Shown: piece by piece, positions 1 through 64,000 of the stretch
How positions within the stretch are numbered: position 1 is the first letter of the stretch
How the letters are laid out: every line of letters begins with the position of its first letter
Origin: a virus
Reading direction: 5' to 3' (one strand)
Virus record (IMG/VR): IMGVR_UViG_3300042090_003221
Span: 1-64,000 of that record
DNA: 64,000 nt
Notes under the pieces: model-generated
Told to the model about the DNA's origin: nothing
What the model saw: only the letters and a program-made list of their open reading frames with translations
Databases searched by the model: none
Program-made: the position numbers and the translations under genes

Positions 1-318
1 ATGGCTTACGCTTTCGCGGCACACGACCAAAATCTGATCGACACACTTTCCTCGGCAAAGTTCGTAGAAGAACAGGAAAATCACGAGCTTTTTATTACAT
101 TCGCGCACCTGACCGGGCGCGTTTGGTTTTCTGATGGCGTGATGTACTGGAAAACTGGATCTGGTAGCGCCAGCGGGGAGAAACGCGTCAACCCGCAAGA
201 CATCGACCGGTCCGCAGCATCGCTGCTTAACTACGGGCGGGCGGCGGTCAAGAACGAACTTGCCAAGACCGCGAAGCGCGTCATTGCCGACGCTCGCGCT
301 CGGATCGCGCGTCAATGA
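1..318 (+). CDS. Hypothetical protein (true start may lie outside the window)
   Basis: ORF from base 1; stop overlaps the next start (ATGA). Confidence 0.6.
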   Translation: MAYAFAAHDQNLIDTLSSAKFVEEQENHELFITFAHLTGRVWFSDGVMYWKTGSGSASGEKRVNPQDIDRSAASLLNYGRAAVKNELAKTAKRVIADARARIARQ

Positions 319-497
319 CTTCGGCGTCGTTCATCGCGTGGCGCGAGCGGAACGGCTTCAACGTCGTCGCGGCCTCCCGCGCTCTCGGCTGCTCCCGCCG
401 GGCGATCCAGTCATGGGAAGACGGAAAGACCCGCATCCCGCATTACATCGCGCTCGCGTGTCAGGCCATATCGAACGGCCTGCCGCCGATGGCGTAG
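315..497 (+). CDS. Small Xre/Cro-like HTH DNA-binding protein
   Basis: WRERNGF...ASRALGCSRRAIQSWEDGKTRIP pattern. Confidence 0.8.
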   Translation: MTSASFIAWRERNGFNVVAASRALGCSRRAIQSWEDGKTRIPHYIALACQAISNGLPPMA

Positions 498-532
498 CCC
501 GCCAAGCGCACAGCCAAGAGGGAGGATGAGAA

Positions 533-961
533 ATGAGCGAAATACCTGACCATATTGTGGAGAATGCTCGCATCGCTAGCGGGCTTCCAGACAACACACA
601 CAACCGAGAGAAGATGCGCGCCGCTTTGGCGGTTGCGGGAGTGATGGCGCAATCCAAGGCGTCCAGAGACGTAATCACCGAACGCGAGCGCCAGAAGACC
701 GTCGAGGGATGGACGCCGGATCATGACGATGATCATGACGACGACGCGCTCTCAAAAGCCGCCGCCTGCTATGCGCTCGCCGGCACAAACCAAGACGAAA
801 GCCTTTATATTCACGGGAGTTGGAAAGGCCTGACGGACCTATTTTGGCCGTGGGACGCGGAATGGTGGAAGCCCAAAGACCGCCGTCGCAATTTGGTCCG
901 CGCTGGGGCGCTCATCCTAGCCGAGATCGAACGCCTAGACCGCACGAGGGACGCTCCATGA
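533..961 (+). CDS. Conserved phage hypothetical protein
   Basis: ERERQ..EGWT..HDD, AAACYAL, WPW..WWKP, NLVRAGALILAEIERLDR motifs; GGAGG RBS. Confidence 0.8.
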   Translation: MSEIPDHIVENARIASGLPDNTHNREKMRAALAVAGVMAQSKASRDVITERERQKTVEGWTPDHDDDHDDDALSKAAACYALAGTNQDESLYIHGSWKGLTDLFWPWDAEWWKPKDRRRNLVRAGALILAEIERLDRTRDAP

Positions 962-1209
962 TCGGCCTCGGCTCCATCGCCGGCCTCCGCATCGTCGAGG
1001 ACGCGAGCCTATCCGACCCGGTTGAGGATTGGTCGCGCGTGCGGAGCCCGGCGCGCGCGGCGCGGCGCCGGAGGCGAGGCTTCCCGCAACGCATCGTCAT
1101 CCGGCGCGTGCCGTGGCCGGACGTCTACCGGGTCGGCGACGACATGCTGGTGATGCACCCGGCGACGGCGGCCGCGCTACTCGCCAAAATCGAAAGAATG
1201 GCGCCGTGA
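958..1209 (+). CDS. Phage hypothetical protein
   Basis: ATGA overlap; DWSRVRSPARAARRRRRG motif. Confidence 0.65.
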   Translation: MIGLGSIAGLRIVEDASLSDPVEDWSRVRSPARAARRRRRGFPQRIVIRRVPWPDVYRVGDDMLVMHPATAAALLAKIERMAP

Positions 1210-1379
1210 GCAACAACCCCGACGACGACAGCCCGACTTGCTCCGTGTGCGGGGGATACCTGACCTACGACTGGCATGCGAGCCGAATGGTCTGTGACGC
1301 CTGCGAAGACGAGCGCGAGGCGCGTGAGGCCGAGATCATGACCGACAATTTCGACCTGTGCCGGGAGCCCGAAGCATGA
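1206..1379 (+). CDS. Small Zn-ribbon protein
   Basis: GTGA overlap; CSVC...CDAC. Confidence 0.55.
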   Translation: MSNNPDDDSPTCSVCGGYLTYDWHASRMVCDACEDEREAREAEIMTDNFDLCREPEA

Positions 1380-1615
1380 CGACCGAATGGAAGGACCTCC
1401 CGAAAGAGGTCCTCGAGGACATGGAATGGCTCGGCAGCTTCGGGCCGACGGTGCGCGTCGAGAATCGCGAGCTGAAGGGCCGCGTGGTCGACTCCGACGG
1501 CGAGGTCGGGAAGACCTATCTCGACGCCGGCAGCGCGCGCCGGCTCGCCAAGAGCCTTTGCGCGGCGGCCGATTGGCTCGACGCGCGCGACGAAGCGAGG
1601 CTCGCCGCCGGATGA
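1376..1615 (+). CDS. Hypothetical protein
   Basis: ATGA-coupled ORF. Confidence 0.6.
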   Translation: MTTEWKDLPKEVLEDMEWLGSFGPTVRVENRELKGRVVDSDGEVGKTYLDAGSARRLAKSLCAAADWLDARDEARLAAG

Positions 1616-1839
1616 CGTTCGGCTTCCCATTCGATCAGGAATCCTCGACGTGCCCGCGCTGCGGAAAACCGGTGGCTTGGAAATGGGCGACCGGCCCGCG
1701 CGGCGGGTTCGTCAGCGAGCCGCACAACGCGCTGATCGCCGACTGCGTCTATCACGCCGAGTGCTGGGACGCCCTGGTCGCCGAGCACCCGCCGGGCGAA
1801 CCGGCGCCGACCGAATACAAGCCCGAAGAGGATTTTTGA
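1612..1839 (+). CDS. Small Zn-binding protein
   Basis: ATGA overlap; CPRC...HAEC. Confidence 0.6.
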   Translation: MTFGFPFDQESSTCPRCGKPVAWKWATGPRGGFVSEPHNALIADCVYHAECWDALVAEHPPGEPAPTEYKPEEDF

Positions 1840-1840
1840 C

Positions 1841-2137
1841 ATGACCGGAGCCTGGGGCGACCCTGAGGACCTTATCGCCGATCGCGAGCAGGAATTGCAC
1901 GAGCGGGCGGCCGGGCCGTCCGCGCCGAGCTCCCCGATCACGGACGCTATCGGCGACAACGAGCTCCTGCGCCGCGCCGTGCATCACGCGATCCGCCGCA
2001 GAGGCAAGAGTCGCTCTCAGATGAATTGGGTCAGCATCATGGAGACGTTCGCGCTCGGCTCCACGGCCACGCACGAGCTCTGCCACCGGTTCGGGGTCGA
2101 CCCCGACGGGAAGGGCTTGCCCGGGGGCGCGTCATGA
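1841..2137 (+). CDS. Hypothetical protein
   Basis: FALGSTATHELCHRFGVDPD motif; coupled to neighbours. Confidence 0.65.
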   Translation: MTGAWGDPEDLIADREQELHERAAGPSAPSSPITDAIGDNELLRRAVHHAIRRRGKSRSQMNWVSIMETFALGSTATHELCHRFGVDPDGKGLPGGAS

Positions 2138-2607
2138 CGCCCTTGACGCCCGCAGACTTCCCGCTTTTGGCGATCGGCGCCTGCGTCTACCGGCGCACGC
2201 TCTCGAGCCCGCTGTTCACAGCGCTGTCGGCGGAGATCGCCGCCGACCTTGCGTTCCGGCTGAACAGTCAGGAGTGCGAATACAAGCGTCTTGCCAGCAA
2301 GGCGCGTGCGGAGGCCGAACGCGAGCGCGACGAGGCGAGGGTCAGCGAAGCAAATCTCCGTACGGCGTCTATAAGGTGCGGAAATGCTTTGTCCGAGGCG
2401 CGCGCCTCAAACGCCGCCCTCTCCGGGCTACTGAAAAGGGCGGGGGAGGCGATGATGGCAGCTATTGCAGACCTCAGTTTGTGGTCGGAGCAAGAGACGG
2501 GCGAAAGGATCAACAACCCGGGATGGAACGCCATTCTCTGCGAGATAGAGGCGGCGACATACGCGAAAACCGCCCCGCCGCCGGGTGAGGGCGACGGGGC
2601 GGCATAA
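2134..2607 (+). CDS. Hypothetical protein with coiled-coil
   Basis: ATGA overlap; last gene of the plus-strand run. Confidence 0.6.
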   Translation: MTPLTPADFPLLAIGACVYRRTLSSPLFTALSAEIAADLAFRLNSQECEYKRLASKARAEAERERDEARVSEANLRTASIRCGNALSEARASNAALSGLLKRAGEAMMAAIADLSLWSEQETGERINNPGWNAILCEIEAATYAKTAPPPGEGDGAA

Positions 2608-2623
2608 AGTGAGGGGCGAACGA

Positions 2624-2755
2624 TCAGCTGTGCGAAGCGACGTCCGCCAGCATGCCCGCCATGAACAGGACGGCGAGCCCGAGCCCGGCGAGGCGCAGCG
2701 CGCTCGCGATGAGCGCGGTGACGATGATGACGCGGAGCTGCACCCGCGACCTCAA
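2624..2755 (-). CDS. Small hydrophobic membrane protein (43 aa; not in ORF track)
   Basis: TTG start overlaps the upstream TGA; VIIVTALIASALRLAGLGLAVLFMAGML. Confidence 0.5.
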   Translation of the reverse strand: MRSRVQLRVIIVTALIASALRLAGLGLAVLFMAGMLADVASHS

Positions 2756-3093
2756 CCGAAAAGCGCTTTCCATAATACCTCCGGAGTCACCTTGCCTTTG
2801 ATCATCAAGACGACCCCGATCAAAGCGCCGAGTGCATAGAGGGCGTTTCGGCCAAGAGTCGCGACCGACCCCATGGCCGAGACGCCGCGCCAGATCCGGA
2901 TCAGATCGGTTAGGACCAAGAGGTCGTCCTCGGAGAAAGTCGGCGCTGAGTGAGAGACCGGCGTGCCGGCTGACCTCAGAGCGTCTGCTTCCGCGCGCGG
3001 GATGAGAACGAAACCGCCGCCAGCGACCGCGTCCTCAAGTTTCTTGATGACCGACGAATCCAATCCAGAGCGCCTTTCGGGCTGGAGAGACAC
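2752..3093 (-). CDS. Membrane protein, possible holin-like
   Basis: C-terminal TM segment ALYALGALIGVVLMI; located in the lysis region. Confidence 0.6.
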   Translation of the reverse strand: MSLQPERRSGLDSSVIKKLEDAVAGGGFVLIPRAEADALRSAGTPVSHSAPTFSEDDLLVLTDLIRIWRGVSAMGSVATLGRNALYALGALIGVVLMIKGKVTPEVLWKALFG

Positions 3094-3569
3094 TATTCGC
3101 CTCCGATGGCGCCGGAGGGGTTGTCGACGGGCTGCGCCTTGGGGAACCCGTGCGACCAGTCCGCCCCCGAGATAGCAGGCCCGGTGCTTGTCGCGAAGAA
3201 GCTGGGATTCGAGCTGAACAGAATCTTGCCGCCGTCATAGGCCAGCTTCAGCACGAAGAGGGCCGTCGCGATCAGTCCGGCCGCCGGAATGAAGGGGGCG
3301 ATGAGCGCGGCGACCTGCTCGGTGACGTCGAGGTCGTTGTCGACGTCACCGAAGTCGGTGATCAGCTTGTTGAAACCCTCGCCGAGCTTGGAGCCCTCAA
3401 GCGCCTTCGACGTGGTGACAAGCTGGCCGAACGTGATCTTGACGCCATCGAGCGTCGCAACGACAGCGCCTGCCGCCGGAGCGCCGGGCGTGACGATTCC
3501 GGTCGCGGCCTGCAAGCCCGCACGGGCAACGTTCAGCGCCTCGTTTTCGATAGTGCCTAAAATGCTCAT
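3093..3569 (-). CDS. Hypothetical membrane-associated protein
   Basis: Hydrophobic segment VAALIAPFIPAAGLIATALFVL; coupled to next gene. Confidence 0.65.
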   Translation of the reverse strand: MSILGTIENEALNVARAGLQAATGIVTPGAPAAGAVVATLDGVKITFGQLVTTSKALEGSKLGEGFNKLITDFGDVDNDLDVTEQVAALIAPFIPAAGLIATALFVLKLAYDGGKILFSSNPSFFATSTGPAISGADWSHGFPKAQPVDNPSGAIGGE

Positions 3570-3573
3570 GTTA

Positions 3574-4206
3574 TCACCCTCTTACGAGATGGAACTGACC
3601 AGCGAAGTCTTCGACAAGCGCGCTGCAGGCGTCCGTCCAGTCGCCGCAATCCGCGTGGACGCCCCCGCACGGAAGCGGGCGGATTCCGGGGTCGTGGAAG
3701 TGGCCTGTGATGACGCCGGCGGCGCCTTCCGCGCGCGCGAGCGCGGACAGTTTCGCGGCGAACTGGCCGCCGGTGGCGAGCCGATTCACGACGCGGGTGG
3801 CGGCGTGCGGCGCGACATAGCGCGCATAAGATCCGAGCCAGGGCAGCGGCCCAAGCAGCGAGCGGTCTAATTCATCGCCGTGCGTGACGACATAGCGGCG
3901 ACCGTCGGCGGCGTCGTGGATTGCTCGCAAGCAGATCTCGACGTGTCCGAATTGGCCGATGAAGCGCCGGAACAGCGCGTCATGGTTGCCGGGCGCGTAA
4001 ATTATCCGAGGCGCGCAGGCGAGCCCGCGAAGAGTGTCGATCAGCTCCGCGGCGCGCAGCGCGTGGAGCCCGTCAAACAAGTCGCCGACGATGTAGAGCA
4101 TCCAGGCGGGATTGTTCGCGAGCCATGCGCGCAGGCGCTTGGTCTTGCTGGCGCGGGCTCCTATGTGGACGTCCGAAACGAACGCCGCGCGCCAGCGGGG
4201 GGTCAC
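3574..4206 (-). CDS. Metallophosphoesterase, LpxH/PlcP-like
   Basis: SDVHIG, VGDLFD, GNHD, HGD, GHFH, GDW motifs. Confidence 0.85.
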   Translation of the reverse strand: MTPRWRAAFVSDVHIGARASKTKRLRAWLANNPAWMLYIVGDLFDGLHALRAAELIDTLRGLACAPRIIYAPGNHDALFRRFIGQFGHVEICLRAIHDAADGRRYVVTHGDELDRSLLGPLPWLGSYARYVAPHAATRVVNRLATGGQFAAKLSALARAEGAAGVITGHFHDPGIRPLPCGGVHADCGDWTDACSALVEDFAGQFHLVRG

Positions 4207-4574
4207 TTGACCGCGGTCGACAAGGTTGTCGCGGTCGGCGGCACGGTGACGGCGGAGCCGGCGATCTCGCCGCCGAGCGACAAGCAGAGATCCTCGGAGA
4301 TGACATAAACGACGCCGGTGTCGGTCGCGACCATGGCGTTGCCCACGTTCATTTGAGCCTTGAGCTGCGCCTGGACAGTCGACGCGAGACCGGAGAGCGA
4401 GCCGAGACCGCAGACGAAACCTTGCGTGAATGCATTGACGTTGGTGGCCGCCTGCGTTGCCTGTTTGGACGAAAGCGCGCCGGTGACATCATTGATGCCG
4501 GCGGTGACCTGGGCGCATCCGGCAGCGCCGAGAGACCCCGCGAGCGCGGCGGCGAGCGCGATCTTGTGGAACAT
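4203..4574 (-). CDS. Lipoprotein
   Basis: Signal peptide with lipobox MFHKIALAAALAGSLGAAG-C; GGAG RBS. Confidence 0.7.
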   Translation of the reverse strand: MFHKIALAAALAGSLGAAGCAQVTAGINDVTGALSSKQATQAATNVNAFTQGFVCGLGSLSGLASTVQAQLKAQMNVGNAMVATDTGVVYVISEDLCLSLGGEIAGSAVTVPPTATTLSTAVK

Positions 4575-4588
4575 GATGAATCTCCATG

Positions 4589-4612
4589 AAAAAACCCGGC
4601 ACAAGGGCCGGG
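4589..4612 (-). terminator. Candidate intrinsic terminator
   Basis: CCCGGC/GCCGGG stem followed by a T-run on the minus strand. Confidence 0.5.
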
Positions 4613-4629
4613 AGGTTGCGGAACTGACC

Positions 4630-4666
4630 TTGACAGCTGAGATAAAATGCGCCTATATTGGCGCAT
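4630..4666 (+). promoter_or_regulatory. hicAB promoter with inverted-repeat operator
   Basis: TTGACA (4630-4635) ... TATATT (4654-4659) inside ATGCGCC-TATATT-GGCGCAT. Confidence 0.7.
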
Positions 4667-4859
4667 GACGCAGGAGCTGACCAGAGCCAAGATCGTCGCC
4701 CGCTTGGAGCGGGAGGGCTGGGCGAAGGAGGGCGGCTCCAAGCACGAGAAGTTCGGCAACGCCGCCAAGCCCGGGATCAAGATCATGGTTCCGAGACACA
4801 AGACCCTGACGCCCGGCGTCGCTCGCAACATCGCTAAGGCCGCCGGCTGGACGGCTTAA
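4665..4859 (+). CDS. hicA: HicA-family toxin (mRNA interferase)
   Basis: LEREGW...GGSKHEKF...VPRH...GVARNIAKAAG. Confidence 0.9.
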   Translation: MTQELTRAKIVARLEREGWAKEGGSKHEKFGNAAKPGIKIMVPRHKTLTPGVARNIAKAAGWTA

Positions 4860-4869
4860 AGGAGGTCAA

Positions 4870-5277
4870 ATGGCTCGATATTTCGCGGTTCTGGACGGAA
4901 AGCCGGGGGCCTTCGGGATCTCGGTTCCTGATTTGCCGGGATGCACCGCAATGGGTCACGACGAAGACGAGGCTTATCGCAACGCCATCGAAGCGGTTGG
5001 TGAATGGGTGCGTGATGCGCGCGAAAGCGGGGCCGCGCCTCCCGAACCTCGCCCTCTTGCCGCGATCCGCCGCGACGCGGAAGTGATCGAAACTCTAGCT
5101 GAAGGCGGCGCCTTCATCTCCGTCCCGCTCATCATCGAAAGCGGCCGCCCCGCGAAGGCCAATCTTTCGTTGGACTCCGGATTGCTCGACGCGATCGATG
5201 ACGCTGCGCGCGAAAGCGGGCTGACCCGATCGGGTTTCATCGCCTCAGCGGTGCGCGCGAAGATCGTACAAGCCTGA
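4870..5277 (+). CDS. hicB: HicB-family antitoxin
   Basis: VPDLPGCTAMG..EA N-terminus; RHH C-terminus ANLSLD...GLTRSGFI; AGGAGG RBS. Confidence 0.92.
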   Translation: MARYFAVLDGKPGAFGISVPDLPGCTAMGHDEDEAYRNAIEAVGEWVRDARESGAAPPEPRPLAAIRRDAEVIETLAEGGAFISVPLIIESGRPAKANLSLDSGLLDAIDDAARESGLTRSGFIASAVRAKIVQA

Positions 5278-5317
5278 TCGCCCGTTGCGAGGCTCCGGTT
5301 GCCGTGGTAGAGCGCCG

Positions 5318-5451
5318 GCGCGCGGCGGAAGTGGGTGAAGCCGGCCCTTAACGGGGAGGCTTGCGTCCTGTTCAACTCAGGAGCCGCAGGGTCTGATCAA
5401 CCCGCGCGCGAGAGACGCTCGGCCCTTTCAGGCGCCGGGCGTTTCGCTTTT
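5318..5451 (+). ncRNA. Candidate structured small RNA with T-arm-like hairpin and terminator
   Basis: Closing stem GCGCGCGG/CCGCGCGC; internal hairpins including TCCTG-TTCAACT-CAGGA; promoter-like TTGCGA-N17-TAGAGC upstream; hairpin plus T-run downstream. Confidence 0.45.
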
Positions 5452-6008
5452 CAGGCCGCCATCGCCGTGAATTCGACGTCGGACACCGCGACGGGGTCGC
5501 GCCCACGCTCGGTCAGAAGCCAATCGCCGGGCTTCAGATAGATCGGCTTGAACCCGCGGCCGTACTGCCCGTCGACGACGCGGATCTCGATGCGCGGCGG
5601 CAGCGGATTCGTCCAGCCCTCGGCGGCGAGGAAATCGACGAACGTTTCAACCAGCGCGGCGTCGGCGCGATCGAGATAAACGGCGTGGTGATCTCGCTTG
5701 ATGCTCGCTTCCGACTTCACGCTCCAGAACGCGAACGGGTAGACCTGACGCCAGTATTTGGAGCCGTCCTGACGCGTGATTCCGAGGCCGGAACACATGA
5801 AATCGAGCTTCTCTGGAGCGGACGTTTCGCGCACCCTCGCGTCGATCCAGTTATGCGGATGCAGATCAGCGTACGTGAAGTAGACAAGGCCACGGTCCGC
5901 GCTCCAATGCACTTCCGGGCGGCAAACATGCGAGCCTTCGAGAATTATGCGGACATCGCCCGCCCACTGCTCGGCCTCGATCTCGCGTTTGATGACAACT
6001 TTGGTCAA
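5451..6008 (-). CDS. Hypothetical protein
   Basis: 185-aa ORF coupled to the glycosyltransferase; IEAEQW and LKPGDWLL motifs. Confidence 0.65.
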   Translation of the reverse strand: MTKVVIKREIEAEQWAGDVRIILEGSHVCRPEVHWSADRGLVYFTYADLHPHNWIDARVRETSAPEKLDFMCSGLGITRQDGSKYWRQVYPFAFWSVKSEASIKRDHHAVYLDRADAALVETFVDFLAAEGWTNPLPPRIEIRVVDGQYGRGFKPIYLKPGDWLLTERGRDPVAVSDVEFTAMAA

Positions 6009-7123
6009 AGCCCGTCCTTTCGGTTGATGTTCAGAGCCCGAGACCCTCGCTTCTCAGCTGTCATCGATGTCCCGCGCCATTCGAACCCGGCCCCGGCCCA
6101 AGCTGCACACCAAAGGACAGGCAAGAGGGCATCGCGCGCGAGCAGCGCAGGAAGCGCCCAGGCGCCGAACGGCCAGTGATTTTCAAAGGCGAGCGCGACC
6201 TCGACGAGATACCAAAGCGTAGCGACGAGCAGCGCCGCCATGGGGCCGCCATCGGCCCCGGCGGCTACGATCGGCAGGAGCGCGCTCGTCAAAATTTCCG
6301 GCAAAAAAGCCGCCGGAAAAGTCGTTCTCCGCAGTCGCGCCCAACGGACCTGCCGGCGCCAGACCTCGCGCACCGCGCGCTCATCGAGCGGCTGCTCCGA
6401 CGCGCGGTCGGCGAGATGAACCTTGAGCCCGAGGCCGCGCACGAGCTTGGTCAGCGCAGCGTCTTCGGCCGGCTCCGAGGCGAGCGTTGCGATTCCGCCG
6501 CCGCGCTCGATGATGTCCCGGCGCGAAAACAAGCACTTGCCTTGTGCGAAACCAAACCCGACCGCGTCCGCGGCGTACTGCCAGCGCGCCTGATAAGTGT
6601 TGAGGAAGGCGCATTCGAGGTTGGCGCCGAACCCGCGCGGCCTCGATCCGAACGCCGGCGCGGTCACCGCGCCCGTCGACCCCTCTTCCCAAGCATCGAA
6701 GAGACGCTCGATATGGTCGCGCGGGAGAAGGACGTTGGAGTCGACGAAGCAGATCCAGGCATGGCGCGCAGCCGCGTAGCCGCGGACCATGTTGCGCAAT
6801 TTCGGATTGGCGTAAGCGCCAAGGTCGCCGATGAGGAGCTGAGCGGGAGCGCCCTGCGCATCACGCACGGCTTCCCGCACGAGCGTTATCACGGGATCGT
6901 CGCTTTGCGCAACACAGAAAATGACCTCATATTCACCGTCGAGGCGCAGCGCTGCGCGGAGCGTCTCGAAGGAGTGCGGCTCGGCGCCGCAAAGCGGGAT
7001 GATGAGCGAGACCGGCCCAGGAACCCCACCGCGCCCGCGCGGAGGCGACGCCGCACAGAGCGCGCTGACGTAGTGCGCCGCCAGCGAGGCGGCCGCGAAG
7101 ACGGAGGGGAAGGGGGCCAGCAT
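6005..7123 (-). CDS. Ceramide glucosyltransferase/HpnI-like lipid glycosyltransferase
   Basis: NPK, FVDSNV, AED, RQVRW (QxxRW) motifs; C-terminal TMs and FEWRG. Confidence 0.88.
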   Translation of the reverse strand: MLAPFPSVFAAASLAAHYVSALCAASPPRGRGGVPGPVSLIIPLCGAEPHSFETLRAALRLDGEYEVIFCVAQSDDPVITLVREAVRDAQGAPAQLLIGDLGAYANPKLRNMVRGYAAARHAWICFVDSNVLLPRDHIERLFDAWEEGSTGAVTAPAFGSRPRGFGANLECAFLNTYQARWQYAADAVGFGFAQGKCLFSRRDIIERGGGIATLASEPAEDAALTKLVRGLGLKVHLADRASEQPLDERAVREVWRRQVRWARLRRTTFPAAFLPEILTSALLPIVAAGADGGPMAALLVATLWYLVEVALAFENHWPFGAWALPALLARDALLPVLWCAAWAGAGFEWRGTSMTAEKRGSRALNINRKDGL

Positions 7124-7127
7124 AGCG

Positions 7128-7523
7128 TCAGGCCGCCTTGGCGGCCGCCGCCGGCGCGGCAGCCATGAGCTTCCCGAGTTCGCCGGCGACCATGACCGCG
7201 ACATGCGAGGGCGTCAGCCCGGCGGCGTCGAGCGCCTCCGGCATAGCCGTGATGATGCGCGAGGCCGCCGAGGCGACCATGGAGTTGCCGATGGTAATCG
7301 CGGCGCCGGCGAGGTTGTTGGCGTCGGCGGCGATCATCGCGCCAGCTTCGGCCTGCGCGGCGCGCGTCACTCGGTCGAGCGCGCCTTGCGCGAGCTTTCT
7401 ATGGGTCAAGCGGGAAAACTGCGCGGCAGCCCAAGTGAAGCCGGCGGCGATCACGACGGCGGAGACCTGAATCGCAACCGGCGCGAGCGCGGTGGCGAGC
7501 GGTGCGAGAGAGACATCAGTCAT
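7128..7523 (-). CDS. Membrane protein, possible holin-like
   Basis: N-terminal TM; AGGAG RBS; lysis context. Confidence 0.6.
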   Translation of the reverse strand: MTDVSLAPLATALAPVAIQVSAVVIAAGFTWAAAQFSRLTHRKLAQGALDRVTRAAQAEAGAMIAADANNLAGAAITIGNSMVASAASRIITAMPEALDAAGLTPSHVAVMVAGELGKLMAAAPAAAAKAA

Positions 7524-7536
7524 AAGATCTGCTCCT

Positions 7537-7773
7537 TCAGGGATTGCAGGCGGGGATGAAGCCGAAGAAATGGATGCCGAGCCCGAAGATCAGCGCGCCG
7601 GTCACGAAGCCGAAAAGCATGCCGAAAAACGGGTATCGCGCCTGGATCCGCCAGACCGTGCGGGAGAGCGTGATGTTCGGCGGATTTTTCCACCACGCCC
7701 GGGCTTCCAGATAAGCGAACGGCGCGAGAACGGCGGTCAGCGACCACAGGAACCACAACAACCAAACGTTCAT
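7537..7773 (-). CDS. Small two-TM membrane protein
   Basis: Two hydrophobic helices; TLSR..W...HF pattern. Confidence 0.65.
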   Translation of the reverse strand: MNVWLLWFLWSLTAVLAPFAYLEARAWWKNPPNITLSRTVWRIQARYPFFGMLFGFVTGALIFGLGIHFFGFIPACNP

Positions 7774-7859
7774 GGGGCGTCTCGAAAAAGGTTGCGGATG
7801 AGGATAGCCGCCGTCACGGCGGCGAGCGCGATGGCGACGAAGGCGAGGGCGACGTTCAC
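7770..7859 (-). CDS. 29-aa single-TM peptide (not in ORF track)
   Basis: GTGA/ATGA coupling at both ends; MNVALAFVAIALAAVTAAILIRNLFRDAP. Confidence 0.55.
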   Translation of the reverse strand: MNVALAFVAIALAAVTAAILIRNLFRDAP

Positions 7860-8449
7860 GGCAGTTTGGCGAGCCAAGCTTCGATCTGCGGCGCGATGGC
7901 TACGCGCCGTTCCACGGCGTTGCCGGCGCTCGCGCGCTCGAATCCGGAGGCCCAGATGCGCGTCGCGTCGACGCCCGTCGTCGCCGCCTCGAGCGCAGCG
8001 CGCGTCGCGGCGTTCGCCGGCATGTCGAAACCGAAGAGGACCGCGGCGACGTGACGCGCGAGGTCCGGCTCGGTCCTGATATCGACGCCAATTCCCGCCA
8101 TGATCAGCTTGCCGTTGACGAAGTAGCCGTCGCGGATCGCTTTGCCGTAGAACTGGAATTTCAGCCGCCAGGGGCCGAAACTCTCGTCGTTATCGCCCGC
8201 GATATCGGGGCGCCACGCCGATTCCGCGTAGCCGTTGGCGACGGCGCCCACGATGTAGGGTTCGCTCTTGCCCTTCGCGCGGAGCGCCCCGACGATCGTT
8301 GCTGCGCGCGCCTAGGACTTGTCGGTCGGCGGCGGAAGAATGATGGCGGACATGCAGCGGCCCCATTTATCGATGTTGCGAGAGAGCCACGCGAGGGCGG
8401 CGGCGATAGCCGCCACGCAGGCGACGGCGGTTATGCCGACGGCGATCAC
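7856..8449 (-). pseudogene. TM-anchored lysozyme-like gene interrupted by an in-frame TAG at 8312-8314
   Basis: Frame continues through the stop: ...PPPTDKS*ARAATIVGALRAKG...GAVANGYAES..P...GD...SFG; FER motif near the C-terminus. Confidence 0.6.
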
Positions 8450-8667
8450 GCGGGCGGCGCGCCGTGCGGCCAAATCCAGAGCGCGACACCGACGCTGATC
8501 GCGAGGGTGAGCACGAGGCCGCCAGCGCGCATTATGCGGAGCCCCTCGACGTGCTCCCGCTCGCCGAGATCGCCGCCGACGAGTCGGGCGCCGAAGGATT
8601 CGAGGAAGCCGCACCCGATCACAAACACGGCCGCGAAGACGAGCAGGATGAGCAGGGCCGTATTCAT
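8446..8667 (-). CDS. Small two-TM membrane protein (holin candidate)
   Basis: Two TM helices; directly downstream of the endolysin. Confidence 0.6.
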   Translation of the reverse strand: MNTALLILLVFAAVFVIGCGFLESFGARLVGGDLGEREHVEGLRIMRAGGLVLTLAISVGVALWIWPHGAPPA

Positions 8668-9515
8668 GCGGAGGCCATCGCGGCGTCGATCGCCGTCCAG
8701 CTTTCCGGCCCGATTTGACCGTCGATGTCGCAGCCATGCGCGGCCTGGAAGCGCTTGAGCGCCGCGGTCGTCAGCTCGCCGAAGCGGCCATCGACGAGCA
8801 GGCCCGCGTTGGTGAGCTTGTTGAGGTCGGCCTGCAGCGCCGCGACCGAGTGCTGAGTGAAGCCGCTCGGCGTCGGGTGCGCGTGGGTGTCGCCGGGCTC
8901 GCAGCGCGGCGCGCCGCCGTGGCTCGGCGCGGGCGTGACGTCCGGCGCCGCGACGACCTCATGCGGCGCGGGGAGCCCGTATAGAGCGAAGGCCGGAAGG
9001 CTCGCCAGCTTGCCGATGTCCTCGTAGGCGCCCTGCGTGTATTTCACGAGCGTCGCCCACGTCGACCCGTTGGGGTCGCCGACGTCCATGTGACCGCCGC
9101 CGGCCCTGCCGAGGTGGCGGTGGCTGACGATTCCGCGGCCCAGGCCGCCGGGGGCGAGGACGGGCGGGATATTGTAGGCGCGGCAGACCCACGCACCGAT
9201 CGTCGCGGCGAGCTGCAAGCGCGTGTCGGGCAGCTTGTCGGCGTAGCCGGGGATTTCGAGCGAGATCCCCGCCGAATTGAACGCGCACTGCGCCCAGGCC
9301 TTGTATTGCAGCGGCACGAGCTGCGAGAGCTCATTCGAGCTGTCCGTGCCCATGGCGAGATGCGGCGCCGCCTTCGCGCGCGGGTCGCACAACCAAGCGA
9401 GCGAAGGGTCAGCCTCGCCCTCCTCGTCATGATAGATGAACAGATCGTGCCGGATTGGCGTCGGCGTATAATTCGGCGTCGGCCGCTGAATAACGCGCGG
9501 GAGCAACAGGCCCAT
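8664..9515 (-). CDS. Endolysin: N-acetylmuramoyl-L-alanine amidase plus peptidoglycan-binding domain
   Basis: IYHDEEG, APHL, KAWAQ..FNS..ISLE, SHRHL..H.D; C-terminal VDGRFG..T..ALKRFQ...DGQIGPESW. Confidence 0.88.
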   Translation of the reverse strand: MGLLLPRVIQRPTPNYTPTPIRHDLFIYHDEEGEADPSLAWLCDPRAKAAPHLAMGTDSSNELSQLVPLQYKAWAQCAFNSAGISLEIPGYADKLPDTRLQLAATIGAWVCRAYNIPPVLAPGGLGRGIVSHRHLGRAGGGHMDVGDPNGSTWATLVKYTQGAYEDIGKLASLPAFALYGLPAPHEVVAAPDVTPAPSHGGAPRCEPGDTHAHPTPSGFTQHSVAALQADLNKLTNAGLLVDGRFGELTTAALKRFQAAHGCDIDGQIGPESWTAIDAAMASA

Positions 9516-9537
9516 TTTAACCTCCAGATTGTGGGAT

Positions 9538-10017
9538 TCAGAGCAGCCCGGCAGCCATCAGGTCAGCAGCGCCGATCGGGGCCGCGAAGCCGTTGGCCTG
9601 CCACCATGGAATCGATGGCTGCGCGAGGGCGAGCAACCCAGCGCCGATTGACGAGCTGACGCCGGTGCGTGCGTCGCCCTCGAGCGCCGTAACGAATCCC
9701 GCCATTCGTGAGAAAAGCGAGCTATCCGACGTAGCGAACGTCGGATAACTCGCGTCGGTCAGGATGAGAGCGAGATACTGCGCTGCTTGGATGGCTTGCG
9801 GAGGCGCCCCCGCAGGGGGAGAAGCCGCGTAGGCTTCGATAGACGCAAGAGCGCCTGCGCCCATCAGGTACGACGACACGGATGAGGTCGTGACGTCCTG
9901 AAGCGGGCCGGGCGACGTGCGCGCGTTGAGGGAGACAAGGCGATCGGCGAGAGAGGAGCCCGCGAGGGCTCCCCACGCGCCGCCCCATGCCTGGGCTAGG
10001 GCGGCGTGGTTTGCCAT
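9538..10017 (-). CDS. Hypothetical protein (fibre-associated)
   Basis: TGATG coupling; begins MANHAALAQAW. Confidence 0.65.
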   Translation of the reverse strand: MANHAALAQAWGGAWGALAGSSLADRLVSLNARTSPGPLQDVTTSSVSSYLMGAGALASIEAYAASPPAGAPPQAIQAAQYLALILTDASYPTFATSDSSLFSRMAGFVTALEGDARTGVSSSIGAGLLALAQPSIPWWQANGFAAPIGAADLMAAGLL

Positions 10018-10676
10018 CAGACCGGAACTTCGGCCCACATGATGGAGGCGTCGATGCCTGCGGTTGCGAGCGCGTTGGCGGCGCCGAAAGCCATATAGGA
10101 GCCCGGCGAGATAATCAGCGCGCCCTTGATGTCGTCGATGAACGACGCCGCGTTCAAGCCCGCGGTCGTGGTCACGTTGCCGACGCTGAAAGACGAGCGG
10201 CGCAACGTCGAAGCAAGCGCGCCGGTGTTCGCGGTGTTGACCATGCCCCAAGCGACAGAGCCCGTGTTCGCCTGCGAATAGGCGTTGGCCGCGGGGGTCT
10301 GCGTTCCCGAGACGGCGACGCCGCCCTGGTTGACTCCGAACCAGTTAAAAGCCAGCGCGGCCGCCGTGGCGCCAGTGGTGCGGATGCCGAGCGAGGCGAG
10401 GAGCAGGACCAAGTCCTTGCCGGAGTTGGCCGGGTTGTAGAGGCCGAGAATCGGCGTGCCCGCGGTGCCGCCGGAGAACGCCGTGAGCGTCGCCAAGCCG
10501 AGGGCGGCGAGCGAGAACACGACGCCCGACTTCGCAAGCGAATAATACTGAGGCAGCGCCTCGGAGACGACAAGCTCGCCGAGGATGCCGGCGGGCGAGC
10601 TGAGGATCTGGCCAGGGGGGCGCGACGTCGGGAGAAGTCCGCTGGCCGGGGGCGAGGCGGGCTGAAGAGTGGCCAT
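10017..10676 (-). CDS. Putative virion protein (beta-rich)
   Basis: LYNPANSGKDLV...II.PG...WAEVP pattern typical of phage structural proteins. Confidence 0.7.
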   Translation of the reverse strand: MATLQPASPPASGLLPTSRPPGQILSSPAGILGELVVSEALPQYYSLAKSGVVFSLAALGLATLTAFSGGTAGTPILGLYNPANSGKDLVLLLASLGIRTTGATAAALAFNWFGVNQGGVAVSGTQTPAANAYSQANTGSVAWGMVNTANTGALASTLRRSSFSVGNVTTTAGLNAASFIDDIKGALIISPGSYMAFGAANALATAGIDASIMWAEVPV

Positions 10677-10687
10677 AAGTTAAGCTC

Positions 10688-12379
10688 CTAGTTGAGCGAG
10701 GGAAGGTTCATTGCATCGGCGATGAGCTGTTCGGCGTCATCGCTGATTCCCAACTCGATACGCGCGCGTTCGAGCTCGATTTGCAGGCGGACCTTTTCGA
10801 CCGCGAGCAACTGGTTGAGGAGCTCGGCGACGGACGGTCCCGCCGCCGTGCCAGCCTCCTGCGAAATCATGGTCGAGCCCTGCGGCGACAACAGATTGCG
10901 CTGCGCGCGACCCTGAGTGTCTCCGCCGCCAACCATGACCGGATTGATTGTTGAGAGCGTAGCGCTAAGCGATGCCGCCGCGGTCGTGTAAGGGGTATAG
11001 CTGACGTTGTAGTTGCCGAACGACCAGCCGGGTGGCAACACGCCAGCGCCGATCAGGTTTCCGTTGACGTCGGTCTGGAAACGGCGGGTGAGACCGCCGG
11101 TGTCCTGCCCGGATACGGAAACCGGGAAGGAGGTCGTGGCGGCGCCTACAGCTGTGGATCCAACCGTAGCTGCAGCGACCTGTATCGCCGCGGATCTCAG
11201 GTAAACGATTCCCGATGCCTGGGAGCCATTCGAGTATATCCTGAGATACCGGGCCATGACGGGGAAGGTGTAGTTCCCCGTGACCTGAGCGATAGCCATT
11301 GAAGCTGGGGGGCCGGAAGTGCCGGTGCCCAAAAAACCGAAGTAACTTCCCCAGCTCTGCTTATCGTTGGAGTAATATGCCGAAATGGGAACGCTGCTTG
11401 TAGTGATATTGACAGACGAATACCCGGCGGTGTCGATTAGGATCGACGCGTTTGCGGGGAGGGGGCCGTAGGGAATCGCCATCGGCGCGTCTGAGGGGAT
11501 AGACGCGCCGTTGATATCGGCCAGCGGCCCGTTGATCAGCCTCACGCTCGCCGCTTCGCCCGAGCTGGGGTCCATCAGTCGCTCGACGAGGTCGACGCCC
11601 GCGAAGTCGCCGTCGGGGTTGCCGACAAGGCGCGCCTGGAGTGGGGTCGCCGCCTCCGGTTGCTGCGCGTTCATCACGGCGTTGGCGAGCGCGGCGAGGT
11701 TCCCGCCCGCCTCCTGCGCGCCGTTCGAGAGCGAGAACGCACCAGAGACAGGAATCGGGACGCCGGACGCATTGCCCTGGACTGTGACCGCGGCCGTCTG
11801 CGGTGTCCCTGGGGCGCTCTGAACGTTGGTCAGATGCGCGTCCTGCGCGAGCGAGGACGGCGCGGAAAGCACATTGGCGTTGACGCCGGCGACGTTGCCG
11901 GACGGCGCGGTCCCCCAGGAGGTCGCGGCGCCGAGCGTGGCTCCGCCCCATTTGGTGATCGCGGCCGTCAGAGTCCCGGCGAGCAGCGCGTAAACGCCCT
12001 TCGCCGCGGCGATGATCGAGGACGTGCCCGAGCCGCCATAGGCGGTGTCAGCGGTCGTCCCCGCAGCCGCGGCGACGGCGGCAAGATTGCCGCCGGTTTC
12101 CTGGGCGAGGCCGGCGGTATTGGCAGCGACGGTTGCGAGGCTCGACGCCGCGGCGGCGAGGTTGCCGCCAGCCTCCTGCGCGGCTCCGGCGGGCAACGGC
12201 AAGCTCGTCGCGCTGACCGGCATCGTGCCGCCGGAAACGATGGCCTCCGGAGACGAGTCCGCCCCGCCGCCAAGGTCGAGCAAGACGACTTGCGTTTTCG
12301 CGCCGCCGGTCGCCGTCTTGGCGGCGGTGCGGATCTGATCGCCGCCCAATCCAACGTTAAGTGTCGTGTTGTCGGTCAT
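10688..12379 (-). CDS. Putative fibre/virion protein
   Basis: MTDN..LN.G.GGD start; repeated AQE(A/T)GGNLAA; PLPAGAA; ARYLRI. Confidence 0.75.
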   Translation of the reverse strand: MTDNTTLNVGLGGDQIRTAAKTATGGAKTQVVLLDLGGGADSSPEAIVSGGTMPVSATSLPLPAGAAQEAGGNLAAAASSLATVAANTAGLAQETGGNLAAVAAAAGTTADTAYGGSGTSSIIAAAKGVYALLAGTLTAAITKWGGATLGAATSWGTAPSGNVAGVNANVLSAPSSLAQDAHLTNVQSAPGTPQTAAVTVQGNASGVPIPVSGAFSLSNGAQEAGGNLAALANAVMNAQQPEAATPLQARLVGNPDGDFAGVDLVERLMDPSSGEAASVRLINGPLADINGASIPSDAPMAIPYGPLPANASILIDTAGYSSVNITTSSVPISAYYSNDKQSWGSYFGFLGTGTSGPPASMAIAQVTGNYTFPVMARYLRIYSNGSQASGIVYLRSAAIQVAAATVGSTAVGAATTSFPVSVSGQDTGGLTRRFQTDVNGNLIGAGVLPPGWSFGNYNVSYTPYTTAAASLSATLSTINPVMVGGGDTQGRAQRNLLSPQGSTMISQEAGTAAGPSVAELLNQLLAVEKVRLQIELERARIELGISDDAEQLIADAMNLPSLN

Positions 12380-12382
12380 GGT

Positions 12383-12859
12383 CTAGATCTGCGCTTGAGC
12401 GGTGATATGGGCGTAGAGCGAAATCGTTGCCCCGCCCGCGGTTCCGCATGTGAGCGTGAGGCGATAGATGACGCCCGGAATCCAGCCCGGGCCTGCCGTT
12501 TGGGTCACAACAGTTCCAGCAATCGTGGCGGGGCCGTATAGGAGGCCGGCCGCGTCGTCGTCCGTTCCGACGTAGGCGGCGAGGGCGGAGCCCAGGATCG
12601 AGGTGAGCGAGTCCCCGGCAGGGATCTGCGCCGCAAAATCGATGCTGAACGGGAGGCGTTCAGGCGGATCAACTGACGAAAAGCTGCCGACGACGGGCAT
12701 ATAGGTGGCCTTGAGCGAGAGAATGCGCGGCTGCGCTGTGATGAGGACGGCTCGCTGAGGCGCGGGGATGAAGACGTTTCGCTGCAATGCGATGAGTAGG
12801 CGCGCGGGAGCGATTATTGCAGCCGGCCCGACCTGCAGGTTGAGCTGGAATAGGAGCAT
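12383..12859 (-). CDS. Fibre-tail adaptor-like protein
   Basis: DP.E..PFSIDF...GDSL; G..YRLT...T..G pattern. Confidence 0.6.
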   Translation of the reverse strand: MLLFQLNLQVGPAAIIAPARLLIALQRNVFIPAPQRAVLITAQPRILSLKATYMPVVGSFSSVDPPERLPFSIDFAAQIPAGDSLTSILGSALAAYVGTDDDAAGLLYGPATIAGTVVTQTAGPGWIPGVIYRLTLTCGTAGGATISLYAHITAQAQI

Positions 12860-12896
12860 GAGAGCGCCTTCAGGGAGCCCGGCTCATCGAGGCGCC

Positions 12897-13400
12897 TTAT
12901 GTGTGGATGAAGGCGCTGACCGAGCGCAGCGAAATCACCGCGCGAGAAACGCGATGCGACCAGTTGCCGCTAACCATCACAACGCGACCGCGGTCCCACC
13001 CGGCGAAAAAGCCAACATGCGAGGCTCCGTGCCGACCGCCAAGAACGATCAGGTCGCCGGGTTTCGGGTTGCTCGTGCGCGGCCCATAGGAGAGAGCTGA
13101 CGCCGCCGTACGGTTCGCAAGCGGGCGATGGCCGGTCTTCTTGAGAACCATCGCGGCGAAATCGGCGCACCAGGGGCCGCGCGTACCCGCGACGTTGCCA
13201 GCGCCCAGGAATCGCATCGCTAAACTGATGATTCCGGACCCGAAGCGCAGCGCGCGGCCGCCGTCGTCGGTCACGGGCAGGACGCGCGGCGCGGGTGGAT
13301 CATCAAACAAGGTCCAATAATGCCGCGGAGCCGCCGCCGCCGACCCAGCGAGGGCGAAGAAAAGCGCGCATGCGAGCGCGTGGCGCGGGATGCGCGACAT
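12897..13400 (-). CDS. Exported CHAP/NlpC-P60-type peptidase (TIGR02594-like)
   Basis: Signal peptide; PWCADF, PKPGDL, HVGF, SGN. Confidence 0.82.
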   Translation of the reverse strand: MSRIPRHALACALFFALAGSAAAAPRHYWTLFDDPPAPRVLPVTDDGGRALRFGSGIISLAMRFLGAGNVAGTRGPWCADFAAMVLKKTGHRPLANRTAASALSYGPRTSNPKPGDLIVLGGRHGASHVGFFAGWDRGRVVMVSGNWSHRVSRAVISLRSVSAFIHT

Positions 13401-13468
13401 GAAATCTCCTCTTGAGGTTTAGGGGAACGTGGCGGACGCTGCAGGAAGCAGTCCAACCATGAGCCTGA

Positions 13469-14470
13469 TCACATGACCATGTAGTTGCCGGCGCCGTCGC
13501 ATCGCAGGCGCACGGCGCCTTTGGCGGTCGAGATCACGTAAGTCGCAGCGCCTTCGATCGTGCCGGACGTTGGCGTAATGGTGATATTATAGGTTGCGGC
13601 CGTTCCCTGCTCGTCTTTGACAAAGATATCGGCGCGAACGGACGTCGAGCACGCGGGAATGCTCTCAGCTTTCGCGGCGGCGGTCACCGAAGCCCATACG
13701 ATCGTCTGATCGTTAGCCCCAGCCGCGTCGGAGGATCCTGTCGTGATCCGTCGGGCCGTCGACGCCAGCGGCGTGGTCAGCCCGTTCAGCGACGTGATGT
13801 CGCCGTTGGCGCCACTCTGGGCAGCCGACATATTGGCGCGCCCGCCGCTGGCCGTGGTTGCGCCCGTGCCGCCCTCGGCGATCGGAAGCGCGGTCGTCAG
13901 CCCGTTTAGCGCCGTGATGTCACTGTTCGATCCGCTTTGGGCCGCGGACAGGTTGGAACGCGCGGTCGGCGCGGTCGTAGCGCCCGTGCCGCCTTCGGTG
14001 ACGGGAAGCGCCGTCGTCAGGCCGGAGATCTGAGTGATGTCGCTGTTCGCGCCACTCTGGGCCGCCGATAGGTCGGCGCGTGCGGCGCTCGCCGTGGTCG
14101 CGCCCGTGCCGCCCTCGGTGACGGAGTAGGGCGTGCTGACGGTCGCTGAAGGGGTAGTGCTCACCCCGGGCGTCACGATCGCAGCGCTGGGAGTCGACCC
14201 GGCCGCTTCCGCCCAGACATGGCGGTAGCCAACGATCGCCTCCGGGGCGTCGCCGGGGTAAAGAATCGCGCCCGCGGACGTTGCGCGCGGCTGGCTGTCC
14301 GAAATCTGATAGGACAGCGCCCTTCCGGACGCCTGGATCGTCATCGGCCCGGCTCCGAGGTCTTGGTAGACCCTAGTCAGCGTGACCGTGGAGCTTCCCG
14401 CCGAGGCCGCGCTAGTGAACGCGACGAGCAGCGCGCAAGCAGAAATGAGACACAGCGAGCGCGGATCCAT
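13469..14470 (-). CDS. Fibre-like repeat protein with N-terminal signal peptide
   Basis: MDPRSLCLISACALLVAFTSAASA; three GGTGATTA repeats; VKDE.G.A....ITI C-terminal domain. Confidence 0.75.
   Translation of the reverse strand: MDPRSLCLISACALLVAFTSAASAGSSTVTLTRVYQDLGAGPMTIQASGRALSYQISDSQPRATSAGAILYPGDAPEAIVGYRHVWAEAAGSTPSAAIVTPGVSTTPSATVSTPYSVTEGGTGATTASAARADLSAAQSGANSDITQISGLTTALPVTEGGTGATTAPTARSNLSAAQSGSNSDITALNGLTTALPIAEGGTGATTASGGRANMSAAQSGANGDITSLNGLTTPLASTARRITTGSSDAAGANDQTIVWASVTAAAKAESIPACSTSVRADIFVKDEQGTAATYNITITPTSGTIEGAATYVISTAKGAVRLRCDGAGNYMVM
13765..14125 (-). repeat. Three tandem 120-bp coding repeats (40 aa)
   Basis: CGCCCGTGCCGCC recurs at 13861, 13981 and 14101. Confidence 0.9.
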
Positions 14471-14546
14471 ATTGCGGCTCCTTTGGATATTGATCAAGAG
14501 ATAGTCGCGGTCGCGGCGGCCCGCGCATCGAGCGGCGGTTCGGACA

Positions 14547-14954
14547 TTAGCTCGGCGCCTGACCAGCGAGAATGGCGGCAACGCGGGCGCTTGCGATGGC
14601 GCCCGAAATTGCGAGATAGTTGACACCGGAAATGACGTCCGAATTCGTCAACTGGAGGGCTCCCGCGCCTGACGCCATCAAACAGAACAGGCGGACCCTC
14701 GGATCCGTCGAGTTCATAATCGCGGTTTGCTCGGACGTGGAGAACAGGTCCATGAACTCGAAGAAGCTCCAGTCCACTTTCGGCGCCACATAGACGCCGG
14801 GCGCGTGCGCGTTGATCGAGGCGAGGGCGACGGCCTCGGCCGTTCCCGCCGGAAACGAGACGCTGAGGCCTGGGAGGGCGTAAACGTCGCTCCCATCGGA
14901 GTCTGTTGAGATTGTGACTGTGCGCCCGAATGCGTCCGTGATCGTGCTCATCAA
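14547..14954 (-). CDS. Fibre-associated/assembly protein
   Basis: EFMDLFSTSEQ..I...R...IL pattern; follows the fibre gene. Confidence 0.7.
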   Translation of the reverse strand: MMSTITDAFGRTVTISTDSDGSDVYALPGLSVSFPAGTAEAVALASINAHAPGVYVAPKVDWSFFEFMDLFSTSEQTAIMNSTDPRVRLFCLMASGAGALQLTNSDVISGVNYLAISGAIASARVAAILAGQAPS

Positions 14955-17434
14955 AGGCTCGCTTGATTGGTTCCACCAGCTCCGCCGCCGCCACCGACAA
15001 GCGTGCTGTTTGCTGATCCGGCTCCGCCGGCGTTGTATGGCGCCGTCACTGTGATCGCGGAGGCCGCGACATTGATGGTCGTGATCACGCCCGACGCGCC
15101 GCCGCTTCCGCCATAACCTCCGCGGCCTCCCGATGAGACGTATCCGTTTCCGCCCGTCCCGCCGCCGCCGCCGCTGGCCTGCATCGCATTGGTCGCAGCT
15201 GTCCCTGTGAGGAACCGATAGACAAGATAGATCATCCCACCCGCGCCGCCGCCGCCGGCTCCGCCGCCGCCCGTGGTCTGTCCTGATGTTCCAGCCGCGC
15301 CGTTGCCACCGATTCCGCCGGCGGCCTGCATGGCGTTGGCTGCAGTTGACGAGCTGCGATTGATGGTGCGCGCGAAGACGGCGAGCACGCCTCCTCCGGC
15401 CCCTCCAGATCCACCGCCGCCTCCGCCGTATGTGGAGAATCCAGCGCCCCCGCCTCCGCCTCCGCCGCTCTGTCCGCCCGAGACGATGTTCGGAGAACTG
15501 AAGTCGGCTGACAGGTAACGCAGTGGAACGAGCGTCGGCGCAGCTGCGCTCCCGCCGTTTCCGCCAGGGTTAACGGCGGAGGCCCCGCCCGCACCGCCGG
15601 ATCCGCCAGCTCCAGCCTGCCCGCCGAAAACATAGATCGACGAGACCGAGCCGCCATTGTCGGGCAACGTAACGCCGTTGTAGTAGTTGCCGCCGCCCTT
15701 GCCGCTCGCCGTCGGTGCCGCCGTGTCGCCGCTGGGAGAAGATACTGAAGACGACTGGCTTACACTGCCGCTAGCGACGTTTCCGACGTTTCCGACGACG
15801 CCGTTGCATGTCAGCGCGCCCGCGCCCGCGGCCGAAATGTCCAGTGTCCCCCGGACGAAAGCCCGGAATCCCGCCGTGTTGACGACGCCGGTCCCCGAGA
15901 TCGTCAGGTTGTTGTAAAACATATCGCGGGTGAGCGTCGTCGTTCCCGACGAAACCGTAACTGTGCCGTCGGAACCGTCGCCGAATAGCATCAAGTCGAG
16001 GTTGTCGCCGCTCGCCGCTAGCGCAGCGCCGCTCGCGCGCTGATAAAAATACACGGTCCAGTTACCGGACCCATTCGCAACCGCGAGACAAGTGTCGCCG
16101 GGCGCTGTCGTGATATTCGCACCGCCGGGCAGCGCCAGCGCTCCCGAATTCGTCAGCGTCAGCGCGCCGCTAAACAAGACCCACGCGAAGCCGCCGGCGA
16201 CCGCTGTGGCGCCGAACGACGTGACGGCCGTGGTTCCCGTGATGGTGACGTCGTTCGAGGTCTGCGCGCCGAGATCGACGGTTGCGGCCGAGGCGACGCT
16301 CGCCGGCGCGGTCCAGCTCACGGGGCCGGAGAAGTGGCCGCCGGCGGCTGCGATGCCGCCCAAAACCGCGAGCGCAGCCGCAGAGGTCGCTGAGGTCAGG
16401 AGCGACTTTCCGACCGCCGAAGCGTCGCTGATGTCGGTCGAGGCGATGCCAAGCGCGGTCTTCTGGAGCGCCGCGGTCGCCGCGGTAAGGAGCGCGCGGC
16501 CCGGCGCCGTCGAATCCGTGAGATCGGTCGAGGCGACGGTCACAGCCCCGGTGCGGCCGGCGACGCTCAAGACCTCAGCCGAGGTCCCATCGAGCTTGCG
16601 CCAGACCGTGCCGTCATAGACCGCCCAATCGCCGACAACCCACGACGAGATGCCGTTTAGCGAGGTCGAGCCGGCATTCGATACGACGTAAGCATAGCCC
16701 TTCGTGCCCGTGGAGGACGTCAGCGTCGGCGAATTGCCCGAGGCGTCCCAATTGCCCTGGAGCGCGACCAAGCCAGCTGATGTCGGGATCTGCCCGGCCG
16801 GAACCTTGCCGGAGCCGTCAAGGCCGGCGTAGCCGTTCGCGGCGCCCTTATTCGACTGGACCTCGACGCCCGTGACGACGCCCGTGAGGCCATTGACGGA
16901 GGCCACCGGGCCGCCCGCGATGGAAGCGACCGAGCCGGCCGCGGCGGTTGCTGACGCTGCGGCGTTTGTCGCGCTCGTCGACGCCGCGCTCGCGGAACCT
17001 GCGGCGCCGGAGGCGCTTGTTGACGCCCCGGACGCGCTCGTCGACGCCGCGCCAGCGGACGCCGCCGCCCCGGTGGCGGAAGCCGCCGCCGCTGCCGCTT
17101 GGGCCGTAGCCGTGGAGGCGTAGGTGCTCGCCTGCGAGACGAAGGGGACGACCTGCCCGTTGATCAGGCCGGAAATGACGCTCTGGACGCCGTTCACGAC
17201 CTGGAGCTGCTGCTCGGTCTGCGCTGCCGACGTCGCCGCCTGGGCGGCGCTTTGAGCTGCGGCCGCCAGCGCTGCCGTCGCGGCGACCGCGCCCGCGGCA
17301 GCCGCCGCGGCGCTGGTGGCCGCGGCCGTCGAGGCGCTCGCGGCCGTGTTCGACGACGACGCCGCGCTCCCCGCGTAGGTCGACGCGGCGTTAATCGCGT
17401 CCTGAAGTGTTGGGGTGATCGGGCTGCCGCTCAT
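14951..17434 (-). CDS. Tail fibre protein (Ala/Ser-rich stalk, Gly-rich C-terminus)
   Basis: VASVNGLTG, KGAANGYAGLD, GNWDAS.N.PTL, FGDGSDG, poly-Gly. Confidence 0.85.
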   Translation of the reverse strand: MSGSPITPTLQDAINAASTYAGSAASSSNTAASASTAAATSAAAAAAGAVAATAALAAAAQSAAQAATSAAQTEQQLQVVNGVQSVISGLINGQVVPFVSQASTYASTATAQAAAAAASATGAAASAGAASTSASGASTSASGAAGSASAASTSATNAAASATAAAGSVASIAGGPVASVNGLTGVVTGVEVQSNKGAANGYAGLDGSGKVPAGQIPTSAGLVALQGNWDASGNSPTLTSSTGTKGYAYVVSNAGSTSLNGISSWVVGDWAVYDGTVWRKLDGTSAEVLSVAGRTGAVTVASTDLTDSTAPGRALLTAATAALQKTALGIASTDISDASAVGKSLLTSATSAAALAVLGGIAAAGGHFSGPVSWTAPASVASAATVDLGAQTSNDVTITGTTAVTSFGATAVAGGFAWVLFSGALTLTNSGALALPGGANITTAPGDTCLAVANGSGNWTVYFYQRASGAALAASGDNLDLMLFGDGSDGTVTVSSGTTTLTRDMFYNNLTISGTGVVNTAGFRAFVRGTLDISAAGAGALTCNGVVGNVGNVASGSVSQSSSVSSPSGDTAAPTASGKGGGNYYNGVTLPDNGGSVSSIYVFGGQAGAGGSGGAGGASAVNPGGNGGSAAAPTLVPLRYLSADFSSPNIVSGGQSGGGGGGGAGFSTYGGGGGGSGGAGGGVLAVFARTINRSSSTAANAMQAAGGIGGNGAAGTSGQTTGGGGAGGGGAGGMIYLVYRFLTGTAATNAMQASGGGGGTGGNGYVSSGGRGGYGGSGGASGVITTINVAASAITVTAPYNAGGAGSANSTLVGGGGGAGGTNQASL

Positions 17435-18438
17435 TCGTCGTTCGTCACTTCAAGAGTCGCGGTGAAGATTTCGGCATTGCCGGGCGTATAGGCGGCGGCG
17501 GCGCTCAAAAGCCCATAAATCGTGACCTGCGAGCTGCCGGGCTGGAACATGACGTCGGTGCCAACGGCAGGCGCGCCGAAGCCCACGGAACCGTCGCTGA
17601 AGGCCGAGGTGATCGTCACCGGAATTTCCGCGACATAGCCCAAGGACTGGTTGGTTAGCCAAACTCCACCGTCGCCGTTCGCGCAGCCGGGAGACACGGT
17701 GTAGAGGCGCAGAACAAACTGCGCGTTGGTCAAGGTCGCCGTCGACTTCTGAAGTCGGACGCGCTTCAGGCGGCACGCGAGCCCGTTCGAACGGGTGACC
17801 GTGAAAATCATCGGCGCAACCGAGCCGGAAGATATACTGTTGGCGACCAGCGTGCCGGCTGAGTAAGCCGTCGTGTTTCCCGGGCGCGTAAAGGCCGCCT
17901 GCGCAATCGTGTCTCCAGGGAGCGAGACCTGGAGAAGACTGTTTGCGTTCGGAAGCAGAGAACCAAGCCAGCGCAACAGCCCCATGATGCCCGAGGACGA
18001 GCCCGGCAGCGACGGCGCCGCGGATCCGATCGTTCCGAGCGCGGTGTTCGTGGACTGGACGCTGGTATCCTGCGCAAGCCCGGACGCTTGGGCGTCGACC
18101 GCGACCGGAAGCGAGTTGGAGGCCGAAACGAGCTGCCCATTGTAGGCGACAGCGACGTTCTGCACCGCCGCCGACGTCGCCTGATCGCTGTCATCATAGA
18201 TGATCATCAGCGAATCCGTGGCCGCGCAATTCACGAGCGGGCCTTCGAGCGTCAGCGTGGTTCCCGCGATCAGCGAGTACCCGAGTCCAGGCGCCCCAGC
18301 CGCGTAGACGATGACGGACGCGGTGACGTCGACGATGGCGAACAGCTTGCGGATATCGAAATTCGGGATCCCCGCGAGATTGATCGTATTCAGGAGCGGC
18401 GAAAACGTGTTCCCGCTGTAGGTGACTGCGCGCTTCAT
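17431..18438 (-). CDS. Putative virion/fibre protein
   Basis: FTRPGNTTAYSAG motif; beta-rich. Confidence 0.72.
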   Translation of the reverse strand: MKRAVTYSGNTFSPLLNTINLAGIPNFDIRKLFAIVDVTASVIVYAAGAPGLGYSLIAGTTLTLEGPLVNCAATDSLMIIYDDSDQATSAAVQNVAVAYNGQLVSASNSLPVAVDAQASGLAQDTSVQSTNTALGTIGSAAPSLPGSSSGIMGLLRWLGSLLPNANSLLQVSLPGDTIAQAAFTRPGNTTAYSAGTLVANSISSGSVAPMIFTVTRSNGLACRLKRVRLQKSTATLTNAQFVLRLYTVSPGCANGDGGVWLTNQSLGYVAEIPVTITSAFSDGSVGFGAPAVGTDVMFQPGSSQVTIYGLLSAAAAYTPGNAEIFTATLEVTNDE

Positions 18439-18442
18439 GAGG

Positions 18443-18889
18443 TCACCCGAATAGGAGAGCGTTGATCATGCTGGTCGTCTGCGCCACATAGGCGAGCGTC
18501 GGCACGTTTTCCGGAGTCGCATAGTTGTCGCCGTAGACGCGAGTGACGCCCTGGTCGAAAGTCAGCGTGCCGCCAAACAAAATGAAGAAGAGCGAGCCCT
18601 GATATTCGAAGCGGACGTCATAGACGTATTGGCCGCTCAAGCTCTCGACGGTCGCGAGCGGCATTTGCAGCGTCAGTGTCGCGACAGCTCCCGCGACCGA
18701 GAGGGCGGCGCCGCCGTTCGCCAGATTGAGTTCGATGAGAGGTTCGGGGTCCGTCGCTGCGGTGCGGATCTGCGCTCGGATAAAGCCGCTCTGCAGCGGA
18801 TAGACGCCGAGATATAGGCTGATGTCCTGCGCCCAAACAAACGAGGCGGTATTGAATGCCTCAATATCAACCTCGTTTGCGTAGCTCAT
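18443..18889 (-). CDS. Baseplate-upper (BppU-like) adaptor
   Basis: RAQIR...G.YVYD...G....GVTR pattern. Confidence 0.6.
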   Translation of the reverse strand: MSYANEVDIEAFNTASFVWAQDISLYLGVYPLQSGFIRAQIRTAATDPEPLIELNLANGGAALSVAGAVATLTLQMPLATVESLSGQYVYDVRFEYQGSLFFILFGGTLTFDQGVTRVYGDNYATPENVPTLAYVAQTTSMINALLFG

Positions 18890-18892
18890 CTC

Positions 18893-20569
18893 TTACACCC
18901 AGCCGAAGAGGACGATTCCGTTGGGGCCGACGGTGCCGCGGCAGCCGTTGGGCGTCCCGCCGCGCCGGTCGAAGGCGCTGCCGACGGTGAAGTTCTGCGT
19001 GGACGCGGGGGTGAAGTAGCCATTGGCGACTACGGTGACCGCGGCGCCGTTCGCCGCCGCATTCTGCGCGACACCAACGACAGAGGACCCGCTGACGTTC
19101 GTTGTCGTCGTCACAGGCACGTTGACGGCGACGGTCGTCGTAAAGAAGTAGGTGAAGACCATGCCGTCGACGTCGCAATGCGGAATCGGGGCGTTGCAGT
19201 CGTTTGGCCCGAAGGGAAGATGGTTGAACGGATTCGGGCAATCCGGAGTGCTTCGGATGATGACGCCGCGATGGTCGCAGTGGATCGCGCGCACCTCGAT
19301 GCTGCCCGCGATGGCGACATAGCGGTTGATGCAAATCGAAGCGCCCGCGAGGCCGCAGTAGAAATGCAAGACCGGAGCGGAGCCGGCCGGAGGCGAGTGA
19401 GCGGACGAATCGATCAGGACATTGATCGCGACGTTGTTGCCGCTGAAATCGAAGAAGGAGCCGTAGGTGTTCGGCGCGTTGGCGTTGCCGTGGAAACAGG
19501 CGAACCCCGCCGGGGTCAGCGTGATCGGGCACGCATATCCGCTGTCGTGATACTGGTTGCCGAAGTCGCACTGCTTGACGAGGACGCCGAGCGCGCTGAG
19601 GACGAAAATATTCGCGTAAGCGTTGGAGGAGGACCCCGGCAACACCCAGGCGATATTACCGTTGGGGAGCTCGATCAGCCGCATGTGCTGCGGATGCATG
19701 CGCGCCTGATCTGGAGCGCCGAATGGCGCCGTCGCCGTCGACGGCATTTTCGGACCCCAGGAGATGACGCCGACGTTCGTCAGTCGGTACATCTTATGCA
19801 GCGAATGGTTGCCGTCGAAGCACGAGATCAGGAAATCGCCATTCGCGCATGGCGTGCAGCCGTGATATCCGCCGTTGATTGAGGTGTCGACCTGAATGAC
19901 CGCGGTCACCGCGGTTCCGCCGATGGTTTCGAAAATCTGCGTGCGAAGGACGCCCGACGTCGTACACCACGACAGGGCGATGTTGCCGTTCGGAAGCAGG
20001 CAGTGCCCGTGCCAGGGCACGAGGCCGGCGACATAGACCGAGGTCTCGACCGTGACCGGGGAGACGATCTGGACGCCCTGCGGGGTATGCACGGCGAACT
20101 TGAGGCTCGACCCGACATGCCACAGGGTAGCGACGTTGCCGTTGGCGAGCGCGATCACGTAGGGAACGCAGTTCGAAGAGTCCGACGACACCTGAAGGAA
20201 GTTCGTGCTCTGCGCGCCGGAAGAGCTGTGGCGGCAGAAGCCGATGCCGGCGGAGGTCTGCATCGCGATGATGTACGAAAGGTCGAGGCAGCGAATCGGG
20301 TGACCCATGCACCTCGCCGTGGTCATGCCGGCAAGCACGATGTTCTCGATCACCGTCGTTTCGGTGATCTGGGTCACGAGGCCGCCGTCGCGATTGATGA
20401 TGTCCCAGCCCAGCGTCTGATCGGTGCGGCGGACCGCGCCGGACTCGAACAGCGTGCAGAGCTCGCCGGCTGCAATGGGGCCGTTGGCGATGGCGTTGAG
20501 AATTCCGGTCGAGAGGAACCCCGAATTCTGGGCGTAGACGCTATCGGGGCGCCACTGGAAACGAGACAT
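18893..20569 (-). CDS. Putative receptor-binding/beta-propeller-like virion protein
   Basis: Repeated L(A/P)NGN(V/I)A motifs; C-terminal VVGVAQNAA. Confidence 0.65.
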   Translation of the reverse strand: MSRFQWRPDSVYAQNSGFLSTGILNAIANGPIAAGELCTLFESGAVRRTDQTLGWDIINRDGGLVTQITETTVIENIVLAGMTTARCMGHPIRCLDLSYIIAMQTSAGIGFCRHSSSGAQSTNFLQVSSDSSNCVPYVIALANGNVATLWHVGSSLKFAVHTPQGVQIVSPVTVETSVYVAGLVPWHGHCLLPNGNIALSWCTTSGVLRTQIFETIGGTAVTAVIQVDTSINGGYHGCTPCANGDFLISCFDGNHSLHKMYRLTNVGVISWGPKMPSTATAPFGAPDQARMHPQHMRLIELPNGNIAWVLPGSSSNAYANIFVLSALGVLVKQCDFGNQYHDSGYACPITLTPAGFACFHGNANAPNTYGSFFDFSGNNVAINVLIDSSAHSPPAGSAPVLHFYCGLAGASICINRYVAIAGSIEVRAIHCDHRGVIIRSTPDCPNPFNHLPFGPNDCNAPIPHCDVDGMVFTYFFTTTVAVNVPVTTTTNVSGSSVVGVAQNAAANGAAVTVVANGYFTPASTQNFTVGSAFDRRGGTPNGCRGTVGPNGIVLFGWV

Positions 20570-20580
20570 GCGTCAATCCT

Positions 20581-20889
20581 TTAGATCGGGAGACCTTGAA
20601 CGGTGATGCTGACGCCCGGCGCTGAGGGGTTCGCGTAAATCGCGTCGCCGTTGCCCATCGAGATGCCGGCGCGCTCGTAGGCGCAATTCGCGTCCAACGA
20701 CAGGGCGTATTCGAAGGCGTGCTTGACAGCGGGCGCACCAACTCCGTTCGGAACCCAATACAGGGTCACATTGATCGCGGCGCCCGAGCGATTGGTCAGC
20801 ATGACCGTGACGAGGTCGCCGTTCGCGTCTCCGGACGTGAAGACGCTGTTGTTCGTGGCTGCCGTCAAATCGGCTTGCGCGAAAATCAT
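20581..20889 (-). CDS. Small virion protein
   Basis: NRS...V.L...ERAGI....GD.IY...G pattern; GAGG RBS. Confidence 0.7.
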   Translation of the reverse strand: MIFAQADLTAATNNSVFTSGDANGDLVTVMLTNRSGAAINVTLYWVPNGVGAPAVKHAFEYALSLDANCAYERAGISMGNGDAIYANPSAPGVSITVQGLPI

Positions 20890-20975
20890 CTTCGCCTCAT
20901 GGGAACATGGGTTGTCGGCCCCCCGCGTCGCCATGACGCGGGGGCTGGGCTGGTTTTCTTCGAATTCTTAGGGAG

Positions 20976-22178
20976 TTAGCCGAAGCATCCCGAAATGTAG
21001 GCGAGCCGCCCGAGCGTCGGGACTTGGACCTCGACCCAGGACGTGCCGTTGTTGTTGAAGAAGCGGTTGGTGTCGGACATGCCGATCAGCGACCCTTCGG
21101 GGTAGTTGCGATAGACCCAGGCGCTGCCCGTCCATTGGCAGAGCTTGCCGCCTTGCCCGGACCACGCCCCCGTAGCGCCGGAGGGGATCAGATAGGCGTC
21201 GCCTGGATACGGGCTCACGGGCGGCGAGAGGATGCTCTTGGAGTTGAGCGCGAGCCAATAAGGGCGGAGCTGGCCGAGGATATCGTTCCAGTCCGCCGGG
21301 TTCCCGCCTCCGGTCGATCCGATCGCGAGCGGGTTCAGGAGCTGACACTCGACGCCGTCGTAGCAGAGCCACGCAATGAAGCCGGATTTGAGGTCGTTGG
21401 CCTGGACGGGGGAGCCCGCGCCGCGCACAACCGGGGTCAGGCCGAGGTTGTTGATGTTGATCTGCGTCGCGCCGGTGTTCGTGTTCGCGATGTAGACGCC
21501 AATCCACAACGGGGTTGAATACGCCGCGATTGTCTGATCGGTCGCGACGATGATCTGGTTCGGCGTCACCGAGACGTCGCGCCCGTAGTGGACGACCATG
21601 TTCGGGTAGGGATTGTTGCCGATATTCGAAAGCAACTGAAACTGGACGCCGTCATAGCTGACAAGAATCTTGCCGCCGGCGGTGAGGTCGCCCGCATTGA
21701 GCGGGTTGAGCAGGGTCGACTTCAGAGGCTTCGGCGCCATGCCGTTGACCGAAATCGTCGTCGCCCCGCTGGCGCCAATGAGCTGGTTGGTGGCGAATAC
21801 GTCGATCAGGAAGCTCATCGGAACCGCGTATTTGGTGTACGCGGGGCTCGGGTTGATCGCGATGGCGTTGGCGACGCCTCCGTCCTGACAGTCGGGGATA
21901 CCGACGAACATTTCCTTCAGCGCAGCGACGAAGTTCGCTTCGAAGTTCGGGATATTGCCATCGTCGGTGACCGAGTTCGGGCCGTAGTCAGCGGTGAATT
22001 GCCCGATCATCGCAGCGACGAATGACGTCTGCCGCAACACGGTGTTGAACTGATTCGACGCGACCGTTCCGGACTGAAAACCTTGCTGGAGCGCGGTCAG
22101 TGCGGCGTAAATCTGCGGGGAAACGACGTTCGCCGCCGCGCCCGTGGCGAACGGCAGGATTTGGTTGATGTTCGGCAT
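20976..22178 (-). CDS. Proximal tail fibre with C-terminal DUF2793-like domain
   Basis: N-terminal FATG..ANV...GFQSG..S...N..LRQ; PP.SP..GDAYLIPSGATGAWSG. Confidence 0.85.
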   Translation of the reverse strand: MPNINQILPFATGAAANVVSPQIYAALTALQQGFQSGTVASNQFNTVLRQTSFVAAMIGQFTADYGPNSVTDDGNIPNFEANFVAALKEMFVGIPDCQDGGVANAIAINPSPAYTKYAVPMSFLIDVFATNQLIGASGATTISVNGMAPKPLKSTLLNPLNAGDLTAGGKILVSYDGVQFQLLSNIGNNPYPNMVVHYGRDVSVTPNQIIVATDQTIAAYSTPLWIGVYIANTNTGATQININNLGLTPVVRGAGSPVQANDLKSGFIAWLCYDGVECQLLNPLAIGSTGGGNPADWNDILGQLRPYWLALNSKSILSPPVSPYPGDAYLIPSGATGAWSGQGGKLCQWTGSAWVYRNYPEGSLIGMSDTNRFFNNNGTSWVEVQVPTLGRLAYISGCFG

Positions 22179-22181
22179 GGG

Positions 22182-22931
22182 TTATCCCAACTCAGACAGG
22201 GCGAGGAGCGCGGCGTCGGAGGCGGCGAGCGTCGACGCGTCGACGCCCCACGCGGCGTGATCGAGGCCGCCGACATAGTCGTTGTCGACGTCCAGGCCGA
22301 AGATTGGCTCGCCGTTGACCGAGGTCACAAGATAGGTCACCGTCACCGTCGCCGGCTTGATGCCGAGAATGTCCTGCGAGAGAACCTCGACGTCGACGAT
22401 ATTGGGGATCACGCCGGAGATTCCGACGACCATCTGCATTTCGAGCGCGGTTCCGGACGCGACCGCAAACCCCTTGTCTTCGACGAAGGTGAAAGTTCCG
22501 GTCCCGGGCAGCATGAAGGTGTCGATCACCGTCTTGGCGACCGGAACCGAGCCGTCCCATTCGTTCGAGATGGCGACCGCCTTGAGGACACGGCGGAAAG
22601 CGTCGTCGTCCATGAACGAATAGGTGACGCCGGGATTTATGTCCTCGTCGTACCAGATGCTCTGGTCGGCGCCTCGGAGCGGATCGTCAAAGGCGAAGAA
22701 CACATTTTGCAGCGGCAGCGGAACCGCGCGCGTGCGCCCCACGCGCGCGCCGACGGCGTCGAGCTGGACGCCGACGGCGGTGTCGATGTCGAAATAGTAG
22801 GTCGGCAGCTGCGAGACGAGGGTTGCCGCGTCGATAAGAGGCTGCAGGAGCAACGCGAGTTCGGCGTTGAACAGCGGCTTATTCGAATGGAGCGGCGGGA
22901 CCTTCGAGAGATAGTAGGAGACGTCTCTCAT
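22182..22931 (-). CDS. Baseplate protein, DUF2612-like
   Basis: FDIDTAVGVQLD.VG..VG; DD..FR..LKA...N.WDGS. Confidence 0.85.
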   Translation of the reverse strand: MRDVSYYLSKVPPLHSNKPLFNAELALLLQPLIDAATLVSQLPTYYFDIDTAVGVQLDAVGARVGRTRAVPLPLQNVFFAFDDPLRGADQSIWYDEDINPGVTYSFMDDDAFRRVLKAVAISNEWDGSVPVAKTVIDTFMLPGTGTFTFVEDKGFAVASGTALEMQMVVGISGVIPNIVDVEVLSQDILGIKPATVTVTYLVTSVNGEPIFGLDVDNDYVGGLDHAAWGVDASTLAASDAALLALSELG

Positions 22932-24109
22932 GCCAGCGCGACTGTGATCTTCACGCTATCGGGCGTGCAAGTGAACAGGTCGGTGAACTTCGCCGAGACG
23001 TCGGCCGTCGACGCCGCCGCGTTGGCCCTCGCCACCGCCAGCGACAGGATCTCGTATTTCAGGCTCGCCGGGGCGCCGTTCAGGTTGGCGGGGACGTTGA
23101 GGCGATTGGTCAGGAGGCTGACGCCGGCGCCGAGCCCGTTGATGTAGGCGGAGACAGCTTTCTGGATCTGGACGCCGACGTCGACCGTGTAGCCGGAGAG
23201 CGCGCGGATGCGGATCGAGGGATAGATCGGGACCAAAGTCGGAGCAAACCAGTTGATCGCGTGGCCGATGCCGTAGGGGTCGACATAGGTCCCGCCGACC
23301 GTCCCGTAAGTGTTGGACCCCGGGCTCTTGCTGGCGCCGATAGCGCGGGCGATCGACGGCGCATCTCCGCCCGCGACCACGAAAGCCATCGCGCGGCCCG
23401 GGATGCCATTGGCGTCAGGCGAGTCCGTGTCGTTCTCGTAGCCTTGGCAGCTCGTCACCGTCGAAATCGCGAGAATGTTGCCGACAATGCCGGCGAGCGT
23501 CGACATCGAGGGGCCGCCCGTCGAAAGCGACTGGCGCTGGCGCAATTGGGCGTCGTTTTCCACGGGAAGACCAAGGCTCGCCGCCGCCACCGCGGTCGCG
23601 GACTGCCAGCCGATCGCTTCCAGCGAGATCGAGAACGTCGCCCCCACGGAGACGGAGATCGCGCCAGCGACGGTGCATGTCGCGGTCACGTTGATGACGC
23701 CGGCGGCCGGGATCGTGACGCTTGCGGGAAGCGCCCAATCGTTGCCGGCCTCGTCGGTGATGACGCCGTTCGGAATCGGGGTGTAGGCGACACCGACGAT
23801 GGCGACGGTGACCGTCGAGTAGGACGGCGCTTTGCGCGCCATGCCGTTGGTCTTGATGATGCTGGAGAGACCCGCGCCCTGCGCGGTCGTCGGGGAATAG
23901 GCGTTGTACGAGGAGACGATGCCGGCGTTGACGTCGTCGATCGCGACCGAGAACAGGCCCAGGAGCTCGCCGTCCTGGGCGTCGCTACCCAAGTAAGTGT
24001 CAGACCCGTAAATGCCCTGATATCCGGACACAAAGTATTCGAGGATGGCCCCAAGCGTAGGCCGCTCGATACCCGCCGCGGAGATCGAGCAAATGGGCGT
24101 ATTTCCCAT
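22928..24109 (-). CDS. Baseplate J/gp47 family protein
   Basis: IYG.D....DG, A.G..L, END..LR.R, YENDT...D.NG.P. Confidence 0.9.
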   Translation of the reverse strand: MGNTPICSISAAGIERPTLGAILEYFVSGYQGIYGSDTYLGSDAQDGELLGLFSVAIDDVNAGIVSSYNAYSPTTAQGAGLSSIIKTNGMARKAPSYSTVTVAIVGVAYTPIPNGVITDEAGNDWALPASVTIPAAGVINVTATCTVAGAISVSVGATFSISLEAIGWQSATAVAAASLGLPVENDAQLRQRQSLSTGGPSMSTLAGIVGNILAISTVTSCQGYENDTDSPDANGIPGRAMAFVVAGGDAPSIARAIGASKSPGSNTYGTVGGTYVDPYGIGHAINWFAPTLVPIYPSIRIRALSGYTVDVGVQIQKAVSAYINGLGAGVSLLTNRLNVPANLNGAPASLKYEILSLAVARANAAASTADVSAKFTDLFTCTPDSVKITVALA

Positions 24110-24125
24110 GAAAAGACGCCCCTAG

Positions 24126-24482
24126 TTAGATAGGTCCCGCTATGGTGATCTGACCGTAAAGCGTGCTGATATCAGCGTGCGCGGTCCAGGCGCGGCTCTG
24201 ACGGTCTAGTTCGCTGTTATAGCCGTTGATTTGCGTCACGCCGGGCGTCGCGTAAATGCGATCCTGCACCGCCATGTCGCGCAAGCTATCGGTGTACTTG
24301 CCCAAGACTTCAGTCGCCCAAGGCATGCCGTCGGCGACATTGAGGAACCATTGCCCTTTCCAGAGCTCCAGTCGCGTCAACACCGCCTGCCCGACGCCCT
24401 CGCGCTGATTGACCCAAAAGTCGGCCTGACTGTGCCCGAAGGTTCTGTCTCCGGTCGGCGAAAGCTTGCGGTAACGCATCAC
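24126..24482 (-). CDS. Baseplate wedge/sheath initiator (gp46/gp25-like)
   Basis: MRYRKL...GD..FG; RL.LW.G.WFL...G.PW; T.YG. Confidence 0.85.
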   Translation of the reverse strand: MMRYRKLSPTGDRTFGHSQADFWVNQREGVGQAVLTRLELWKGQWFLNVADGMPWATEVLGKYTDSLRDMAVQDRIYATPGVTQINGYNSELDRQSRAWTAHADISTLYGQITIAGPI

Positions 24483-25948
24483 ATGCCCCCGGTCGCGCCC
24501 GGCTGCGTTGCGTCCGCATCCGGAAACGCCTGGGCGGATGCCGCGTCAGTGTCACTCAGCGCGAAAATCGAGTTGATCGCAGCCGTCAGCGCTGCGAGCT
24601 GCGGCGTCGAGATCGCCGCGGCGATGGCCTGCTCATTCGCGTCCAGGCCCGCGCCGGCGCCGGCGATGGCGAGCGCTGTATTGAGCAGCGGCGCGGCGTC
24701 GTTCATGGTCGAGATCGCGGCTGAGGAATTCGTCATCAAGGCGGCGATCTGCGCCGTCCAGCTGTTGACCGTCGCCGTGGCGGCCGTCGGCGTCGTCGCG
24801 CCAGCGACTACGGAGGCGGAGAGTGTGGTGAGGCTCGATGTCAGGCCCGAGAGGGTTGACCCACTCTGCAACGGCGCCAGAACAGTCGAAAGCGAGACGC
24901 TGGACGGCGCGGTCGACGAGCCGAAGAATTGCGAGAGGCTCTGCGCGTGGCTAAGCAGGTCCGTGAGGCCGAAGCCGCCGACGCCGGCCGCCGTGACGCC
25001 GGAAAGCGCGCTGACGCCGCCCATGAGGCCGCTGAGCGCATCCGAGAGGCCACCCGAGCCCGACAGCGCGGACATGAGTCCGCCGGCTCCGGAAACGCCG
25101 CCAAGCGCGCTAACGGCCGACGTGATGGCGCCCGAGAGCGCGCCGCCAGCGGCGGCGATCGGTGACGCGAACATCGAGCTCGCGCCGCCGCCCATAAGGC
25201 TGGACATAATCGAGGCGATTCCGCCGCCGCCAGCGCCCCCAGCGCCTGCGCCGATCGATTTCGTGGCGATCTGCTTACGGTTCGCGAAGCTGTCGCCGGG
25301 AGGGGGGAGGGGGTCTTGCTTGATGCAGTTGATAAGGACTTTGGCGGCGTTCTTCAGGATTTTGCCCGGAAGATGCAATGTCCCAGCACCTCCGCTACCG
25401 GAGCCGCCGACCTGGGTCAAGTGCTTTTTCGTCGAGACCGATGACAGGCCGTTTTGCGGGTGATAGTCGCGGACGTGATTTCCGTCGTCGCTTCGGTCTT
25501 GGCCGGACGATGTCGACGGTGGCGGATTGAGCTTGCGCGGGTTCGAGCGCCCGCCCGGGATCCATCGGCTGTCCGAGAGGTGATGCCGGCGCCCGTCGAC
25601 GGGGTCCTGAACGCCGCCCTTGTCGTGCCACAAGTCCTGCGGCATGCTCAAAAACAGCGAGACGCCCTCGTCGTCTTTCTTGACCGGATGCGTGGCGGTG
25701 ACGCCCCCGCCGCCGGGATAGTGGACCGGCGAGGTATCGAAGTCAGGAAACGGGACCGTCGTCGTCGAGCCGTCGGGAAAAGTGATGATCTGCTTGACAG
25801 TGCTCTGATGCGTCGCGGTGTGCCCGTCGCTATCTTTCGTGATGCTCGACGGGAGAGCGGTCCAAACCTCTTTGAGGACGCCACGAATAGCTTCACGCAA
25901 AGCGGACTCTTCCCGCCCCGATAGGGCGGTCAGGCGCATAACGTCCAT
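24479..25948 (-). CDS. Gp138-like baseplate spike with long Gly/Ala/Ser-rich C-terminal extension
   Basis: WTALP, PV.YP.GGG...T.PV...DEG, R.HHLSD. Confidence 0.75.
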   Translation of the reverse strand: MDVMRLTALSGREESALREAIRGVLKEVWTALPSSITKDSDGHTATHQSTVKQIITFPDGSTTTVPFPDFDTSPVHYPGGGGVTATHPVKKDDEGVSLFLSMPQDLWHDKGGVQDPVDGRRHHLSDSRWIPGGRSNPRKLNPPPSTSSGQDRSDDGNHVRDYHPQNGLSSVSTKKHLTQVGGSGSGGAGTLHLPGKILKNAAKVLINCIKQDPLPPPGDSFANRKQIATKSIGAGAGGAGGGGIASIMSSLMGGGASSMFASPIAAAGGALSGAITSAVSALGGVSGAGGLMSALSGSGGLSDALSGLMGGVSALSGVTAAGVGGFGLTDLLSHAQSLSQFFGSSTAPSSVSLSTVLAPLQSGSTLSGLTSSLTTLSASVVAGATTPTAATATVNSWTAQIAALMTNSSAAISTMNDAAPLLNTALAIAGAGAGLDANEQAIAAAISTPQLAALTAAINSIFALSDTDAASAQAFPDADATQPGATGGM

Positions 25949-25952
25949 GTCG

Positions 25953-26909
25953 TCAGGTCCCGTAGTCGATCGAAACGGGCGTGGTGTCGCCCGGTTTCAG
26001 GACAAGCATGTCCATATACCAAGGTTGACCGCGCGAATCCGCTTCGACGTCGATCTTCACGATGCGGTAAATGCCGTCGGCGGCGATATGCGCGATCAAC
26101 TTAGAATCGGTGTTGTAGTTGTATCCGCCAAGGACATCGCCAGTGACGGGGTTAGTCTGCGGCAAATATCCCTGGATCGCGGATTGGTCGATATGCACGA
26201 GCCCATCGACGATCAGCTGCGAATTGATCAACGACCGCACATAGACGCCTTCCGGCGCCAGCGTCGGCATTCCGATCATGCCCGTCGCGGAATTTAGATC
26301 GTAAGCGCCCGGGATGGAATCCGACGGCTTCAGGATATTGACCAATAAGTTTTGAATCCCCCAGGTCGCGCCCTTGCTCTTGGCGATGTCCTCGACGACC
26401 TTCTTCGCCATGCCGAACAGTGTCACCGAGCGCGGATAGACCGGCTGCGAGAGATCGACGCCTTGCCCGATGAACCCGAGATTGACCGCGTATTTCTGAA
26501 AGGACTGAATCGCCAAATTCAGGTGATCTTTCGGCGTCGAGCCGGGCGGGAAAGTCTTGCTGACGGTGGCGTGAGAGGTGGCGAGATGCCCGTCGGTGCA
26601 GAATATGGTTGTCAACGTGTCGGTCGGGTTCTCGCGGCCATAGATCGGCCACGCCACATGGCCCTTGAACAGGATCCCCGCGTCGCCGCTGTAGCCGGCC
26701 GAGATCGTGACCGGCTGCCCGATCGAGCCCGGGTTTTTGCAGAACGCCTCCGCGGCGCTGCGCAGGTTATTGGTTAGCCGGACCGTGGCGTTGTTGGGGC
26801 TATGAACGGTCCCTTGCTTGATCGAGAACCTGACTCGGATCCCGTCGGTGGCGAAGGTCCCGAGGCCGCCGATCGTGATGTTCCAGGCGCGGAGATAGAA
26901 TTGCGACAT
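25953..26909 (-). CDS. Baseplate hub protein
   Basis: PN.A....N, ISAGY, GREN.TD, TGMIG.P, DG.Y, DSRG.PWY. Confidence 0.82.
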   Translation of the reverse strand: MSQFYLRAWNITIGGLGTFATDGIRVRFSIKQGTVHSPNNATVRLTNNLRSAAEAFCKNPGSIGQPVTISAGYSGDAGILFKGHVAWPIYGRENPTDTLTTIFCTDGHLATSHATVSKTFPPGSTPKDHLNLAIQSFQKYAVNLGFIGQGVDLSQPVYPRSVTLFGMAKKVVEDIAKSKGATWGIQNLLVNILKPSDSIPGAYDLNSATGMIGMPTLAPEGVYVRSLINSQLIVDGLVHIDQSAIQGYLPQTNPVTGDVLGGYNYNTDSKLIAHIAADGIYRIVKIDVEADSRGQPWYMDMLVLKPGDTTPVSIDYGT

Positions 26910-26912
26910 GAC

Positions 26913-27224
26913 TTAGTTGCTGATCCACAAATGCGCGGTGACGCCAAGGTTCCACCACTTCGGAACCGCGAACCTGTCTCCGTCGGTCGTGCAATAGAGC
27001 GAGCAACCAAACCCAAGATACGCGTACTGCGCGAACAGGTCCGCGCCGGTGACCAGCGGAACTCCGCACAGGATTGGGTTGCCGGAAGAATCGCTGATGT
27101 CGAGCAGCCAGCAATCATCGGAGCCGAACTCATAGATGAGGCGGAGCTGGTACGTGACGCCGTTCGGAAACTTGACGGAGACGGTCTGCGGCTGCGGCTT
27201 GAGCGGGATCTCGTAAACGCTCAT
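26913..27224 (-). CDS. Baseplate plug-like small protein
   Basis: YEIPL; W..DI.D..G..I..G.PLVTGADL..QY.YLG. Confidence 0.82.
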   Translation of the reverse strand: MSVYEIPLKPQPQTVSVKFPNGVTYQLRLIYEFGSDDCWLLDISDSSGNPILCGVPLVTGADLFAQYAYLGFGCSLYCTTDGDRFAVPKWWNLGVTAHLWISN

Positions 27225-27889
27225 AGTGCTGCCTGCAGCTGAGATGCGAGGGACTGCCAGTCCATGCCGCTCGACGCGCCGGGGAGGCTCAACGAGGGGG
27301 TCCCGCTCGACGCGGGATCGTTCGGCCAAGTGACCGCTCCGGTGGAGTCGGGGGTAACGGAGCCCGGATCCGCCGCCGCCGCCGCCCCGCTGTCGATCGC
27401 CGCGCTACCGCTTGTGGGTGACGACGAGCTCGTCGCCGACGACCCGACGATGATGATTTGCTGTGCGATGATCGTGACCATGAGCGCGTATTCGCTGTCC
27501 GGGTCGGTCTTGACGCCAAGCGACGCCATCAGCATTGACGTGTAAGCGCGCTTTCCGGTGCGGACTGCAAACGGCTGGCGCGACGCCTGGAGCGCAAGGA
27601 GTTCCTGGTAGACCGTCTGGACGAAGCCCTGCGTCGCCGCCGTGGAATCCGACCAGCCGCAACGGATCTCGACCGTGTACGGCTGCATGAAGGAGTGGTC
27701 GGTGACGGGAGTCCCGGTGTCGATCGGGTGTTGGGTGATCTGGAGCCGGTCCTCGTGGACCTCCTCCATGGTGACGTGCGGATAGATACCGCCGATGCTC
27801 CGCTGGCCGCCGGCGATCAGCGCGACGTTGCCGACGATGTCGCCGATCAGCGCGCCGAAGGTCGACGTCGCGGTGAGTTGCGCGGCCAA
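27221..27889 (-). CDS. Distal tail/tube initiator (Dit-like)
   Basis: EE.H...IT.HP...G....DH; Y..LL.LQ.SR.PF.V.TGKR.Y..M. Confidence 0.8.
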   Translation of the reverse strand: MAAQLTATSTFGALIGDIVGNVALIAGGQRSIGGIYPHVTMEEVHEDRLQITQHPIDTGTPVTDHSFMQPYTVEIRCGWSDSTAATQGFVQTVYQELLALQASRQPFAVRTGKRAYTSMLMASLGVKTDPDSEYALMVTIIAQQIIIVGSSATSSSSPTSGSAAIDSGAAAAADPGSVTPDSTGAVTWPNDPASSGTPSLSLPGASSGMDWQSLASQLQAAL

Positions 27890-27899
27890 AGCTCTGTCC

Positions 27900-30284
27900 T
27901 TAGTTTGTCGCCCCGGTCAGGTTTCGGGTGATGTCGGCCGTCGAGCGGCCCATGTTCACCCCGACCATTTGCGCCGCGGCGTGCGGGTCGCCGGCGCCGT
28001 CGATATGGAACGTGTTGTGCTGTTCGACGCTCACGTTCTTGTCGCCGGTCGTATTGCCGCCGAGCGGTTGCGGGTTCGCGAAGGGGTTCGAAAGCGAGCC
28101 CCACGGGCTGCGAGAGCCACCGACGCCGGCGCCCTTCCAGGCCGGAATCGAACCAAAAGCGTCCGACGCCTTTTTGGACGCCGCAGCACCGATCGCATCG
28201 TGAAAGCGACTGGCGCTGTCGTTCCCGTTCCATTGGAAATGAAGGTGCGGACCGGTCCCGCCGCCCTCTCCGGGCTCGATCGAGTAGTCACCGGCTCCGG
28301 TGCCGAAAGCACCCTCCTTGAAGCCCATTGCGGCGAGCTTTTGGCGAACGATCGTCTTGTCCGCCTCGATGTCTCTCATGGTGGCGTCGAACGCGCGGCC
28401 CTGACCGTGCGCGCCATAGGGGCCGGAGCCGAGGCCTAAGACATGCGCGCCGTCGTTCAGCGCAGAGAAGGCGACGCTTGGGTCTGCACGCTGAAGCATG
28501 CGCGCGACATCGATCAAGCCGAGCTGCGCCGGGCCGCCAGCGACCGCTTGCCTGCCCTTGAGGTTCAGCCCGGAATAGTCGGTTCCGCTTGTCGCCGCCC
28601 CCGCCGCGCCGTCCGCCGCGGGAGCGGCCCCAAGCGGCTTGCCGCCAAGAGCCGCCGCGATCTGCTCGGGCGTATAGGGCGAACGGCCGCCTTCGATGTT
28701 TGTCATGCCGGCGAGCATCTTGGCGCGCGACGCGGGGTCGGAACCGACGGGTTGGTCTGGGTCAAGCCCGGTGAGCCGCTGGAGCTTGCGCGCGTAAGCC
28801 GCAGGATCGTTTGCGCCGTCACCAGCCGGAGCCCAGCGCTGCACGATCTGCGAAGGCGTAACCAAGCCCTTTCTGGCGTAGCTGTCCAAGTTTCGGTTCG
28901 CGGCTCTGTAGCCGTTCTCCATCGTGTCGAAGGTCGCAAAAGTGCCGTCAGAACCGGTGTATCCCGGCAGACCGCGCGCGAAATCGCCGTCGACAATGTT
29001 GCCCGGGTTGTTGTTGCGTAAGTTGCGGGGCTGGTTTCCGGTCAACTTCGGCAGAACACCGTCCTGACCCTCGCCGCCGGCTGCGGCCGGCGCGTCTTGG
29101 CCGCCTAGGAACTTGGGCGCGATCCTCTGCCACCAATTACGATTGTCAGCGGGCGGCTTCGCAAGCCGCTGCAGCTCCTCGACTTCGCCTGGACGGGCCG
29201 GGCCACCGCCAAGCTCCGGATGGTTCTTTCTGAGAATGCCCATCATGCCGGCGTTGCCGCTCGCGTCGCCGTAATTCATCAGACCGCCAACGGCGCCGCC
29301 TACCAGACCAGCGGCTCCAAGGGCTAATCCAAGCGTCCGGATAGCCGCAAGCGCGCCAAGAAACTTCGAACCGACCCAGATCCCGAAGAATACCTCAAAG
29401 GCATTCGTCAAGCCGCCGACGGCGTCGGTCATCTTGAAGAAAGTGTCCTTAACGTCCGTGAATTGCTTGTCGACCTTGTTCCAGTCGATGCCTTCGAACC
29501 ACTTGTCGAAACGCTCTGCGAGCCTGCCGACCGCGTCGGCGACTTTATTCACGACCTGCTCAATCTGCGGAGCATGATCTTCGATGAACTTCGTGAGGTG
29601 CTGCAGAGGCCCGTCCAAGGCCTTCATGATCTTGGTGAAAAGGTCGTCGGCGACGACGCCGAGGTCGTTGCTGACGCGGCGCCACGTCGTCATAAACGCG
29701 TTGGCGTCCTTGGAGGCCTGATCGGGGTCGAAACCCATGCGCTTGCGCGCCTCTTCGGCCTCTTTCTTGAATTGCAGGTAGCGCGGGTCGCGGCGCGCCA
29801 AAAACGTGCGCTCATCCATGCCGGCGAGCCCGCGGTAGATCTCCGCAGTCGTCGACGGCATCTTCTGAAACTTTTCCAGAAGGTCGAGATTATCCTCAAG
29901 CTTCCCCGTGACCTTGTTTAGGCCAAAGCCGACCGCGTTGAAATAGGCGATGTTACCTGGATTTTCGCGGAGCTTTTGCCCCATCGCCTCCAGCGAGGCC
30001 TGCGCCGCCTCAGCTGAGCCTCCGAGCTGCTCGACGGCGTAGCCCATATCGCGGATCGAGGCCGCGGTTGCCCCGGTGCGCTGCGACGAAAAATAGAGGC
30101 GATCGAACGTCTGCGCGACGTCTGCGACGGCTTCCGCCGCCTTGCGTGCGAGGGCCTCAAGAGCGTCAGTGAGGAGCTTGGCCTGGATCTCAGCGCCCCT
30201 CATCGCCTTGATGAAGCGGTCTTGCCCTTGCTCGTCGATTTTCCAACCGAGGCCAACCAAGAAATCTTTGATTGTCTCTGTCAC
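27900..30284 (-). CDS. Tape measure protein with peptidoglycan-hydrolase-like domains
   Basis: IKDFLVGLGW start; helical body; RNNNPGNI motif; C-terminal H..GRAFD...HLH. Confidence 0.85.
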   Translation of the reverse strand: MTETIKDFLVGLGWKIDEQGQDRFIKAMRGAEIQAKLLTDALEALARKAAEAVADVAQTFDRLYFSSQRTGATAASIRDMGYAVEQLGGSAEAAQASLEAMGQKLRENPGNIAYFNAVGFGLNKVTGKLEDNLDLLEKFQKMPSTTAEIYRGLAGMDERTFLARRDPRYLQFKKEAEEARKRMGFDPDQASKDANAFMTTWRRVSNDLGVVADDLFTKIMKALDGPLQHLTKFIEDHAPQIEQVVNKVADAVGRLAERFDKWFEGIDWNKVDKQFTDVKDTFFKMTDAVGGLTNAFEVFFGIWVGSKFLGALAAIRTLGLALGAAGLVGGAVGGLMNYGDASGNAGMMGILRKNHPELGGGPARPGEVEELQRLAKPPADNRNWWQRIAPKFLGGQDAPAAAGGEGQDGVLPKLTGNQPRNLRNNNPGNIVDGDFARGLPGYTGSDGTFATFDTMENGYRAANRNLDSYARKGLVTPSQIVQRWAPAGDGANDPAAYARKLQRLTGLDPDQPVGSDPASRAKMLAGMTNIEGGRSPYTPEQIAAALGGKPLGAAPAADGAAGAATSGTDYSGLNLKGRQAVAGGPAQLGLIDVARMLQRADPSVAFSALNDGAHVLGLGSGPYGAHGQGRAFDATMRDIEADKTIVRQKLAAMGFKEGAFGTGAGDYSIEPGEGGGTGPHLHFQWNGNDSASRFHDAIGAAASKKASDAFGSIPAWKGAGVGGSRSPWGSLSNPFANPQPLGGNTTGDKNVSVEQHNTFHIDGAGDPHAAAQMVGVNMGRSTADITRNLTGATN

Positions 30285-30303
30285 ATCGCCGTTCCTGTAA
30301 TAG

Positions 30304-30331
30304 AAAAAGGCGGCCCTAAGGCCGCCCTTTT
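30304..30331. terminator. Bidirectional-type intrinsic terminator
   Basis: AAAAA-GGCGGCC-CTAA-GGCCGCC-CTTTT. Confidence 0.75.
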
Positions 30332-30353
30332 GAGTTTTTCCAATTCATAAGTA

Positions 30354-31127
30354 TCAACTCGCCCGCGCAACAATTGGTCTGAACAGCTTTGCTAGTTTGG
30401 CCAGACCCTGCGGTGTGACGCGGACTTGCTCAGTGATTTTTTCCGTACCATCAGATCTGAGGACGGTCGTCACCTTGTGTTCAAGGTCGCCGTTCTGAAG
30501 CCGCTGTTGGTATCCAACCCAGTGATCAGATCCTACTCGTCGGTAAATCCAGTTGTGTGACTGTAGATATGAGATCAGGTCTTTCGGCCGCTGTTGGAGC
30601 GCTTTGGCGGCGTCCGTCATACAGAGCGAGCCGTCGGCCTTGGCGATGCGGTCAAGAGCCTCGGAATCGCCGAGCAATTCCTTGTTGCGTTCCTCCAGCG
30701 CCAGCACCTTCTCGGAGTAGGTGAGGAGTAGCCCACGCATCGCCGCCGGGTCGTTCAGGACCTGCATCGGGTCAACCGCGGGGCGCGCGCGCAGCTCAAT
30801 TTCCATGACGTTGAAAGCTTCGATGTAGCGCAGCTTCCACTTCAACGCCTTCTCGCCGGTGAAGCCCATAGCGAGCAGGGTGAACCCATCTCGGTCCATC
30901 TCGTAGTGGGACGTGCTTTCGCCGGTTAAGTCTTTGATTTTGAACGACGCAAAATTGCGTCGGCCCAATTCCGGCTCCTTCGAAATCAACTCGCGTATCG
31001 CGCGCAGCACTTCAGTGTGTCGGCGCCCGAAAAATTCGGCCACATGCCGGCTATCGGCGAAGACGCCGCCGTCCTTGATCGCGACGACGGGCTGTCGTTC
31101 TGCGTTTATGCTCGCCTCGGGTTCCAT
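30354..31127 (-). CDS. Rha-family regulator/antirepressor with KilAC (ANT) domain
   Basis: DSRHVAEFF.R.H..VLR, MDRDGFTLLAMGFTG.KA..WK..YI.AF; C-terminal TDAAK.L...W.Y...VT..G. Confidence 0.9.
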   Translation of the reverse strand: MEPEASINAERQPVVAIKDGGVFADSRHVAEFFGRRHTEVLRAIRELISKEPELGRRNFASFKIKDLTGESTSHYEMDRDGFTLLAMGFTGEKALKWKLRYIEAFNVMEIELRARPAVDPMQVLNDPAAMRGLLLTYSEKVLALEERNKELLGDSEALDRIAKADGSLCMTDAAKALQQRPKDLISYLQSHNWIYRRVGSDHWVGYQQRLQNGDLEHKVTTVLRSDGTEKITEQVRVTPQGLAKLAKLFRPIVARAS

Positions 31128-31261
31128 TTTCAGTCTCCATCGGCGCCCGGCCTTGACCGGCCCGCAGCGCACGGGTTCGCGATTCGCGAAACCGGGGCCG
31201 ATGAAGCCTCGGAACTTCGCGCTGATAATCCGCCCGGTCAAAGGCAGAATTCGTGTTCGGT

Positions 31262-31672
31262 TCAGATCGCGAGCAGATCGCGAACGATGCTGGCGGCGAC
31301 TACGGCATCGGTGGTGTAGCCGAATGCGCCGTCGCAGATTTCTTCGGTATCGCTGCCGCGGCACCACAGAATGGTGCGAGCCTTGACGCGGACCCCGTCC
31401 AAGGTCCTCGCCGGCATCGCCCGAATGCGCTCAACTAGTGCTTGAGTAGCCCGGTAGGACCTTCGGACGCCTGACTCATCGTCTTCAGATTCCTCGCCGG
31501 TGCAGGTTGTCCAAAGCGCGGTTTCGCGCGCCCATGCCGCCTCGAATTCCTTGCCAAGGGCGAGGATAGCCCAGTCCACAGAGGTCGGAACTAAGGCCGC
31601 CTCGGCGACCTTCGGCGAAACGGCGATGCTGCCAACTAGAGCAAGTGCCCGGCGGCGAGTTGCGGTCTCCAT
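31262..31672 (-). CDS. Hypothetical protein
   Basis: TRRRAL; PARTLDGVRVKAR; SIVRDLLA pattern common in alphaproteobacterial prophages. Confidence 0.7.
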   Translation of the reverse strand: METATRRRALALVGSIAVSPKVAEAALVPTSVDWAILALGKEFEAAWARETALWTTCTGEESEDDESGVRRSYRATQALVERIRAMPARTLDGVRVKARTILWCRGSDTEEICDGAFGYTTDAVVAASIVRDLLAI

Positions 31673-31673
31673 C

Positions 31674-31868
31674 TCACGCCTCCACGAGCTGGCGGCCGGC
31701 TCCGGCCGGCGACCGCGGCGACCGCGGCACGGGGATCGCGATCGCGGAGCCATTGTCGCGCTCGGAGCGCTCGAAGAACGCGCGCAGCACGGGATCACGG
31801 AACATGTCGGAGAGGCGGATGTCGTCAAGACGACGGGGAGAATTCGTGGTATCGGCGCGGTTAGCCAT
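31674..31868 (-). CDS. Hypothetical protein
   Basis: GGAG RBS; first gene of the Rha operon. Confidence 0.55.
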   Translation of the reverse strand: MANRADTTNSPRRLDDIRLSDMFRDPVLRAFFERSERDNGSAIAIPVPRSPRSPAGAGRQLVEA

Positions 31869-31899
31869 GATCGAACTCCAGACGTTCGGTTTTGGTTAG

Positions 31900-31985
31900 G
31901 GCCGGCTTGGTGGTAGGACACCTTGCCGGCCCGATTTGTTCGTGATAACACGATAGCATGAGCACGTCAACTGGTGATAACACGA
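31900..31985. promoter_or_regulatory. Divergent control region: hairpin plus direct repeat GTGATAACACGA
   Basis: GGGCCGGC...GCCGGCCC stem at 31900-31932; repeats at 31942-31953 and 31974-31985 flank a minus-strand TTGACG. Confidence 0.6.
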
Positions 31986-32146
31986 AAGCGCGAAAAAGGC
32001 GCCCCGAGGCTACCGGCACGCTAGTCGGTGTTCGGCTGCAGGATACTTTCCTAGCGAAAGTCGATGCTTGGCGGAAAAGTCAGGGCGATCTTCCGGGCCG
32101 CCCCGAGGCGATCCGCCGCCTTGTCGAGAAGGCGCTGGAGAAATAA
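31958..32146 (+). CDS. Ribbon-helix-helix regulator
   Basis: G.LVGVRLQ...VDAWR....RPEAIRRLVE.AL. Confidence 0.85.
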   Translation: MSTSTGDNTKARKRRPEATGTLVGVRLQDTFLAKVDAWRKSQGDLPGRPEAIRRLVEKALEK

Positions 32147-32175
32147 CCTTCTCAACCAGAAAAAGGGGGATCGAC

Positions 32176-32763
32176 ATGGCGCTAAAGGCGTGCCGAGAAT
32201 GTGGGAAAGAAGTCAGCACTGAAGCCGACAAGTGTCCTCATTGCGGAGTTGGGGACCCGACTTGGTCTATCCGCAATGACAGGACAAAGCGAGGAAAAGC
32301 ATGGGCTGCATTTCTTTCTTTTGCCGTTGTTGTATTTGGCGTCGCGAGATTTCTGGATAGTAACAGCGCGCAGCATTCCGAAGGTCAGGCCGATATTCAG
32401 CGACCGGAAGCGCTTTCGCCATCAGTCAAAGCGTCGCCGTCCCCGTCTTGCGCTTCAGATTGGCGTCTTTGTAAAGATAACACCGATTTTGTGGAAAACA
32501 ATTTGTTTGGTTGGGGACGAGTTAAGGGAGAATGCAAGGAAGCCGCAGAAACAAAATCTAAATTTGGCACTCCAGAGTGGCCGTGGCTCGCTTTTCATTC
32601 CTATATTGGAGGCGATAGCATCCACAATACTGGAACAATATTTGTAAGCGAAGACGACGCTAAATTTTCCAATGCATTTGGAGCGATGGAAAAGGTATCA
32701 GTTGAATGTGTATACGATCTAAAAGGGTCGATGGTAAAGGAAGCTATAATCATTCAGCGTTAG
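32176..32763 (+). CDS. Zn-ribbon membrane protein (low-GC moron, possible superinfection exclusion)
   Basis: CRECGKEVS..A..CPHCG, TM helix, Cys-containing exterior domain; visibly AT-richer. Confidence 0.75.
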   Translation: MALKACRECGKEVSTEADKCPHCGVGDPTWSIRNDRTKRGKAWAAFLSFAVVVFGVARFLDSNSAQHSEGQADIQRPEALSPSVKASPSPSCASDWRLCKDNTDFVENNLFGWGRVKGECKEAAETKSKFGTPEWPWLAFHSYIGGDSIHNTGTIFVSEDDAKFSNAFGAMEKVSVECVYDLKGSMVKEAIIIQR

Positions 32764-32764
32764 A

Positions 32765-33010
32765 CTAGCGCCCGCCCTGCGCTTTGGAGGCAGTCCGGGC
32801 GCGATCTTGGTTCTCCGCCTTGGCGTCGAGCATGTCATTCATGAGCGCGATGTCAGCGAGGTCGAGTGTGCCGTCTTTCAGGCTTTCGTACTTGCAATAC
32901 CCGGCGTCGACCGGCCGCAACAGCCAGTCCAAGTTGTCGGGGAGCAGGACCGGATCGTAGGTTAACCCTGCGCCCCGCCGCGGGAAGCGGAGAGGCTTGC
33001 GGGCAAAAAA
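32765..33010 (-). CDS. Downstream tail chaperone segment, probably reached by -1 frameshift
   Basis: DWLLRPV..G.C.YESLKDGTLDLADIALMND; no ATG start; TTTTTTG at 33010-33004. Confidence 0.7.
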   Translation of the reverse strand, partial: FFARKPLRFPRRGAGLTYDPVLLPDNLDWLLRPVDAGYCKYESLKDGTLDLADIALMNDMLDAKAENQDRARTASKAQGGR

Positions 33011-33429
33011 TTGGAGAAAACCTCCTGCAGCGCGAGCGCGACAACGCGGAGCATCACCGCCAAGTCGCTGTTGATCTCCTCGAACATGGAGCGGTTGGCG
33101 TCCGAGCTCCAGACCCGCGCCCAGCCCTCCCTGCCGTCCTCCTTGCGGTCGACGAGCTCGAGGCAGGAGCCGATGATGAGGCGACGGTCCTCTTCGCTCA
33201 TCTTGGCGAGCTCGCGGGAGACAGGCGTGATGATCTGCCCCAGGCGATCGAGCGGCATAGCGGCGAGGTTGCCGAGGCCATCGCGGCGCAGCTCGATTAG
33301 CAGCGGCGCGAGCTCGCCGACGCCGGATGCGATCAGCGGCGAGATCTTGGACGCCACCGCCAGCTGCCTGAAGGCGTCCATCTTGCGCGCGACGCGATAG
33401 GTCGCGCCGTTGATTTGAAGCGTAGCCAT
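32962..33429 (-). CDS. Tail assembly chaperone
   Basis: I.G..YR...KMDAF.Q..V..K..P; located between tube and tape measure. Confidence 0.8.
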   Translation of the reverse strand: MATLQINGATYRVARKMDAFRQLAVASKISPLIASGVGELAPLLIELRRDGLGNLAAMPLDRLGQIITPVSRELAKMSEEDRRLIIGSCLELVDRKEDGREGWARVWSSDANRSMFEEINSDLAVMLRVVALALQEVFSNFLPASLSASRGGAQG

Positions 33430-33432
33430 CTA

Positions 33433-33903
33433 TCAGACCCCGCCGGTCGACTGGTAGTTGTCGCCGAGGATCTGCTCGGAGGCGATGCAGTCGAATTCCC
33501 AGACGTTCATCGCGCCCTCGGTCTTGTAGCCAAGGTTCGTCTGCTTGATGAAGGCGCCGCCCGTGCAAACGATCGAGTCGCCGGTGACGGCGTTGGTGAT
33601 CGTCAGCACGTTCTGCCCCCAATAGGCCGAGGAAACCGCCTGATGGCGATAGAGCGCGTTGAGCTGCGCGTTGCCGGTGGCGGTCTTGAGCAGCGAGACC
33701 GATACGCGCACCGCGGTCGAGGCGCGCAACGAGTGCATGCCATCGCCGCCGGCGCCGACGGTCATTGTGTTCTTGTCGGCCACCTGGGAGAGGCTGATGC
33801 CCTCGTCGGAGAGGCCGGCCGACGAGAGGCTGAACGAGCCCCCAGGGCCGGAAATCGACGCGTTGACGTCAAGGAACGAATAGGCGCCCATCTGAACAGC
33901 CAT
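33433..33903 (-). CDS. Tail tube protein (DUF3277-like)
   Basis: YSFLDV.ASI.GPGG, EGI, KNTMTVGA.G.GMHSL, W.FDC. Confidence 0.88.
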   Translation of the reverse strand: MAVQMGAYSFLDVNASISGPGGSFSLSSAGLSDEGISLSQVADKNTMTVGAGGDGMHSLRASTAVRVSVSLLKTATGNAQLNALYRHQAVSSAYWGQNVLTITNAVTGDSIVCTGGAFIKQTNLGYKTEGAMNVWEFDCIASEQILGDNYQSTGGV

Positions 33904-33931
33904 TTTACCTGCCTCCTAAAGTTGGGCGCAA

Positions 33932-35446
33932 TCAGGGATTAACCGAAAGCAGCACGTTGACGGTCTGGACCGCGCCAGCGAGTTTTACTGCAACTTGGAA
34001 AGGAACCGAAACGCGCTCTTCGCGCAAATTCTCGGCCTGCGTTGCGACTGGAGGGTAATATATGTAATACCCCTTCGACAGCGTGCCGCCCTGCGCGAGC
34101 ATGCCGAAGCCGGCAGCGTTCCATTGCCCCGGGGCGAGCAGACCGTTGTTGATGCCAGCCTCGCAGCCCTGCGCGATGGCGTTGGCGATAAGATCGGAGC
34201 CCGCGTCGGTCTGCGGGACCTTGGTCGTGATCGTGTAGAGCAGGTTGAAGACGTCGGTCTGGATCTGGTTTTGCAACCAATCGACGCCCTGGACCTCGTC
34301 GAACCAGTAGCCGTTCGTCATCTGCCCGTTCCAGAGCATGACGGCGCCGTTGTTGACTTTGATGTTGCAGTTCCCGCCCTTGGCGATCAGCGTCGAGAAT
34401 TGCGTCTCGTTGAGGTTCTCGCCCTGAAGGCCCGGCGCCTGCTTATAGGCGAGCGTCAGCGTCGAGTTGTTCGCTGTGAAGTCGACGGTGAAGCCGCGGC
34501 CAAACAGCGTCGCGACCGCATAGGGGTTGTAGCCCGAAAACATCCAAAAGACGCGGCGGTTGTTGAGCGACTGCAGCACGCTCGCGAGGTCGCTGGTCTG
34601 CGTCGGATCGAGGCAGGCGGTGTTGGTGATCGTGGTGCCGAAAATCCGGGTGCGCGATCCCGCGAGGATGAAGGAAGCCACGGCGATATAGTCGGCCTGG
34701 GCCAACGCGACCGTGGTGGCGTCCATCATGCCGTACCAAGCCGACGTCGCCCCGGCGAGCGCCTGAACCGCGGTCAGCGCGGCCTCCGCAGCGGAGCCGA
34801 TGACGGGCGCGGAGGCGCCGGAGGCGGCCGTGAGGCCAAGCAGGGTCGAGATATCGGTGGACCCGCCCAGCGTCACCAGCGTCGAGCCGTAGCTGACGCT
34901 CGACGTCGCGCCTGTGGTTCCGGAGCGGATCTCGAAGCGGCCGAAGCTCGAATTCCAGACGCACGTCACGCCGGCGCCGAACGAGGTGACGAGCGCGGTC
35001 TGGATGATGGCCGCGACGCCGTTGATGTTGATCGCACCGCTGAAATTCAGCGCAGTGATATCGTGCGGAGTCCCGTTGACCACGATATGGAATGAGCCGT
35101 TAGCGACGGCGGTGAAGACGCTGAGAAGCTGTTGCAGCGCCGTCAGCTGCGCGGCCTTGAGCAAGCCGGCGGTCGCCGTCGACGCCCAGCGGCCGATGTA
35201 GAGAATCGCCGGCTGCGGCGACTGCTCGAAGAACAGCGTCGCGGCCTGATACTCCGGCGTGATCGACGTGAAATCCGCCGAGACCTGCAGAATGTTCGAA
35301 TACATGCGATAGCGCTCGCCGAGGTCGATGACGGCGGAATCACCCAGGATCATGAGCGTGCCGAAATTCTCGAACGGCACAGCGTTCGGCGTGAAGGCCA
35401 CGCTGACATTGACGAAATCCGAGACGTCCACGGTTATTGCAGACAT
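33932..35446 (-). CDS. Tail sheath protein (DUF3383-like)
   Basis: PEY.AA..FF.QSPQP..LYIGRW; DE..G.DWLQN.IQ; KVPQTD.G; KLAGAV. Confidence 0.92.
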   Translation of the reverse strand: MSAITVDVSDFVNVSVAFTPNAVPFENFGTLMILGDSAVIDLGERYRMYSNILQVSADFTSITPEYQAATLFFEQSPQPAILYIGRWASTATAGLLKAAQLTALQQLLSVFTAVANGSFHIVVNGTPHDITALNFSGAININGVAAIIQTALVTSFGAGVTCVWNSSFGRFEIRSGTTGATSSVSYGSTLVTLGGSTDISTLLGLTAASGASAPVIGSAAEAALTAVQALAGATSAWYGMMDATTVALAQADYIAVASFILAGSRTRIFGTTITNTACLDPTQTSDLASVLQSLNNRRVFWMFSGYNPYAVATLFGRGFTVDFTANNSTLTLAYKQAPGLQGENLNETQFSTLIAKGGNCNIKVNNGAVMLWNGQMTNGYWFDEVQGVDWLQNQIQTDVFNLLYTITTKVPQTDAGSDLIANAIAQGCEAGINNGLLAPGQWNAAGFGMLAQGGTLSKGYYIYYPPVATQAENLREERVSVPFQVAVKLAGAVQTVNVLLSVNP

Positions 35447-35461
35447 GGGGCGAAGCTTTCC

Positions 35462-36070
35462 TTATTCGACGAGCGGAGAAACGGATTGCGGTGTTTGCAG
35501 CGGGTCGCTGACGCCGAGGTCGGTGGCGACGGTTCCCTGCATCTGCAGGAGGTTTAGGATCGTCCAATTGAGGACCGTGCGACGGCGGAAGCGCATCGAG
35601 ATATCGACGCGCCGCAGCGTGCGTTGGTTGACCATGTCAGGCAGGAATCGCGACTTGCCGGGGATCTCGACGAGCGCGAGGCCTACGAAGTAGAGCTTCT
35701 CGCGGTTCTGAGGGATCATCAGGCCGGTGCGCAGCACCTTGGCGTTGCCGCGCGCGCTTGGTCCGTAGAAGCTCGCGAGGACCGTGATGATGTCGTTGTC
35801 GACCGAGGTCGACGACCCTTGCCCGACGCCGCTGTGCAGGAGCGAAATGTTCGGGTCCGGGTCCTCGTCGACGACGCCGATCGCGCACCAGTCGGTCGAC
35901 GCCTCGGGCTGCGTCGGCGGCACGAGCTGCCAGCGCGGCCGCACAAGGTTTCCGGGCAAGCCGACGACGCCGGCGACGAGCCCAACTAGGATAGCGTCGA
36001 GCGCGGCGTCTTCGGCCGGCAGCGCCGTCGTCGGCGCGAGATAGCCGCCCGTGCTCGAGTCGTTAGCCAC
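35462..36070 (-). CDS. Neck/tail terminator protein
   Basis: NDSSTGGYL.P; VRPRWQ..PP..P....WCA.GV; SFYGP; QNRE.L. Confidence 0.82.
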   Translation of the reverse strand: MANDSSTGGYLAPTTALPAEDAALDAILVGLVAGVVGLPGNLVRPRWQLVPPTQPEASTDWCAIGVVDEDPDPNISLLHSGVGQGSSTSVDNDIITVLASFYGPSARGNAKVLRTGLMIPQNREKLYFVGLALVEIPGKSRFLPDMVNQRTLRRVDISMRFRRRTVLNWTILNLLQMQGTVATDLGVSDPLQTPQSVSPLVE

Positions 36071-36083
36071 GGGCGCGGCGAGC

Positions 36084-36395
36084 TTAGAACTTGACCGCGG
36101 AAATCAGGCGCGCGCCGTGCGGCGTCCCCGCCCACGGATGCGGCGCCTTGACGCCCGCCGCGGCGCGGCCGGGGCGGCTGATGCGGGCGAGAACGTGCCG
36201 CGCCTTGAGGTTAAGCGGAGGCTTTTCGAGCTGGTGCATCACGAAGGCGATCTGCACGATGGCGAGCGTGCGCGGGTCCTTGACGCGCTCGACGTGGATC
36301 GTCACGTTCGCGACGTCGACCCAGGTCTGTATCGCGGTCTCGTCATAGCGCGAGGCGTGCGGAAACGCCGACTTGACGTCGTCAGTCGAGATCAT
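36084..36395 (-). CDS. Short DUF4054-like paralogue
   Basis: AFP...W...A...FVMH.L...W..T..G.RL mirrors 37308..37727. Confidence 0.55.
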   Translation of the reverse strand: MISTDDVKSAFPHASRYDETAIQTWVDVANVTIHVERVKDPRTLAIVQIAFVMHQLEKPPLNLKARHVLARISRPGRAAAGVKAPHPWAGTPHGARLISAVKF

Positions 36396-36408
36396 CGGTC
36401 ATTCCTGT

Positions 36409-36801
36409 TCAGGTTGGCGGGTTGAGGGTCTGCAGATCGCAGGAGGCGTGAATGAAGCCGGCGCCGAAGGATGAGTAATCCTCGGTTGCGCAGACCACGT
36501 AAGCGGCGCCGTGCCATGTCACGACATCAGCGACGCGCTCGCTGACGTCATCGATGCGATGGCCCGACGTGAGTGCGTCGCCGCGGAGATAGACGTCAAT
36601 GAACGCGGTCACGCGCGTACCGTCGTCCAAACGGCGAAGGCTTCCCTTCCCGGGGACGACGATCGCGGACGTGATCGTTGTTGTGGTCGACGCCGTCGCG
36701 CTCACGCCGCCAGCGCCGATGATCTTGGTTTCGGACGTGATGCCGATCGTGTCGTTGAACTCGCGGGAACCGAGAACGTCGCTAAAATCCATATCAGGCA
36801 T
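36409..36801 (-). CDS. Head-closure protein
   Basis: D.SDVL...F.D; LRRL; ADVV.W.G..Y.V....YS.FG.GF. Confidence 0.8.
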   Translation of the reverse strand: MPDMDFSDVLGSREFNDTIGITSETKIIGAGGVSATASTTTTITSAIVVPGKGSLRRLDDGTRVTAFIDVYLRGDALTSGHRIDDVSERVADVVTWHGAAYVVCATEDYSSFGAGFIHASCDLQTLNPPT

Positions 36802-36804
36802 GGA

Positions 36805-37305
36805 TCACGGTTCCTTTTTCGCGATAACGTAAGTGACCGCCTGCCTCATCGCGCCGGTGTCACGCAGCGGGTCCGTTCTGGTGACGCCTCTCGCTACGCG
36901 CTTGGCGATCGTGAGCGGCGCCAGCGGCGCGAACGGACCGTCAACAATCTTTTGCTGGACAGCCGCAGCCGCTATCAGGCCGACCGCCGTCATTTGCTGG
37001 TCGACCTGCGAGAGGTCGCCGTCGAGCGCCTTGACGCCCGCCTTCTTGAACCGCGCAATGGCGTCGGGGAGGATCTTCTCGACGCCCGGGATCAGGAAGG
37101 GGCGAGCTGGGATATTTCTCTCGGGGACGCCGAATTCATGGATATAGCCGAGCTCGGAATTAGTGATCGGCTCCTCGTCGTCGTCCGGATCTCGGGGGCG
37201 CTCCGCGCTCTCCTTCGGGATCCCGACGAGCACCTCCTTCGAGGTCAGGGATTTGATGGCGGCGAGGACGTCGTTGAGGCGCCCCTTCGTGACCTTGACG
37301 CCCAA
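36805..37305 (-). CDS. Neck/tail completion protein
   Basis: TTG start; VLVGIP, IHEFG....IPARPFL.PG, PL.DTG.M..AVTYV. Confidence 0.82.
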   Translation of the reverse strand: MGVKVTKGRLNDVLAAIKSLTSKEVLVGIPKESAERPRDPDDDEEPITNSELGYIHEFGVPERNIPARPFLIPGVEKILPDAIARFKKAGVKALDGDLSQVDQQMTAVGLIAAAAVQQKIVDGPFAPLAPLTIAKRVARGVTRTDPLRDTGAMRQAVTYVIAKKEP

Positions 37306-37307
37306 CG

Positions 37308-37727
37308 CTATCCGCGCCTCACGCCATAGACGTGCGGCCGCTGCGGCGTCGATGAATAGACCATCAAGCCAACGCTCGCGCGCGCGAGCATCGCGGCGAG
37401 GCGCTGCCCGTAACTGGTCGCGTTCCAGTCCCCGGCGCCGGCGGTTGTGATCGAGCCCTCGTCGTAGGAGACGCTCAACCCGCCCGCGCTCTTTGACGAG
37501 ATCGGGCCGAGCGTGTCCCCAGGAAGCGCGCCGCCTTGTGCATCGCGCGCGTCCTGCGCATTGAGGACCAAGTTGTGAGCGACGAACAGATAGCACGCCA
37601 AGTCCGCGTTCGCGCCCAGGGCGCTGAGCGCAAGTTGGTTTTGTGCCTGAGTGAGCCAGAAATCCGCGGAGGCCGCGGAGTTCACGAATTCAGGGAAAAC
37701 CGTGACGAACGTGGCGGTATTTGCCAT
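37308..37727 (-). CDS. Head-tail adaptor (DUF4054-like)
   Basis: FPEF, LFVAH.L, SKS.G.LSVSYD, WN.T.YG. Confidence 0.85.
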   Translation of the reverse strand: MANTATFVTVFPEFVNSAASADFWLTQAQNQLALSALGANADLACYLFVAHNLVLNAQDARDAQGGALPGDTLGPISSKSAGGLSVSYDEGSITTAGAGDWNATSYGQRLAAMLARASVGLMVYSSTPQRPHVYGVRRG

Positions 37728-37731
37728 AGCG

Positions 37732-38337
37732 TCAGTTCGCCCAGAAGCCCTGGAAGGCCCAAAGCGCAGCGTCCGCGGCGAGGGTGGCGCAGTTGATCGT
37801 GACCGCGACCGTGACCGTGGCGGCCTCGGTCAGGGTCAGGGACTGCGGATTCGTCAGCGCCGCGGAAGCGGCGCCGACCTGCGTCGCGAAATGAATCGCG
37901 CTCTGCGTGTTGGAGCCGAACGCGCCGGTCTTGGTGAGCTGCGCCTCCATCGACCAACCCTGACCGTTGGTCGTCACCGCACCCGAGGTCGCGACCGTCG
38001 TGCCGCCAACGACGGCGGCGCCGATGTTCGCGGTCGTCGGGGCGACGATAAGCTTCACCGTCTTGGTGTTGGCGTTGGCGCCGAAGGAACCCGCGGCCCA
38101 GACCTCGATCGTGCGGCTCGCCTGATCGAAGGCGGCCGCCGGGATCGTGGCGGTGGCGACGACATAGTCAGCGGCCGTGCCCGCCGGCGCTGCGCCACCC
38201 GCCGGCGCCTGCATCCACAGGTTGCCGGATGCCCTGAAGGAGCCCGGCGCGGCGGCGCCGCCGGCGAGGGCGGCGGTGTCATTCGGAAGAGCGTTGGACG
38301 GGACGTCGCCAACGTTGGTCGTCATGATTCGGAACAT
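37732..38337 (-). CDS. Putative head-associated structural protein
   Basis: Ala/Thr-rich beta protein between capsid and neck; AAGGA RBS. Confidence 0.65.
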   Translation of the reverse strand: MFRIMTTNVGDVPSNALPNDTAALAGGAAAPGSFRASGNLWMQAPAGGAAPAGTAADYVVATATIPAAAFDQASRTIEVWAAGSFGANANTKTVKLIVAPTTANIGAAVVGGTTVATSGAVTTNGQGWSMEAQLTKTGAFGSNTQSAIHFATQVGAASAALTNPQSLTLTEAATVTVAVTINCATLAADAALWAFQGFWAN

Positions 38338-38366
38338 TGGCCGAGATCCTTGATCCTAAGAGGAAA

Positions 38367-38810
38367 TTACGAGTCCTTGGTGACGCCGGCGAACTCGGCC
38401 GGCACGGCGTCCGGATTGACGGGCTCGAAGCCGGAGATGAGCGAGCGGCGGTCGCGGGCTTCGCTTTCCGTGCCGCCGGCCTTCGGCGTCGCGAAGATGA
38501 GACCCTTCTCGACCGGCGGGAATTCGCCGTTCTCTGCGAGCCATGTGTTCCAGAATTCGGCGTCGACGTTGTGCGTCAGCGCGAAGCCGCCAACGAGCTG
38601 CTTCTCGCTGTCGACGCCGACCGGCCTCGAGCAGCCCTCGATGACGAGGGTGCGGCCGTCTTTGATGCGCGAGACCACCTCGCGGACGCCGCCGCCGAAG
38701 GCGTCCTCGGTCCTGCTCAACTTCTTCTGGAGCTGGAGACGGAGCGAGAATGGAAGCTTCGAGGCAACGGTAACGGTCGACGCGGAGGTCGAGGCGGGAG
38801 CAGTGGACAT
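38367..38810 (-). CDS. Conserved head-module protein downstream of the capsid gene
   Basis: TVTVA.KLP..L.L; GFALT.NVDAEFW..W; SGFEP..P. Confidence 0.8.
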   Translation of the reverse strand: MSTAPASTSASTVTVASKLPFSLRLQLQKKLSRTEDAFGGGVREVVSRIKDGRTLVIEGCSRPVGVDSEKQLVGGFALTHNVDAEFWNTWLAENGEFPPVEKGLIFATPKAGGTESEARDRRSLISGFEPVNPDAVPAEFAGVTKDS

Positions 38811-38890
38811 GAAATCTCTCGGAGAATGGCCGTGGCGGGATTGCCGCATCCCGCGTCGTGACAGACGCGGGAGCTGTTTGGTCGGCGCGG

Positions 38891-39928
38891 TCACACGCCG
38901 GTCATGGTCGAGATGGCGATCGGCTGTTTGATGATCGCGCCCCAGGAACCCGCCGTCTTCTTTTGCTGGTAGCTCGAGAGCTGGCGGATGATCGGATGGT
39001 CCTTCATCTTGACGTTGAAGGAGCAGAAGCCCGGCGACTTGCCGTCGTAGTTGTCGGCGATGAGCTGAACGTTCTCAATGCTGTTGACGGTGTAGCGCGG
39101 CGAGGTCTTCACCTTCAGATTCGGGTAGGCCTTCTTGATGGTGTCCATCGCCGAGATGCCGAAGGAGTTCGTCGACACCAGCGCGGCCTCGCGGGACGGC
39201 GAGCACGCGAAAGTCAGCGAATCCTTAGTCTTCACGCGACCGAAGGTCCGGGTCACCAAGTCGTTGAAGAGGATCTGGAAGTCGTTGAGGATCTCGGTCG
39301 GGGCCGCATAGGCGCCGTTCGTGCCCCAGCTCGTGCCGCCCATCGCCTTGGTGACCGGAGTCACGGCCGCCGGCAACGAGGGGTCGTTGAGGAGGCCGTA
39401 GCATTGGAGGCCGGAAACGCCGAAGTGATAGATATAGTCCATGAACTTGTCGAGCGTCGAAGCCGCCGACGTGTTCTGCTCCTGCACCCAATTGATCTTC
39501 GCTTCGCCCGCCTCGTCGATCTCCTTGTCGCCGATGTCGAGCACGGTCTGGAACAAGAAGCTCTGGCGCTGCGGGAAGATGGCGTTGACGTTGGAGCGGC
39601 CGTTGGTGTTACGGTCGCCGTACGCGGAGATCTCGCCCGTGTTTTCAACCACGGTGAAGGTCGCGGTGCGGGTCGTCCAGTCGCCCGTCTTGCGCTCGCC
39701 CAGAATGTTGGCGCCTTCGTTGGGGGCCTGGAGGACACGGACCGTCTCCGGGTCCATGTAGTTGGTCATCCAGAACGGGATGCCGGCAGAGCTCGTGGTG
39801 ACGAGCGTGGGCAGCGCATCCAGCGCACCCTGCCAATCGCTGCGGAACTCGTCGGGGACGTAGTCGTTCGCGTCGGTATGGATGCCCCACTCGCGTTCAA
39901 GGCGCGGGAAGTCCTTATGCTTGTTCAT
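38891..39928 (-). CDS. Major capsid protein (DUF2184-like)
   Basis: GIP...T...DP; K.GDWT; YGD...GR; RQS..FQT; YGLLNDP.L; KK..G.WG.II..P. Confidence 0.92.
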   Translation of the reverse strand: MNKHKDFPRLEREWGIHTDANDYVPDEFRSDWQGALDALPTLVTTSSAGIPFWMTNYMDPETVRVLQAPNEGANILGERKTGDWTTRTATFTVVENTGEISAYGDRNTNGRSNVNAIFPQRQSFLFQTVLDIGDKEIDEAGEAKINWVQEQNTSAASTLDKFMDYIYHFGVSGLQCYGLLNDPSLPAAVTPVTKAMGGTSWGTNGAYAAPTEILNDFQILFNDLVTRTFGRVKTKDSLTFACSPSREAALVSTNSFGISAMDTIKKAYPNLKVKTSPRYTVNSIENVQLIADNYDGKSPGFCSFNVKMKDHPIIRQLSSYQQKKTAGSWGAIIKQPIAISTMTGV

Positions 39929-39954
39929 GTTTGATTGATCCTTGTAACGCGCGA

Positions 39955-40461
39955 TTAATCGATCGACGTCGAGGTGATCTTCACGAGGCCGTTGATTGTT
40001 CCGATGGTCGCCGCGTACCACTTGGTCTCGACGTAGCCAGTGACGGTCGCGCCGGTATTGGCGAACTGGACGGTTCCGTCGGCGAGTTTGGCGAACGCCT
40101 TCTGGCCGACGGCGGCGGTGGCGATGGTCGCCTTGACCCAGACATCAGCTTCAATCAGCGGCAATCCGACGGGCATACCCTGCGGGATGGTCATGCCGCC
40201 TTCGGCGAGGTACGTGGTGATCATCGGGTCGCCGAACTCGCGCGCGACGATGCAGCTCGGCGCGCCGGACGCGGCGCTGTTGATCAGCACGGAGTCGGTG
40301 GCGGCGACGTCGCCCCAAGCAAAGCGGCCGACCGTGACGCCGCCAGCGCCAGCGACCCAGGAGCCAGCCGCGCCGGGAAGAACGCGGCGGGGGTTGAGCG
40401 AAGCCAGATCACCCTCAACGGCAGGCGCCTGGGTCATCTGCATGGAATTCGGGAAAGGCAT
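39955..40461 (-). CDS. Head decoration/cement protein
   Basis: APAVEGD.AS.NP; AG..GVTVGRFAW; ETKW. Confidence 0.8.
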   Translation of the reverse strand: MPFPNSMQMTQAPAVEGDLASLNPRRVLPGAAGSWVAGAGGVTVGRFAWGDVAATDSVLINSAASGAPSCIVAREFGDPMITTYLAEGGMTIPQGMPVGLPLIEADVWVKATIATAAVGQKAFAKLADGTVQFANTGATVTGYVETKWYAATIGTINGLVKITSTSID

Positions 40462-40496
40462 GGGGAGTTACCCTTGATTGATGAGGAGGGAGGAGG

Positions 40497-41630
40497 TCAG
40501 CGCACGAGGCGGTTCGCGTTGGGGTAACGCTTCGCGTATTCCGCAGCTGCGGAAGCGTCCTGCGCGATCTTCGGAGTCGGCTTGACCGCGGCCCCCTTGC
40601 GGGCCTCAGCAAGCGTATCGAAGGTCACCTTCAGTACGGCCGAGGGCAGGGTGTCGACGCCCTTGACGCCGAAGGCCTTGAGGCCGAGGCGGTAGTAGTC
40701 GGTCGCGCTATCGCAGGTCACGACCTTGCCGATCGCAGCCTCAACGGACTCCTTCGCGGAGAAGGTCGCTTTGTTGAAGGCGCGCTCCGCCGCGACGGCG
40801 GCAGTGAGAGCCGCGTCCATCGCGGGTCTGGTGACCATATCGTTGTCCTCTTCATCGTTGGCGTTGGGATCGACTTCGCCGTCCGCCGGGCTGGCGGTTT
40901 CGGTTTGGGCGCCGGGGTCGACCTGCTCTTCACTGTCGGTCGCGGGCGTCTCCTCGGCGCCGATCTTGGCGACGAGCGAGTTGAAATGGTTCATGTCTTC
41001 GGGGGAGAGCTTCGAGGCGAGGAAAGAGCGCGCCATCGCGATGGCGTCGCCGTCGCCGTCACCCTCGACGTCTTCGTTGACGGCGCCTTCGCCTCCGCCC
41101 TCGACGCCGCCTTCGCTCTCGCCGACAGCGGCGGGGTCAACCGCGGGGTCCTTGCCCTTGTTTTCGTCGAGCTCTCCGGCGCTGGGCGGCGGCGCAGCGC
41201 TCGGATCCGTCACCGGTTCCGCGTCGTCCTTGGCCTCGATCGGGGCCGAACCCGCCAGCGCGTCGAGCAGCTTCGCGAGGCCCTCGGCGTCCGCGTCGAC
41301 CGCGAGCCGGCCCTCGACCGCCTTGAGCGCAGCCGCGGACAGCACCGGGAGACGCTCCGCATAATTCTTGTGGTTGATGCCGGCGACGATCGACGTGAAG
41401 TCGATTGCTTGATCCTGGGCGAAGCGCGGGGCGAAGTGAGCCGTAATGCCCCCCAGCACCAGCGCCGCCTTGCGAGTAAGGGGCTTACGAGCCATCTGCG
41501 AATTTTCCTTTTCGTTGAAACCGCCGGCTCCGCCGGCCTCCGCGAGCAGAGAAGCGTCCAGCCCCAGGGCCTTCATCGCTTCCTTTGGACTTGCGAAATT
41601 TTGACGCAGAGCCGCGCCGAGAGGGCTCAT
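40497..41630 (-). CDS. Capsid scaffold protein (possible internal start at 41495)
   Basis: Acidic disordered middle; PAMDAA, DSA...YR..L...GV, F/YP at the C-terminus. Confidence 0.8.
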   Translation of the reverse strand: MSPLGAALRQNFASPKEAMKALGLDASLLAEAGGAGGFNEKENSQMARKPLTRKAALVLGGITAHFAPRFAQDQAIDFTSIVAGINHKNYAERLPVLSAAALKAVEGRLAVDADAEGLAKLLDALAGSAPIEAKDDAEPVTDPSAAPPPSAGELDENKGKDPAVDPAAVGESEGGVEGGGEGAVNEDVEGDGDGDAIAMARSFLASKLSPEDMNHFNSLVAKIGAEETPATDSEEQVDPGAQTETASPADGEVDPNANDEEDNDMVTRPAMDAALTAAVAAERAFNKATFSAKESVEAAIGKVVTCDSATDYYRLGLKAFGVKGVDTLPSAVLKVTFDTLAEARKGAAVKPTPKIAQDASAAAEYAKRYPNANRLVR

Positions 41631-41654
41631 CAGAGCGATCTCCTGATTGGAGGA

Positions 41655-41819
41655 TTGATTTGCGTCGCCAAGCTGACCCGTGACCAGCTCGCCGAGAACG
41701 GAGCAAAGGGCGCCGAAGCCCTCAACTCGAAACTGACCCCCGAGCAGCGAAGCGCCTCAGCACGGAAAGCCAGAGCCGCGCAGTTAGCGAAACGACAACA
41801 GTGCTGCCTCAATGACTGA
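41655..41819 (+). CDS. Cryptic small basic protein ([11 protein letters not shown] motif); start uncertain
   Basis: [38 protein letters not shown]; GGAGG at 41649. Confidence 0.45.
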
Positions 41820-42371
41820 CCAGCCGATTTCGGCAGCCGAGTCCCCGACGATGCAGTCCGGCCCGGCTCTCCCCTCTTCGACGAGGGCAAGGTGATTGCC
41901 TATCAAGTCGCGCATGACTCCGTCGTAGGACTCGCCTTGGTAGGTCCCCGGCGTCATGTCGGGGCGGTAGCGATAGCCGCACGATAGTTGTTGCTGTTTG
42001 CCGCTCTTGATGCGGTTGATTGCTTCGCCGTCCCAGAGCGTGAGGGGCGCCTTCAGGTACGGGCGAGCGAAAGAAACATCGGTTCCAACCGCGCCGGCGA
42101 CCTTGTCGTGAGGGTGATCCTCGGCGTCGATCGGCGTGTGCTGGATCAAGATCGGCTTCCCGGCGAAGGAAGGGGCCGCCTTTTCGAGCTCGTCGGGGTG
42201 ACGCAGGAGCTTGTAAATCCGGTTGGATTCGAGCCCGAGCTCGCGCCATCCGGGGATCTCTTTGCCGAGATACGGATTGATGGCCGCCTTGCTGATGTTC
42301 GCCGTGGAGACGCGCAAATGGCCGTCTTCGTCGAAGGTTCGAACCGACGACCTATCGAGCGCGATCAGCAT
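41784..42371 (-). CDS. Prohead protease (DUF2213-like); start may be 42404
   Basis: R..DEDG.L, PYLG.EIP, R.P.EL, LS.GY, YDG.MR...GNHLALV..GRAG. Confidence 0.9.
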
Positions 42372-42413
42372 TTCATGGGGTCCGAGGGGTTGCGGGTGCG
42401 GCAAAATCGCCGC

Positions 42414-42443
42414 TTGACACGTTAGGACTTTTTGTCCTAATCT
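42414..42443 (+). promoter_or_regulatory. Promoter/operator P1
   Basis: TTGACA + TTAGGAC-TTTTT-GTCCTAA; -10 TAATCT. Confidence 0.85.
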
Positions 42444-42490
42444 GTGTTTTGCGGGGTTGAGACGTTCTCCCCCGGGCCGGAGATAGGAAC

Positions 42491-42724
42491 ATGAGGACTG
42501 AACGGATCGCGGACCGCGCCGTGGCGTTCGCCAACAACGTCCGGAAGCTCAATCGCTTCCTCGTTTCGGACCGCGTCACCGACGAGCTGTACGGGTTCAG
42601 GCGCTTCGTCTTGGATGAGCGGAATCTGCGGAGCTACTACGAGCGCCACGAGCCGATCGCGGAATGGCGCGACTTCGAGACCTTCCGGGTCGTGATCGAG
42701 CGGCGCATCGAGTGCGTCGCGTAA
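42491..42724 (+). CDS. Hypothetical protein
   Basis: First ORF after P1; AGGA RBS. Confidence 0.7.
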
Positions 42725-42773
42725 CCAGCCCGCGCCGCTGCGGCGGCGCTATTCCCAGAGGATCGACCCGACG

Positions 42774-42947
42774 ATGCGCCAACCGACGATTTACGAAGCG
42801 CTCAAGGCCCGCCTGGGCCGCGAGCCCAGCAACGCCGAGCTGAAGGCCGACGTTCAGCGAATTCTGCAAGAGGCGTCCGACGTGGCGCTCGTCGCCGCGG
42901 CCGAAGCCGGGCGGCTACCTCACCAGCGAAAGGGAAAACGGAGATGA
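42774..42947 (+). CDS. Small hypothetical protein (not in ORF track)
   Basis: MRQPTIYEALKARLGREPSNAELKADVQRIL; ATGA coupling. Confidence 0.65.
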   Translation: MRQPTIYEALKARLGREPSNAELKADVQRILQEASDVALVAAAEAGRLPHQRKGKRR

Positions 42948-43144
42948 AACCCGAAATCTTCGCAGTTATTTGGTGCGATTTCGTTCCGCTGTCTCTGCCG
43001 TATCCCGGCGCCGGCGAAGCCGTCGCGGCGGCGCAAGCGATGCGCGCCAAAGCCGGGAAGAACGGCGTCACGCTTCAACACCTTCGCGCGGTCCGCTTGG
43101 ACGCGGCGAACAAGCTTCACACTCTTTGGCAACCGGAGAACTAA
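42944..43144 (+). CDS. Hypothetical protein
   Basis: Coupled ORF. Confidence 0.6.
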   Translation: MKPEIFAVIWCDFVPLSLPYPGAGEAVAAAQAMRAKAGKNGVTLQHLRAVRLDAANKLHTLWQPEN

Positions 43145-43147
43145 CAG

Positions 43148-43390
43148 ATGACGACGGGCTTTTACTGCACCGTGAAGCGCGGCGAGAAGACCGCATGGCT
43201 GCTCGGCCCGTTCGCCGAGCACGAGAAGGCGAAAGAATGGGCGTTCGCCGCGTCATGCAAGGCGAGCGATATCGACCCGCGCGTCGCCTTCGACCCCTAT
43301 GGGACGGCGGCGATCACCCGCGAGGGCGTCGAGATCGCCGAGCTGCCGAAGGGCAAACTCAATCACCTTTTCCCGAAGCTTTTCAACTAG
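43148..43390 (+). CDS. Hypothetical protein
   Basis: GGAG RBS; FY.TV.RG....LLGPF..H..A; GKLN. Confidence 0.7.
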   Translation: MTTGFYCTVKRGEKTAWLLGPFAEHEKAKEWAFAASCKASDIDPRVAFDPYGTAAITREGVEIAELPKGKLNHLFPKLFN

Positions 43391-43399
43391 GAGGCGTGC

Positions 43400-43897
43400 A
43401 TGGCCGAGGCCGCGAAGCCCAGGATACGGGTCCGATATTCTTCGGTCGACGGGTACGGCAAGACCGACTCGTTTTGCGCGATCGAAGGCGCCCGCAAATT
43501 CGCCTTCCACCACGTCGGCAAGCATGCCGAGTTCGGTACGGACTACGCCGTGAGCTGTGACGGCGTCGGCAAAATCAGGGTCGAGGGCTGCACGCTGGCC
43601 GAGCTGTTCGGCCGCGTCGAGCCCGAGGAACCGACCGACCTCGAGCTCGAGATCGCCGAATTCGGCGACGGTCAGGCCGTGTGGGAAAGCGGCTACGCGC
43701 AAATGTGCGGAATGCCCGCCAAGCGGCTCTTCAACACGAAGGAAGACGACGCCCGCCGCGCCGCGGAACATGCGGCCTGGATGGCGGTCGAGCGCGACAG
43801 CAACGGCCAGCCGGTCCACCGCTCGCCCGGCTGCACATGCAGCGCGATGCAGTTGGCTCTCGTCGGGTGCGAATGCGAAGCCGACGGCCCGTTCTGA
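43400..43897 (+). CDS. Hypothetical protein, paralogue of 44360..44779
   Basis: Shared ~65-aa N-domain; ends ADGPF. Confidence 0.75.
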   Translation: MAEAAKPRIRVRYSSVDGYGKTDSFCAIEGARKFAFHHVGKHAEFGTDYAVSCDGVGKIRVEGCTLAELFGRVEPEEPTDLELEIAEFGDGQAVWESGYAQMCGMPAKRLFNTKEDDARRAAEHAAWMAVERDSNGQPVHRSPGCTCSAMQLALVGCECEADGPF

Positions 43898-43925
43898 CCG
43901 TGGCGGTTTGTCGCGTGTTCTGCGC

Positions 43926-43955
43926 TTGACTTATTAGGACAAAAAGTCCTAATCT
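43926..43955 (+). promoter_or_regulatory. Promoter/operator P2
   Basis: TTGACT + ATTAGGAC-AAAAA-GTCCTAAT. Confidence 0.85.
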
Positions 43956-44002
43956 AGCTCTGCGGGGCGGAGTGGTTCGCCCCCGGACCGGGAGTTCCCG
44001 AG

Positions 44003-44086
44003 ATGACCGCGTTTTTCGAGACCGCCGCTTGGTTCTTCGTCTTCGGCATGCTCGCCCGCGAATATCTGACCGGCAACGTGCGGTAA
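44003..44086 (+). CDS. 27-aa hydrophobic peptide (not in ORF track)
   Basis: GGGAG RBS; MTAFFETAAWFFVFGMLAREYLTGNVR. Confidence 0.5.
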   Translation: MTAFFETAAWFFVFGMLAREYLTGNVR

Positions 44087-44098
44087 CAGGAGGTCGCG

Positions 44099-44347
44099 AT
44101 GGCTTACGAGATCGTCAAGGGCGCCGGAAAGACCATGTGGCTGATCGAGGCCGCCGCCGGCGAGGGTTACATGCGCTTCTATTCGAAGCGGGAGGCGCAG
44201 GCCTGGATCGACCGGGCGCTGAAGTCCGAAGCCAAGGACGCCGAATTCGAGGTCTACCGCCGCGCTCGCCGGCTCGAAAACGCCCACGAGTATCTCGCTC
44301 GCCGCGCCGTGCGCACCGCGCGCCCCGTTCAGCTCGAATTGTTCTGA
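44099..44347 (+). CDS. Hypothetical protein
   Basis: AGGAGG RBS; ends QLELF. Confidence 0.7.
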   Translation: MAYEIVKGAGKTMWLIEAAAGEGYMRFYSKREAQAWIDRALKSEAKDAEFEVYRRARRLENAHEYLARRAVRTARPVQLELF

Positions 44348-44359
44348 GGAGCCCCGCCC

Positions 44360-44779
44360 ATGCTGACCGTTCGCTACAGCGCCGTTGATGGCGCCCAGAT
44401 CACCCGGAAGTTCAAGACGCCCGAGGGAGCCCGCAAGTTCGCGGTTCGCTACGTCGGCGAGACGCCGGAATTTGGCTCGCGCTACGCGGTCAGCTTCGAC
44501 GGCGTCGGCAAGGTGACCGTCGAGGGCTGCACGGTCGCCGAGCTGTTCGCCGGACCCGTAAAACCCGAAATGGTTCCGCTGCACAGCGAGGACTGCGACG
44601 CGCCGACCGAATACGCGCTCAAGAGCGAGTGCGAAGAGATCGTGGTCGACGCGGACAGCGACGAGTGGGGCACTCACCTTCATTACGGCTGGGCTCGCAA
44701 GACCGATCTCGCGCGCTGGAAGGCTGAGCACGAGGCCCGCCTCGCCGCCGACCTCTACGCCGACGACATACCGTTCTGA
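44360..44779 (+). CDS. Hypothetical protein ending in SSB-like DDIPF tail
   Basis: GAGGAG RBS; C-terminus LYADDIPF. Confidence 0.75.
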   Translation: MLTVRYSAVDGAQITRKFKTPEGARKFAVRYVGETPEFGSRYAVSFDGVGKVTVEGCTVAELFAGPVKPEMVPLHSEDCDAPTEYALKSECEEIVVDADSDEWGTHLHYGWARKTDLARWKAEHEARLAADLYADDIPF

Positions 44780-44973
44780 AGCTGAAAAGGACCTCGGCCG
44801 CGAAGGCGCAAAGGTCCCTCGCAAGCTAAGTCAGGTTTTCGAAACTGCGTCAAGAAACTTTGCGCCCCAACCATGAGGAACCTGATCATGATCAGCAAGA
44901 TACAGAGAGAGGCGCTCGACGACGAGCGCGCAATCGAGGCGTGGAACGAGCGCCGTGCGCTGGGGCAGCCGCT

Positions 44974-45195
44974 GTGAGTCGCGCACCAAGGCGCCCGAGC
45001 GACGATGCCCTCCGCACCGCGGCGGAGTGGCTCGATGTCAACGAAGGTGATGAAGGGGAGGGGGACGACTGCCGAGCGGTCGCCGACTGGCTTCGCCGGC
45101 AAATCGAAGAGGCCCGGGTCAGGAAGATCGCGCGCGAGACGGGCTTCCCGGTCAAGGTTGTGCGCAAGCTGCTTGCGGAGGACGAAGGCCCATGA
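44974..45195 (+). CDS. Hypothetical protein
   Basis: GTG start coupled to a short upstream ORF. Confidence 0.5.
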   Translation: MSRAPRRPSDDALRTAAEWLDVNEGDEGEGDDCRAVADWLRRQIEEARVRKIARETGFPVKVVRKLLAEDEGP

Positions 45196-45512
45196 CCTTC
45201 GACGACGCCTTCCGCGAGATCGGCCGCCGGAGCCTGCCCGGCGGCGGCAAGACAATGGGCGCCGACGAGATCGCGTTCCGAGGCCGCCCGTTCGGTCGCT
45301 GGCTGTCCGCGGTCTCGCGTGTGCGCCTGCGCGACCCGCGCGAGAGCTACATGACGAACGCCGCGCACAGGATCCGCGACTCCAAGGTCGGCGGGGCCGG
45401 CTATTGGGTCGACCTGCGCGTCGCCGGCGACGTCACCGACGACGAGCTCGCCGAGATCCGCGCCCTTGCCCAGGCCGAAGACGCCCGCCCGGTCCGCGTC
45501 CGCCGCGCATGA
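45192..45512 (+). CDS. Hypothetical protein
   Basis: ATGA coupling. Confidence 0.6.
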   Translation: MTFDDAFREIGRRSLPGGGKTMGADEIAFRGRPFGRWLSAVSRVRLRDPRESYMTNAAHRIRDSKVGGAGYWVDLRVAGDVTDDELAEIRALAQAEDARPVRVRRA

Positions 45513-45550
45513 ATTTTCGCACGCTGCGACAAAAAGCCCGACTTTCCCTC

Positions 45551-45579
45551 TTGACCATTAGGACAAAATGTCCTAATTC
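45551..45579 (+). promoter_or_regulatory. Promoter/operator P3
   Basis: TTGACC + ATTAGGAC-AAAAT-GTCCTAAT. Confidence 0.85.
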
Positions 45580-45603
45580 TGTTTCCGGAGAGAGGAACCT
45601 GAG

Positions 45604-46113
45604 ATGACCAAGCACTATTCCGTCACCGAGACCGCCAAGCTCATCCGCGCCGCGCTCAAGGAAGCCTTTCCGGAGACCAAGTTCTCCGTCCGGTCTTCGA
45701 GCTATTCCATGGGCGCGTCGATCGACGTCTCTTGGACTGACGGCCCGATCAGCGCCCAGGTCGATCTGATCGTGAAGGGCTTCGCCGGCGCTTCCTTCGA
45801 CGGGATGCAGGATCTCAAGAGCCACCACAGCTCGATGCTGAACGGCGAAAAGGTCAGCTTCGGCGCCGACTACGTCCACACCAGCCGCGAGGTTTCCAAG
45901 GCCAAGGTCGCCGCCATCGCCGCGCTGCTCGAGGCCAAGGGTCGAGACCACTGGCTGACCATTTGCGTCCAGGCCGGTCATCCGTTCCCGACCCGCGCCG
46001 TCCAGCGCCACGACAACGCCCAGGACGTGGCGCGCTCGATCCTCCAGCACGTCGCTGACGCCAAATTCGAGGGCCGCAAGGCCTCCGCCGTCGCCGAGCG
46101 GCTCGCCGCCTGA
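45604..46113 (+). CDS. LPD29-like protein (large-polyvalent-protein-associated domain)
   Basis: AKLIRAALKEAFPETKFSVRS..YS.G.SIDVSWTDGP; FDGM.D. Confidence 0.78.
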   Translation: MTKHYSVTETAKLIRAALKEAFPETKFSVRSSSYSMGASIDVSWTDGPISAQVDLIVKGFAGASFDGMQDLKSHHSSMLNGEKVSFGADYVHTSREVSKAKVAAIAALLEAKGRDHWLTICVQAGHPFPTRAVQRHDNAQDVARSILQHVADAKFEGRKASAVAERLAA

Positions 46114-46158
46114 CACAGCCCGCGCCGCGCCAGCGGCGCTCACCCGAGAGCCTCCGCC

Positions 46159-46374
46159 ATGATCAAGCCGACCGCCGAAGACATCGCCGCCCAGATCCGC
46201 GCCAATCCCGACCTGCGCCGCCGCGTCGCCTCCGCGCTCGCCGAGACCGCCGCCTACGTCGAAAAGGAGGGGCGCCGCTCCGCTGACCTCCGCCCCGCGG
46301 ACGTCACCAAAATATTCGAGTTCTACAAGGCGCACGCCGAGAAGCTGCGCACCGCGCTCGATCTCGCCGCCTGA
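46159..46374 (+). CDS. Hypothetical protein
   Basis: Helical ORF ending LDLAA. Confidence 0.65.
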   Translation: MIKPTAEDIAAQIRANPDLRRRVASALAETAAYVEKEGRRSADLRPADVTKIFEFYKAHAEKLRTALDLAA

Positions 46375-46420
46375 CATTCCCCGCCCCGCGCGAGCGGGGC
46401 TCATCCGAGGAACGCGGACC

Positions 46421-46597
46421 ATGCCCAGAGACAAAAGCGACGTGCGCACCGACATAAAGCGCGAGAACGCGGCGCGGAAGCGGCTGCTCGATCGCATAGT
46501 GCTGGCGAAGCAAAACTTGGCCCTATGCAACGGGCGTTTGGCGTCGCTGAAGCAAGAGCTGGCGAATGCGCCGGAGCCTCCGAAATACTTCTATTGA
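46421..46597 (+). CDS. Small coiled-coil protein (not in ORF track)
   Basis: GAGGA RBS; MPRDKSD...PPKYFY. Confidence 0.55.
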   Translation: MPRDKSDVRTDIKRENAARKRLLDRIVLAKQNLALCNGRLASLKQELANAPEPPKYFY

Positions 46598-46605
46598 GGT
46601 CGACC

Positions 46606-46845
46606 ATGCACAACCCCGCCCCATGCAAGCGCCGCAAAGGCCTCTATCTCCGCTACAGCGCGAAGAATTGGTCCGACGAATTCGTGTGCTGCGCGTGCGG
46701 CAAGGCGCGCAGGTTCAGCCTCAATTATCTCGGCTTGCGCCGCGTGCCCATGTGCGACGGCGAAAGCATCAAGGCGGGCGAGGCGCTGGAATGGGAAGCA
46801 TGGCGAGCGCTCACCGACCAAGCCAATCGAAAGGAAACCGCCTGA
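46606..46845 (+). CDS. Small Cys-rich protein
   Basis: GAGG RBS; CCAC...C. Confidence 0.6.
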   Translation: MHNPAPCKRRKGLYLRYSAKNWSDEFVCCACGKARRFSLNYLGLRRVPMCDGESIKAGEALEWEAWRALTDQANRKETA

Positions 46846-47066
46846 TGCGCGGCATGAACCTTTCAGCCGTCTTCCGTCAGGGCACGGGCAAGCGCTACGA
46901 GCAGCGCCCGCCGGCCAATTGCGTCGCCGCGCGCCGCGCCTGGGACCACTTCTCGACGCTCGGCGAGATCGAGTGGCTTCAGTTGCTCGACGGCTATTGG
47001 GGCGCGCAGCTCCGCGGCGAGCGCGACGTCACCGAGATCGAGGCGATCGAGTTTCGCCGTTACTAA
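46845..47066 (+). CDS. Hypothetical protein
   Basis: TGATG coupling. Confidence 0.6.
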   Translation: MRGMNLSAVFRQGTGKRYEQRPPANCVAARRAWDHFSTLGEIEWLQLLDGYWGAQLRGERDVTEIEAIEFRRY

Positions 47067-47079
47067 AAGGAGACGCATC

Positions 47080-47280
47080 ATGCACAACTACGGTTCAACC
47101 CCTTCCGACTTTCGCGTCGGCCAGCGCGTCGAGATCTCCCCGCACTTCGATCTGTGGATGAGGGGCGCCCGGTGCGGCGCCGTCGTCAAGATCGGCCGCG
47201 AGCGCGTCCATGTCCGCCTCGATCTCTTGCCGGGCCGCGCGCTCCGCTTCTCGGCGACTGACCTAATCGACCGGAGCTGA
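47080..47280 (+). CDS. Small SH3/KOW-like protein
   Basis: FRVGQRVE...G.VVKIGR..V.VRLD; AAGGAG RBS. Confidence 0.7.
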   Translation: MHNYGSTPSDFRVGQRVEISPHFDLWMRGARCGAVVKIGRERVHVRLDLLPGRALRFSATDLIDRS

Positions 47281-47284
47281 CGCC

Positions 47285-47710
47285 ATGACGACCATCGACC
47301 TGATCGACAACGCGATTCACACACTGGAGAAGGTCGCCCACGACCTGACGGCGCTGCATAATCTGCGCGCCACAGATCTGGACGCGGAAGCCTTCGAGGC
47401 GAAGCTGAAGGGCGGCGCTCCGCGAGACAGCCTCGAATGGATGACGGACACGGCCACGAGGCTCGCCGAGGTCGACGCCACAATCGCCATCTTGCGCAAG
47501 GGCGTCTCCTATCGCCCGATCGAGACAGCGCCCGTCGACGAGTGCGTGATCCTCGCCACGACCGGCGGCTGCGTCGGCGAGGCCGTCTATGGCGAGAACG
47601 CCGAGGATCCGACGTGGCGCTGGATCCACGCCGACCAGCCGCTGCATCCCAACTTGAAGCCGCTCGGCTGGATGCCGCTGCCGCCGGAGATCGAAACCCC
47701 CGCAACCTGA
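47285..47710 (+). CDS. Hypothetical protein with C-terminal DUF551-like segment
   Basis: RPIETAP...WMPLP. Confidence 0.7.
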   Translation: MTTIDLIDNAIHTLEKVAHDLTALHNLRATDLDAEAFEAKLKGGAPRDSLEWMTDTATRLAEVDATIAILRKGVSYRPIETAPVDECVILATTGGCVGEAVYGENAEDPTWRWIHADQPLHPNLKPLGWMPLPPEIETPAT

Positions 47711-47726
47711 CCCAGGAGCCCGAGAG

Positions 47727-48005
47727 ATGCTCACCAAGGCCGAACACAACCGTCTCGTGAAGTGGGAGACGCGCGTCAACGAGATCGTCGAGCAGCTCCG
47801 CGCGCTCGTCGAGGCGAAGCGCGGGGCGATCGAGGCGCGCCGCGAGAAACACGACGCCCGGTCCGAGAAGTGGCTCGAGAGCGAGAAGGGGCTGGAGGCG
47901 ACCGAGAAGCTCGAGGCCGACGAAAGCCGCCTCGCCGAGCTCGACCAATGCGCCGACGACCTCGAGAACGCGATCAGCACCTTGCCGACGGAAGAGGAGG
48001 AATGA
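47727..48005 (+). CDS. Acidic coiled-coil protein
   Basis: SEKWLESEKG motif; AGGAG RBS. Confidence 0.72.
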   Translation: MLTKAEHNRLVKWETRVNEIVEQLRALVEAKRGAIEARREKHDARSEKWLESEKGLEATEKLEADESRLAELDQCADDLENAISTLPTEEEE

Positions 48006-48043
48006 CCGCGACAGCGAGCCGCACGAGGCGGCTCGGTTGTTGT

Positions 48044-48073
48044 TTGACACGATAGGACTTTTTGTCCTATCGT
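48044..48073 (+). promoter_or_regulatory. Promoter/operator P4
   Basis: TTGACA + GATAGGAC-TTTTT-GTCCTATC. Confidence 0.85.
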
Positions 48074-48094
48074 AGGCGCGAAGGGATTTTGCAG

Positions 48095-48757
48095 ATGACG
48101 CACCCGTTCACAGTCTCCGGCCTTGGCGAGGCGCCGTTCAAGCTCGTCGCCGTGGCGCAGATCCCGCCGATCTCGCTCGCGGAATCGAACCCCGCGGCCT
48201 ACCAGCGCGGAATCGCCATGCTCCCGCCCGGTTGCGGGACGTGCAAGCATTGCGGCATGGCGATCATGCTTAATTTCATCGTTGAATCGGCGGAAGGCCG
48301 CCGGTCCGCGATCGGATGCGACTGCATCCGCAAGCTCGGCCACGTCGACAAGCCGCTCGTCAAGGCCGTTGACGAGGCCGCCCGCAAGCTGGCGCGCGAG
48401 AAGCGCCAAGCGGCCGCCGCCGTAAAGCGAGAGGCCAGGGCGGCCGCGTGGCGCGCCGAGAGGGCGCAATGGGAGATCGACAACGCCGAGCGGCTCGCGC
48501 GGGAGAAGGCCGAGCGCGAGGCGGCCGCCGCGGCGCTCGTCGCCCGGGCGCAGCGGTTCGCCTTCATGCTCCCGGCTCTGCGGAGCGCGGAAAGCTCATG
48601 GTGCAGCGAGATCGCCGACGCGATCGAGGCGGGGCGCCCGCCGACCGGCCGCGCCGTCGAGATCCTCCGCGACATTTACGGGCGCCGGTTCGGCCGGAAG
48701 GGCTCGGCGAAGTTCGAGGCGGCCGCCGCGCGGTTCGACGAGACGGTCTCCGCCTGA
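48095..48757 (+). CDS. Zn-finger phage protein
   Basis: HPF...GLG.APF; CKHCG...GCDCI.K. Confidence 0.75.
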   Translation: MTHPFTVSGLGEAPFKLVAVAQIPPISLAESNPAAYQRGIAMLPPGCGTCKHCGMAIMLNFIVESAEGRRSAIGCDCIRKLGHVDKPLVKAVDEAARKLAREKRQAAAAVKREARAAAWRAERAQWEIDNAERLAREKAEREAAAAALVARAQRFAFMLPALRSAESSWCSEIADAIEAGRPPTGRAVEILRDIYGRRFGRKGSAKFEAAAARFDETVSA

Positions 48758-48804
48758 CACAATCCTCGTCGGCTCACGGGGTCGGCATGATCAAGGAAAA
48801 CGCC

Positions 48805-49011
48805 ATGGCAAAGACATTCAAGCTCCACTGGATTCGCGCCGACGGTCAGGGATCGCTCCCGATGGGCGCGTTCCCTTCACGCACCGCGGCGGAAGCCGCC
48901 ATCCCTGCCGCGAAAACCGAGATGCTCGATCAATGCGCCGTCGGCGAAGGGCACGAGGCAGGGATCGAGGCCGGACGGTTCGAGGTCAACGAAGTCGAGG
49001 AGTCCCAATGA
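48805..49011 (+). CDS. Hypothetical protein
   Basis: AAGGA RBS. Confidence 0.6.
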   Translation: MAKTFKLHWIRADGQGSLPMGAFPSRTAAEAAIPAAKTEMLDQCAVGEGHEAGIEAGRFEVNEVEESQ

Positions 49012-49208
49012 CCGACCAAATGCTCGCCGCCCTTGTCGGCGCGATCTCCGGCATCTCGATCGGCGTGTTCTGCGCGGCGACCGGCTATTCCTTCGGATAC
49101 CGCCACGGGATCCTCGCCGGTTGGACGGCGGGTTTCAAAGCGCAGCGCGCGCGGCTCCGGGCGGAGGGCTTCGTCGTGACGGGGCCGATTCCGAAGGCTC
49201 CGGAGTGA
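49008..49208 (+). CDS. Small membrane protein
   Basis: ATGA coupling; N-terminal TM. Confidence 0.6.
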   Translation: MTDQMLAALVGAISGISIGVFCAATGYSFGYRHGILAGWTAGFKAQRARLRAEGFVVTGPIPKAPE

Positions 49209-49266
49209 TCTACCGAGGCGCAATGTCGCGGCCCTGATTTAGGGCGCCGGAGCGGCTCAGCTCGAC

Positions 49267-49294
49267 TTGACATTAGGACAAAAGGTCCTAATGT
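49267..49294 (+). promoter_or_regulatory. Promoter/operator P5
   Basis: TTGACA overlapping ATTAGGAC-AAAAG-GTCCTAAT. Confidence 0.85.
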
Positions 49295-49315
49295 AAGGGC
49301 GAGGAGAGTTTCGCG

Positions 49316-49558
49316 ATGACCAAGCTTCAGGCCTTGCTAGACGAATCCAACGCCGCCGCCAACGGTTCCGTCGCGTATCTTGCCGGGAACCTGATCGAAG
49401 AGGCGGAAGACAACGCCAATCAGACGGCGTTCATCGAAAAGGCCGTTCCTGTCGAGGAACGCGACCGCATGGCCGAAGCGAGCCTCGTTGATCTTCTCGC
49501 CTACTGCAAGGAACCCGAAATCTTGGCGTGGTTCGCCCAGCGTGGGATCGTCGCGTGA
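49316..49558 (+). CDS. Hypothetical acidic protein
   Basis: GAGGAG RBS after P5. Confidence 0.68.
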   Translation: MTKLQALLDESNAAANGSVAYLAGNLIEEAEDNANQTAFIEKAVPVEERDRMAEASLVDLLAYCKEPEILAWFAQRGIVA

Positions 49559-49797
49559 TGCCCGCCACCGCCGAGCAGGTCTTCGCCGTGATCAAGAACA
49601 ACGGCGCCGTGCCGTTCCGCCAGCAGCCGACCGAAAAGGCGCTGCGCTACTACGCCGCCCTGATCGTCAAGAGCGGCGCCCGGTTCGCGGCCGACCAGCA
49701 CGCGCGGGACGCTTGGACCGGAATCACGAATTGGGCGCTGTCCAAGAACATCGCCCGGCTCGAGGCCGAAATCGCCAGAAAGGGAGCCCAGGCATGA
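49558..49797 (+). CDS. Hypothetical protein
   Basis: TGATG coupling. Confidence 0.62.
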   Translation: MPATAEQVFAVIKNNGAVPFRQQPTEKALRYYAALIVKSGARFAADQHARDAWTGITNWALSKNIARLEAEIARKGAQA

Positions 49798-50039
49798 CCC
49801 GCCTCACCGAAACAACCCCGGTCTACCTGATCAACACAAAGGCGAACCGCATCGTTCGCAAGTTCGGCAACTTCGACGCCTTCGCCCGCTTTGAGGGCAT
49901 TGCGCTCGGCTCGAACATGCACCTTTTCACAATGCGCGAAATGTCGACGGCCGGTTTCGTCTACGCCGAATGCGACGACACCGGCGACACGATCGCGACG
50001 ATATCGTCCTACCACGTCAACAAGGCGCTCGCCGCCTAA
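49794..50039 (+). CDS. Hypothetical protein
   Basis: ATGA coupling; ends KALAA. Confidence 0.62.
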   Translation: MTRLTETTPVYLINTKANRIVRKFGNFDAFARFEGIALGSNMHLFTMREMSTAGFVYAECDDTGDTIATISSYHVNKALAA

Positions 50040-50059
50040 CCTCGGAGGTACAAATCTGA

Positions 50060-51433
50060 ATGTCCAACCGCACGATCGCCCTGCCGGTCACCGTCGCTGA
50101 TATCGTCGAGGAATACGACGCCAAGATTGCCGGGCTCGGCGAGTCCATCGCCCGCTTCGAAGCCGCGCAAACCGCGATGAGGTCGGCGACCTGCATCCAA
50201 GGCGTCTATGCCGAGAGCGTGTTCACCGACGCCCGGTTCTACGAGAACGCGATCAAGCTGAACTTGCGCAAGTCGGGCTGGAAGGCGGTCTATCGCCGCC
50301 TGGACGTTGAGCGCCTCGCCAGCGCCAAGGACAAGAAGCTTTTCGAGCAGACGCTCGCGGATCCGCCGGCGCTGACGCTCGACAACGCCAAGGCGACGTT
50401 CGGCAAATACCTGTTGCAGCCGCGCTTTCATGCGCTGCGCGGACTGGCCGAGGTTTTCAGCGGGCTCGATCCTGCCTACAAGTCGCACAGCAAGGTCAAG
50501 ATCGGCGTCGCCGGCTTGCCGAAGCGGGTCATCATCGGGAACGTCGGCGGCTATGGCTCTTGGGGCCGCGACCGGCTGCGCGATATCCTGAACGCGCTCG
50601 CAGCCGCCCAGGGGAAGCCTCTCGTCGAGCACGACGAGCTCACGCGCGTCGACCGCCTGGGCGGGTTCGAGCACCGCGCCGGCGAGGTCGCCTTCGACGG
50701 CTCCCCGATCAAGGCCTATCGCGACGGCAAGGACGTGGAATGGACGCCGCCGGCGCGCGGTGTCACGCTCAAGAAATTCCTCAACGGCAACGGGCACGTC
50801 ATTTTCGATGCCCCGACGCTGCTCGACATCAACCGCGCGCTGGCGGAGTTCTACGGCGAGGTCTTGCCGGACGCCGAAGACGACGCGCCCAAGGCGAAGC
50901 GCGCCAGCACGAACGTCTCGGCTGATCTCCAGTTCTACCCGACCCCGCGCAAGGCGATCGAGACCGTGCTTGACGAGATCGGGCTGGCGCCGACGCGCGA
51001 CCGCTGGAATGACGCCACGCCGGCGCGGGCGGTTCTCGAGCCCTCATGCGGCGACGGCCGGATCCTCGACGTGATCCGCGAGCGCGGCCACCGCGGGCTC
51101 GGCGTCGAGGTCCACCCGGCCCGGGCCGCCGCGGCGAAGACCAAGGGGCACGCCGTCATCGTCGCGAACTTTCTCGAGCGCCCGGCGGAGCCGCTCTTCG
51201 ACTTCGTGGTTCTCAACCCGCCCTTCAGCGGCCGCCACTGGATGAAGCATCTCGCCCACGCGAAACGCTTCGTGAAGCCCGGCGGGACGCTGGCCTGTAT
51301 CCTGCCGGCGAGCGCGGAATATGACCACGGGGTCGCCAAGGAACACGGCGGCGAGTGGCACGACCTTCCGGTCGCCAGCTTCAGCGAGAGCGGCACGAAT
51401 ATCCCGACCGGCTTCTTGGTCTGGCGGGCATGA
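50060..51433 (+). CDS. DUF4942-like domain fused to amino (N6-adenine-type) DNA methyltransferase
   Basis: K.F.NGNGH; QFYPTP, LEPSCGDG, NPPF, F.ESGT. Confidence 0.85.
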   Translation: MSNRTIALPVTVADIVEEYDAKIAGLGESIARFEAAQTAMRSATCIQGVYAESVFTDARFYENAIKLNLRKSGWKAVYRRLDVERLASAKDKKLFEQTLADPPALTLDNAKATFGKYLLQPRFHALRGLAEVFSGLDPAYKSHSKVKIGVAGLPKRVIIGNVGGYGSWGRDRLRDILNALAAAQGKPLVEHDELTRVDRLGGFEHRAGEVAFDGSPIKAYRDGKDVEWTPPARGVTLKKFLNGNGHVIFDAPTLLDINRALAEFYGEVLPDAEDDAPKAKRASTNVSADLQFYPTPRKAIETVLDEIGLAPTRDRWNDATPARAVLEPSCGDGRILDVIRERGHRGLGVEVHPARAAAAKTKGHAVIVANFLERPAEPLFDFVVLNPPFSGRHWMKHLAHAKRFVKPGGTLACILPASAEYDHGVAKEHGGEWHDLPVASFSESGTNIPTGFLVWRA

Positions 51434-51621
51434 TCTGGCCGACCCGCTACGAGGTCGTCCGGGTCCTGCAAGACGGCGACGGCGGCAGGACCTGGACCGT
51501 GCCGCACAGCTCGGCCCGCACCCTGGAAGAGGCCCGCCAGCTCGCCGAGCGCGAGCTCGCCCACTGGATTGTCGTCGAGAGGCGCGTCGTCGCCTCGTCA
51601 AAGAAGCAGGAGAAACCTTGA
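51430..51621 (+). CDS. Hypothetical protein
   Basis: ATGA coupling. Confidence 0.55.
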   Translation: MIWPTRYEVVRVLQDGDGGRTWTVPHSSARTLEEARQLAERELAHWIVVERRVVASSKKQEKP

Positions 51622-52298
51622 TGCGAACGGAACCGACCTTCACATGGATCGAACCCCCGATCGGGCCGCAGCCGCTGCCCGCCTGGGCGAAGGGCGTCGA
51701 GATCGAGTGGATGGGCCACTTCTGCAACCCTCCGCATCTCAAGGTCAAGACGGTCGGCAGCCCTATGCCGGAGGGCGTGTTGTGGCACAAGGACGGCGCC
51801 CGCTACTGGCGCCGGAGCCCCGAGGGCTTCCACGAGGAGAATTCGCACGCCGGTTCGCTGACATGGAGCCAAGTGGATGAGGCTTGGCTGACCTCGCGCG
51901 ATGACGGCTATGGCGGCCGGTGCTGGCGGATCCGGATGGCGCCCGAGGGGCAGTTTGAGCCGCCCTTCGACGTGGTGTTGCTGCGCGGCCCGTGGAACGG
52001 CGACTATCCCGCGGACTGCGACGCGGTCGCCTACTTCGACATGCGGAAGCGCTACGGGCGCGCCGACAGCCGGCCGCGCCCTTGGCACAAGGAAACGTTC
52101 ACCGGCGGTGTCTACATGACGCACGACCTCATCGTGCGCTTGCTCGCGCGGTTTCAGCCGCATCTGCGCATCGCGCGCGTCGAGCATCACGGCCGCGTCA
52201 GGATCGAGCCGGTGAAGCCCGAATGGGACGCTCCGAAGTTCGTCATCATCGAGCGCGAGCGGCAGGAGTATCTGGCGAAGCGCCAAGCCGCGGAGTGA
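51621..52298 (+). CDS. Hypothetical protein (Trp-rich)
   Basis: TGATG coupling; AGGAG RBS; GYGGR...LRGPW. Confidence 0.7.
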   Translation: MRTEPTFTWIEPPIGPQPLPAWAKGVEIEWMGHFCNPPHLKVKTVGSPMPEGVLWHKDGARYWRRSPEGFHEENSHAGSLTWSQVDEAWLTSRDDGYGGRCWRIRMAPEGQFEPPFDVVLLRGPWNGDYPADCDAVAYFDMRKRYGRADSRPRPWHKETFTGGVYMTHDLIVRLLARFQPHLRIARVEHHGRVRIEPVKPEWDAPKFVIIERERQEYLAKRQAAE

Positions 52299-52310
52299 GG
52301 CGGGCGAAAA

Positions 52311-52339
52311 TTGACAAACAGGACAAAAAGTCCTAACAT
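52311..52339 (+). promoter_or_regulatory. Promoter/operator P6
   Basis: TTGACA + AGGAC-AAAAA-GTCCT; -10 TAACAT. Confidence 0.8.
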
Positions 52340-52375
52340 TCCCCGTACGGGGTTTTACGCAAAAGGACGGAACCG

Positions 52376-52822
52376 GTGACCCCAACCCTGATCGAGACCG
52401 AAGCCTTTGTCCGCCGCCTGTTCTTCGGCGTCGTCGACAAGGCCGGGGAGCCTTACGTCGAGCATTGCGTCCGCGTCATGGAGGGTCTGCCCGCGGCCGC
52501 GACGGACGACGAGCGCCACGCCGCGCTCTTGCATGATGTCCTCGAGGACACGGACCTGACCGCGCGCGACCTGCACTTGAGCGGCTACAGCGAGCGGACG
52601 GTCTGGCTTGTCCAGCGCTTGACGAAGTGGAAAGGCGCCGACTATGGCGCCTACGTCGCCGCGATCACAGCCTCGCGCGACGCCGGCCTGATCGCCATCA
52701 AGCGCGCCGACCTAAAGGATAATTCCGACCCGGCGAGGCTCGCGTTGCTGCCGGCGCGCGAGCGCGAGCGGCTCGCGGCGAAATATGCGTCGGCGCGGGA
52801 GATCTTGGAGGCATGGAAGTGA
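52376..52822 (+). CDS. HD-domain hydrolase, small alarmone hydrolase (SpoT/Mesh1-like)
   Basis: DKAGEPY..H..RV, AALLHDVLEDT, LTK, IK.AD..DN. Confidence 0.88.
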   Translation: MTPTLIETEAFVRRLFFGVVDKAGEPYVEHCVRVMEGLPAAATDDERHAALLHDVLEDTDLTARDLHLSGYSERTVWLVQRLTKWKGADYGAYVAAITASRDAGLIAIKRADLKDNSDPARLALLPARERERLAAKYASAREILEAWK

Positions 52823-53121
52823 AAACCTCGCACCCGGTAGACGGGCGGACGCTGAGGCGCACGCGCCCGCTGCCTCATGACCCCGCGCTGCGCAAGAGGG
52901 CGAGAAAGTTCTCGGCTCTCCTCAAGGTGCTCGATATGTCCCAGACGCAAGTCGGGCGGTTCCTCGACTTGGACGGGCGCACGGTGCGCCGCTGGGCGTC
53001 CGGCGACAGGCCGATTCCGATCGCCGTCGAGATCGTCCTGACCTACATGGCGAGGAATGGCCTGACGCCGAAGGAGATCCTCGCCGCCTGCAAGATCAAG
53101 CGACAGCTGGACGTGAGATGA
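52813..53121 (+). CDS. Xre-like HTH regulator
   Basis: MSQTQVGRFLDLDGRTVRRWASGDRPIP. Confidence 0.82.
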   Translation: MEVKTSHPVDGRTLRRTRPLPHDPALRKRARKFSALLKVLDMSQTQVGRFLDLDGRTVRRWASGDRPIPIAVEIVLTYMARNGLTPKEILAACKIKRQLDVR

Positions 53122-53152
53122 GCAGGTTCCTACCGAAGAAAAGGAGACTGAA

Positions 53153-53377
53153 ATGCAATTCAAGATCACGAACTACTGCGACCTCGACGGGGTGCCCGCC
53201 GTAGTCGCGACGCTGGACACGCCGAAGGGACTCGGAACCTACTGCTTCGAATACGTCGAGGGCCGGTGGCGGGAGCCGGAAGACAACGGCGCCGACGTCA
53301 TGAGCAAGTCCCGGGTCGTGACCCAGGACGTCTTCGAGCGCATGTTCCCTGACGTCGGCCTCCCGACGGCGCCGTAA
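53153..53377 (+). CDS. Small hypothetical protein, candidate immunity protein
   Basis: AAGGAG RBS; stop lies 1 nt from the effector stop. Confidence 0.68.
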   Translation: MQFKITNYCDLDGVPAVVATLDTPKGLGTYCFEYVEGRWREPEDNGADVMSKSRVVTQDVFERMFPDVGLPTAP

Positions 53378-53378
53378 A

Positions 53379-56300
53379 TCAGGCGACGTTCGGTCGGAAG
53401 ATCGAATGCCAAGCCGGATCGAGCTTGTCCTGAACGCCCTTGTAAAGCGCGCTCATCTTGTTGGACAGCTCGGTCCGGGCGACCGGATCCTTTGACTTCT
53501 GCCATTCCTGATACATATCGTGGCCGCCTTGCTTTTCCTTGGCGTCGAGCATGCCGGGCGCCCACATTTGGACCTCGCCGATCTGGCCGCTCTTGAAGCG
53601 CACCATCACCTTGCGGTCGAAATAGCCCTCTGGCGTCTTCGTCCAGCCCTCGTCGGCGACTTCGAAGTGACGCGCGAGCTGGCGCACCACCTTGTCGCTC
53701 TGGTCGGGCATCGGGGTGTCGAAGCCGCCGCGCACCGCGTCGTTGACCTCCTGAACGGTCTTGCCGCGCTCGAGCTTCTCCATGATGCGATCGGTCTTCT
53801 TGACGCCCGGATCCTTCCACTTGAGCCCGATGTCCTGGGCGGCCGCGGCGCAGACGTCGGCGAGCGCCTTCTGATTTTCGGGCGACATCGCGATGAGCTT
53901 GTTGACGTCCGACGGCGCGGACTTGCGCCAGAGGTTCTTGCGCTCCGACGCCCATTCGGGGCCGTGCGCCTTCAGGCCGGGGCGGTAGGGGCGCGCCTCG
54001 GCGACCGCGGGCGCCGCAGGAGCCGCAGGAGCTGCAGGAGCTGCAGCGGGTTTTGCGGCCGCTGGCGCGGCGGGCTTGGCCGCCTGGGCGGGGGCGGGCT
54101 TTGCCGCGGCCGTTGGCGTCGGCTTCGCGGCGGGGCCGCCAGCGGGCTTCCCTACGGCTTTGGACACGTCAGCCTTCGAGGGCATGGGCTGGTAGCCGGA
54201 ATGGCCGGTGAAAATCATGGGGCGGCCCTTGGCGTCTTTCGGCGGCGTGATGGCCTTTTCGCCGCCCTTGGCCTTCGACGCGGGCTTGGCCTCCGACTTG
54301 CCGCCCTTGGCCGGCTTCGCTTTCGCGCCGCCGCCGCCGGATCCGAACTGCCCGGCGTTGCCCGGCTGGCCGCGCTTGTGCTTGCCTTCGTCCCATTTGC
54401 CGGCATCGAGCGCGAGGGCGCGCAGGCCGCGGCGGAGCGGGTCGGCGTCCATCGCCGGCGCCGGGCAGTCGCGCGCAGGCGCACGCGAGGGCTTGGCGGC
54501 CGCGGCGAGCTTGCGCAGGCCGGCGGCGATAGGGCAGGCGTCCATAGCGGCGTCCTTGGCTTTGGGGCGGGCTGCAGGCTTATTTTCTATCGGCGAGACG
54601 TTGTATTCAGCGCCGCCGCGGGCGAATCCTTGCTTCTCGCGCTCGGTCGGGACGTAGGGCTTGCCGGTGCTCGCGTCGATCGGGCCTCCGCCAGATTTAG
54701 GGGAGGCCGCTCCGAATTTAGCCAGTGTTCCCTCGATCTGGCGCTGCAGGTCCGGGCTCTTGCCGTGAACGTGGCCGAGCGCTTGCTGAAGCGCGTCAAT
54801 GGTCGCCTTGCGGTCGCCCTTGGCGTTAAACTCGCGCGCCGCGTTGATCGCTGTGTGAGCCGCGACCTCGTGCTGCGGCAAAGGCTTGTCGAGATCGCTC
54901 TCGGCGGGCTTGGCGGGGGAGGGGGAGGCCGCAGCGAGCTTTTCCGGATCGCCACGGCTAAGCCGATCAACAATACCGTGCATGCCGGCGTTCTTCAGCG
55001 CCTCAATCGAGCCGTGCTGCTTCAGGGCCTCGTAGTCTTTGTCGGTCGGCGCTGGCAAATTCGGCGCGCCGGTGATTTGCTGGCGGCCGAGCGACCCCTC
55101 CTTGTTCTGCATGCGTTGGATATCGGCCCACTCGTGCCCGAAGATCTTCCCGCCGTCGTGGTGATCTTTCGGCGGCGTAGCCGGCTTACGCGCTGTGGCG
55201 GGAGCCTTGAACTCGGCGGGCTTGGCGGCGGTGCTGCGGTTCGCGCGCGACCACTCTTGTACCGCGTCAACTTGGCTGCGGCCCTTGGCGCGTTCCTGAC
55301 GGACGTAGTCTTGCACGCTCATGGACGTCGGCGAACCGCCCGCGGTAGCCTCGGGCTTGGCCGCAGGTTCCTTGGGGTCCTGCGACCCGACCGCCTGCGT
55401 CTTGCGCAGCTGGTGACCGCGCTCGCCGCCGGCGCCCTCCGGGGCGGCTTCGAAGGTGTGCTCGCCGTTCGACCACTGCGGCAACCGGCTGTGTTCGACC
55501 GGGTTGAAGCCGTTTGCCTTCATGTGCGCGTCGAGCTTGGCGAAATGGTCCTTGTCGGAGAAGGAGGCTTGCGACTTGTGGCTCTCGATCGCGCCGCCTT
55601 CGCCCGCGACCCTGCGGTAGCCGAGGCCGCCGAGCTTCAGGCCGGCGCCCTTGCCCTCAGCCGGCTTGCCCTTGGCCGACTGTGAGAACTTCGCGGCCCA
55701 GGCGACGTCTGGATTTCCGGCCGGTTCTTGAGCCGGGGCGGCGTTGCCGGACGCGCCGGCCGCCTCCTTCGGCGGGTCGACCTTCTGGACCTCCCACTTG
55801 CCGCTGCCCGATCGCTTGTCCGCGTCGCGCTCGGCCGCGGCTTTGTTCACGCTCCAGCCGACGACGTGACCCGCCGGCTGCTCGCCACCTTGGCTGACGA
55901 CGGCGTAAAGCGGCTGAGGCTTCGCGCCGCGCTCGGCTTGGCCTGCCCAGAACTTGCGCATCAGGTCGTTGGGTTTAGCCGGCACGCCAGTGCTGGCGCT
56001 GGCGGGCTTGGCGGCTTTGGCGGCGCCCTTGGCCAGGGCGGGGTCGTCGCTGCCGCGCATCTGCTCGTCGAGCAAGGCCTTCTTGTTCTTCAGCGTGGCG
56101 TAGCTCTCGCCGCCGAGCTTTTCGATCTCGGCGTTGGCCTTCGCGTAGTCGCTGAAGTGCTTGTCGCCCTTCGCGCGCGCGGCCCGCGTCGGGCTTCTGA
56201 TCGCGGCCTCATAGGCGCTGTAGGCCTCATGGGCACGGCGCGTTGCGTTTGCGAGATCCTTATCCACGTTGCGCCCGCCCGCGCGCATGGCCTCTTTCTC

Positions 56301-57005
56301 GGCGTTGCGGGCGGCGACGAACTCCTGTTCCAGGGCCTTCATTTCCGGCCCGTTCATCTTCTCGTCGTGGCGCTTGCCGTTCGCGCGCATCGCCTCTTCG
56401 TGCATCTTCTCGGCGGCGGCGACGTCTTTCGTCCGCGTCATGTGCTCGTGCGCTTTGGCGTAAGCCGCCTTGTCGGCCTCGTCGCGCTCCTTGAAGTGCT
56501 TGGCGGAGAGCTCGGAGATCGCGTTCTTGATCTCGTGCGAGGGGCGGGGCGCCTTCGGCTTCGGCTTGTCGCTCAGATGCTCGGAGCCCGGGCCGGAGAA
56601 CGCGGCGTGCGCGCTCGTGCGCGAGTTCGCGCGGCCCTTGCCGGCGCCGCGCGCCTCGCCGATCGGCTTCCCGTTGAACTTGCCGCCCATGCCGCCCTTG
56701 ATCTCGCCGTTCTCGCCGATCAGGACCGGTGTCCCGGGGCCGTTCGCGTTCGGGTGGACGGTGATCCACTTGTCGGCATCCATCGCGAGCCGCGCGAGGC
56801 CGCGCCGCACCGCTGTATCAAGCGCCATCGTTCCGTCGCCCGCCATCTCTTCCCCCGCGTCATCGTTGTCCGGATAATCGTCCCAGCCGCCGGTCGCGGT
56901 GAGCATCTTGTCGGTGTCGCCGGCGTCCGGGTTGCTGAACTCTTCCTCGGAGATCTCCGGCAGCTCGTAATTCGGGTCTTTCGGGACCGGCATGAGCTTA
57001 CGCAT
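53379..57005 (-). CDS. Large polyvalent protein with C-terminal RelA/SpoT-like nucleotidyltransferase
   Basis: VKK.DR..EK, NDAVRG, GYFD, GEVQMW, GH.MY; N-terminal LAMDA-WITVH module. Confidence 0.82.
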   Translation of the reverse strand: MRKLMPVPKDPNYELPEISEEEFSNPDAGDTDKMLTATGGWDDYPDNDDAGEEMAGDGTMALDTAVRRGLARLAMDADKWITVHPNANGPGTPVLIGENGEIKGGMGGKFNGKPIGEARGAGKGRANSRTSAHAAFSGPGSEHLSDKPKPKAPRPSHEIKNAISELSAKHFKERDEADKAAYAKAHEHMTRTKDVAAAEKMHEEAMRANGKRHDEKMNGPEMKALEQEFVAARNAEKEAMRAGGRNVDKDLANATRRAHEAYSAYEAAIRSPTRAARAKGDKHFSDYAKANAEIEKLGGESYATLKNKKALLDEQMRGSDDPALAKGAAKAAKPASASTGVPAKPNDLMRKFWAGQAERGAKPQPLYAVVSQGGEQPAGHVVGWSVNKAAAERDADKRSGSGKWEVQKVDPPKEAAGASGNAAPAQEPAGNPDVAWAAKFSQSAKGKPAEGKGAGLKLGGLGYRRVAGEGGAIESHKSQASFSDKDHFAKLDAHMKANGFNPVEHSRLPQWSNGEHTFEAAPEGAGGERGHQLRKTQAVGSQDPKEPAAKPEATAGGSPTSMSVQDYVRQERAKGRSQVDAVQEWSRANRSTAAKPAEFKAPATARKPATPPKDHHDGGKIFGHEWADIQRMQNKEGSLGRQQITGAPNLPAPTDKDYEALKQHGSIEALKNAGMHGIVDRLSRGDPEKLAAASPSPAKPAESDLDKPLPQHEVAAHTAINAAREFNAKGDRKATIDALQQALGHVHGKSPDLQRQIEGTLAKFGAASPKSGGGPIDASTGKPYVPTEREKQGFARGGAEYNVSPIENKPAARPKAKDAAMDACPIAAGLRKLAAAAKPSRAPARDCPAPAMDADPLRRGLRALALDAGKWDEGKHKRGQPGNAGQFGSGGGGAKAKPAKGGKSEAKPASKAKGGEKAITPPKDAKGRPMIFTGHSGYQPMPSKADVSKAVGKPAGGPAAKPTPTAAAKPAPAQAAKPAAPAAAKPAAAPAAPAAPAAPAVAEARPYRPGLKAHGPEWASERKNLWRKSAPSDVNKLIAMSPENQKALADVCAAAAQDIGLKWKDPGVKKTDRIMEKLERGKTVQEVNDAVRGGFDTPMPDQSDKVVRQLARHFEVADEGWTKTPEGYFDRKVMVRFKSGQIGEVQMWAPGMLDAKEKQGGHDMYQEWQKSKDPVARTELSNKMSALYKGVQDKLDPAWHSIFRPNVA

Positions 57006-58611
57006 GGTCGCGCCCCTTGTGATCGAACAGCCAGTCGACATGATCTTCGAGCTCTTTCGGCAACGTGCCGCGCTTGTATTCCGGCGACGTTACCAGCGCG
57101 GCGAGCTCCGCGTCGGTTTCTTTGATGTTCGTCGTCGCGTATTCACTGATATTCTCGCGGATCCACTTCTGCCGCGTCGTGTAGTCGATATTCAGCTTTT
57201 GCAGCACGCCCATAAGCCGGTCGGCTGACCGAACGCTCGATCGTAGGCCAAGGGCGTGCGCGAGTTCATGAACAATAGTCGCGCGCGCTTGGTCTTTGCT
57301 CGATGCGCTGACGGACCAATTCGCCTTTCCCGCAGCGATGCGCGCGTCGTTGGCTTCGGCTTGCCCTTGATTGAATTCGCCCCGCTTCGACGGGCTGATC
57401 GAAAAATACCCGACATCACCCTTGCCGGGCTCATTCCTGTACCATGCATGGCCGCAGGACTTGCCCGTCGAGCCCGCCGCCAAGACGACATGAGCCTTCG
57501 ACAGCGCCTTCTTGACGTCGAAGCCGTCGGCTTCCAACTTCGTCAGCGCGTCATTCACTTGCGAGACGATCTCCCGCATGCCCTTCGCCGAGGCGCCGGA
57601 CTGCGTGATATCGATCGGGGTGTGCCCCTTTATGCGGTAGCCCGGGTCGCTTCGCTTGGCCTCAATGATCTTATTGTATTGCTCACGCTTGGCCTTGCCA
57701 TCTTCGCCGTCCTTATCCGGGTGTTTATACCACTCGGAGAACGCCTTCTTGTCGTCGCCGTGCTTAACGCCGTTGATGAAACCGAGGCCGAAGCGCTCTT
57801 TCATGTAGTCGTGAATTTCTTTTGGCGTATCTTTGGCAAACGATTTTCCGCCCGTCGATTCAGCCTTTTTCTTAGTCTTGGGCTGATCCTTTTTGGCTTC
57901 TTTTTCGAGGCGCTTAATTTCGCTTTTGTGTTTATTGTAACCAAAAGCGTGGTTGTTCATTTCATTTCGGCGGGTCTTCGCCCAATCCTTCCACGACAAA
58001 TAAGCCGCATGGTGCGCGGCCATCGCCTTGCGGTGTTCGTCGAGCGTTTTGGCGTTCTCGCTGAGTTTGTTGGCCTCATCCGACAGATGGGCCTTCTTGA
58101 CCCTCTCGAACTCGTACGCTTCCTTGCTGCCGTAGGGGTGCGGGTTCTTGGCGCGCGGATCGAACGGCGGCGCTTCCGGCGGCTTCGGCGCTTCGGCGGG
58201 CTTCGGAAGCGCGAGCCGCTTCTCCGGTCCAGGGCCGAGCCAAATCGCCGGCGAGTGCTGGCTGGTCGAGCCGGACTTCGCCGCGCTCTTGCTGCTCGGA
58301 TTGACGAACTTGCCGTTGAGCTTGCCGCCGGCGCCGCCGATGATCTGCCCTGCGCCGTTGATCAGCGCGGGCTGACCCTTGTTGTCGGGGCCGTTGGGAT
58401 GGATCGTGATCCAGTGCTCGGCGTCCATCGCGAGCCCGCGCCAGCCCGCGGCGTCGTGCGCCGCGCCGCCGAAGCCCGTGAGATCGACGATCTCGGACGT
58501 CCCGCGGAAGACGACGCCGGCGGCGATCTTCGGCGCGGCGTCGGCGGCAAGGCGCGGCTTTCCCAGCGTAGCGGCGAAAGATCGCCAACCGCTTGCGGAT
58601 GCGTCGGTCAT
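56998..58611 (-). CDS. Polyvalent-type protein with C-terminal zincin metallopeptidase
   Basis: IVHELAH...ISEYATTN..E..AE; LAMDA-WITIH module. Confidence 0.82.
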   Translation of the reverse strand: MTDASASGWRSFAATLGKPRLAADAAPKIAAGVVFRGTSEIVDLTGFGGAAHDAAGWRGLAMDAEHWITIHPNGPDNKGQPALINGAGQIIGGAGGKLNGKFVNPSSKSAAKSGSTSQHSPAIWLGPGPEKRLALPKPAEAPKPPEAPPFDPRAKNPHPYGSKEAYEFERVKKAHLSDEANKLSENAKTLDEHRKAMAAHHAAYLSWKDWAKTRRNEMNNHAFGYNKHKSEIKRLEKEAKKDQPKTKKKAESTGGKSFAKDTPKEIHDYMKERFGLGFINGVKHGDDKKAFSEWYKHPDKDGEDGKAKREQYNKIIEAKRSDPGYRIKGHTPIDITQSGASAKGMREIVSQVNDALTKLEADGFDVKKALSKAHVVLAAGSTGKSCGHAWYRNEPGKGDVGYFSISPSKRGEFNQGQAEANDARIAAGKANWSVSASSKDQARATIVHELAHALGLRSSVRSADRLMGVLQKLNIDYTTRQKWIRENISEYATTNIKETDAELAALVTSPEYKRGTLPKELEDHVDWLFDHKGRDHA

Positions 58612-58726
58612 GTGTTGAGCTTCCCCTCGAATGATCAAAACTTCGGCCGATGCGTGGCAGAGGCGAAAAACGCCTTTGACTGCCGAGAGTCTGTGTGTGA
58701 TGCTCCAATCAACCAGGGAGCGTTAT

Positions 58727-58948
58727 GTGATGAAATATACCAAACAAGAATTGGACGAAGCAGCTATCTACGACTTAGCGATCGATGCCCGCACTTCGCG
58801 GGAGCAGGCAGAGAACGGCCCGTATTTTCCAGAAATCGGCATTACCCGCGAAAGCTGCATTGCCTACGCTGAAAAGTGCGAGCGCTCCATTGAGAGATAC
58901 AAAGACGGTGGGGCGCACGCGTTTGTCTTGGGCAAAGAATCGCTTTAG
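58727..58948 (+). CDS. Small hypothetical protein convergent on the zincin gene
   Basis: GGGAG RBS; TTGACT upstream; stop overlaps the zincin stop. Confidence 0.6.
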   Translation: MMKYTKQELDEAAIYDLAIDARTSREQAENGPYFPEIGITRESCIAYAEKCERSIERYKDGGAHAFVLGKESL

Positions 58949-59715
58949 GTCTTCCGGGCCGTCTTAATCAGGTCCGACCACATGGCGTCAGCTAATTTCT
59001 GCGCGTGGTCGGAAAACATGCCGGCAGAGGATTTCTTGGTTTCATACGCGACGAAGCTTTCGGCCATGAACTCGAAAATGTTCTCCGCGCCATACGCTGA
59101 GGTCTGATTGTTAACAATGTTCAACGGACCTTTCCCACTATAACCCAGGTGCCCGTAGACGATTTTCCAGAATTTCTTGAAGCCTATCTTGTCTTCTAGT
59201 TTCGACGCGAGCAGGTGCCCGAATTCATGCGTCATGACGCCGCCGACGGAAGGGTCATTCATCATTCCGTCCCATTCCTTGGCGTATTTTTCTAGGCCTT
59301 CTTTTGTCCATGCTTTAGGACTCAGATTTATGTTGTTTCCGGAGCGATAAGCCAGCGCTCCCTCGCGTTCGTTTTCTTCTACCTTCGGTGACCCCGCCTC
59401 CGGATATTTTTTCGAAAGCTCGGCGACCCTGGAGTGCGCGACGGTCTTATGGTCATTCTTTCCCCGGACCTCGGAAATGTTTTTGCCCGTAAATTTTCCG
59501 CCTAGACCGCCTTTGACTTCGCCGTTAGCGCCGAGCAATACAGGGGATCCGGGGCCTTCTTTGTTGCCGTGAACTGTGATCCACTTCTCGCCAGCATCCA
59601 TTGCCAGGGCGCGCCATCCTGCCCGCGCCGCCCTCACCTTGCCGTCCTGCGCAAGGCGCGGCTTCGCTACAGCGGCGGCAAAGCTTCGCCAACCGCTCGC
59701 AAGTGCGTCGGGCAT
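58945..59715 (-). CDS. Zincin metallopeptidase with shared N-terminal module
   Basis: THEFGH...SAYG..N..EF.AESF; LAMDA-WITVH module. Confidence 0.82.
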   Translation of the reverse strand: MPDALASGWRSFAAAVAKPRLAQDGKVRAARAGWRALAMDAGEKWITVHGNKEGPGSPVLLGANGEVKGGLGGKFTGKNISEVRGKNDHKTVAHSRVAELSKKYPEAGSPKVEENEREGALAYRSGNNINLSPKAWTKEGLEKYAKEWDGMMNDPSVGGVMTHEFGHLLASKLEDKIGFKKFWKIVYGHLGYSGKGPLNIVNNQTSAYGAENIFEFMAESFVAYETKKSSAGMFSDHAQKLADAMWSDLIKTARKT

Positions 59716-59750
59716 GGTGTAGAGGTTCCCTGTTTCAGGAGGCGGGTCTG

Positions 59751-60104
59751 ATGATCGACGCGGCGACGCTTGCCGAGGCGCTCCAAATTCCGGAGCGGTT
59801 CTTGACGGCGACGGATTCGGCGCTTGGCGATTTTGTCGAGGCGCTCAATCTCGCTTCAGAGGCCGTGACTGTGGACACGGGGCGCGGCGCGCGCGCAATA
59901 CTCCGTCCCGACGGGAGCCCTGCCGAAGCCGGCGACTTCCGTCAAGGGGAGCGCATTGAGCTCCGCGAATATCAAGTAGGGAATATGGTCGCGAGCTCGA
60001 CCGCCGGCCCGGTCTTCTGGAACGACGGCAGCTTCTTTATCGACGGCGGCGGCAACCGGAAACAGCGCCGGGCGGCGCGGTCTTCGCGCGCTGGTACGCG
60101 ATGA
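59751..60104 (+). CDS. Hypothetical protein
   Basis: AGGAGG RBS; ends GNRKQRRAARS. Confidence 0.6.
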   Translation: MIDAATLAEALQIPERFLTATDSALGDFVEALNLASEAVTVDTGRGARAILRPDGSPAEAGDFRQGERIELREYQVGNMVASSTAGPVFWNDGSFFIDGGGNRKQRRAARSSRAGTR

Positions 60105-60141
60105 CCGACTCCGCGAGGGGGCCGTTCAGAGGCGCCGCGGC

Positions 60142-60369
60142 TTAGTTGACCGTGGGCGCCGGCGTGGCGGGCGGCGACACCGGCGCCGCGGGATCGCGCG
60201 GGACAGCCGGGACGTTGACCCAGAACTCGCCGTCCTGACCCTGCCATTTCTGTTTCAGGCTGCCGTCGGGGCCGAAGCACAGATAGGCCGTCGGGGTCGG
60301 ATAGGCGCCAACCGCGGCGTTGACCGCGGCCTCAGTCGCCTCGATGCTCTCGCGCATTGCATCAACCAT
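60142..60369 (-). CDS. Hypothetical protein
   Basis: AAGGAG RBS directly after MuF. Confidence 0.62.
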   Translation of the reverse strand: MVDAMRESIEATEAAVNAAVGAYPTPTAYLCFGPDGSLKQKWQGQDGEFWVNVPAVPRDPAAPVSPPATPAPTVN

Positions 60370-60384
60370 AGTCTCTTCTCCTTG

Positions 60385-61158
60385 TTAAAACGGGATAATC
60401 GGCTCTCCGACGCATCGGCAATTGAAGATCTGGCCGGGCAGGGAGTGATGGTCCGGGGGATCGCAGAGCGGCGGGTTGAGGTATTCAAACGCTTTGCCGT
60501 TCAGCCTGCGGTGACCGGGGCGGACATCGGAGTCGCCGATCGTGCGCCAGATGAAGTGGGTGCATCCGATCGACTGCGCCCGGGTCTGCGTCAGCACGCT
60601 CCCGGTGCGGGCAACCTCGGTGCGCGCGATCAGCGTCGCCCTCGAGCGCGAGACCTCGCCGGTGCGCATGATCTCGGCGATGTAGGCCGCGGGTCGCTTC
60701 CCCTCGGTGATGCCGGCGAGCGTGACCTTGCGGACGCGCTCCGCGGCCTCGCGCGGAATCGAGGTGATGAGCGAGGTCTGCTCGTTGAGCAGCGCCTGCA
60801 TGACGCCGCCGACGGGGGTGTCGTCGATCTCGCGCCGCAGGTTGCGGCCGATGCGCGCCGCGGCCTCCTTCCAGCCCTGGAGGTCGCGCGAAGACATCTC
60901 GGTGATCATGCGCGTCGTCACGGAGCGCGCCCAGGGATCAAGGATCTTGGCGTATTGCTCGAGCTGGATCTGGACCGCCTCATAGACCGCGGGGTCGGTG
61001 AGGTCGAACCCCGCGATGAGGTCTTGAACGACCTGCGCCACCTTGCGGAGCTGGCGCGCGTACTTGCCCTCGACAACGCGGGCGCGCTTGTACGCCTTGC
61101 CGGCCGGAGTGTCTCCGGCGCGGTCGAAGGCGTGGTCGAGGCGGACGAGGGCGTTCAC
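60385..61158 (-). CDS. MuF/SPP1 gp7-family head morphogenesis protein (no toxin extension)
   Basis: LI.SIP.EAA.RV; RA.LIARTE; W.T..D..VR..H; PG.I.NCRC; GTGA-coupled start. Confidence 0.92.
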   Translation of the reverse strand: MNALVRLDHAFDRAGDTPAGKAYKRARVVEGKYARQLRKVAQVVQDLIAGFDLTDPAVYEAVQIQLEQYAKILDPWARSVTTRMITEMSSRDLQGWKEAAARIGRNLRREIDDTPVGGVMQALLNEQTSLITSIPREAAERVRKVTLAGITEGKRPAAYIAEIMRTGEVSRSRATLIARTEVARTGSVLTQTRAQSIGCTHFIWRTIGDSDVRPGHRRLNGKAFEYLNPPLCDPPDHHSLPGQIFNCRCVGEPIIPF

Positions 61159-61349
61159 GAGACGGCCCGCATCCGCAGCTCGCGCCGGCGTCTTGCGATG
61201 GCAGCCTTGACCTCCTCGACGCCGAGAACCGACGGAAAGCGAGCGCTCATGCAATGACCCGTCACGTCGTCGAGATACGTTGCTGTCGTGCCGTATTGAT
61301 CGCCGTAGACGTAGGGACGAACGATAATCATTGAAATAAAGTCGTTCAT
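61155..61349 (-). CDS. Hypothetical protein
   Basis: AGGA RBS; coupled to MuF. Confidence 0.55.
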   Translation of the reverse strand: MNDFISMIIVRPYVYGDQYGTTATYLDDVTGHCMSARFPSVLGVEEVKAAIARRRRELRMRAVS

Positions 61350-61427
61350 GGTCCTACCCGTTCAAAACGCGCCTTACGAGGGCGCCGTGGATCCAGTCGA
61401 CGTTGAGCCACCACGCCATTGCCCCGC

Positions 61428-61841
61428 TCAACCGAAAGGATACCCCGCCCCCGCCATGAGCGGAGAGACGTGCATGCCGGTGAACATGGCGAGCGACTGC
61501 CCCGGCCCGAGCGCGAGGACGAATGTCTCGCGCGGTTCCCCCGCTGCGGCGCCGTCCCTGTCCGCGCCGAGGATTAGCAGAGGGGAGGCCTCAAGATCAG
61601 CGCTGCGGGTCGCTGCGCTGACCGTCAACCAGAAGCCCGGCAGATAGGCGTGTACGGTGACGGTCTGGCTGTTGCCGAACTCGTCCGTCGCCGTGGAGGT
61701 TGTGTCGCCCGCATCAGACCAGACCTGCAGGCCAAGATTGACGACGTCGAGTCTCCAGCCCTCAGCGGTGACGTAGGCGGCGAGTGCCGGGTCGGCGATG
61801 GCGTCGGCCGGCGTCAGAGCGCAGAAGAGGTAGTCGATCAT
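61428..61841 (-). CDS. Partner protein of the head-spike-like fibre
   Basis: MIDY...PGFW..V pattern; follows the fibre gene. Confidence 0.65.
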   Translation of the reverse strand: MIDYLFCALTPADAIADPALAAYVTAEGWRLDVVNLGLQVWSDAGDTTSTATDEFGNSQTVTVHAYLPGFWLTVSAATRSADLEASPLLILGADRDGAAAGEPRETFVLALGPGQSLAMFTGMHVSPLMAGAGYPFG

Positions 61842-61850
61842 CTCATCGCC

Positions 61851-63635
61851 TCAATTGTTCAAGAGATTGGGACCGCAAGATAAGGCCACGCGAGAAATTA
61901 GGCCATTGTAGGGGTTGTTGCCCTGTGCGTTGCCGATTGTGATTGGCGAAGCAAATGCGGGGAGGGCCGCTGCAACGGGAGCTGATAAGACACCATTGAA
62001 GCGGGACGTGAGCGTCGTTGTCGTGATGGAAGACGCAAACCTGCCAGAAACTCCCACGGACTGCGCCGCTTGCACTGTAGTGGCAAGGGTTGTCCCATTG
62101 TAGGACCACGCCGAGGGAATGCCGATAGTTCCATAACGTCGGTGCAGATAGTAACCAGAGCCAGCGGGCCAGTATAGCGCGACTTGATCCTGTGCGGTGC
62201 TGCCGGTGATTGGTTCATAGGGCGTCGAAACCGTCAGCATCGAACGCGAGGTAGACGCGCCGCAATTCGGGGCCGGGAGGTTGATTATCGTAAGCGCCCG
62301 TGTCACTGCGCCTGAACTCGTCAGTATCGGACCCGTGGCGAAACCCAGCGCCGAGTTGTCGGTTGGCGTCAGGTTGACGGTCGGGTTCGTCGTGAATAGC
62401 GCGCCTGTTATCCCAATCGAGCCGACGTTCTGCGAGTTGTTGACAGTCCAACTAAGTCCGCTGCCGCCAGTGATGACGGTTCCGGCCGAAATTCCAGTAC
62501 CAGTTAGTGTCTGCCCGATGACGATTGAGCCCAGTGAAACCGACGAGACGGTAAGCGTAGTTCCGGAAATGGCGCCTTGGAAATATGAGTCAAACAGGTA
62601 CGCGCCAGCGGGGGGCAGGGAAGAGTAAGAACCTCCAACCGGGACAGAATTGACGCTTGCGACGCCGCCAGAAATGCTGACGTTGACCTGGGCGGTTGTA
62701 GTGCTCGTACCGAACGCAACGTACATATTTCTCGGCGTTGTGCCCGTTCCGCCAGCGCCGCCACTCGCAATCGCCGCGCTCGCGACGGTGGCGGGCAGGT
62801 TGGGGTTAAGCTCGATCTGCGGTTGCCAGAAACGTACCGTGACATCGACTGTAGCGGTCGATGAGTTTAAATTCACAACGAAAGCTGGATAAACAAAAGC
62901 CGTCGCGGACAGCAAGGGAGTCGCTGAAACGACCATCAATTGTCTATTAGCAAGAGCGGCTACCGACGTCGAAGACGTCTTGTTAGAGACAAACGATCCA
63001 CCACTGTTGACGAAGTCAACATTGTAACCTATTGAATTTATATTTGCGACATTCGGTGATGCGATAATCTGCGCATAAACGGACTGACTCCAAGTCTGTC
63101 CGTAACTCGCAGTGATCTGCGTTGACGCCTCGAATGATAAGCCAGGAAACTGATACGACGCCGTGCCGTAGAAGCGCACGTCGACGTAGTTCATGCCATA
63201 GCTGACGCCGGTCGAGACGATCTGCGTCGATAATCCCGGGGCGTAGAGAGACCAATACTGCGGCGGCGTACCCGGGGTTCCAACAACCGCACCCTGCATT
63301 GTTGAATTGCGAATCCCGTTCGTCCGCGCCTCCCACGCCCACAAGCCACAGCCCAGCGTGATCGCGGGAGTATTGGCGGGGAACGGGCCGTAGAGTTGGG
63401 CGTTGCAGACTTCATATTCCTGCGAGGCGCGCGAGACGTTAAGCTGGCTGGGCGTCAGGCCCCAATAGCGGGAGTGAGCGAAGTCCATGTCCGGGTTCGC
63501 GGCGGGCAAGATCCAGCCGGGCGGATTCCCGATCACCGGGAAGATATTTTTCGAGACCGCGGCCGCGGAGCCGGCGCTGAGCAGCGCGCAAACCGCCGCG
63601 AATAGGCTGAGAGCCCTGATCAAACGCGAGGTCAT
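61851..63635 (-). CDS. Head-spike/fibre-like protein with signal-peptide-like N-terminus
   Basis: DMDF....Y, SRAS, GL..WEARTN.IRNS, PQ.E, I.TS..AVTRA. Confidence 0.75.
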   Translation of the reverse strand: MTSRLIRALSLFAAVCALLSAGSAAAVSKNIFPVIGNPPGWILPAANPDMDFAHSRYWGLTPSQLNVSRASQEYEVCNAQLYGPFPANTPAITLGCGLWAWEARTNGIRNSTMQGAVVGTPGTPPQYWSLYAPGLSTQIVSTGVSYGMNYVDVRFYGTASYQFPGLSFEASTQITASYGQTWSQSVYAQIIASPNVANINSIGYNVDFVNSGGSFVSNKTSSTSVAALANRQLMVVSATPLLSATAFVYPAFVVNLNSSTATVDVTVRFWQPQIELNPNLPATVASAAIASGGAGGTGTTPRNMYVAFGTSTTTAQVNVSISGGVASVNSVPVGGSYSSLPPAGAYLFDSYFQGAISGTTLTVSSVSLGSIVIGQTLTGTGISAGTVITGGSGLSWTVNNSQNVGSIGITGALFTTNPTVNLTPTDNSALGFATGPILTSSGAVTRALTIINLPAPNCGASTSRSMLTVSTPYEPITGSTAQDQVALYWPAGSGYYLHRRYGTIGIPSAWSYNGTTLATTVQAAQSVGVSGRFASSITTTTLTSRFNGVLSAPVAAALPAFASPITIGNAQGNNPYNGLISRVALSCGPNLLNN

Positions 63636-63643
63636 GCTCGATC

Positions 63644-64000
63644 TCAGTTCTGCGGGCCGGATAGCGACAAGGACAGCGTCGCGGAGGCGCCGGGAACGTC
63701 GGCGGCGACAGTTTGCAGGCAGGCGTAGAGGTTCTGCGTCGACGTGCCGTCCGCGTTCTTGTAGTCCCACGACAGATTCGTGAGGGGCGCGTAGGTTTTG
63801 GCGTCGCCGGTTGTGATCTGGGGGGCGGCAAACGAAATCGAGACCGGGCCAGCGCCGATGAGATAGGCGTCGTCGGTTGTGCTCGACGCGAAAGCTGCGT
63901 TGTCGGCGCAGGTCGTGTTGGTTGGGTTTTTGTTCCACACCCGCACGACATAGGTCTGCGTCGAGCCCCAAGAGGTCCAGGCGAGCAGCGACGTGATTAT
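63644..64000 (-). CDS. Putative virion protein, 5' end outside the window
   Basis: Frame open to the window edge; beta-rich, ends NLYACL. Confidence 0.65.
   Translation of the reverse strand: MITSLLAWTSWGSTQTYVVRVWNKNPTNTTCADNAAFASSTTDDAYLIGAGPVSISFAAPQITTGDAKTYAPLTNLSWDYKNADGTSTQNLYACLQTVAADVPGASATLSLSLSGPQN

Follow-up and report, generated by a model that had tools for sequence, protein, structure and literature searches.

Alarmone-making toxins encoded in phage head modules, together with a binding immunity protein and an HD hydrolase, have already been published, and the pairing as such is not new (PMC10083569, PMC12226406). The system concerned, Apk2-IapK-Aph1, in which IapK is Tis1-like, is carried by temperate phages of Bacteroides caccae, S. 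pneumoniae and M. haemolytica (PMC10083569, PMC12226406). Its hydrolase, Aph1, has been shown experimentally to be an immunity enzyme against phage Apk2 and Tas1, and leaves (p)ppGpp uncleaved (PMC10083569). For RelA/SpoT domains in the polyvalent proteins of phages and in fusions to MuF, delivery together with the DNA has been predicted (Iyer et al. 2017, PMC5512222; Zhang et al. 2012, PMC3482391); term searches of these two papers gave no mention of an antisense or overlapping partner or immunity gene for the RelA/SpoT domain.

The window analysed in the present study is a stretch of 64,000 nt (positions 1 to 64,000) of the IMG/VR virus record IMGVR_UViG_3300042090_003221, and it carries a locus that is a variant of the Apk2-IapK-Aph1 toxin-immunity system. 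The locus is likely to belong to the adenosine 3'-pyrophosphokinase (Tas1/Apk) class of phage toxin-immunity modules, in a new layout. The new element is the antisense design of toxin and antidote.

The locus and its gene products

A minus-strand ORF of 1220 aa (53379..57041) is faced by three plus-strand ORFs, and the features of the region are as follows.

52311..52339, plus strand: sigma70-like promoter of the putative antidote operon (TTGACA, 17 nt, TAACAT; 10/12 in the promoter scan)
52376..52822, plus strand: single-domain HD hydrolase of the Aph1 type and probable (p)ppApp hydrolase, 148 aa (PDB 7smg, phrog_990, HD_4)
52813..53121, plus strand: HTH protein, 102 aa (HTH_23, Xre-like-HTH), kept 5' of the small partner gene in relatives
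53153..53377, plus strand: P74, the 74-aa convergent partner of the toxin domain (SD, GC3, antisense homologues)
53379..53990, minus strand: small alarmone synthetase (toxSAS) domain of the Tas1/Apk type at the C-terminus, residues 1018-1220 (profile, model, structure search)
53991..57041, minus strand: carrier part of the 1220-aa protein (phrog_25904; module alignment with two upstream paralogues)
56998..58638, minus strand: cargo-like paralogue of 546 aa that shares the N-terminal module; C-terminal motif HELAH
58945..59715, minus strand: cargo-like paralogue of 256 aa that shares the N-terminal module; C-terminal motif HEFGH
60385..61254, minus strand: free-standing MuF / SPP1 gp7-type head morphogenesis protein, start of the cargo-gene run

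The ORF calls and the sequence bear out the gene geometry described in the first-pass annotation, with a stop-to-stop gap of 1 nt (the P74 TAA at 53375-53377, one base, and the reverse-strand stop at 53379-53381).

By profile and by modelled structure, the C-terminus of the 1220-aa protein is a small alarmone synthetase fold of the RelA/SpoT superfamily, and its nearest toxin is Tas1. A family profile built from 40 members matched the whole toxin domain of Tas1 (PDB 6ox6, residues 244-435) at E 1.1e-20 and SaEAS at E 2.6e-7, the ~200-aa domain being only about 22% identical to Tas1. The AlphaFold (AF2) model of the domain has a pLDDT of 96.6, and its 25 best Foldseek PDB matches are all (25/25) SAS, Rel or SpoT synthetases. 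In superpositions with VIA-align, Tas1 ranks first (Z 15.4, rmsd 2.6 over 161 residues) with SaEAS within 1 Z of it (Z 14.8), followed by SAS1, SAS2 and RelP (Z 12 to 14), while CapRel (Z 11.3) and FaRel2 (Z 7.3) rank lower. All the motifs named earlier were found, namely K..R..EK at 53760-53816, DxxR at 53721-53747, GY at 53601-53633, ExQ at 53562-53579 and H..Y at 53502-53528. In the numbering of the 203-aa segment, the syn-motif residues are K64, K72, D84, R87, G122, Y123, D125, R126, E139, Q141, H157 and Y160; their columns are invariant or nearly so (40 and 12 family members), and syn1-syn5, including the acidic metal-binding residues (D of syn2, E of ExQ), align to the motifs of Tas1. 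The call of a RelA/SpoT-like synthetase at this C-terminus stands, with the profile match to Tas1 and the SAS fold in favour, but with no match of Pfam RelA_SpoT (PF04607) to the whole protein, its C-terminal 213 or 313 aa, or the whole record. The syn3 motif, GYFDRK, fits neither the SxH pattern of RSH enzymes nor the GxN pattern of Apk2 (PMC12226406), and the structurally close SaEAS prefers guanine acceptors (PMC12691689), so the product of the domain is uncertain. The toxin-domain family comprises 627 representative clusters, and since tblastn with the domain gave no match in 50,697 phage records, it forms a clade separate from Apk2-IapK-Aph1.

The toxin domain is the sole recognisable domain of the 1220-aa protein, and Pfam and PHROG searches of the protein gave no MuF match and no PAAR or other Pfam domain. 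The carrier part, ~1000 aa of Ala/Lys/Gly/Pro-rich, low-complexity sequence, has no Pfam or PDB match, the protein being assigned to phrog_25904. It has an N-terminal module (56667-56801) that, by alignment, is common to two upstream paralogues, and a degenerate second copy (W..HKRGQPGNAGQF) lies at 54327-54395, the internal repeat being weak. Three consecutive genes downstream of MuF have this module in common and differ in their C-terminal enzymes. MuF (289 aa; Phage_Mu_F 1.5e-17, phrog_324 1e-57) is encoded on the same strand as the toxin, as are the major capsid, protease, sheath and tape-measure proteins.

On the opposite strand, 52376..52822 probably encodes a (p)ppApp hydrolase of the Aph1 type, to judge from its homology. 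In a PDB phmmer search, residues 4-142 of the 148-aa protein aligned to residues 6-139 of the 149-aa Aph1 (7smg) at E 3.9e-14, a margin of eight orders of magnitude over every (p)ppGpp hydrolase; the SpoT HD domain came next (5.3e-6), and the HD domains of Rel, SpoT and Mesh1 follow Aph1, in agreement with the original designation as SpoT/Mesh1-like. The metal ligands H30, H53-D54 and D112 are aligned with the motif residues of 7smg. The protein also matches phrog_990 (1.2e-33) and, under the gathering score, Pfam HD_4 (6.7e-5), and most of its 292 homologues are HD_4 proteins. Its gene is overlapped by 10 nt by that of the HTH protein, for which the earlier assignment was confirmed in Pfam (HTH_23 5.7e-6; Xre-like-HTH 0.011).

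The gene for P74 has AAGGAG 8 nt 5' of its ATG and a GC3 of 0.89. P74 itself has no Pfam match, and neither the single sequence nor a 13-member profile matches any PDB chain or shows detectable sequence similarity to Tis1 (6ox6 chain B); sequence and profile searches gave no similarity to any known immunity protein. Among 5.8 billion proteins, a word-indexed search, whose reach is limited where relatives are distant, returned the query alone, and the ESM Atlas model has a pLDDT of 0.80.

An operator-like palindrome, ACAGGAC-N5-GTCCTAA (52318-52336), occupies the spacer and -10 region of the operon promoter. It is the sixth copy, with two mismatches, of the palindrome TTAGGAC-N5-GTCCTAA, which occurs six times in a plus-strand array (0.02 expected by chance), the other copies lying at five further promoters, all in an early-type block of ~30 small genes. 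Contigs of an RNA library from another wetland study match exactly at 52358-52665 and 52784-53603, though they are unstranded and come from a run that was chosen by this very stretch; the first starts downstream of the operon promoter.

Conservation of the antisense partner

Of 83 related loci, 82 have a small antisense ORF that abuts the end of the toxin domain, and all 58 distinct loci with enough flank (58/58) have a small antisense gene exactly at the domain end. Homologues of P74, only 24-34% identical, abut the Apk domain antisense in 13 distinct loci, and a second family of small ORFs fills the same position in the other 45. In all relatives, the toxin domain and the partner gene are on different strands, and the partner gene has a promoter of its own; in many loci it is nested within a giant polyvalent-protein ORF that reads through it. 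A profile built from free-standing P74 copies only found all five nested copies (E 3e-15 to 3e-6) and matched no other ORF among 10,919. The nested copies retain their own TTGACx-17-TAcATT, GGAG Shine-Dalgarno sequence and ATG, and substitutions (281/251/443 and 1722/1418/2272) track the antisense gene's codon positions.

The carriers of the domain are diverse. Its closest relatives (51-65% identity) are C-terminal extensions of portal proteins, and others are fused to DUF2213 head proteins or lie inside ddrB-ParB/LPD38 polyvalent proteins; the accompanying domains are ddrB-ParB, LPD38, NUDIX, ART and DUF2213, and two relatives (L005 and P0029) are clearly polyvalent, with two or more effector domains per polypeptide. 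The partner gene travels with the domain among portal, DUF2213, polyvalent and stand-alone carriers. The related loci whose Apk domain is C-terminal and whose flank is long enough all have an HTH gene, and HTH homologues lie immediately upstream of the P74-like gene in L035/L036, L042 and L062.

The hydrolase behaves differently. The first-pass annotation had expected it to be linked to the synthetase in relatives, and this expectation failed, as no HD hydrolase gene occurs within 10 kb of the toxin domain in any of the related loci (83/83). The conserved partner of the toxin domain is the small antisense gene, not the hydrolase, for which the evidence of a link to the toxin is this one operon and the homology to Aph1.

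Proposed mechanism and alternatives

In the reading we prefer, the Tas1-like domain would most likely move pyrophosphate from ATP onto adenine nucleotides, giving (p)ppApp, and this synthesis would drain ATP and stop growth. The capsid may take up the 1220-aa protein and eject it together with the DNA. The Aph1-type hydrolase would turn (p)ppApp back into AMP, ADP or ATP, the HTH protein may be the regulator within the antidote operon, and P74 is the probable cognate, toxin-binding immunity protein, as its position and homologues suggest. Because the promoters are separate and convergent, antidote synthesis would be uncoupled from late toxin synthesis; it could start, on phage DNA that is incoming or resident, ahead of toxin expression or in its absence, and strong late transcription may in turn dampen the antidote operon. 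The earlier proposal that toxin and antidote are separated in time holds as regards separate control, seen in the operator-bearing promoter of this operon and in the opposite-strand promoters of relatives, but the timing itself (a 'late' toxin, 'injected', and an 'early' antidote), like the product ((p)ppApp, (p)ppGpp or modified tRNA), is what we infer.

Several other explanations share part of this evidence. The module could be an inter-bacterial weapon, with virions or lysing lysogens delivering the toxin so as to kill or arrest competitors that are not lysogens and the convergent operon immunising the lysogen, which we regard as somewhat unlikely. This version of the MuF polymorphic-toxin hypothesis has the same molecular parts as the preferred explanation, and only the biological purpose differs. 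Such action has been proposed for MuF toxins with downstream immunity genes (PMC5576092, PMC10083569), and it would suit the classification of the record as a provirus in IMG/VR, the mismatches in the sixth operator, and the RNA contigs over the operon in an environmental sample, which are compatible with expression in a lysogen; yet the integrase evidence in the record is weak, many relatives belong to polyvalent proteins whose aquatic phages show no trace of lysogeny across the loci retrieved, and the operator shared with the five early-type promoters suggests repression in lysogens. It is distinctly improbable that the domain serves host-takeover signalling, making (p)ppGpp or both alarmones to reprogramme transcription until the hydrolase resets the signal. 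The guanylate preference of SaEAS, tied with Tas1 as the closest structure (PMC12691689), and a syn3 motif unlike that of Apk2 (PMC12226406) are in its favour, and alarmone signalling was proposed for phage polyvalent RelA/SpoT domains by Iyer et al. (PMC5512222), but the adjacent hydrolase is nearest to Aph1, with its inactivity on (p)ppGpp (PMC10083569), the family profile has its best sequence match in Tas1, a maker of (p)ppApp only, and toxin-immunity pairs typically have a small partner gene that is universal and evolves fast. Pyrophosphorylation of the tRNA 3' CCA end with a block of translation, as by CapRel, FaRel2 and PhRel2, was raised in the first reading of the locus, and CapRel and FaRel2 are indeed among the structural matches, but they rank under Tas1, SaEAS and all nucleotide-making SAS, and a nucleotide is the product that would fit an antidote operon with a nucleotide hydrolase of the Aph1 type; this reading is highly improbable.

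The role of P74 can also be read otherwise: it might form a regulator pair with the HTH protein or be a capsid-loading chaperone, with the HD protein a general counter-defence enzyme, directed at alarmone-based defences of the host, that is here by chance. The lack of similarity of P74 to Tis1/IapK or any known family, the unlinked HD gene in relatives, and the fact that most bacterial Aph homologues are not beside toxins (PMC10083569) would all agree with this. Against it, the antisense gene keeps its exact position in every distinct locus with enough flank and moves with the domain across carriers, so the function of the partner appears to be tied to the domain itself rather than to the regulation of a given phage, and low identity of the partner beside higher identity of the toxin is the usual signature of immunity. 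Overall, a non-immunity role is unlikely.

Returning to the preferred toxin-immunity reading, a wider version is offered tentatively, the balance being somewhat against it as a whole. The small antisense gene would be the cognate immunity gene of a large, undescribed, phage-borne Tas1-like clade, and its obligatory antisense position would be a regulatory device. The gene would end at the toxin stop, as it does at this locus, or be nested in the polyvalent-protein ORF and read through as a disordered linker, and its host-type promoter would supply immunity from phage DNA that is incoming or resident. Late transcription of the toxin, being convergent, would then silence the immunity promoter by interference, and the toxin would be packed without immunity as 'armed cargo', toxin and antidote being mutually exclusive in time by gene geometry alone. 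The double-stranded cassette would move as a unit between portal, MuF-adjacent, DUF2213 and polyvalent carriers.

Significance and comparison with known systems

The papers on Apk2 and Aph1 ask whether head-module toxins are carried in the virion, and how a phage controls an enzyme that would poison its own host; this locus and its 83 relatives provide a concrete, testable design for such control. The partner genes are probably a new immunity family, missed by standard gene callers when nested, and are well-supported bacteriophage candidates for antisense-overlapping genes that are functional, backed by comparisons on two strands. The 'shadow' linker peptide may serve as a marker for such cassettes in protein databases, and the operon would add to the cases in which a hydrolase of the Aph1 type has been recruited as second antidote.

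Like toxSAS modules (FaRel-ATfaRel, CapRel, PhRel), the locus has a SAS-fold toxin, which in those systems is neutralised either by a small protein that binds it or by a small alarmone hydrolase; however, those are two-gene, co-transcribed and cytoplasmic, or fused defence sensors, whereas the toxin here is in a structural-module protein, and they rank lower in structural comparison with it (Z 7-11). As with the RelA/SpoT domains described from phage polyvalent proteins and from MuF fusions (PMC5512222, PMC3482391), relatives occur in phage proteins of 1100-2900 aa, but unlike the polyvalent proteins of Iyer et al. (2017), this stand-alone protein has one recognisable domain. The Bxa MuF ADP-ribosyltransferase (PMC11699363) is, like the toxin predicted here, a head-module toxin of a prophage, and two cognate immunity proteins neutralise it, but its toxin chemistry differs. 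Tas1/Apk1-Tis1, the T6SS pair of Pseudomonas aeruginosa (PDB 6ox6), gives the best profile and top structural match, with all syn-motif positions aligning. It differs in that syn3 is GYSGVN in Tas1 and GYFDRK here, in the phage head module in place of a PAAR domain and T6SS context, and in P74, which shows no sequence similarity to Tis1 and is encoded on the other strand from the toxin. With Apk2-IapK-Aph1 the locus has in common a (p)ppApp-synthetase-type domain at the C-terminus of a phage head-module protein, within a (pro)phage head-morphogenesis module, and double protection by a small protein (P74, in a putative role) and an HD pyrophosphohydrolase that is a clear Aph1 homologue. It differs from that system in several respects: Apk2 is fused to MuF, whereas here MuF is separate, three genes upstream; the carrier is a 1000-aa low-complexity protein whose module is common to two neighbouring genes; the small partner shows no sequence similarity to Tis1; an HTH gene is part of the cassette; and the antidote genes, which in Apk2 lie downstream in the same operon and orientation, are here convergent, with a promoter and operator of their own.

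Layout of the locus and identity of the proposed toxin domain

The window covers the first 64 kb of an IMG/VR record of 115.8 kb that is labelled as a provirus, and the temperate status of the virus rests mainly on that label. Its G+C content is about 65%, and myovirus-type structural genes (major capsid protein, head protease, sheath, tape measure and baseplate) lie on the minus strand. A second minus-strand gene run spans 63971 to 53379 and is separated from the protease gene by a block of small plus-strand genes at 42.4-53.4 kb. After a free-standing MuF gene, the run includes three consecutive genes whose products (256, 546 and 1220 aa) have a common N-terminal module, GWRxLAMDAxKWITVHPN..GPGxPVLIG.NGEIKGG.GGKFNGK, and C-termini that differ (HEFGH, HELAH and the toxin domain, respectively); an HMM of the module had no match in the related loci. 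The stop codon of the 1220-aa gene lies 1 nt from that of P74, a 74-aa plus-strand protein, and the layout given in the first-pass annotation, with its ORFs, motifs and stop-to-stop convergence, proved correct in every detail. The same annotation had described the plus-strand operon as early, a character that is unsupported by content, PHROG annotation having assigned no functions to ten genes of the block. PADLOC returned no matches.

Features of the locus (coordinates, strand, description)
Run from 63971 to 53379, minus, first gene: 706-aa ORF
60385..61254, minus: free-standing MuF gene (Phage_Mu_F, 1.5e-17)
58945-59715, minus: 256-aa module-bearing protein with an HExxH motif (HEFGH)
56998-58638, minus: 546-aa module-bearing protein with an HExxH motif (HELAH)
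53379..57041, minus: 1220-aa protein ending in the toxin domain
54327-54395, minus: motif [W/F]xExxH(P/K)RxxxGxF..GG, within the 1220-aa gene
42422, 43934, 45558, 48052, 49273, 52318, plus-strand block: copies of the palindrome TTAGGAC-N5-GTCCTAA
50060-51433, plus: DUF4942 and methyltransferase protein (PF13708, 1e-30), in the same block, upstream of the antidote operon
52311-52339, plus: last of six promoters, TTGACA-17-TAACAT, predicted to drive the HD, HTH and P74 genes
52376..52822, plus: HD gene (148 aa)
52813..53121, plus: HTH gene (102 aa)
53153..53377, plus: P74 gene (74 aa)
G000:C1:103456-103740, plus, outside the window: a weak tyrosine-recombinase-like match, the record's only one (E 3.9e-6, short of the Pfam cut-off), inside a 404-aa ORF

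The C-terminus of the 1220-aa protein was not recognised by Pfam, PHROGs or NCBIfam, megablast with the locus DNA and tblastn with the domain gave zero matches in a collection of 50,697 phages, and single-protein scans of viral and genome contigs gave none. An exhaustive HMMER search found the domain in 627 representative clusters, in proteins of 100 to 5000 aa. Related loci were retrieved by a contig scan with a 12-member domain alignment, a 40-member alignment being too diverse for this use. The 40-member profile matched the T6SS (p)ppApp synthetase toxin Tas1 across its toxin domain (E 1.1e-20) and SaEAS, an exported alarmone synthetase, at 2.6e-7. With the same alignment, the AlphaFold model reached a pLDDT of 96.6 (52.6 with a single sequence), and the top Foldseek matches of the domain model were exclusively alarmone synthetases. 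In VIA-align the best structure was again Tas1 (Z 15.4, rmsd 2.6 Å, 161 residues), followed by SaEAS (Z 14.8), SAS1/SAS2/RelP (13-14), CapRel (11.3) and the long Rel/SpoT enzymes (8-10). All five synthetase motifs are intact in the window domain, and their columns are invariant or nearly so in the family. Profile, model, structural matches and motifs thus identify it as a predicted RelA/SpoT-superfamily small alarmone synthetase of the Tas1/Apk kind, which bears out the RelA/SpoT-like call made for this C-terminus from the sequence alone.

A small antisense gene at the end of the domain

The most interesting outcome is a family-wide rule, of which no mention was found in the literature searched. 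Among 83 related loci, representing 59 distinct domain sequences, a small antisense gene abuts the domain in 82, that is, in 58/58 distinct loci with enough flank; the sole locus without one has just 18 nt of flank. Homologues of P74, detected by tblastn and then a clean HMM, are present in 17 loci (13 distinct), always immediately at the domain's end and on the opposite strand in all but one. In L035/L036, L042 and L062, related loci with a C-terminal domain and enough flank, the small gene has an HTH homologue of 52813..53121 upstream of it, the arrangement also seen in the window. A word-indexed search for P74 relatives returned only P74 itself, its profile had no match in PDB or Pfam, and the ESM Atlas gave unnamed structural neighbours only.

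The remaining loci mostly encode 1100-1300-aa proteins of aquatic phages with 39-57% G+C. They carry a second family of antisense ORFs, of 61-79 aa and starting M(R/K)(L/F)F, in exactly the same place and phase as the P74 type and equipped with GGAGG and a sigma70-like promoter. Their substitutions by codon position number 1722/1418/2272 (non-independent pairs). A comparison of the two families by hhalign was not significant (probability 1.7%), and homology is not claimed.

In five distinct loci (L005, L006, L029, L038 and L045) the toxin ORF runs on past the domain as a polyvalent ORF of 1500-2900 aa, which continues across the small gene in reverse complement; in L005, ddrB-ParB and LPD38 lie downstream of the domain. 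The read-through peptide is a linker rich in Ser/Thr/Pro/Ala. It could be asked whether such nested copies are merely shadow ORFs of a GC-rich frame. This reading was rejected because free-standing copies occur where there is no overlapping ORF, and a profile from six of these alone finds 5/5 nested copies (E 3e-15 to 3e-6) with no other match among 10,919 six-frame ORFs. It is also opposed by the retention of expression signals, the nested copies all keeping an ATG at the homologous position, a Shine-Dalgarno sequence (GGAG or AAGGA) 8-12 nt upstream of it and a promoter, TTGACx-(16-17)-TA(c/t)ATT, and by the persistence of the second family at 39% GC. All nested copies share a single phase, with third codon positions opposite each other, and substitutions at antisense codon positions 1/2/3 number 281/251/443 (non-independent pairs). 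On these sequence grounds, the nested P74-type copies are judged to be real genes.

As in the window, the domain forms the C-terminus of its protein in 75/154 representatives. Among the 72 with at least 60 aa past the domain, the linker 'shadow peptide' follows it directly in 24 and the small protein in sense in two, so the shadow peptide can be used as a probe. P74 follows the domain in sense in the relatives P0068 and P0136. A single ORF in the related locus L041 (1550-5308, plus strand) joins a NUDIX box, an HPR motif, an Apk-like domain, a P74-like segment and a DUF2213-like part, the P74-like segment being in frame and in sense orientation.

The proposed antidote operon and its hydrolase

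The plus-strand block is headed by six putative promoters, called by match to a consensus, each with the palindrome TTAGGAC-N5-GTCCTAA (0.02 copies expected by chance; the fourth and sixth copies have two mismatches each). Candidates for binding it are the operon's HTH protein and its paralogue at 231-494. The HD and HTH genes overlap by 10 nt, and the P74 gene has a Shine-Dalgarno sequence, AAGGAG, 8 nt before its ATG.

The metatranscriptome run used here belongs to a different wetland study from that of the probable source sample, was picked by its match to the window, and has unstranded contigs. One RNA-library contig is identical to the window at 52358-52665, starting 19 nt past the -10 box, and identity at 52784-53603 covers the HTH gene, P74 and then 225 nt of the toxin gene's 3' end. 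All that these contigs show is that molecules in the RNA library extend across the convergent junction. Further matches lie at 57359-57549, 58733-58963 and 59673-60138.

Among solved structures, the closest match to the 148-aa HD protein is Aph1 of Bacteroides caccae (7smg), aligned from end to end at E 3.9e-14. No (p)ppGpp hydrolase scored better than 5e-6, and NCBIfam gave weak spoT_relA matches only. The H, HD and D ligands of the protein are all there. Aph1 is a compact enzyme specific for (p)ppApp, encoded in a prophage beside the MuF-fused toxin Apk2, and guards against Apk2 and Tas1 alike (PMC10083569). The linkage of hydrolase and synthetase, whose absence from relatives the first-pass annotation had named as a refuting outcome, was not conserved: an HMM from 121 homologues, applied to the 10 kb around the domain, found no HD hydrolase in the 83 related loci. 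This agrees with the published variable presence of aph genes beside Apk2, and Aph1-type hydrolases are exchangeable between systems (PMC12226406).

The product of the domain cannot be read from its sequence, since GYFDRK, the syn3 motif of the window, agrees with neither the guanosine nor the Apk2 pattern, Apk2 specificity is unchanged by motif swaps (PMC12226406), and SaEAS prefers guanine acceptors (PMC12691689). Likeness to Tas1 and the neighbouring hydrolase favour (p)ppApp as the probable product.

Carriers, delivery and comparison with known systems

At 51-65% identity, the nearest relatives of the window domain form the C-terminal extensions of portal proteins (Phage_portal_3), and other carriers include DUF2213 head proteins, NUDIX plus ADP-ribosyltransferase proteins and ddrB-ParB. 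The fold occurs in BFVD in 'ART-PolyVal-like', 'DdrB-like' and 'Tas1' proteins of uncultured phages, and two related loci (L038, L041) have MuF genes directly upstream. Every carrier of recognisable type is a capsid-associated or polyvalent protein, which is the strongest, though indirect, support for delivery of the putative toxin with the DNA. One relative, P0029, unites NUDIX, DUF2213, ADP-ribosyltransferase and Apk-like domains.

The Apk-like domain of most short forms is preceded, at a distance of about 100 aa, by the motif [W/F]xExxH(P/K)RxxxGxF..GG (alignment A3). In L038 (9857-9961, 10871-11065) the module that follows the nested gene starts with this motif as well. The motif has a weak likeness to the shared N-terminal module (tblastn E 0.005) and may mark the edge of a module or act in processing or targeting.

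The antisense rule supports the earlier idea that toxin and antidote may be uncoupled in time, and suggests that convergent transcription itself may render them mutually exclusive. In this reading the 1220-aa protein would be packaged, ejected and toxic, P74 would bind its domain, and the two sides would be expressed at different times. In the roles of toxin, binding immunity protein and an immunity enzyme that degrades the product, the parts would fit the logic of the published phage system Apk2-IapK-Aph1. The window differs from that system in three ways. Its toxin is separate from MuF, being carried by a stand-alone modular protein; its antidote genes converge on the toxin gene under a promoter of their own and are accompanied by an HTH gene; and its small partner belongs to a new family.

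Follow-up and report, generated by a model that had tools for sequence, protein, structure and literature searches.

The DNA analysed in this study, hereafter called the window, is a 64,000-nucleotide stretch of the virus record IMGVR_UViG_3300042090_003221 from IMG/VR. Its source is a myovirus prophage with a head of the PB1/E217/XM1 type, that is, of the Phage_portal_3/MuF/DUF2213/DUF2184 lineage. Portal, MuF, protease, and capsid all match the families of this lineage within one cluster, with Pfam E-values of 6.1e-77 for Phage_portal_3 and 8.2e-24 for the decoration protein XM1_gp53. The gene for the head morphogenesis protein MuF (60385–61254, minus strand) encodes 289 aa and matches phrog_324 (E 1.1e-57) and, over residues 173–282, Phage_Mu_F (E 1.5e-17); as the domain reaches residue 282 of 289, the protein has no toxin tail, in agreement with the earlier note on this DNA. 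The DUF2213 prohead protease (41784–42371, minus strand; Pfam E 2.2e-51; phrog_2229 E 3.4e-87) is encoded by an ORF separate from that of the scaffold protein (40497–41630, minus strand), which corresponds to the C-terminal part of phrog_2229 and carries the motifs LAVD/A, PAMD/A, and IAQD/A (the slash marks the predicted cut). The major capsid protein (38891–39928, minus strand), of the DUF2184/Major_capside type, matches phrog_264 (E 8e-58) and Pfam Major_capside only with E 1.6e-5, which is under the cut-off of that family; it carries GALD/A at 39818–39829. This type of capsid is found in 542 records of cultured phages, among them the therapeutic Pseudomonas Pbunaviruses. A megablast search with 24 kb of the window gave no match among cultured phages.

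Three genes on the minus strand, downstream of the MuF gene, are at the centre of this work. The first, gpA (58945–59715; 256 aa), encodes a leader (residues 1–40), a module (about 59482–59595), and a zincin-like C-terminal part with HEFGH at 59215–59229. The second, gpB (56998–58611), encodes a leader, a module (about 58309–58422), a long charged middle part, and a zincin-like C-terminal domain with HELAH at 57256–57270; its ORF (56998–58638) spans 546 aa, and the likely start at 58611 gives a protein of 537 aa. In the third, gpC (53379–57005; ORF 53379–57041 of 1220 aa, likely start at 57005, 1208 aa), leader and module (about 56667–56777) are followed by a charged, helical middle of about 700 aa, a second copy of the leader, a PA-rich linker, and a RelA/SpoT-like C-terminus. 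The leaders run up to a LAMD motif, which lies at 59596–59607 in gpA, 58423–58434 in gpB (whose leader also contains LAAD and AHD), and 56778–56789 in gpC. Translation and coordinate mapping of the three ORFs reproduced the positions proposed earlier for HEFGH and HELAH, as well as the LAMD motifs.

These effector genes do not adjoin the rest of the head genes, as a plus-strand block of 11 kb (42491–53377) separates them from the protease. In that block, a gene for an HD-domain small alarmone hydrolase (52376–52822, plus strand; spoT_relA hydrolase region in NCBIfam, E 7.4e-11; phrog_990, E 9.7e-34; HD_4, E 6.7e-5) adjoins gpC in convergent orientation. Two small ORFs on the opposite strand, at 59751–60104 and 58631–58948, lie between the effector genes; they have no family match in Pfam, NCBIfam, or PHROGs and no homologues in related loci. 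One could read the genes as "moron" toxin-immunity cassettes of a lysogen, serving interbacterial competition or abortive infection, which are not loaded into capsids and whose shared N-terminus is a signal for secretion or regulation. The small ORFs and the HD hydrolase do resemble immunity genes, GC is lower across gpA and gpB (0.60–0.62), and what MuF-linked toxins do is a matter of continuing debate (PMC5576092, PMC10083569). We nevertheless consider this reading very improbable: the leader has no features of a signal peptide, portal and protease polypeptides contain the module, which in dozens of phages also has its place in the order of the head genes, and the gpB-type zincin-like domain is fused behind portal and module in P0024, L034, L042, and L056.

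The N-terminal block that the earlier note described in the three genes is indeed common to gpA, gpB, and gpC: LAMD is followed by W-I-T-[VI]-H and, further on, by GG-x-GGK-[FL]-x-GK. In pairwise BLASTP, gpA matches gpC with E 8e-21 (58% identity over 71 aa) and gpB with E 2e-12, the first 24 residues also being common to gpA and gpB; gpA, gpB, and gpC show no relationship to each other past the N-terminal ~100 residues. According to AlphaFold2, the module is, with confidence, a three-stranded beta unit of ~45 aa, since residues 41–80 of the gpA model form three strands with pLDDT 89–95, compared with 54–60 for the leader. The pLDDT value rises from about 60 to about 90 just past LAMD, which places the motif in a flexible junction rather than in the folded core. 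A Foldseek search with the gpA model gave nothing informative, because the model is of poor quality beyond the module, which as a 40-aa beta unit is too small for such a search. The leader had been described as scaffold-like, and no similarity between leader and scaffold was found.

Beyond the module, the assignments differ in strength. For gpA and gpB we speak of zincin-like domains on the strength of the HExxH motif and weak matches: gpB matches Reprolysin_3 in Pfam weakly, below the cut-off (E 0.017), the zincin part of gpA is poorly modelled by AlphaFold2, and structure rows of the atlas include peptidase clusters at TM 0.34–0.51. The family of gpB comprises 34 unnamed clusters. The RelA/SpoT-like nature of the C-terminus of gpC (53379–53990, minus strand) was borne out by modelling and fold search, although Pfam as well as sequence and profile searches of the PDB were negative, and a homologue search, swamped by the PA-rich linker, returned two matches. 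The AlphaFold2 model (pLDDT 71.5, pTM 0.71) supports a RelA/SpoT synthetase fold: all 23 Foldseek matches in the PDB at E<=1e-3 are RelA/SpoT synthetases, the best being 8vx3 (E 1.2e-6) and Tas1 (6ox6, E 9.9e-6), with TM-scores of only about 0.4. The domain would thus be a Tas1/Apk-like small alarmone synthetase, and the neighbouring SpoT-like HD hydrolase is the only, indirect, hint at pyrophosphokinase activity and at the acceptor that may be used (ATP, GTP, or tRNA). By analogy with the Apk2/Aph1 pair (PMC10083569), this hydrolase is a candidate immunity enzyme for the toxin domain.

The toxin unit of gpC is headed by the second copy of the leader (54366–54530, minus strand), detected by BLASTP between gpA residues 5–85 and gpC residues 826–914 (E 0.002). 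This copy contains AAMDA, PAMDA, and RRGLRALALDA, and is followed by KWDEGKHKRGQPGNAGQFG where the module would be expected; the module itself is absent. The motif HPRGQPxNAGQFG is also found ahead of the homologous toxin domain in P0152.

The module is a widespread domain that is absent from Pfam and NCBIfam. It also lacks a named family in PHROGs, where phrog_25904 and phrog_62 are the sole matches, by their N-termini only, and gpA as a whole has no match in Pfam or NCBIfam. The module is too short for word-based search, which found only itself, and for tblastn, which with the 55-aa module alone found nothing; a profile search was therefore needed. Among 1.84 billion representatives, the profile retrieved 851 clusters at E<=1e-3 and 274 at E<=1e-10, in phage and prophage loci, although only a handful of the 50,697 records of cultured phages contain it. 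In 100 of 122 copies, the tryptophan of the module comes no later than residue 60, and the leaders ahead of it (median 30 aa) vary in sequence and in length (5–52 aa). As anticipated, the module precedes many different effector domains: the partners in 97 module proteins include DUF2213 (8), DUF5710 (8), ADPrib_exo_Tox (6), Phage_portal_3 (5), and Gln_amidase (5), as well as NUDIX, ddrB-ParB, LPD1/3/5, ART, and ATLF. Giant polyvalent proteins have 2–4 module repeats each.

The expected co-occurrence with DUF2213/DUF2184 heads is visible in the fusions to DUF2213 (8/97) and Phage_portal_3 (5/97), and also in gene neighbourhoods. In 80 IMG/VR loci with the module, same-strand homologues of the head proteins of the window were counted within 10 kb: the portal adjoins in 66, MuF in 60, the protease in 58, and the capsid in 52. 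In these loci, the module gene comes after MuF, forms the start of the protease ORF, or is contained in the portal ORF, and two cultured phages have a comparable module context within the head-gene cluster. Docking of the module on MuF was considered as well; the Phage_Mu_F domain occurs in none of the 97 module proteins, and this candidate partner was set aside.

These fusions bear on the question of which element serves as the address. The module, rather than the leader, could be the packaging or anchoring element, docking on a conserved partner in the head interior (such as portal, MuF, scaffold core, or DNA), while the AxD site would only trim a dispensable N-terminal extension or separate fused anchors. 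In favour of this, the module is conserved and the leaders are variable, modules are fused directly behind portals and proteases, and the Gly/Lys-rich loop is conserved as strongly as the strands. Furthermore, modules are also found alongside head types other than this one, and DarB-like helicases as well as giant polyvalent proteins have the module without AxD, which indicates that its role is not tied to the DUF2213 protease. Nevertheless, the toxin unit of gpC has a leader copy and no module, which suggests that the leader is functional on its own, and the cargo of NUDIX-module-protease-scaffold proteins stands on the N-terminal side of the module. We regard the module as sole anchor as unlikely.

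The earlier note had also proposed that the cargo proteins share A-x-D sites with the head proteins. Here, raw counts gave no excess over composition-matched shuffles, the scaffold of the window being the only marginal case (10 vs 5.9 shuffled, p=0.05), whereas positional conservation across relatives does lend weight to the proposal. At the N-terminal junction of the capsid, an A-x-D-[AS] column is kept in 29 of 35 relatives, and by this comparison GALD/A is predicted to be the junction of the capsid propeptide. The capsid of Pbunavirus SN reads S61-A62-M63-D64-S65-N66 at this junction, a stretch at least 88% identical in 295 Pbunavirus records, and the cryo-EM models of the capsids of the Pbunaviruses E217 and Pa193 both begin at residue 66 (PMC10329688, PMC11456595), one past the predicted new N-terminus. 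In Vibrio phage XM1, the first 30 residues of the capsid are reported lost (PMC10457771). Three A-x-D-[AS] columns are conserved in an alignment of 50 otherwise divergent scaffold C-termini, and PAMD/A and IAQD/A of the window fall in conserved columns; similarly, a conserved (L/V)AMD stands in the variable N-terminus of the portal. Comparative support is absent for other sites that had been listed, namely IALD of the protease, HAFD of MuF, and those internal to the capsid.

Over the compared sequences, motif counts are above those of shuffles for capsid (42 vs 10.4) and for protease-scaffold (162 vs 44), and below them for sheath (3 vs 5) and decoration protein (2 vs 4.4), the z-scores being inflated because the sequences are related. 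TerL, MuF, and portal show an excess of about 2-fold, and the large terminase also has a conserved A-x-D-[AS] column (17/19), so that conservation and enrichment alone are no proof of a cleavage site. Ahead of the module, a canonical AxD is present in 23 of 34 distinct copies found with this head type vs 0 of 14 found without it; in giant polyvalent proteins, internal copies are preceded by GQQEF[RQ]W or GERW instead. It had further been suggested that cleavage leaves the module at the new N-terminus, which is not universal, the NUDIX-module-protease-scaffold proteins and these internal copies of giant polyvalent proteins being exceptions.

The column in TerL, a folded enzyme, could also mean that A-x-D is a structural feature that caps the N-terminal end of the module and of the capsid N-arm without being cleaved; the proteins would then be minor proteins of the head or of its assembly that undergo no processing. 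Consistent with such a cap, the aspartate at position -4 is conserved about as well as core residues in the main module subfamily, and N-termini missing from cryo-EM maps may just be disordered (PMC10329688). This reading seems to us quite improbable, given that the motif is absent ahead of modules outside this head type, sits in a low-confidence segment of the gpA model, and recurs in unrelated, poorly conserved acidic regions of the scaffold and in the variable N-terminus of the portal; the two capsid models that start one residue past the predicted N-terminus are, moreover, independent.

On these comparisons, we think it somewhat likely that gpA, gpB, and gpC are capsid-loaded cargo trimmed by the DUF2213 protease. 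Each begins with a helical leader, short (about 25–75 aa) and poorly ordered, that ends in a hydrophobic residue (h) and A-x-D, followed by A; then come the conserved, folded beta module (about 45 aa, opening with WITVHPNG) and an interchangeable enzyme, which here is a zincin-like domain in two cases and a Tas1/Apk-like alarmone synthetase in the third. The cargo proteins would be incorporated into the prohead, where the DUF2213 protease would cut after the Asp of h-A-x-D, a site that may be the same on the capsid propeptide, the portal N-terminus, and the scaffold. This would remove the leader; within gpC, cutting at the internal AMD/AMD/ALD cluster would free the toxin unit as well. Once trimmed, the enzymes would remain inside the head filled with DNA, with which they would probably pass into the next host, while the HD hydrolase beside gpC would shield the producing cell. 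What we infer from the sequences and models is that AxD is cleaved, that the proteins are present in virions and are ejected, and which of leader and module acts as the address. Leader, cut site, and module together look like a widespread, undescribed route by which this type of head loads and trims interchangeable effectors. More tentatively, PB1/XM1-type heads may use a transferable two-part address, composed of the leader with h-A-x-D/A and the 45-aa beta module, to load, trim, and deliver enzymes; the junction motif would then co-evolve with the protease family, being AxD in this case and GERW or QQEF[RQ]W in combination with other heads.

The system is best read as a variant on the theme of the T4 capsid targeting sequence (CTS), P1 DarB, and the MuF toxins. 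In T4, the CTS of the internal proteins and of Alt is cut by the prohead protease gp21 at (L/I)-x-E (PMC9024508, PMC12991175). Common to both systems are an N-terminal leader on otherwise unrelated enzymes, ending in a short motif with an acidic residue at the P1 position, and the sharing of this motif with capsid and scaffold substrates, known for T4 and suggested here by comparison; transport of the cargo inside the head, with the next host as its destination, is likewise known for T4 and would apply here. However, the protease (DUF2213 vs gp21) and the motif (A-x-D vs L/I-x-E) differ, and T4 is without the conserved folded 45-aa module that follows the cut site here. DarB of phage P1 has a signal of 30 residues at its N-terminus for targeting to the capsid (PMC9024508), and loading of large anti-defence-type enzymes through an N-terminal signal is also what we propose here. 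The module stands at the N-terminus of DarB-like methylase/helicase proteins from Bordetella phage PHB04 and locus L102; no P1 record was among the matches listed in a tblastn search of cultured phage records, for which the query was one module-bearing protein and not the N-terminus of P1 DarB. The head type of P1 is different, and the Dar proteins have no consensus signal (PMC9024508), in contrast to the strongly conserved module.

With the MuF polymorphic toxins (Jamet 2017; Apk2/Aph1, Ahmad 2023), the system shares a gene place beside portal and MuF, a repertoire of ADP-ribosyltransferases and RelA/SpoT-type synthetases, and an HD alarmone hydrolase as neighbour (PMC5576092, PMC10083569). 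Those toxins are fused C-terminally to MuF, whereas gpA, gpB, and gpC have no MuF domain, and effectors of this system are free-standing or fused to portal or protease. The vocabulary of zincin metallopeptidase, ART, RelA/SpoT, ddrB-ParB, LPD, and SNF2 helicase domains recalls the polyvalent proteins (Iyer 2017), as does the idea of processing into units (PMC5512222). There, processing is proposed to be carried out by the zincin domains of the proteins themselves; here, the junction motif matches substrates of the prohead protease. The module has no match among the Pfam LPD families. While gpA and gpB are single-enzyme proteins and gpC consists of two leader-headed units with one recognised enzyme, relatives with 2–4 modules and many domains exist. 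Finally, many head-internal ejection proteins of the giant phages phiKZ and SPN3US are processed by a prohead protease that cuts at A-x-E (PMC5694885, PMC10052503), a motif of near-identical shape (small residue, any residue, acidic residue). Those phages differ in having Glu instead of Asp at the P1 position, unrelated lineages of protease and capsid, and much larger genomes, and, to the extent tested, they lack the module.

In the literature searched, we found no published cleavage specificity for DUF2213 proteases, an uncharacterised family for which this work proposes a concrete one. If the two-part address holds, A-x-D would be the first specificity defined for these proteases, and the module would be a general domain of phage-head cargo that had no name before. 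Leader and module together are also an obvious candidate for a tag that would bring reporter proteins into such heads in laboratory strains. An open question is whether virions carry and inject MuF-associated toxins (PMC10083569); the fusions of the module to portal and protease bear on it, as they would place the toxins of this set inside the head. If our interpretation is true, it would provide a sequence rule for spotting effectors delivered by the capsid in a head lineage that is large and of medical relevance, and free-standing effectors, MuF toxins, and polyvalent proteins would be linked in one loading logic.

The genomic region concerned reads on the minus strand of a window with a high GC content (about 65%). 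MuF (60385-61254, minus strand) encodes 289 aa, and its Pfam Phage_Mu_F match spans residues 173-282, so that there is no additional C-terminal domain. Downstream lie a 75-aa ORF (60142-60369) and three minus-strand genes for candidate effectors: gpA (58945-59715; 256 aa, HEFGH at 59215-59229), gpB (56998-58611; 537 aa if translation starts at the ATG aligned with the gpA start, HELAH at 57256-57270), and gpC (53379-57005; 1208 aa). Mapped back onto the window, the coordinates that the earlier note gave for the effector features were correct. The common block that it described directly after LAMD was found in all three proteins, with the pattern A-x-x-W-I-T-[VI]-H and a Gly-rich end, GG-x-GGK-[FL]-x-GK. 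This block of about 45 aa is hereafter called the module, and the N-terminal stretch ending in LAMD the leader. BLASTP aligned gpA with gpC (E 8e-21) and with gpB (E 2e-12); beyond the common N-terminal block it showed no other similarity among the three, except over the first 24 residues, which gpA and gpB have in common. The leader-module feature of the three effectors is real. Two small plus-strand ORFs occupy the MuF/gpA gap (59751-60104; 117 aa) and the gpA/gpB gap (58631-58948; 105 aa). Neither has a family match or homologues in the related loci; a role in immunity or regulation is possible, but they may also not be genes.

The zincin assignment of gpA and gpB is putative, being based on HExxH and weak matches. 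Proteins of the gpB type recur, as 34 clusters without a name, and fusions in which their C-terminal domain follows portal and module also occur (protein P0024; loci L034, L042, and L056).

For the C-terminus of gpC, sequence searches of Pfam, NCBIfam, and the PDB gave no match. Its AlphaFold2 model (pLDDT 71.5, pTM 0.71) matched only RelA/SpoT-family synthetases in the PDB (E<=1e-3), led by an exported small alarmone synthetase (8vx3, E 1.2e-6) and the type VI effector Tas1 (6ox6, E 9.9e-6), with SAS1, RelP, Rel, and CapRel ranking below the latter. The predicted fold therefore agrees with the initial description of this end as RelA/SpoT-like. An adjoining, convergent gene (52376-52822, plus strand) encodes a 148-aa HD-domain protein that matches the SpoT hydrolase region (E 7.4e-11) and phrog_990. 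The two resemble the phage toxin Apk2 and its hydrolase Aph1 (PMC10083569), and by this analogy the HD protein is likely an alarmone hydrolase that serves as immunity. Further upstream, gpC contains a second copy of the leader (residues 826-880; 54366-54530, minus strand; E 0.002 against the gpA leader), with three A-x-D-A sites in 50 residues. There, KWDEGKHKRGQPGNAGQFG takes the place of the module and is followed by a PA-rich linker and the C-terminal domain. A (K/D)-x-x-HPRGQPxNAGQFG-poly-Gly motif precedes the RelA/SpoT-like domain in gpC and in a NUDIX-fused homologue (P0152), and may act as a second kind of junction in cargo proteins like these.

A profile built from the three module copies and searched against 1.84 billion representatives matched 851 clusters at E<=1e-3, of which 274 remained at E<=1e-10. 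The module was not found in Pfam-A or NCBIfam, and its PHROG matches were limited to the N-termini of two PHROGs. Its consensus opens with (h) and a 14-letter stretch, continues as x3-KG-x-PVLI-x3, and ends in a 16-letter stretch. When gpA was modeled with AlphaFold2 (50-row alignment), residues 41-80 formed three strands with a pLDDT of 89-95, versus 54-60 for the two-helix leader; LAMD is therefore predicted to fall where a flexible leader passes into a folded unit. Module proteins range from 81 to 4150 aa, with a median leader of 30 aa. The variety of attached domains anticipated by the earlier note was evident in the 97 proteins examined: DUF2213 (8), DUF5710 (8), ADP-ribosyltransferase (6), Phage_portal_3 (5), glutamine deamidase (5), as well as NUDIX, ddrB-ParB, LPD1/3/5, ART, and ATLF. 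The W lies no further in than residue 60 in 100 of 122 copies. That the module would head every trimmed cargo protein, as the note had it, is not universal, since a NUDIX-module-protease-scaffold architecture exists. A fused protease can be either N- or C-terminal to the module.

Two other settings of the module were observed. Giant polyvalent proteins of 1044-4150 aa (P0004, P0005, P0007, P0014, P0027, and P0099) contain two to four internal modules. In place of AxD, a conserved ...YA...GQQEF[RQ]W stretch stands before each of these, possibly as a junction for another head or protease type. A second subfamily lies at the N-terminus of DarB-like SNF2 helicases, with the junction LLKAL-x-x-GERW (loci L101, L102, L105, L106, and L107; L003:11953-12252). 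The L102 module gene adjoins genes for an N6-methylase-SNF2 giant protein and a Zeta-toxin-domain protein, and window-type head genes are absent within 10 kb of it.

In IMG/VR, 202 of 354 pattern matches encode a relative, and 80 loci were examined. The proposed co-occurrence with DUF2213/DUF2184 heads was checked by phmmer with the head proteins of the window, counting same-strand neighbors within 10 kb. Portal homologues were the most frequent (66 of these loci), followed by those of MuF (60), the protease (58), and the capsid (52); most loci without a match were short or showed the same gene-size pattern. Four arrangements occur: the module opens a protease-scaffold ORF immediately after MuF, lies within the portal ORF, is encoded about 2.6 kb past the capsid gene, or, as in the window, has a gene of its own in the interval from MuF to the protease. 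Some loci (L024, L054) have two module genes in succession. Species-representative genomes yielded 23 module loci from many phyla, about half of them in prophage head clusters of this type. Among 50,697 cultured phage records only 5 (four phages) matched. Among these, in Vibrio phage 1.112.O portal, MuF, and DUF2184 adjoin the module gene, and in Bordetella phage PHB04 the module is the N-terminus of a DarB-like helicase in the portal-capsid interval.

The head proteins of the window belong to the families originally named. On the 115.8-kb contig, the large terminase (66271-67902) and the portal (Phage_portal_3; 64272-66278, L001:3273-5279, minus strand), whose C-terminus is extended by about 170 Pro/Gly/Ala-rich residues, sit just past the window end. 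The minus strand of the window encodes the DUF2213 protease (41784-42371; E 2.2e-51), the scaffold (40497-41630), a decoration protein of XM1-gp53/E217-gp24 type (39955-40461), and the DUF2184-type capsid (38891-39928), after which come contractile tail and endolysin genes. Protease and scaffold are two genes here (41631-42404, minus strand; gap of about 150 nt), unlike the single polypeptide of most relatives and phrog_2229. Two interruptions split this cluster. One, a portal-MuF spacer of about 3 kb and lower GC content (0.59; window 61428-64000 and contig 63644-64234), encodes two proteins with signal-peptide-like N-termini, a Ser/Thr/Gly-rich ORF of 585-706 aa and a 196-aa ORF, and looks like an insertion. 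The other is an 11-kb plus-strand block between gpC and the protease (42491-53377), with a DUF4942-methyltransferase (50060-51433), the HD hydrolase, and many small ORFs.

The A-x-D motif had been proposed as the cut site of this protease, partly because of its recurrence in head proteins. By count, this argument fails: the window proteins show no excess over shuffled sequences. Comparison with relatives gives another picture. In the capsid, A-x-D-[AS] occupies a single column in 29 of 35 distinct homologues, just ahead of the conserved N-arm (G-A-L-D|A in the window; IAQDA, LAMDA, and VAMDS in relatives). The equivalent position in the Pbunavirus SN capsid reads S61-A62-M63-D64-S65-N66, in a stretch that is at least 88% identical and of unchanged length in 295 Pbunavirus records. 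Cryo-EM models built independently for the capsids of the Pbunaviruses E217 and Pa193 both start at residue 66, and cleavage was suspected by the authors (PMC10329688, PMC11456595). The scaffold C-termini, acidic and divergent, have A-x-D-[AS] conserved in three columns, and PAMD|A and IAQD|A of the window are among these. In the variable N-terminus of the portal, (L/V)AMD is conserved about 70 residues in, in 24 of 53 relatives (E-M-A-L-D-D-A in the portal of this contig), which suggests that portals of this head lineage are likewise trimmed. Across families, in statistics inflated by kinship among the sequences, the excess over shuffles is about 4-fold for capsid and protease-scaffold and absent for sheath and decoration proteins. 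It is about 2-fold each for TerL, MuF, and portal, and TerL has one conserved A-x-D-[AS] column; conservation alone is therefore no proof of cleavage. Of 34 distinct module copies at loci that have this head type, 23 are preceded by the canonical A(-6)-x-D(-4), and most of the others by a shifted AxD. At loci that lack this head type, none of 14 copies is preceded by the canonical form; the junction there is GERW or similar (DarB-like helicases). This co-variation argues that AxD is part of the protease system and not of the module fold.

The simplest reading is that gpA, gpB, and gpC are head-internal cargo proteins. The DUF2213 protease would remove their leaders by cutting after h-A-x-D, and would also trim capsid, portal, and scaffold. 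Where module and enzyme are fused to portal or protease, the same cleavage would set them free; in gpC, cleavage at the internal site cluster would also free an alarmone-synthetase unit. Ejection of the cargo into the host would follow, by analogy with the T4 internal proteins and Alt, P1 DarB, and giant-phage ejection proteins (PMC9024508, PMC5694885). As to which part is the address, the leader copy without a module in gpC favors the leader, whereas the module is favored by being the conserved part, present with other heads too.

Such a system would operate like T4 CTS/gp21 and P1 DarB loading. Neither T4 nor P1 has an equivalent of the conserved folded module past the cut site. It shares its genomic place and toxin repertoire with MuF polymorphic toxins (PMC5576092), but its effectors are not MuF toxins as defined, because they are not fused to MuF. 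Its domain vocabulary is that of polyvalent proteins (PMC5512222). In the literature consulted, we found no description of the module or of DUF2213 cleavage specificity. Two claims follow, each directly testable: one concerns the specificity of the DUF2213 protease, and the other a cargo tag.
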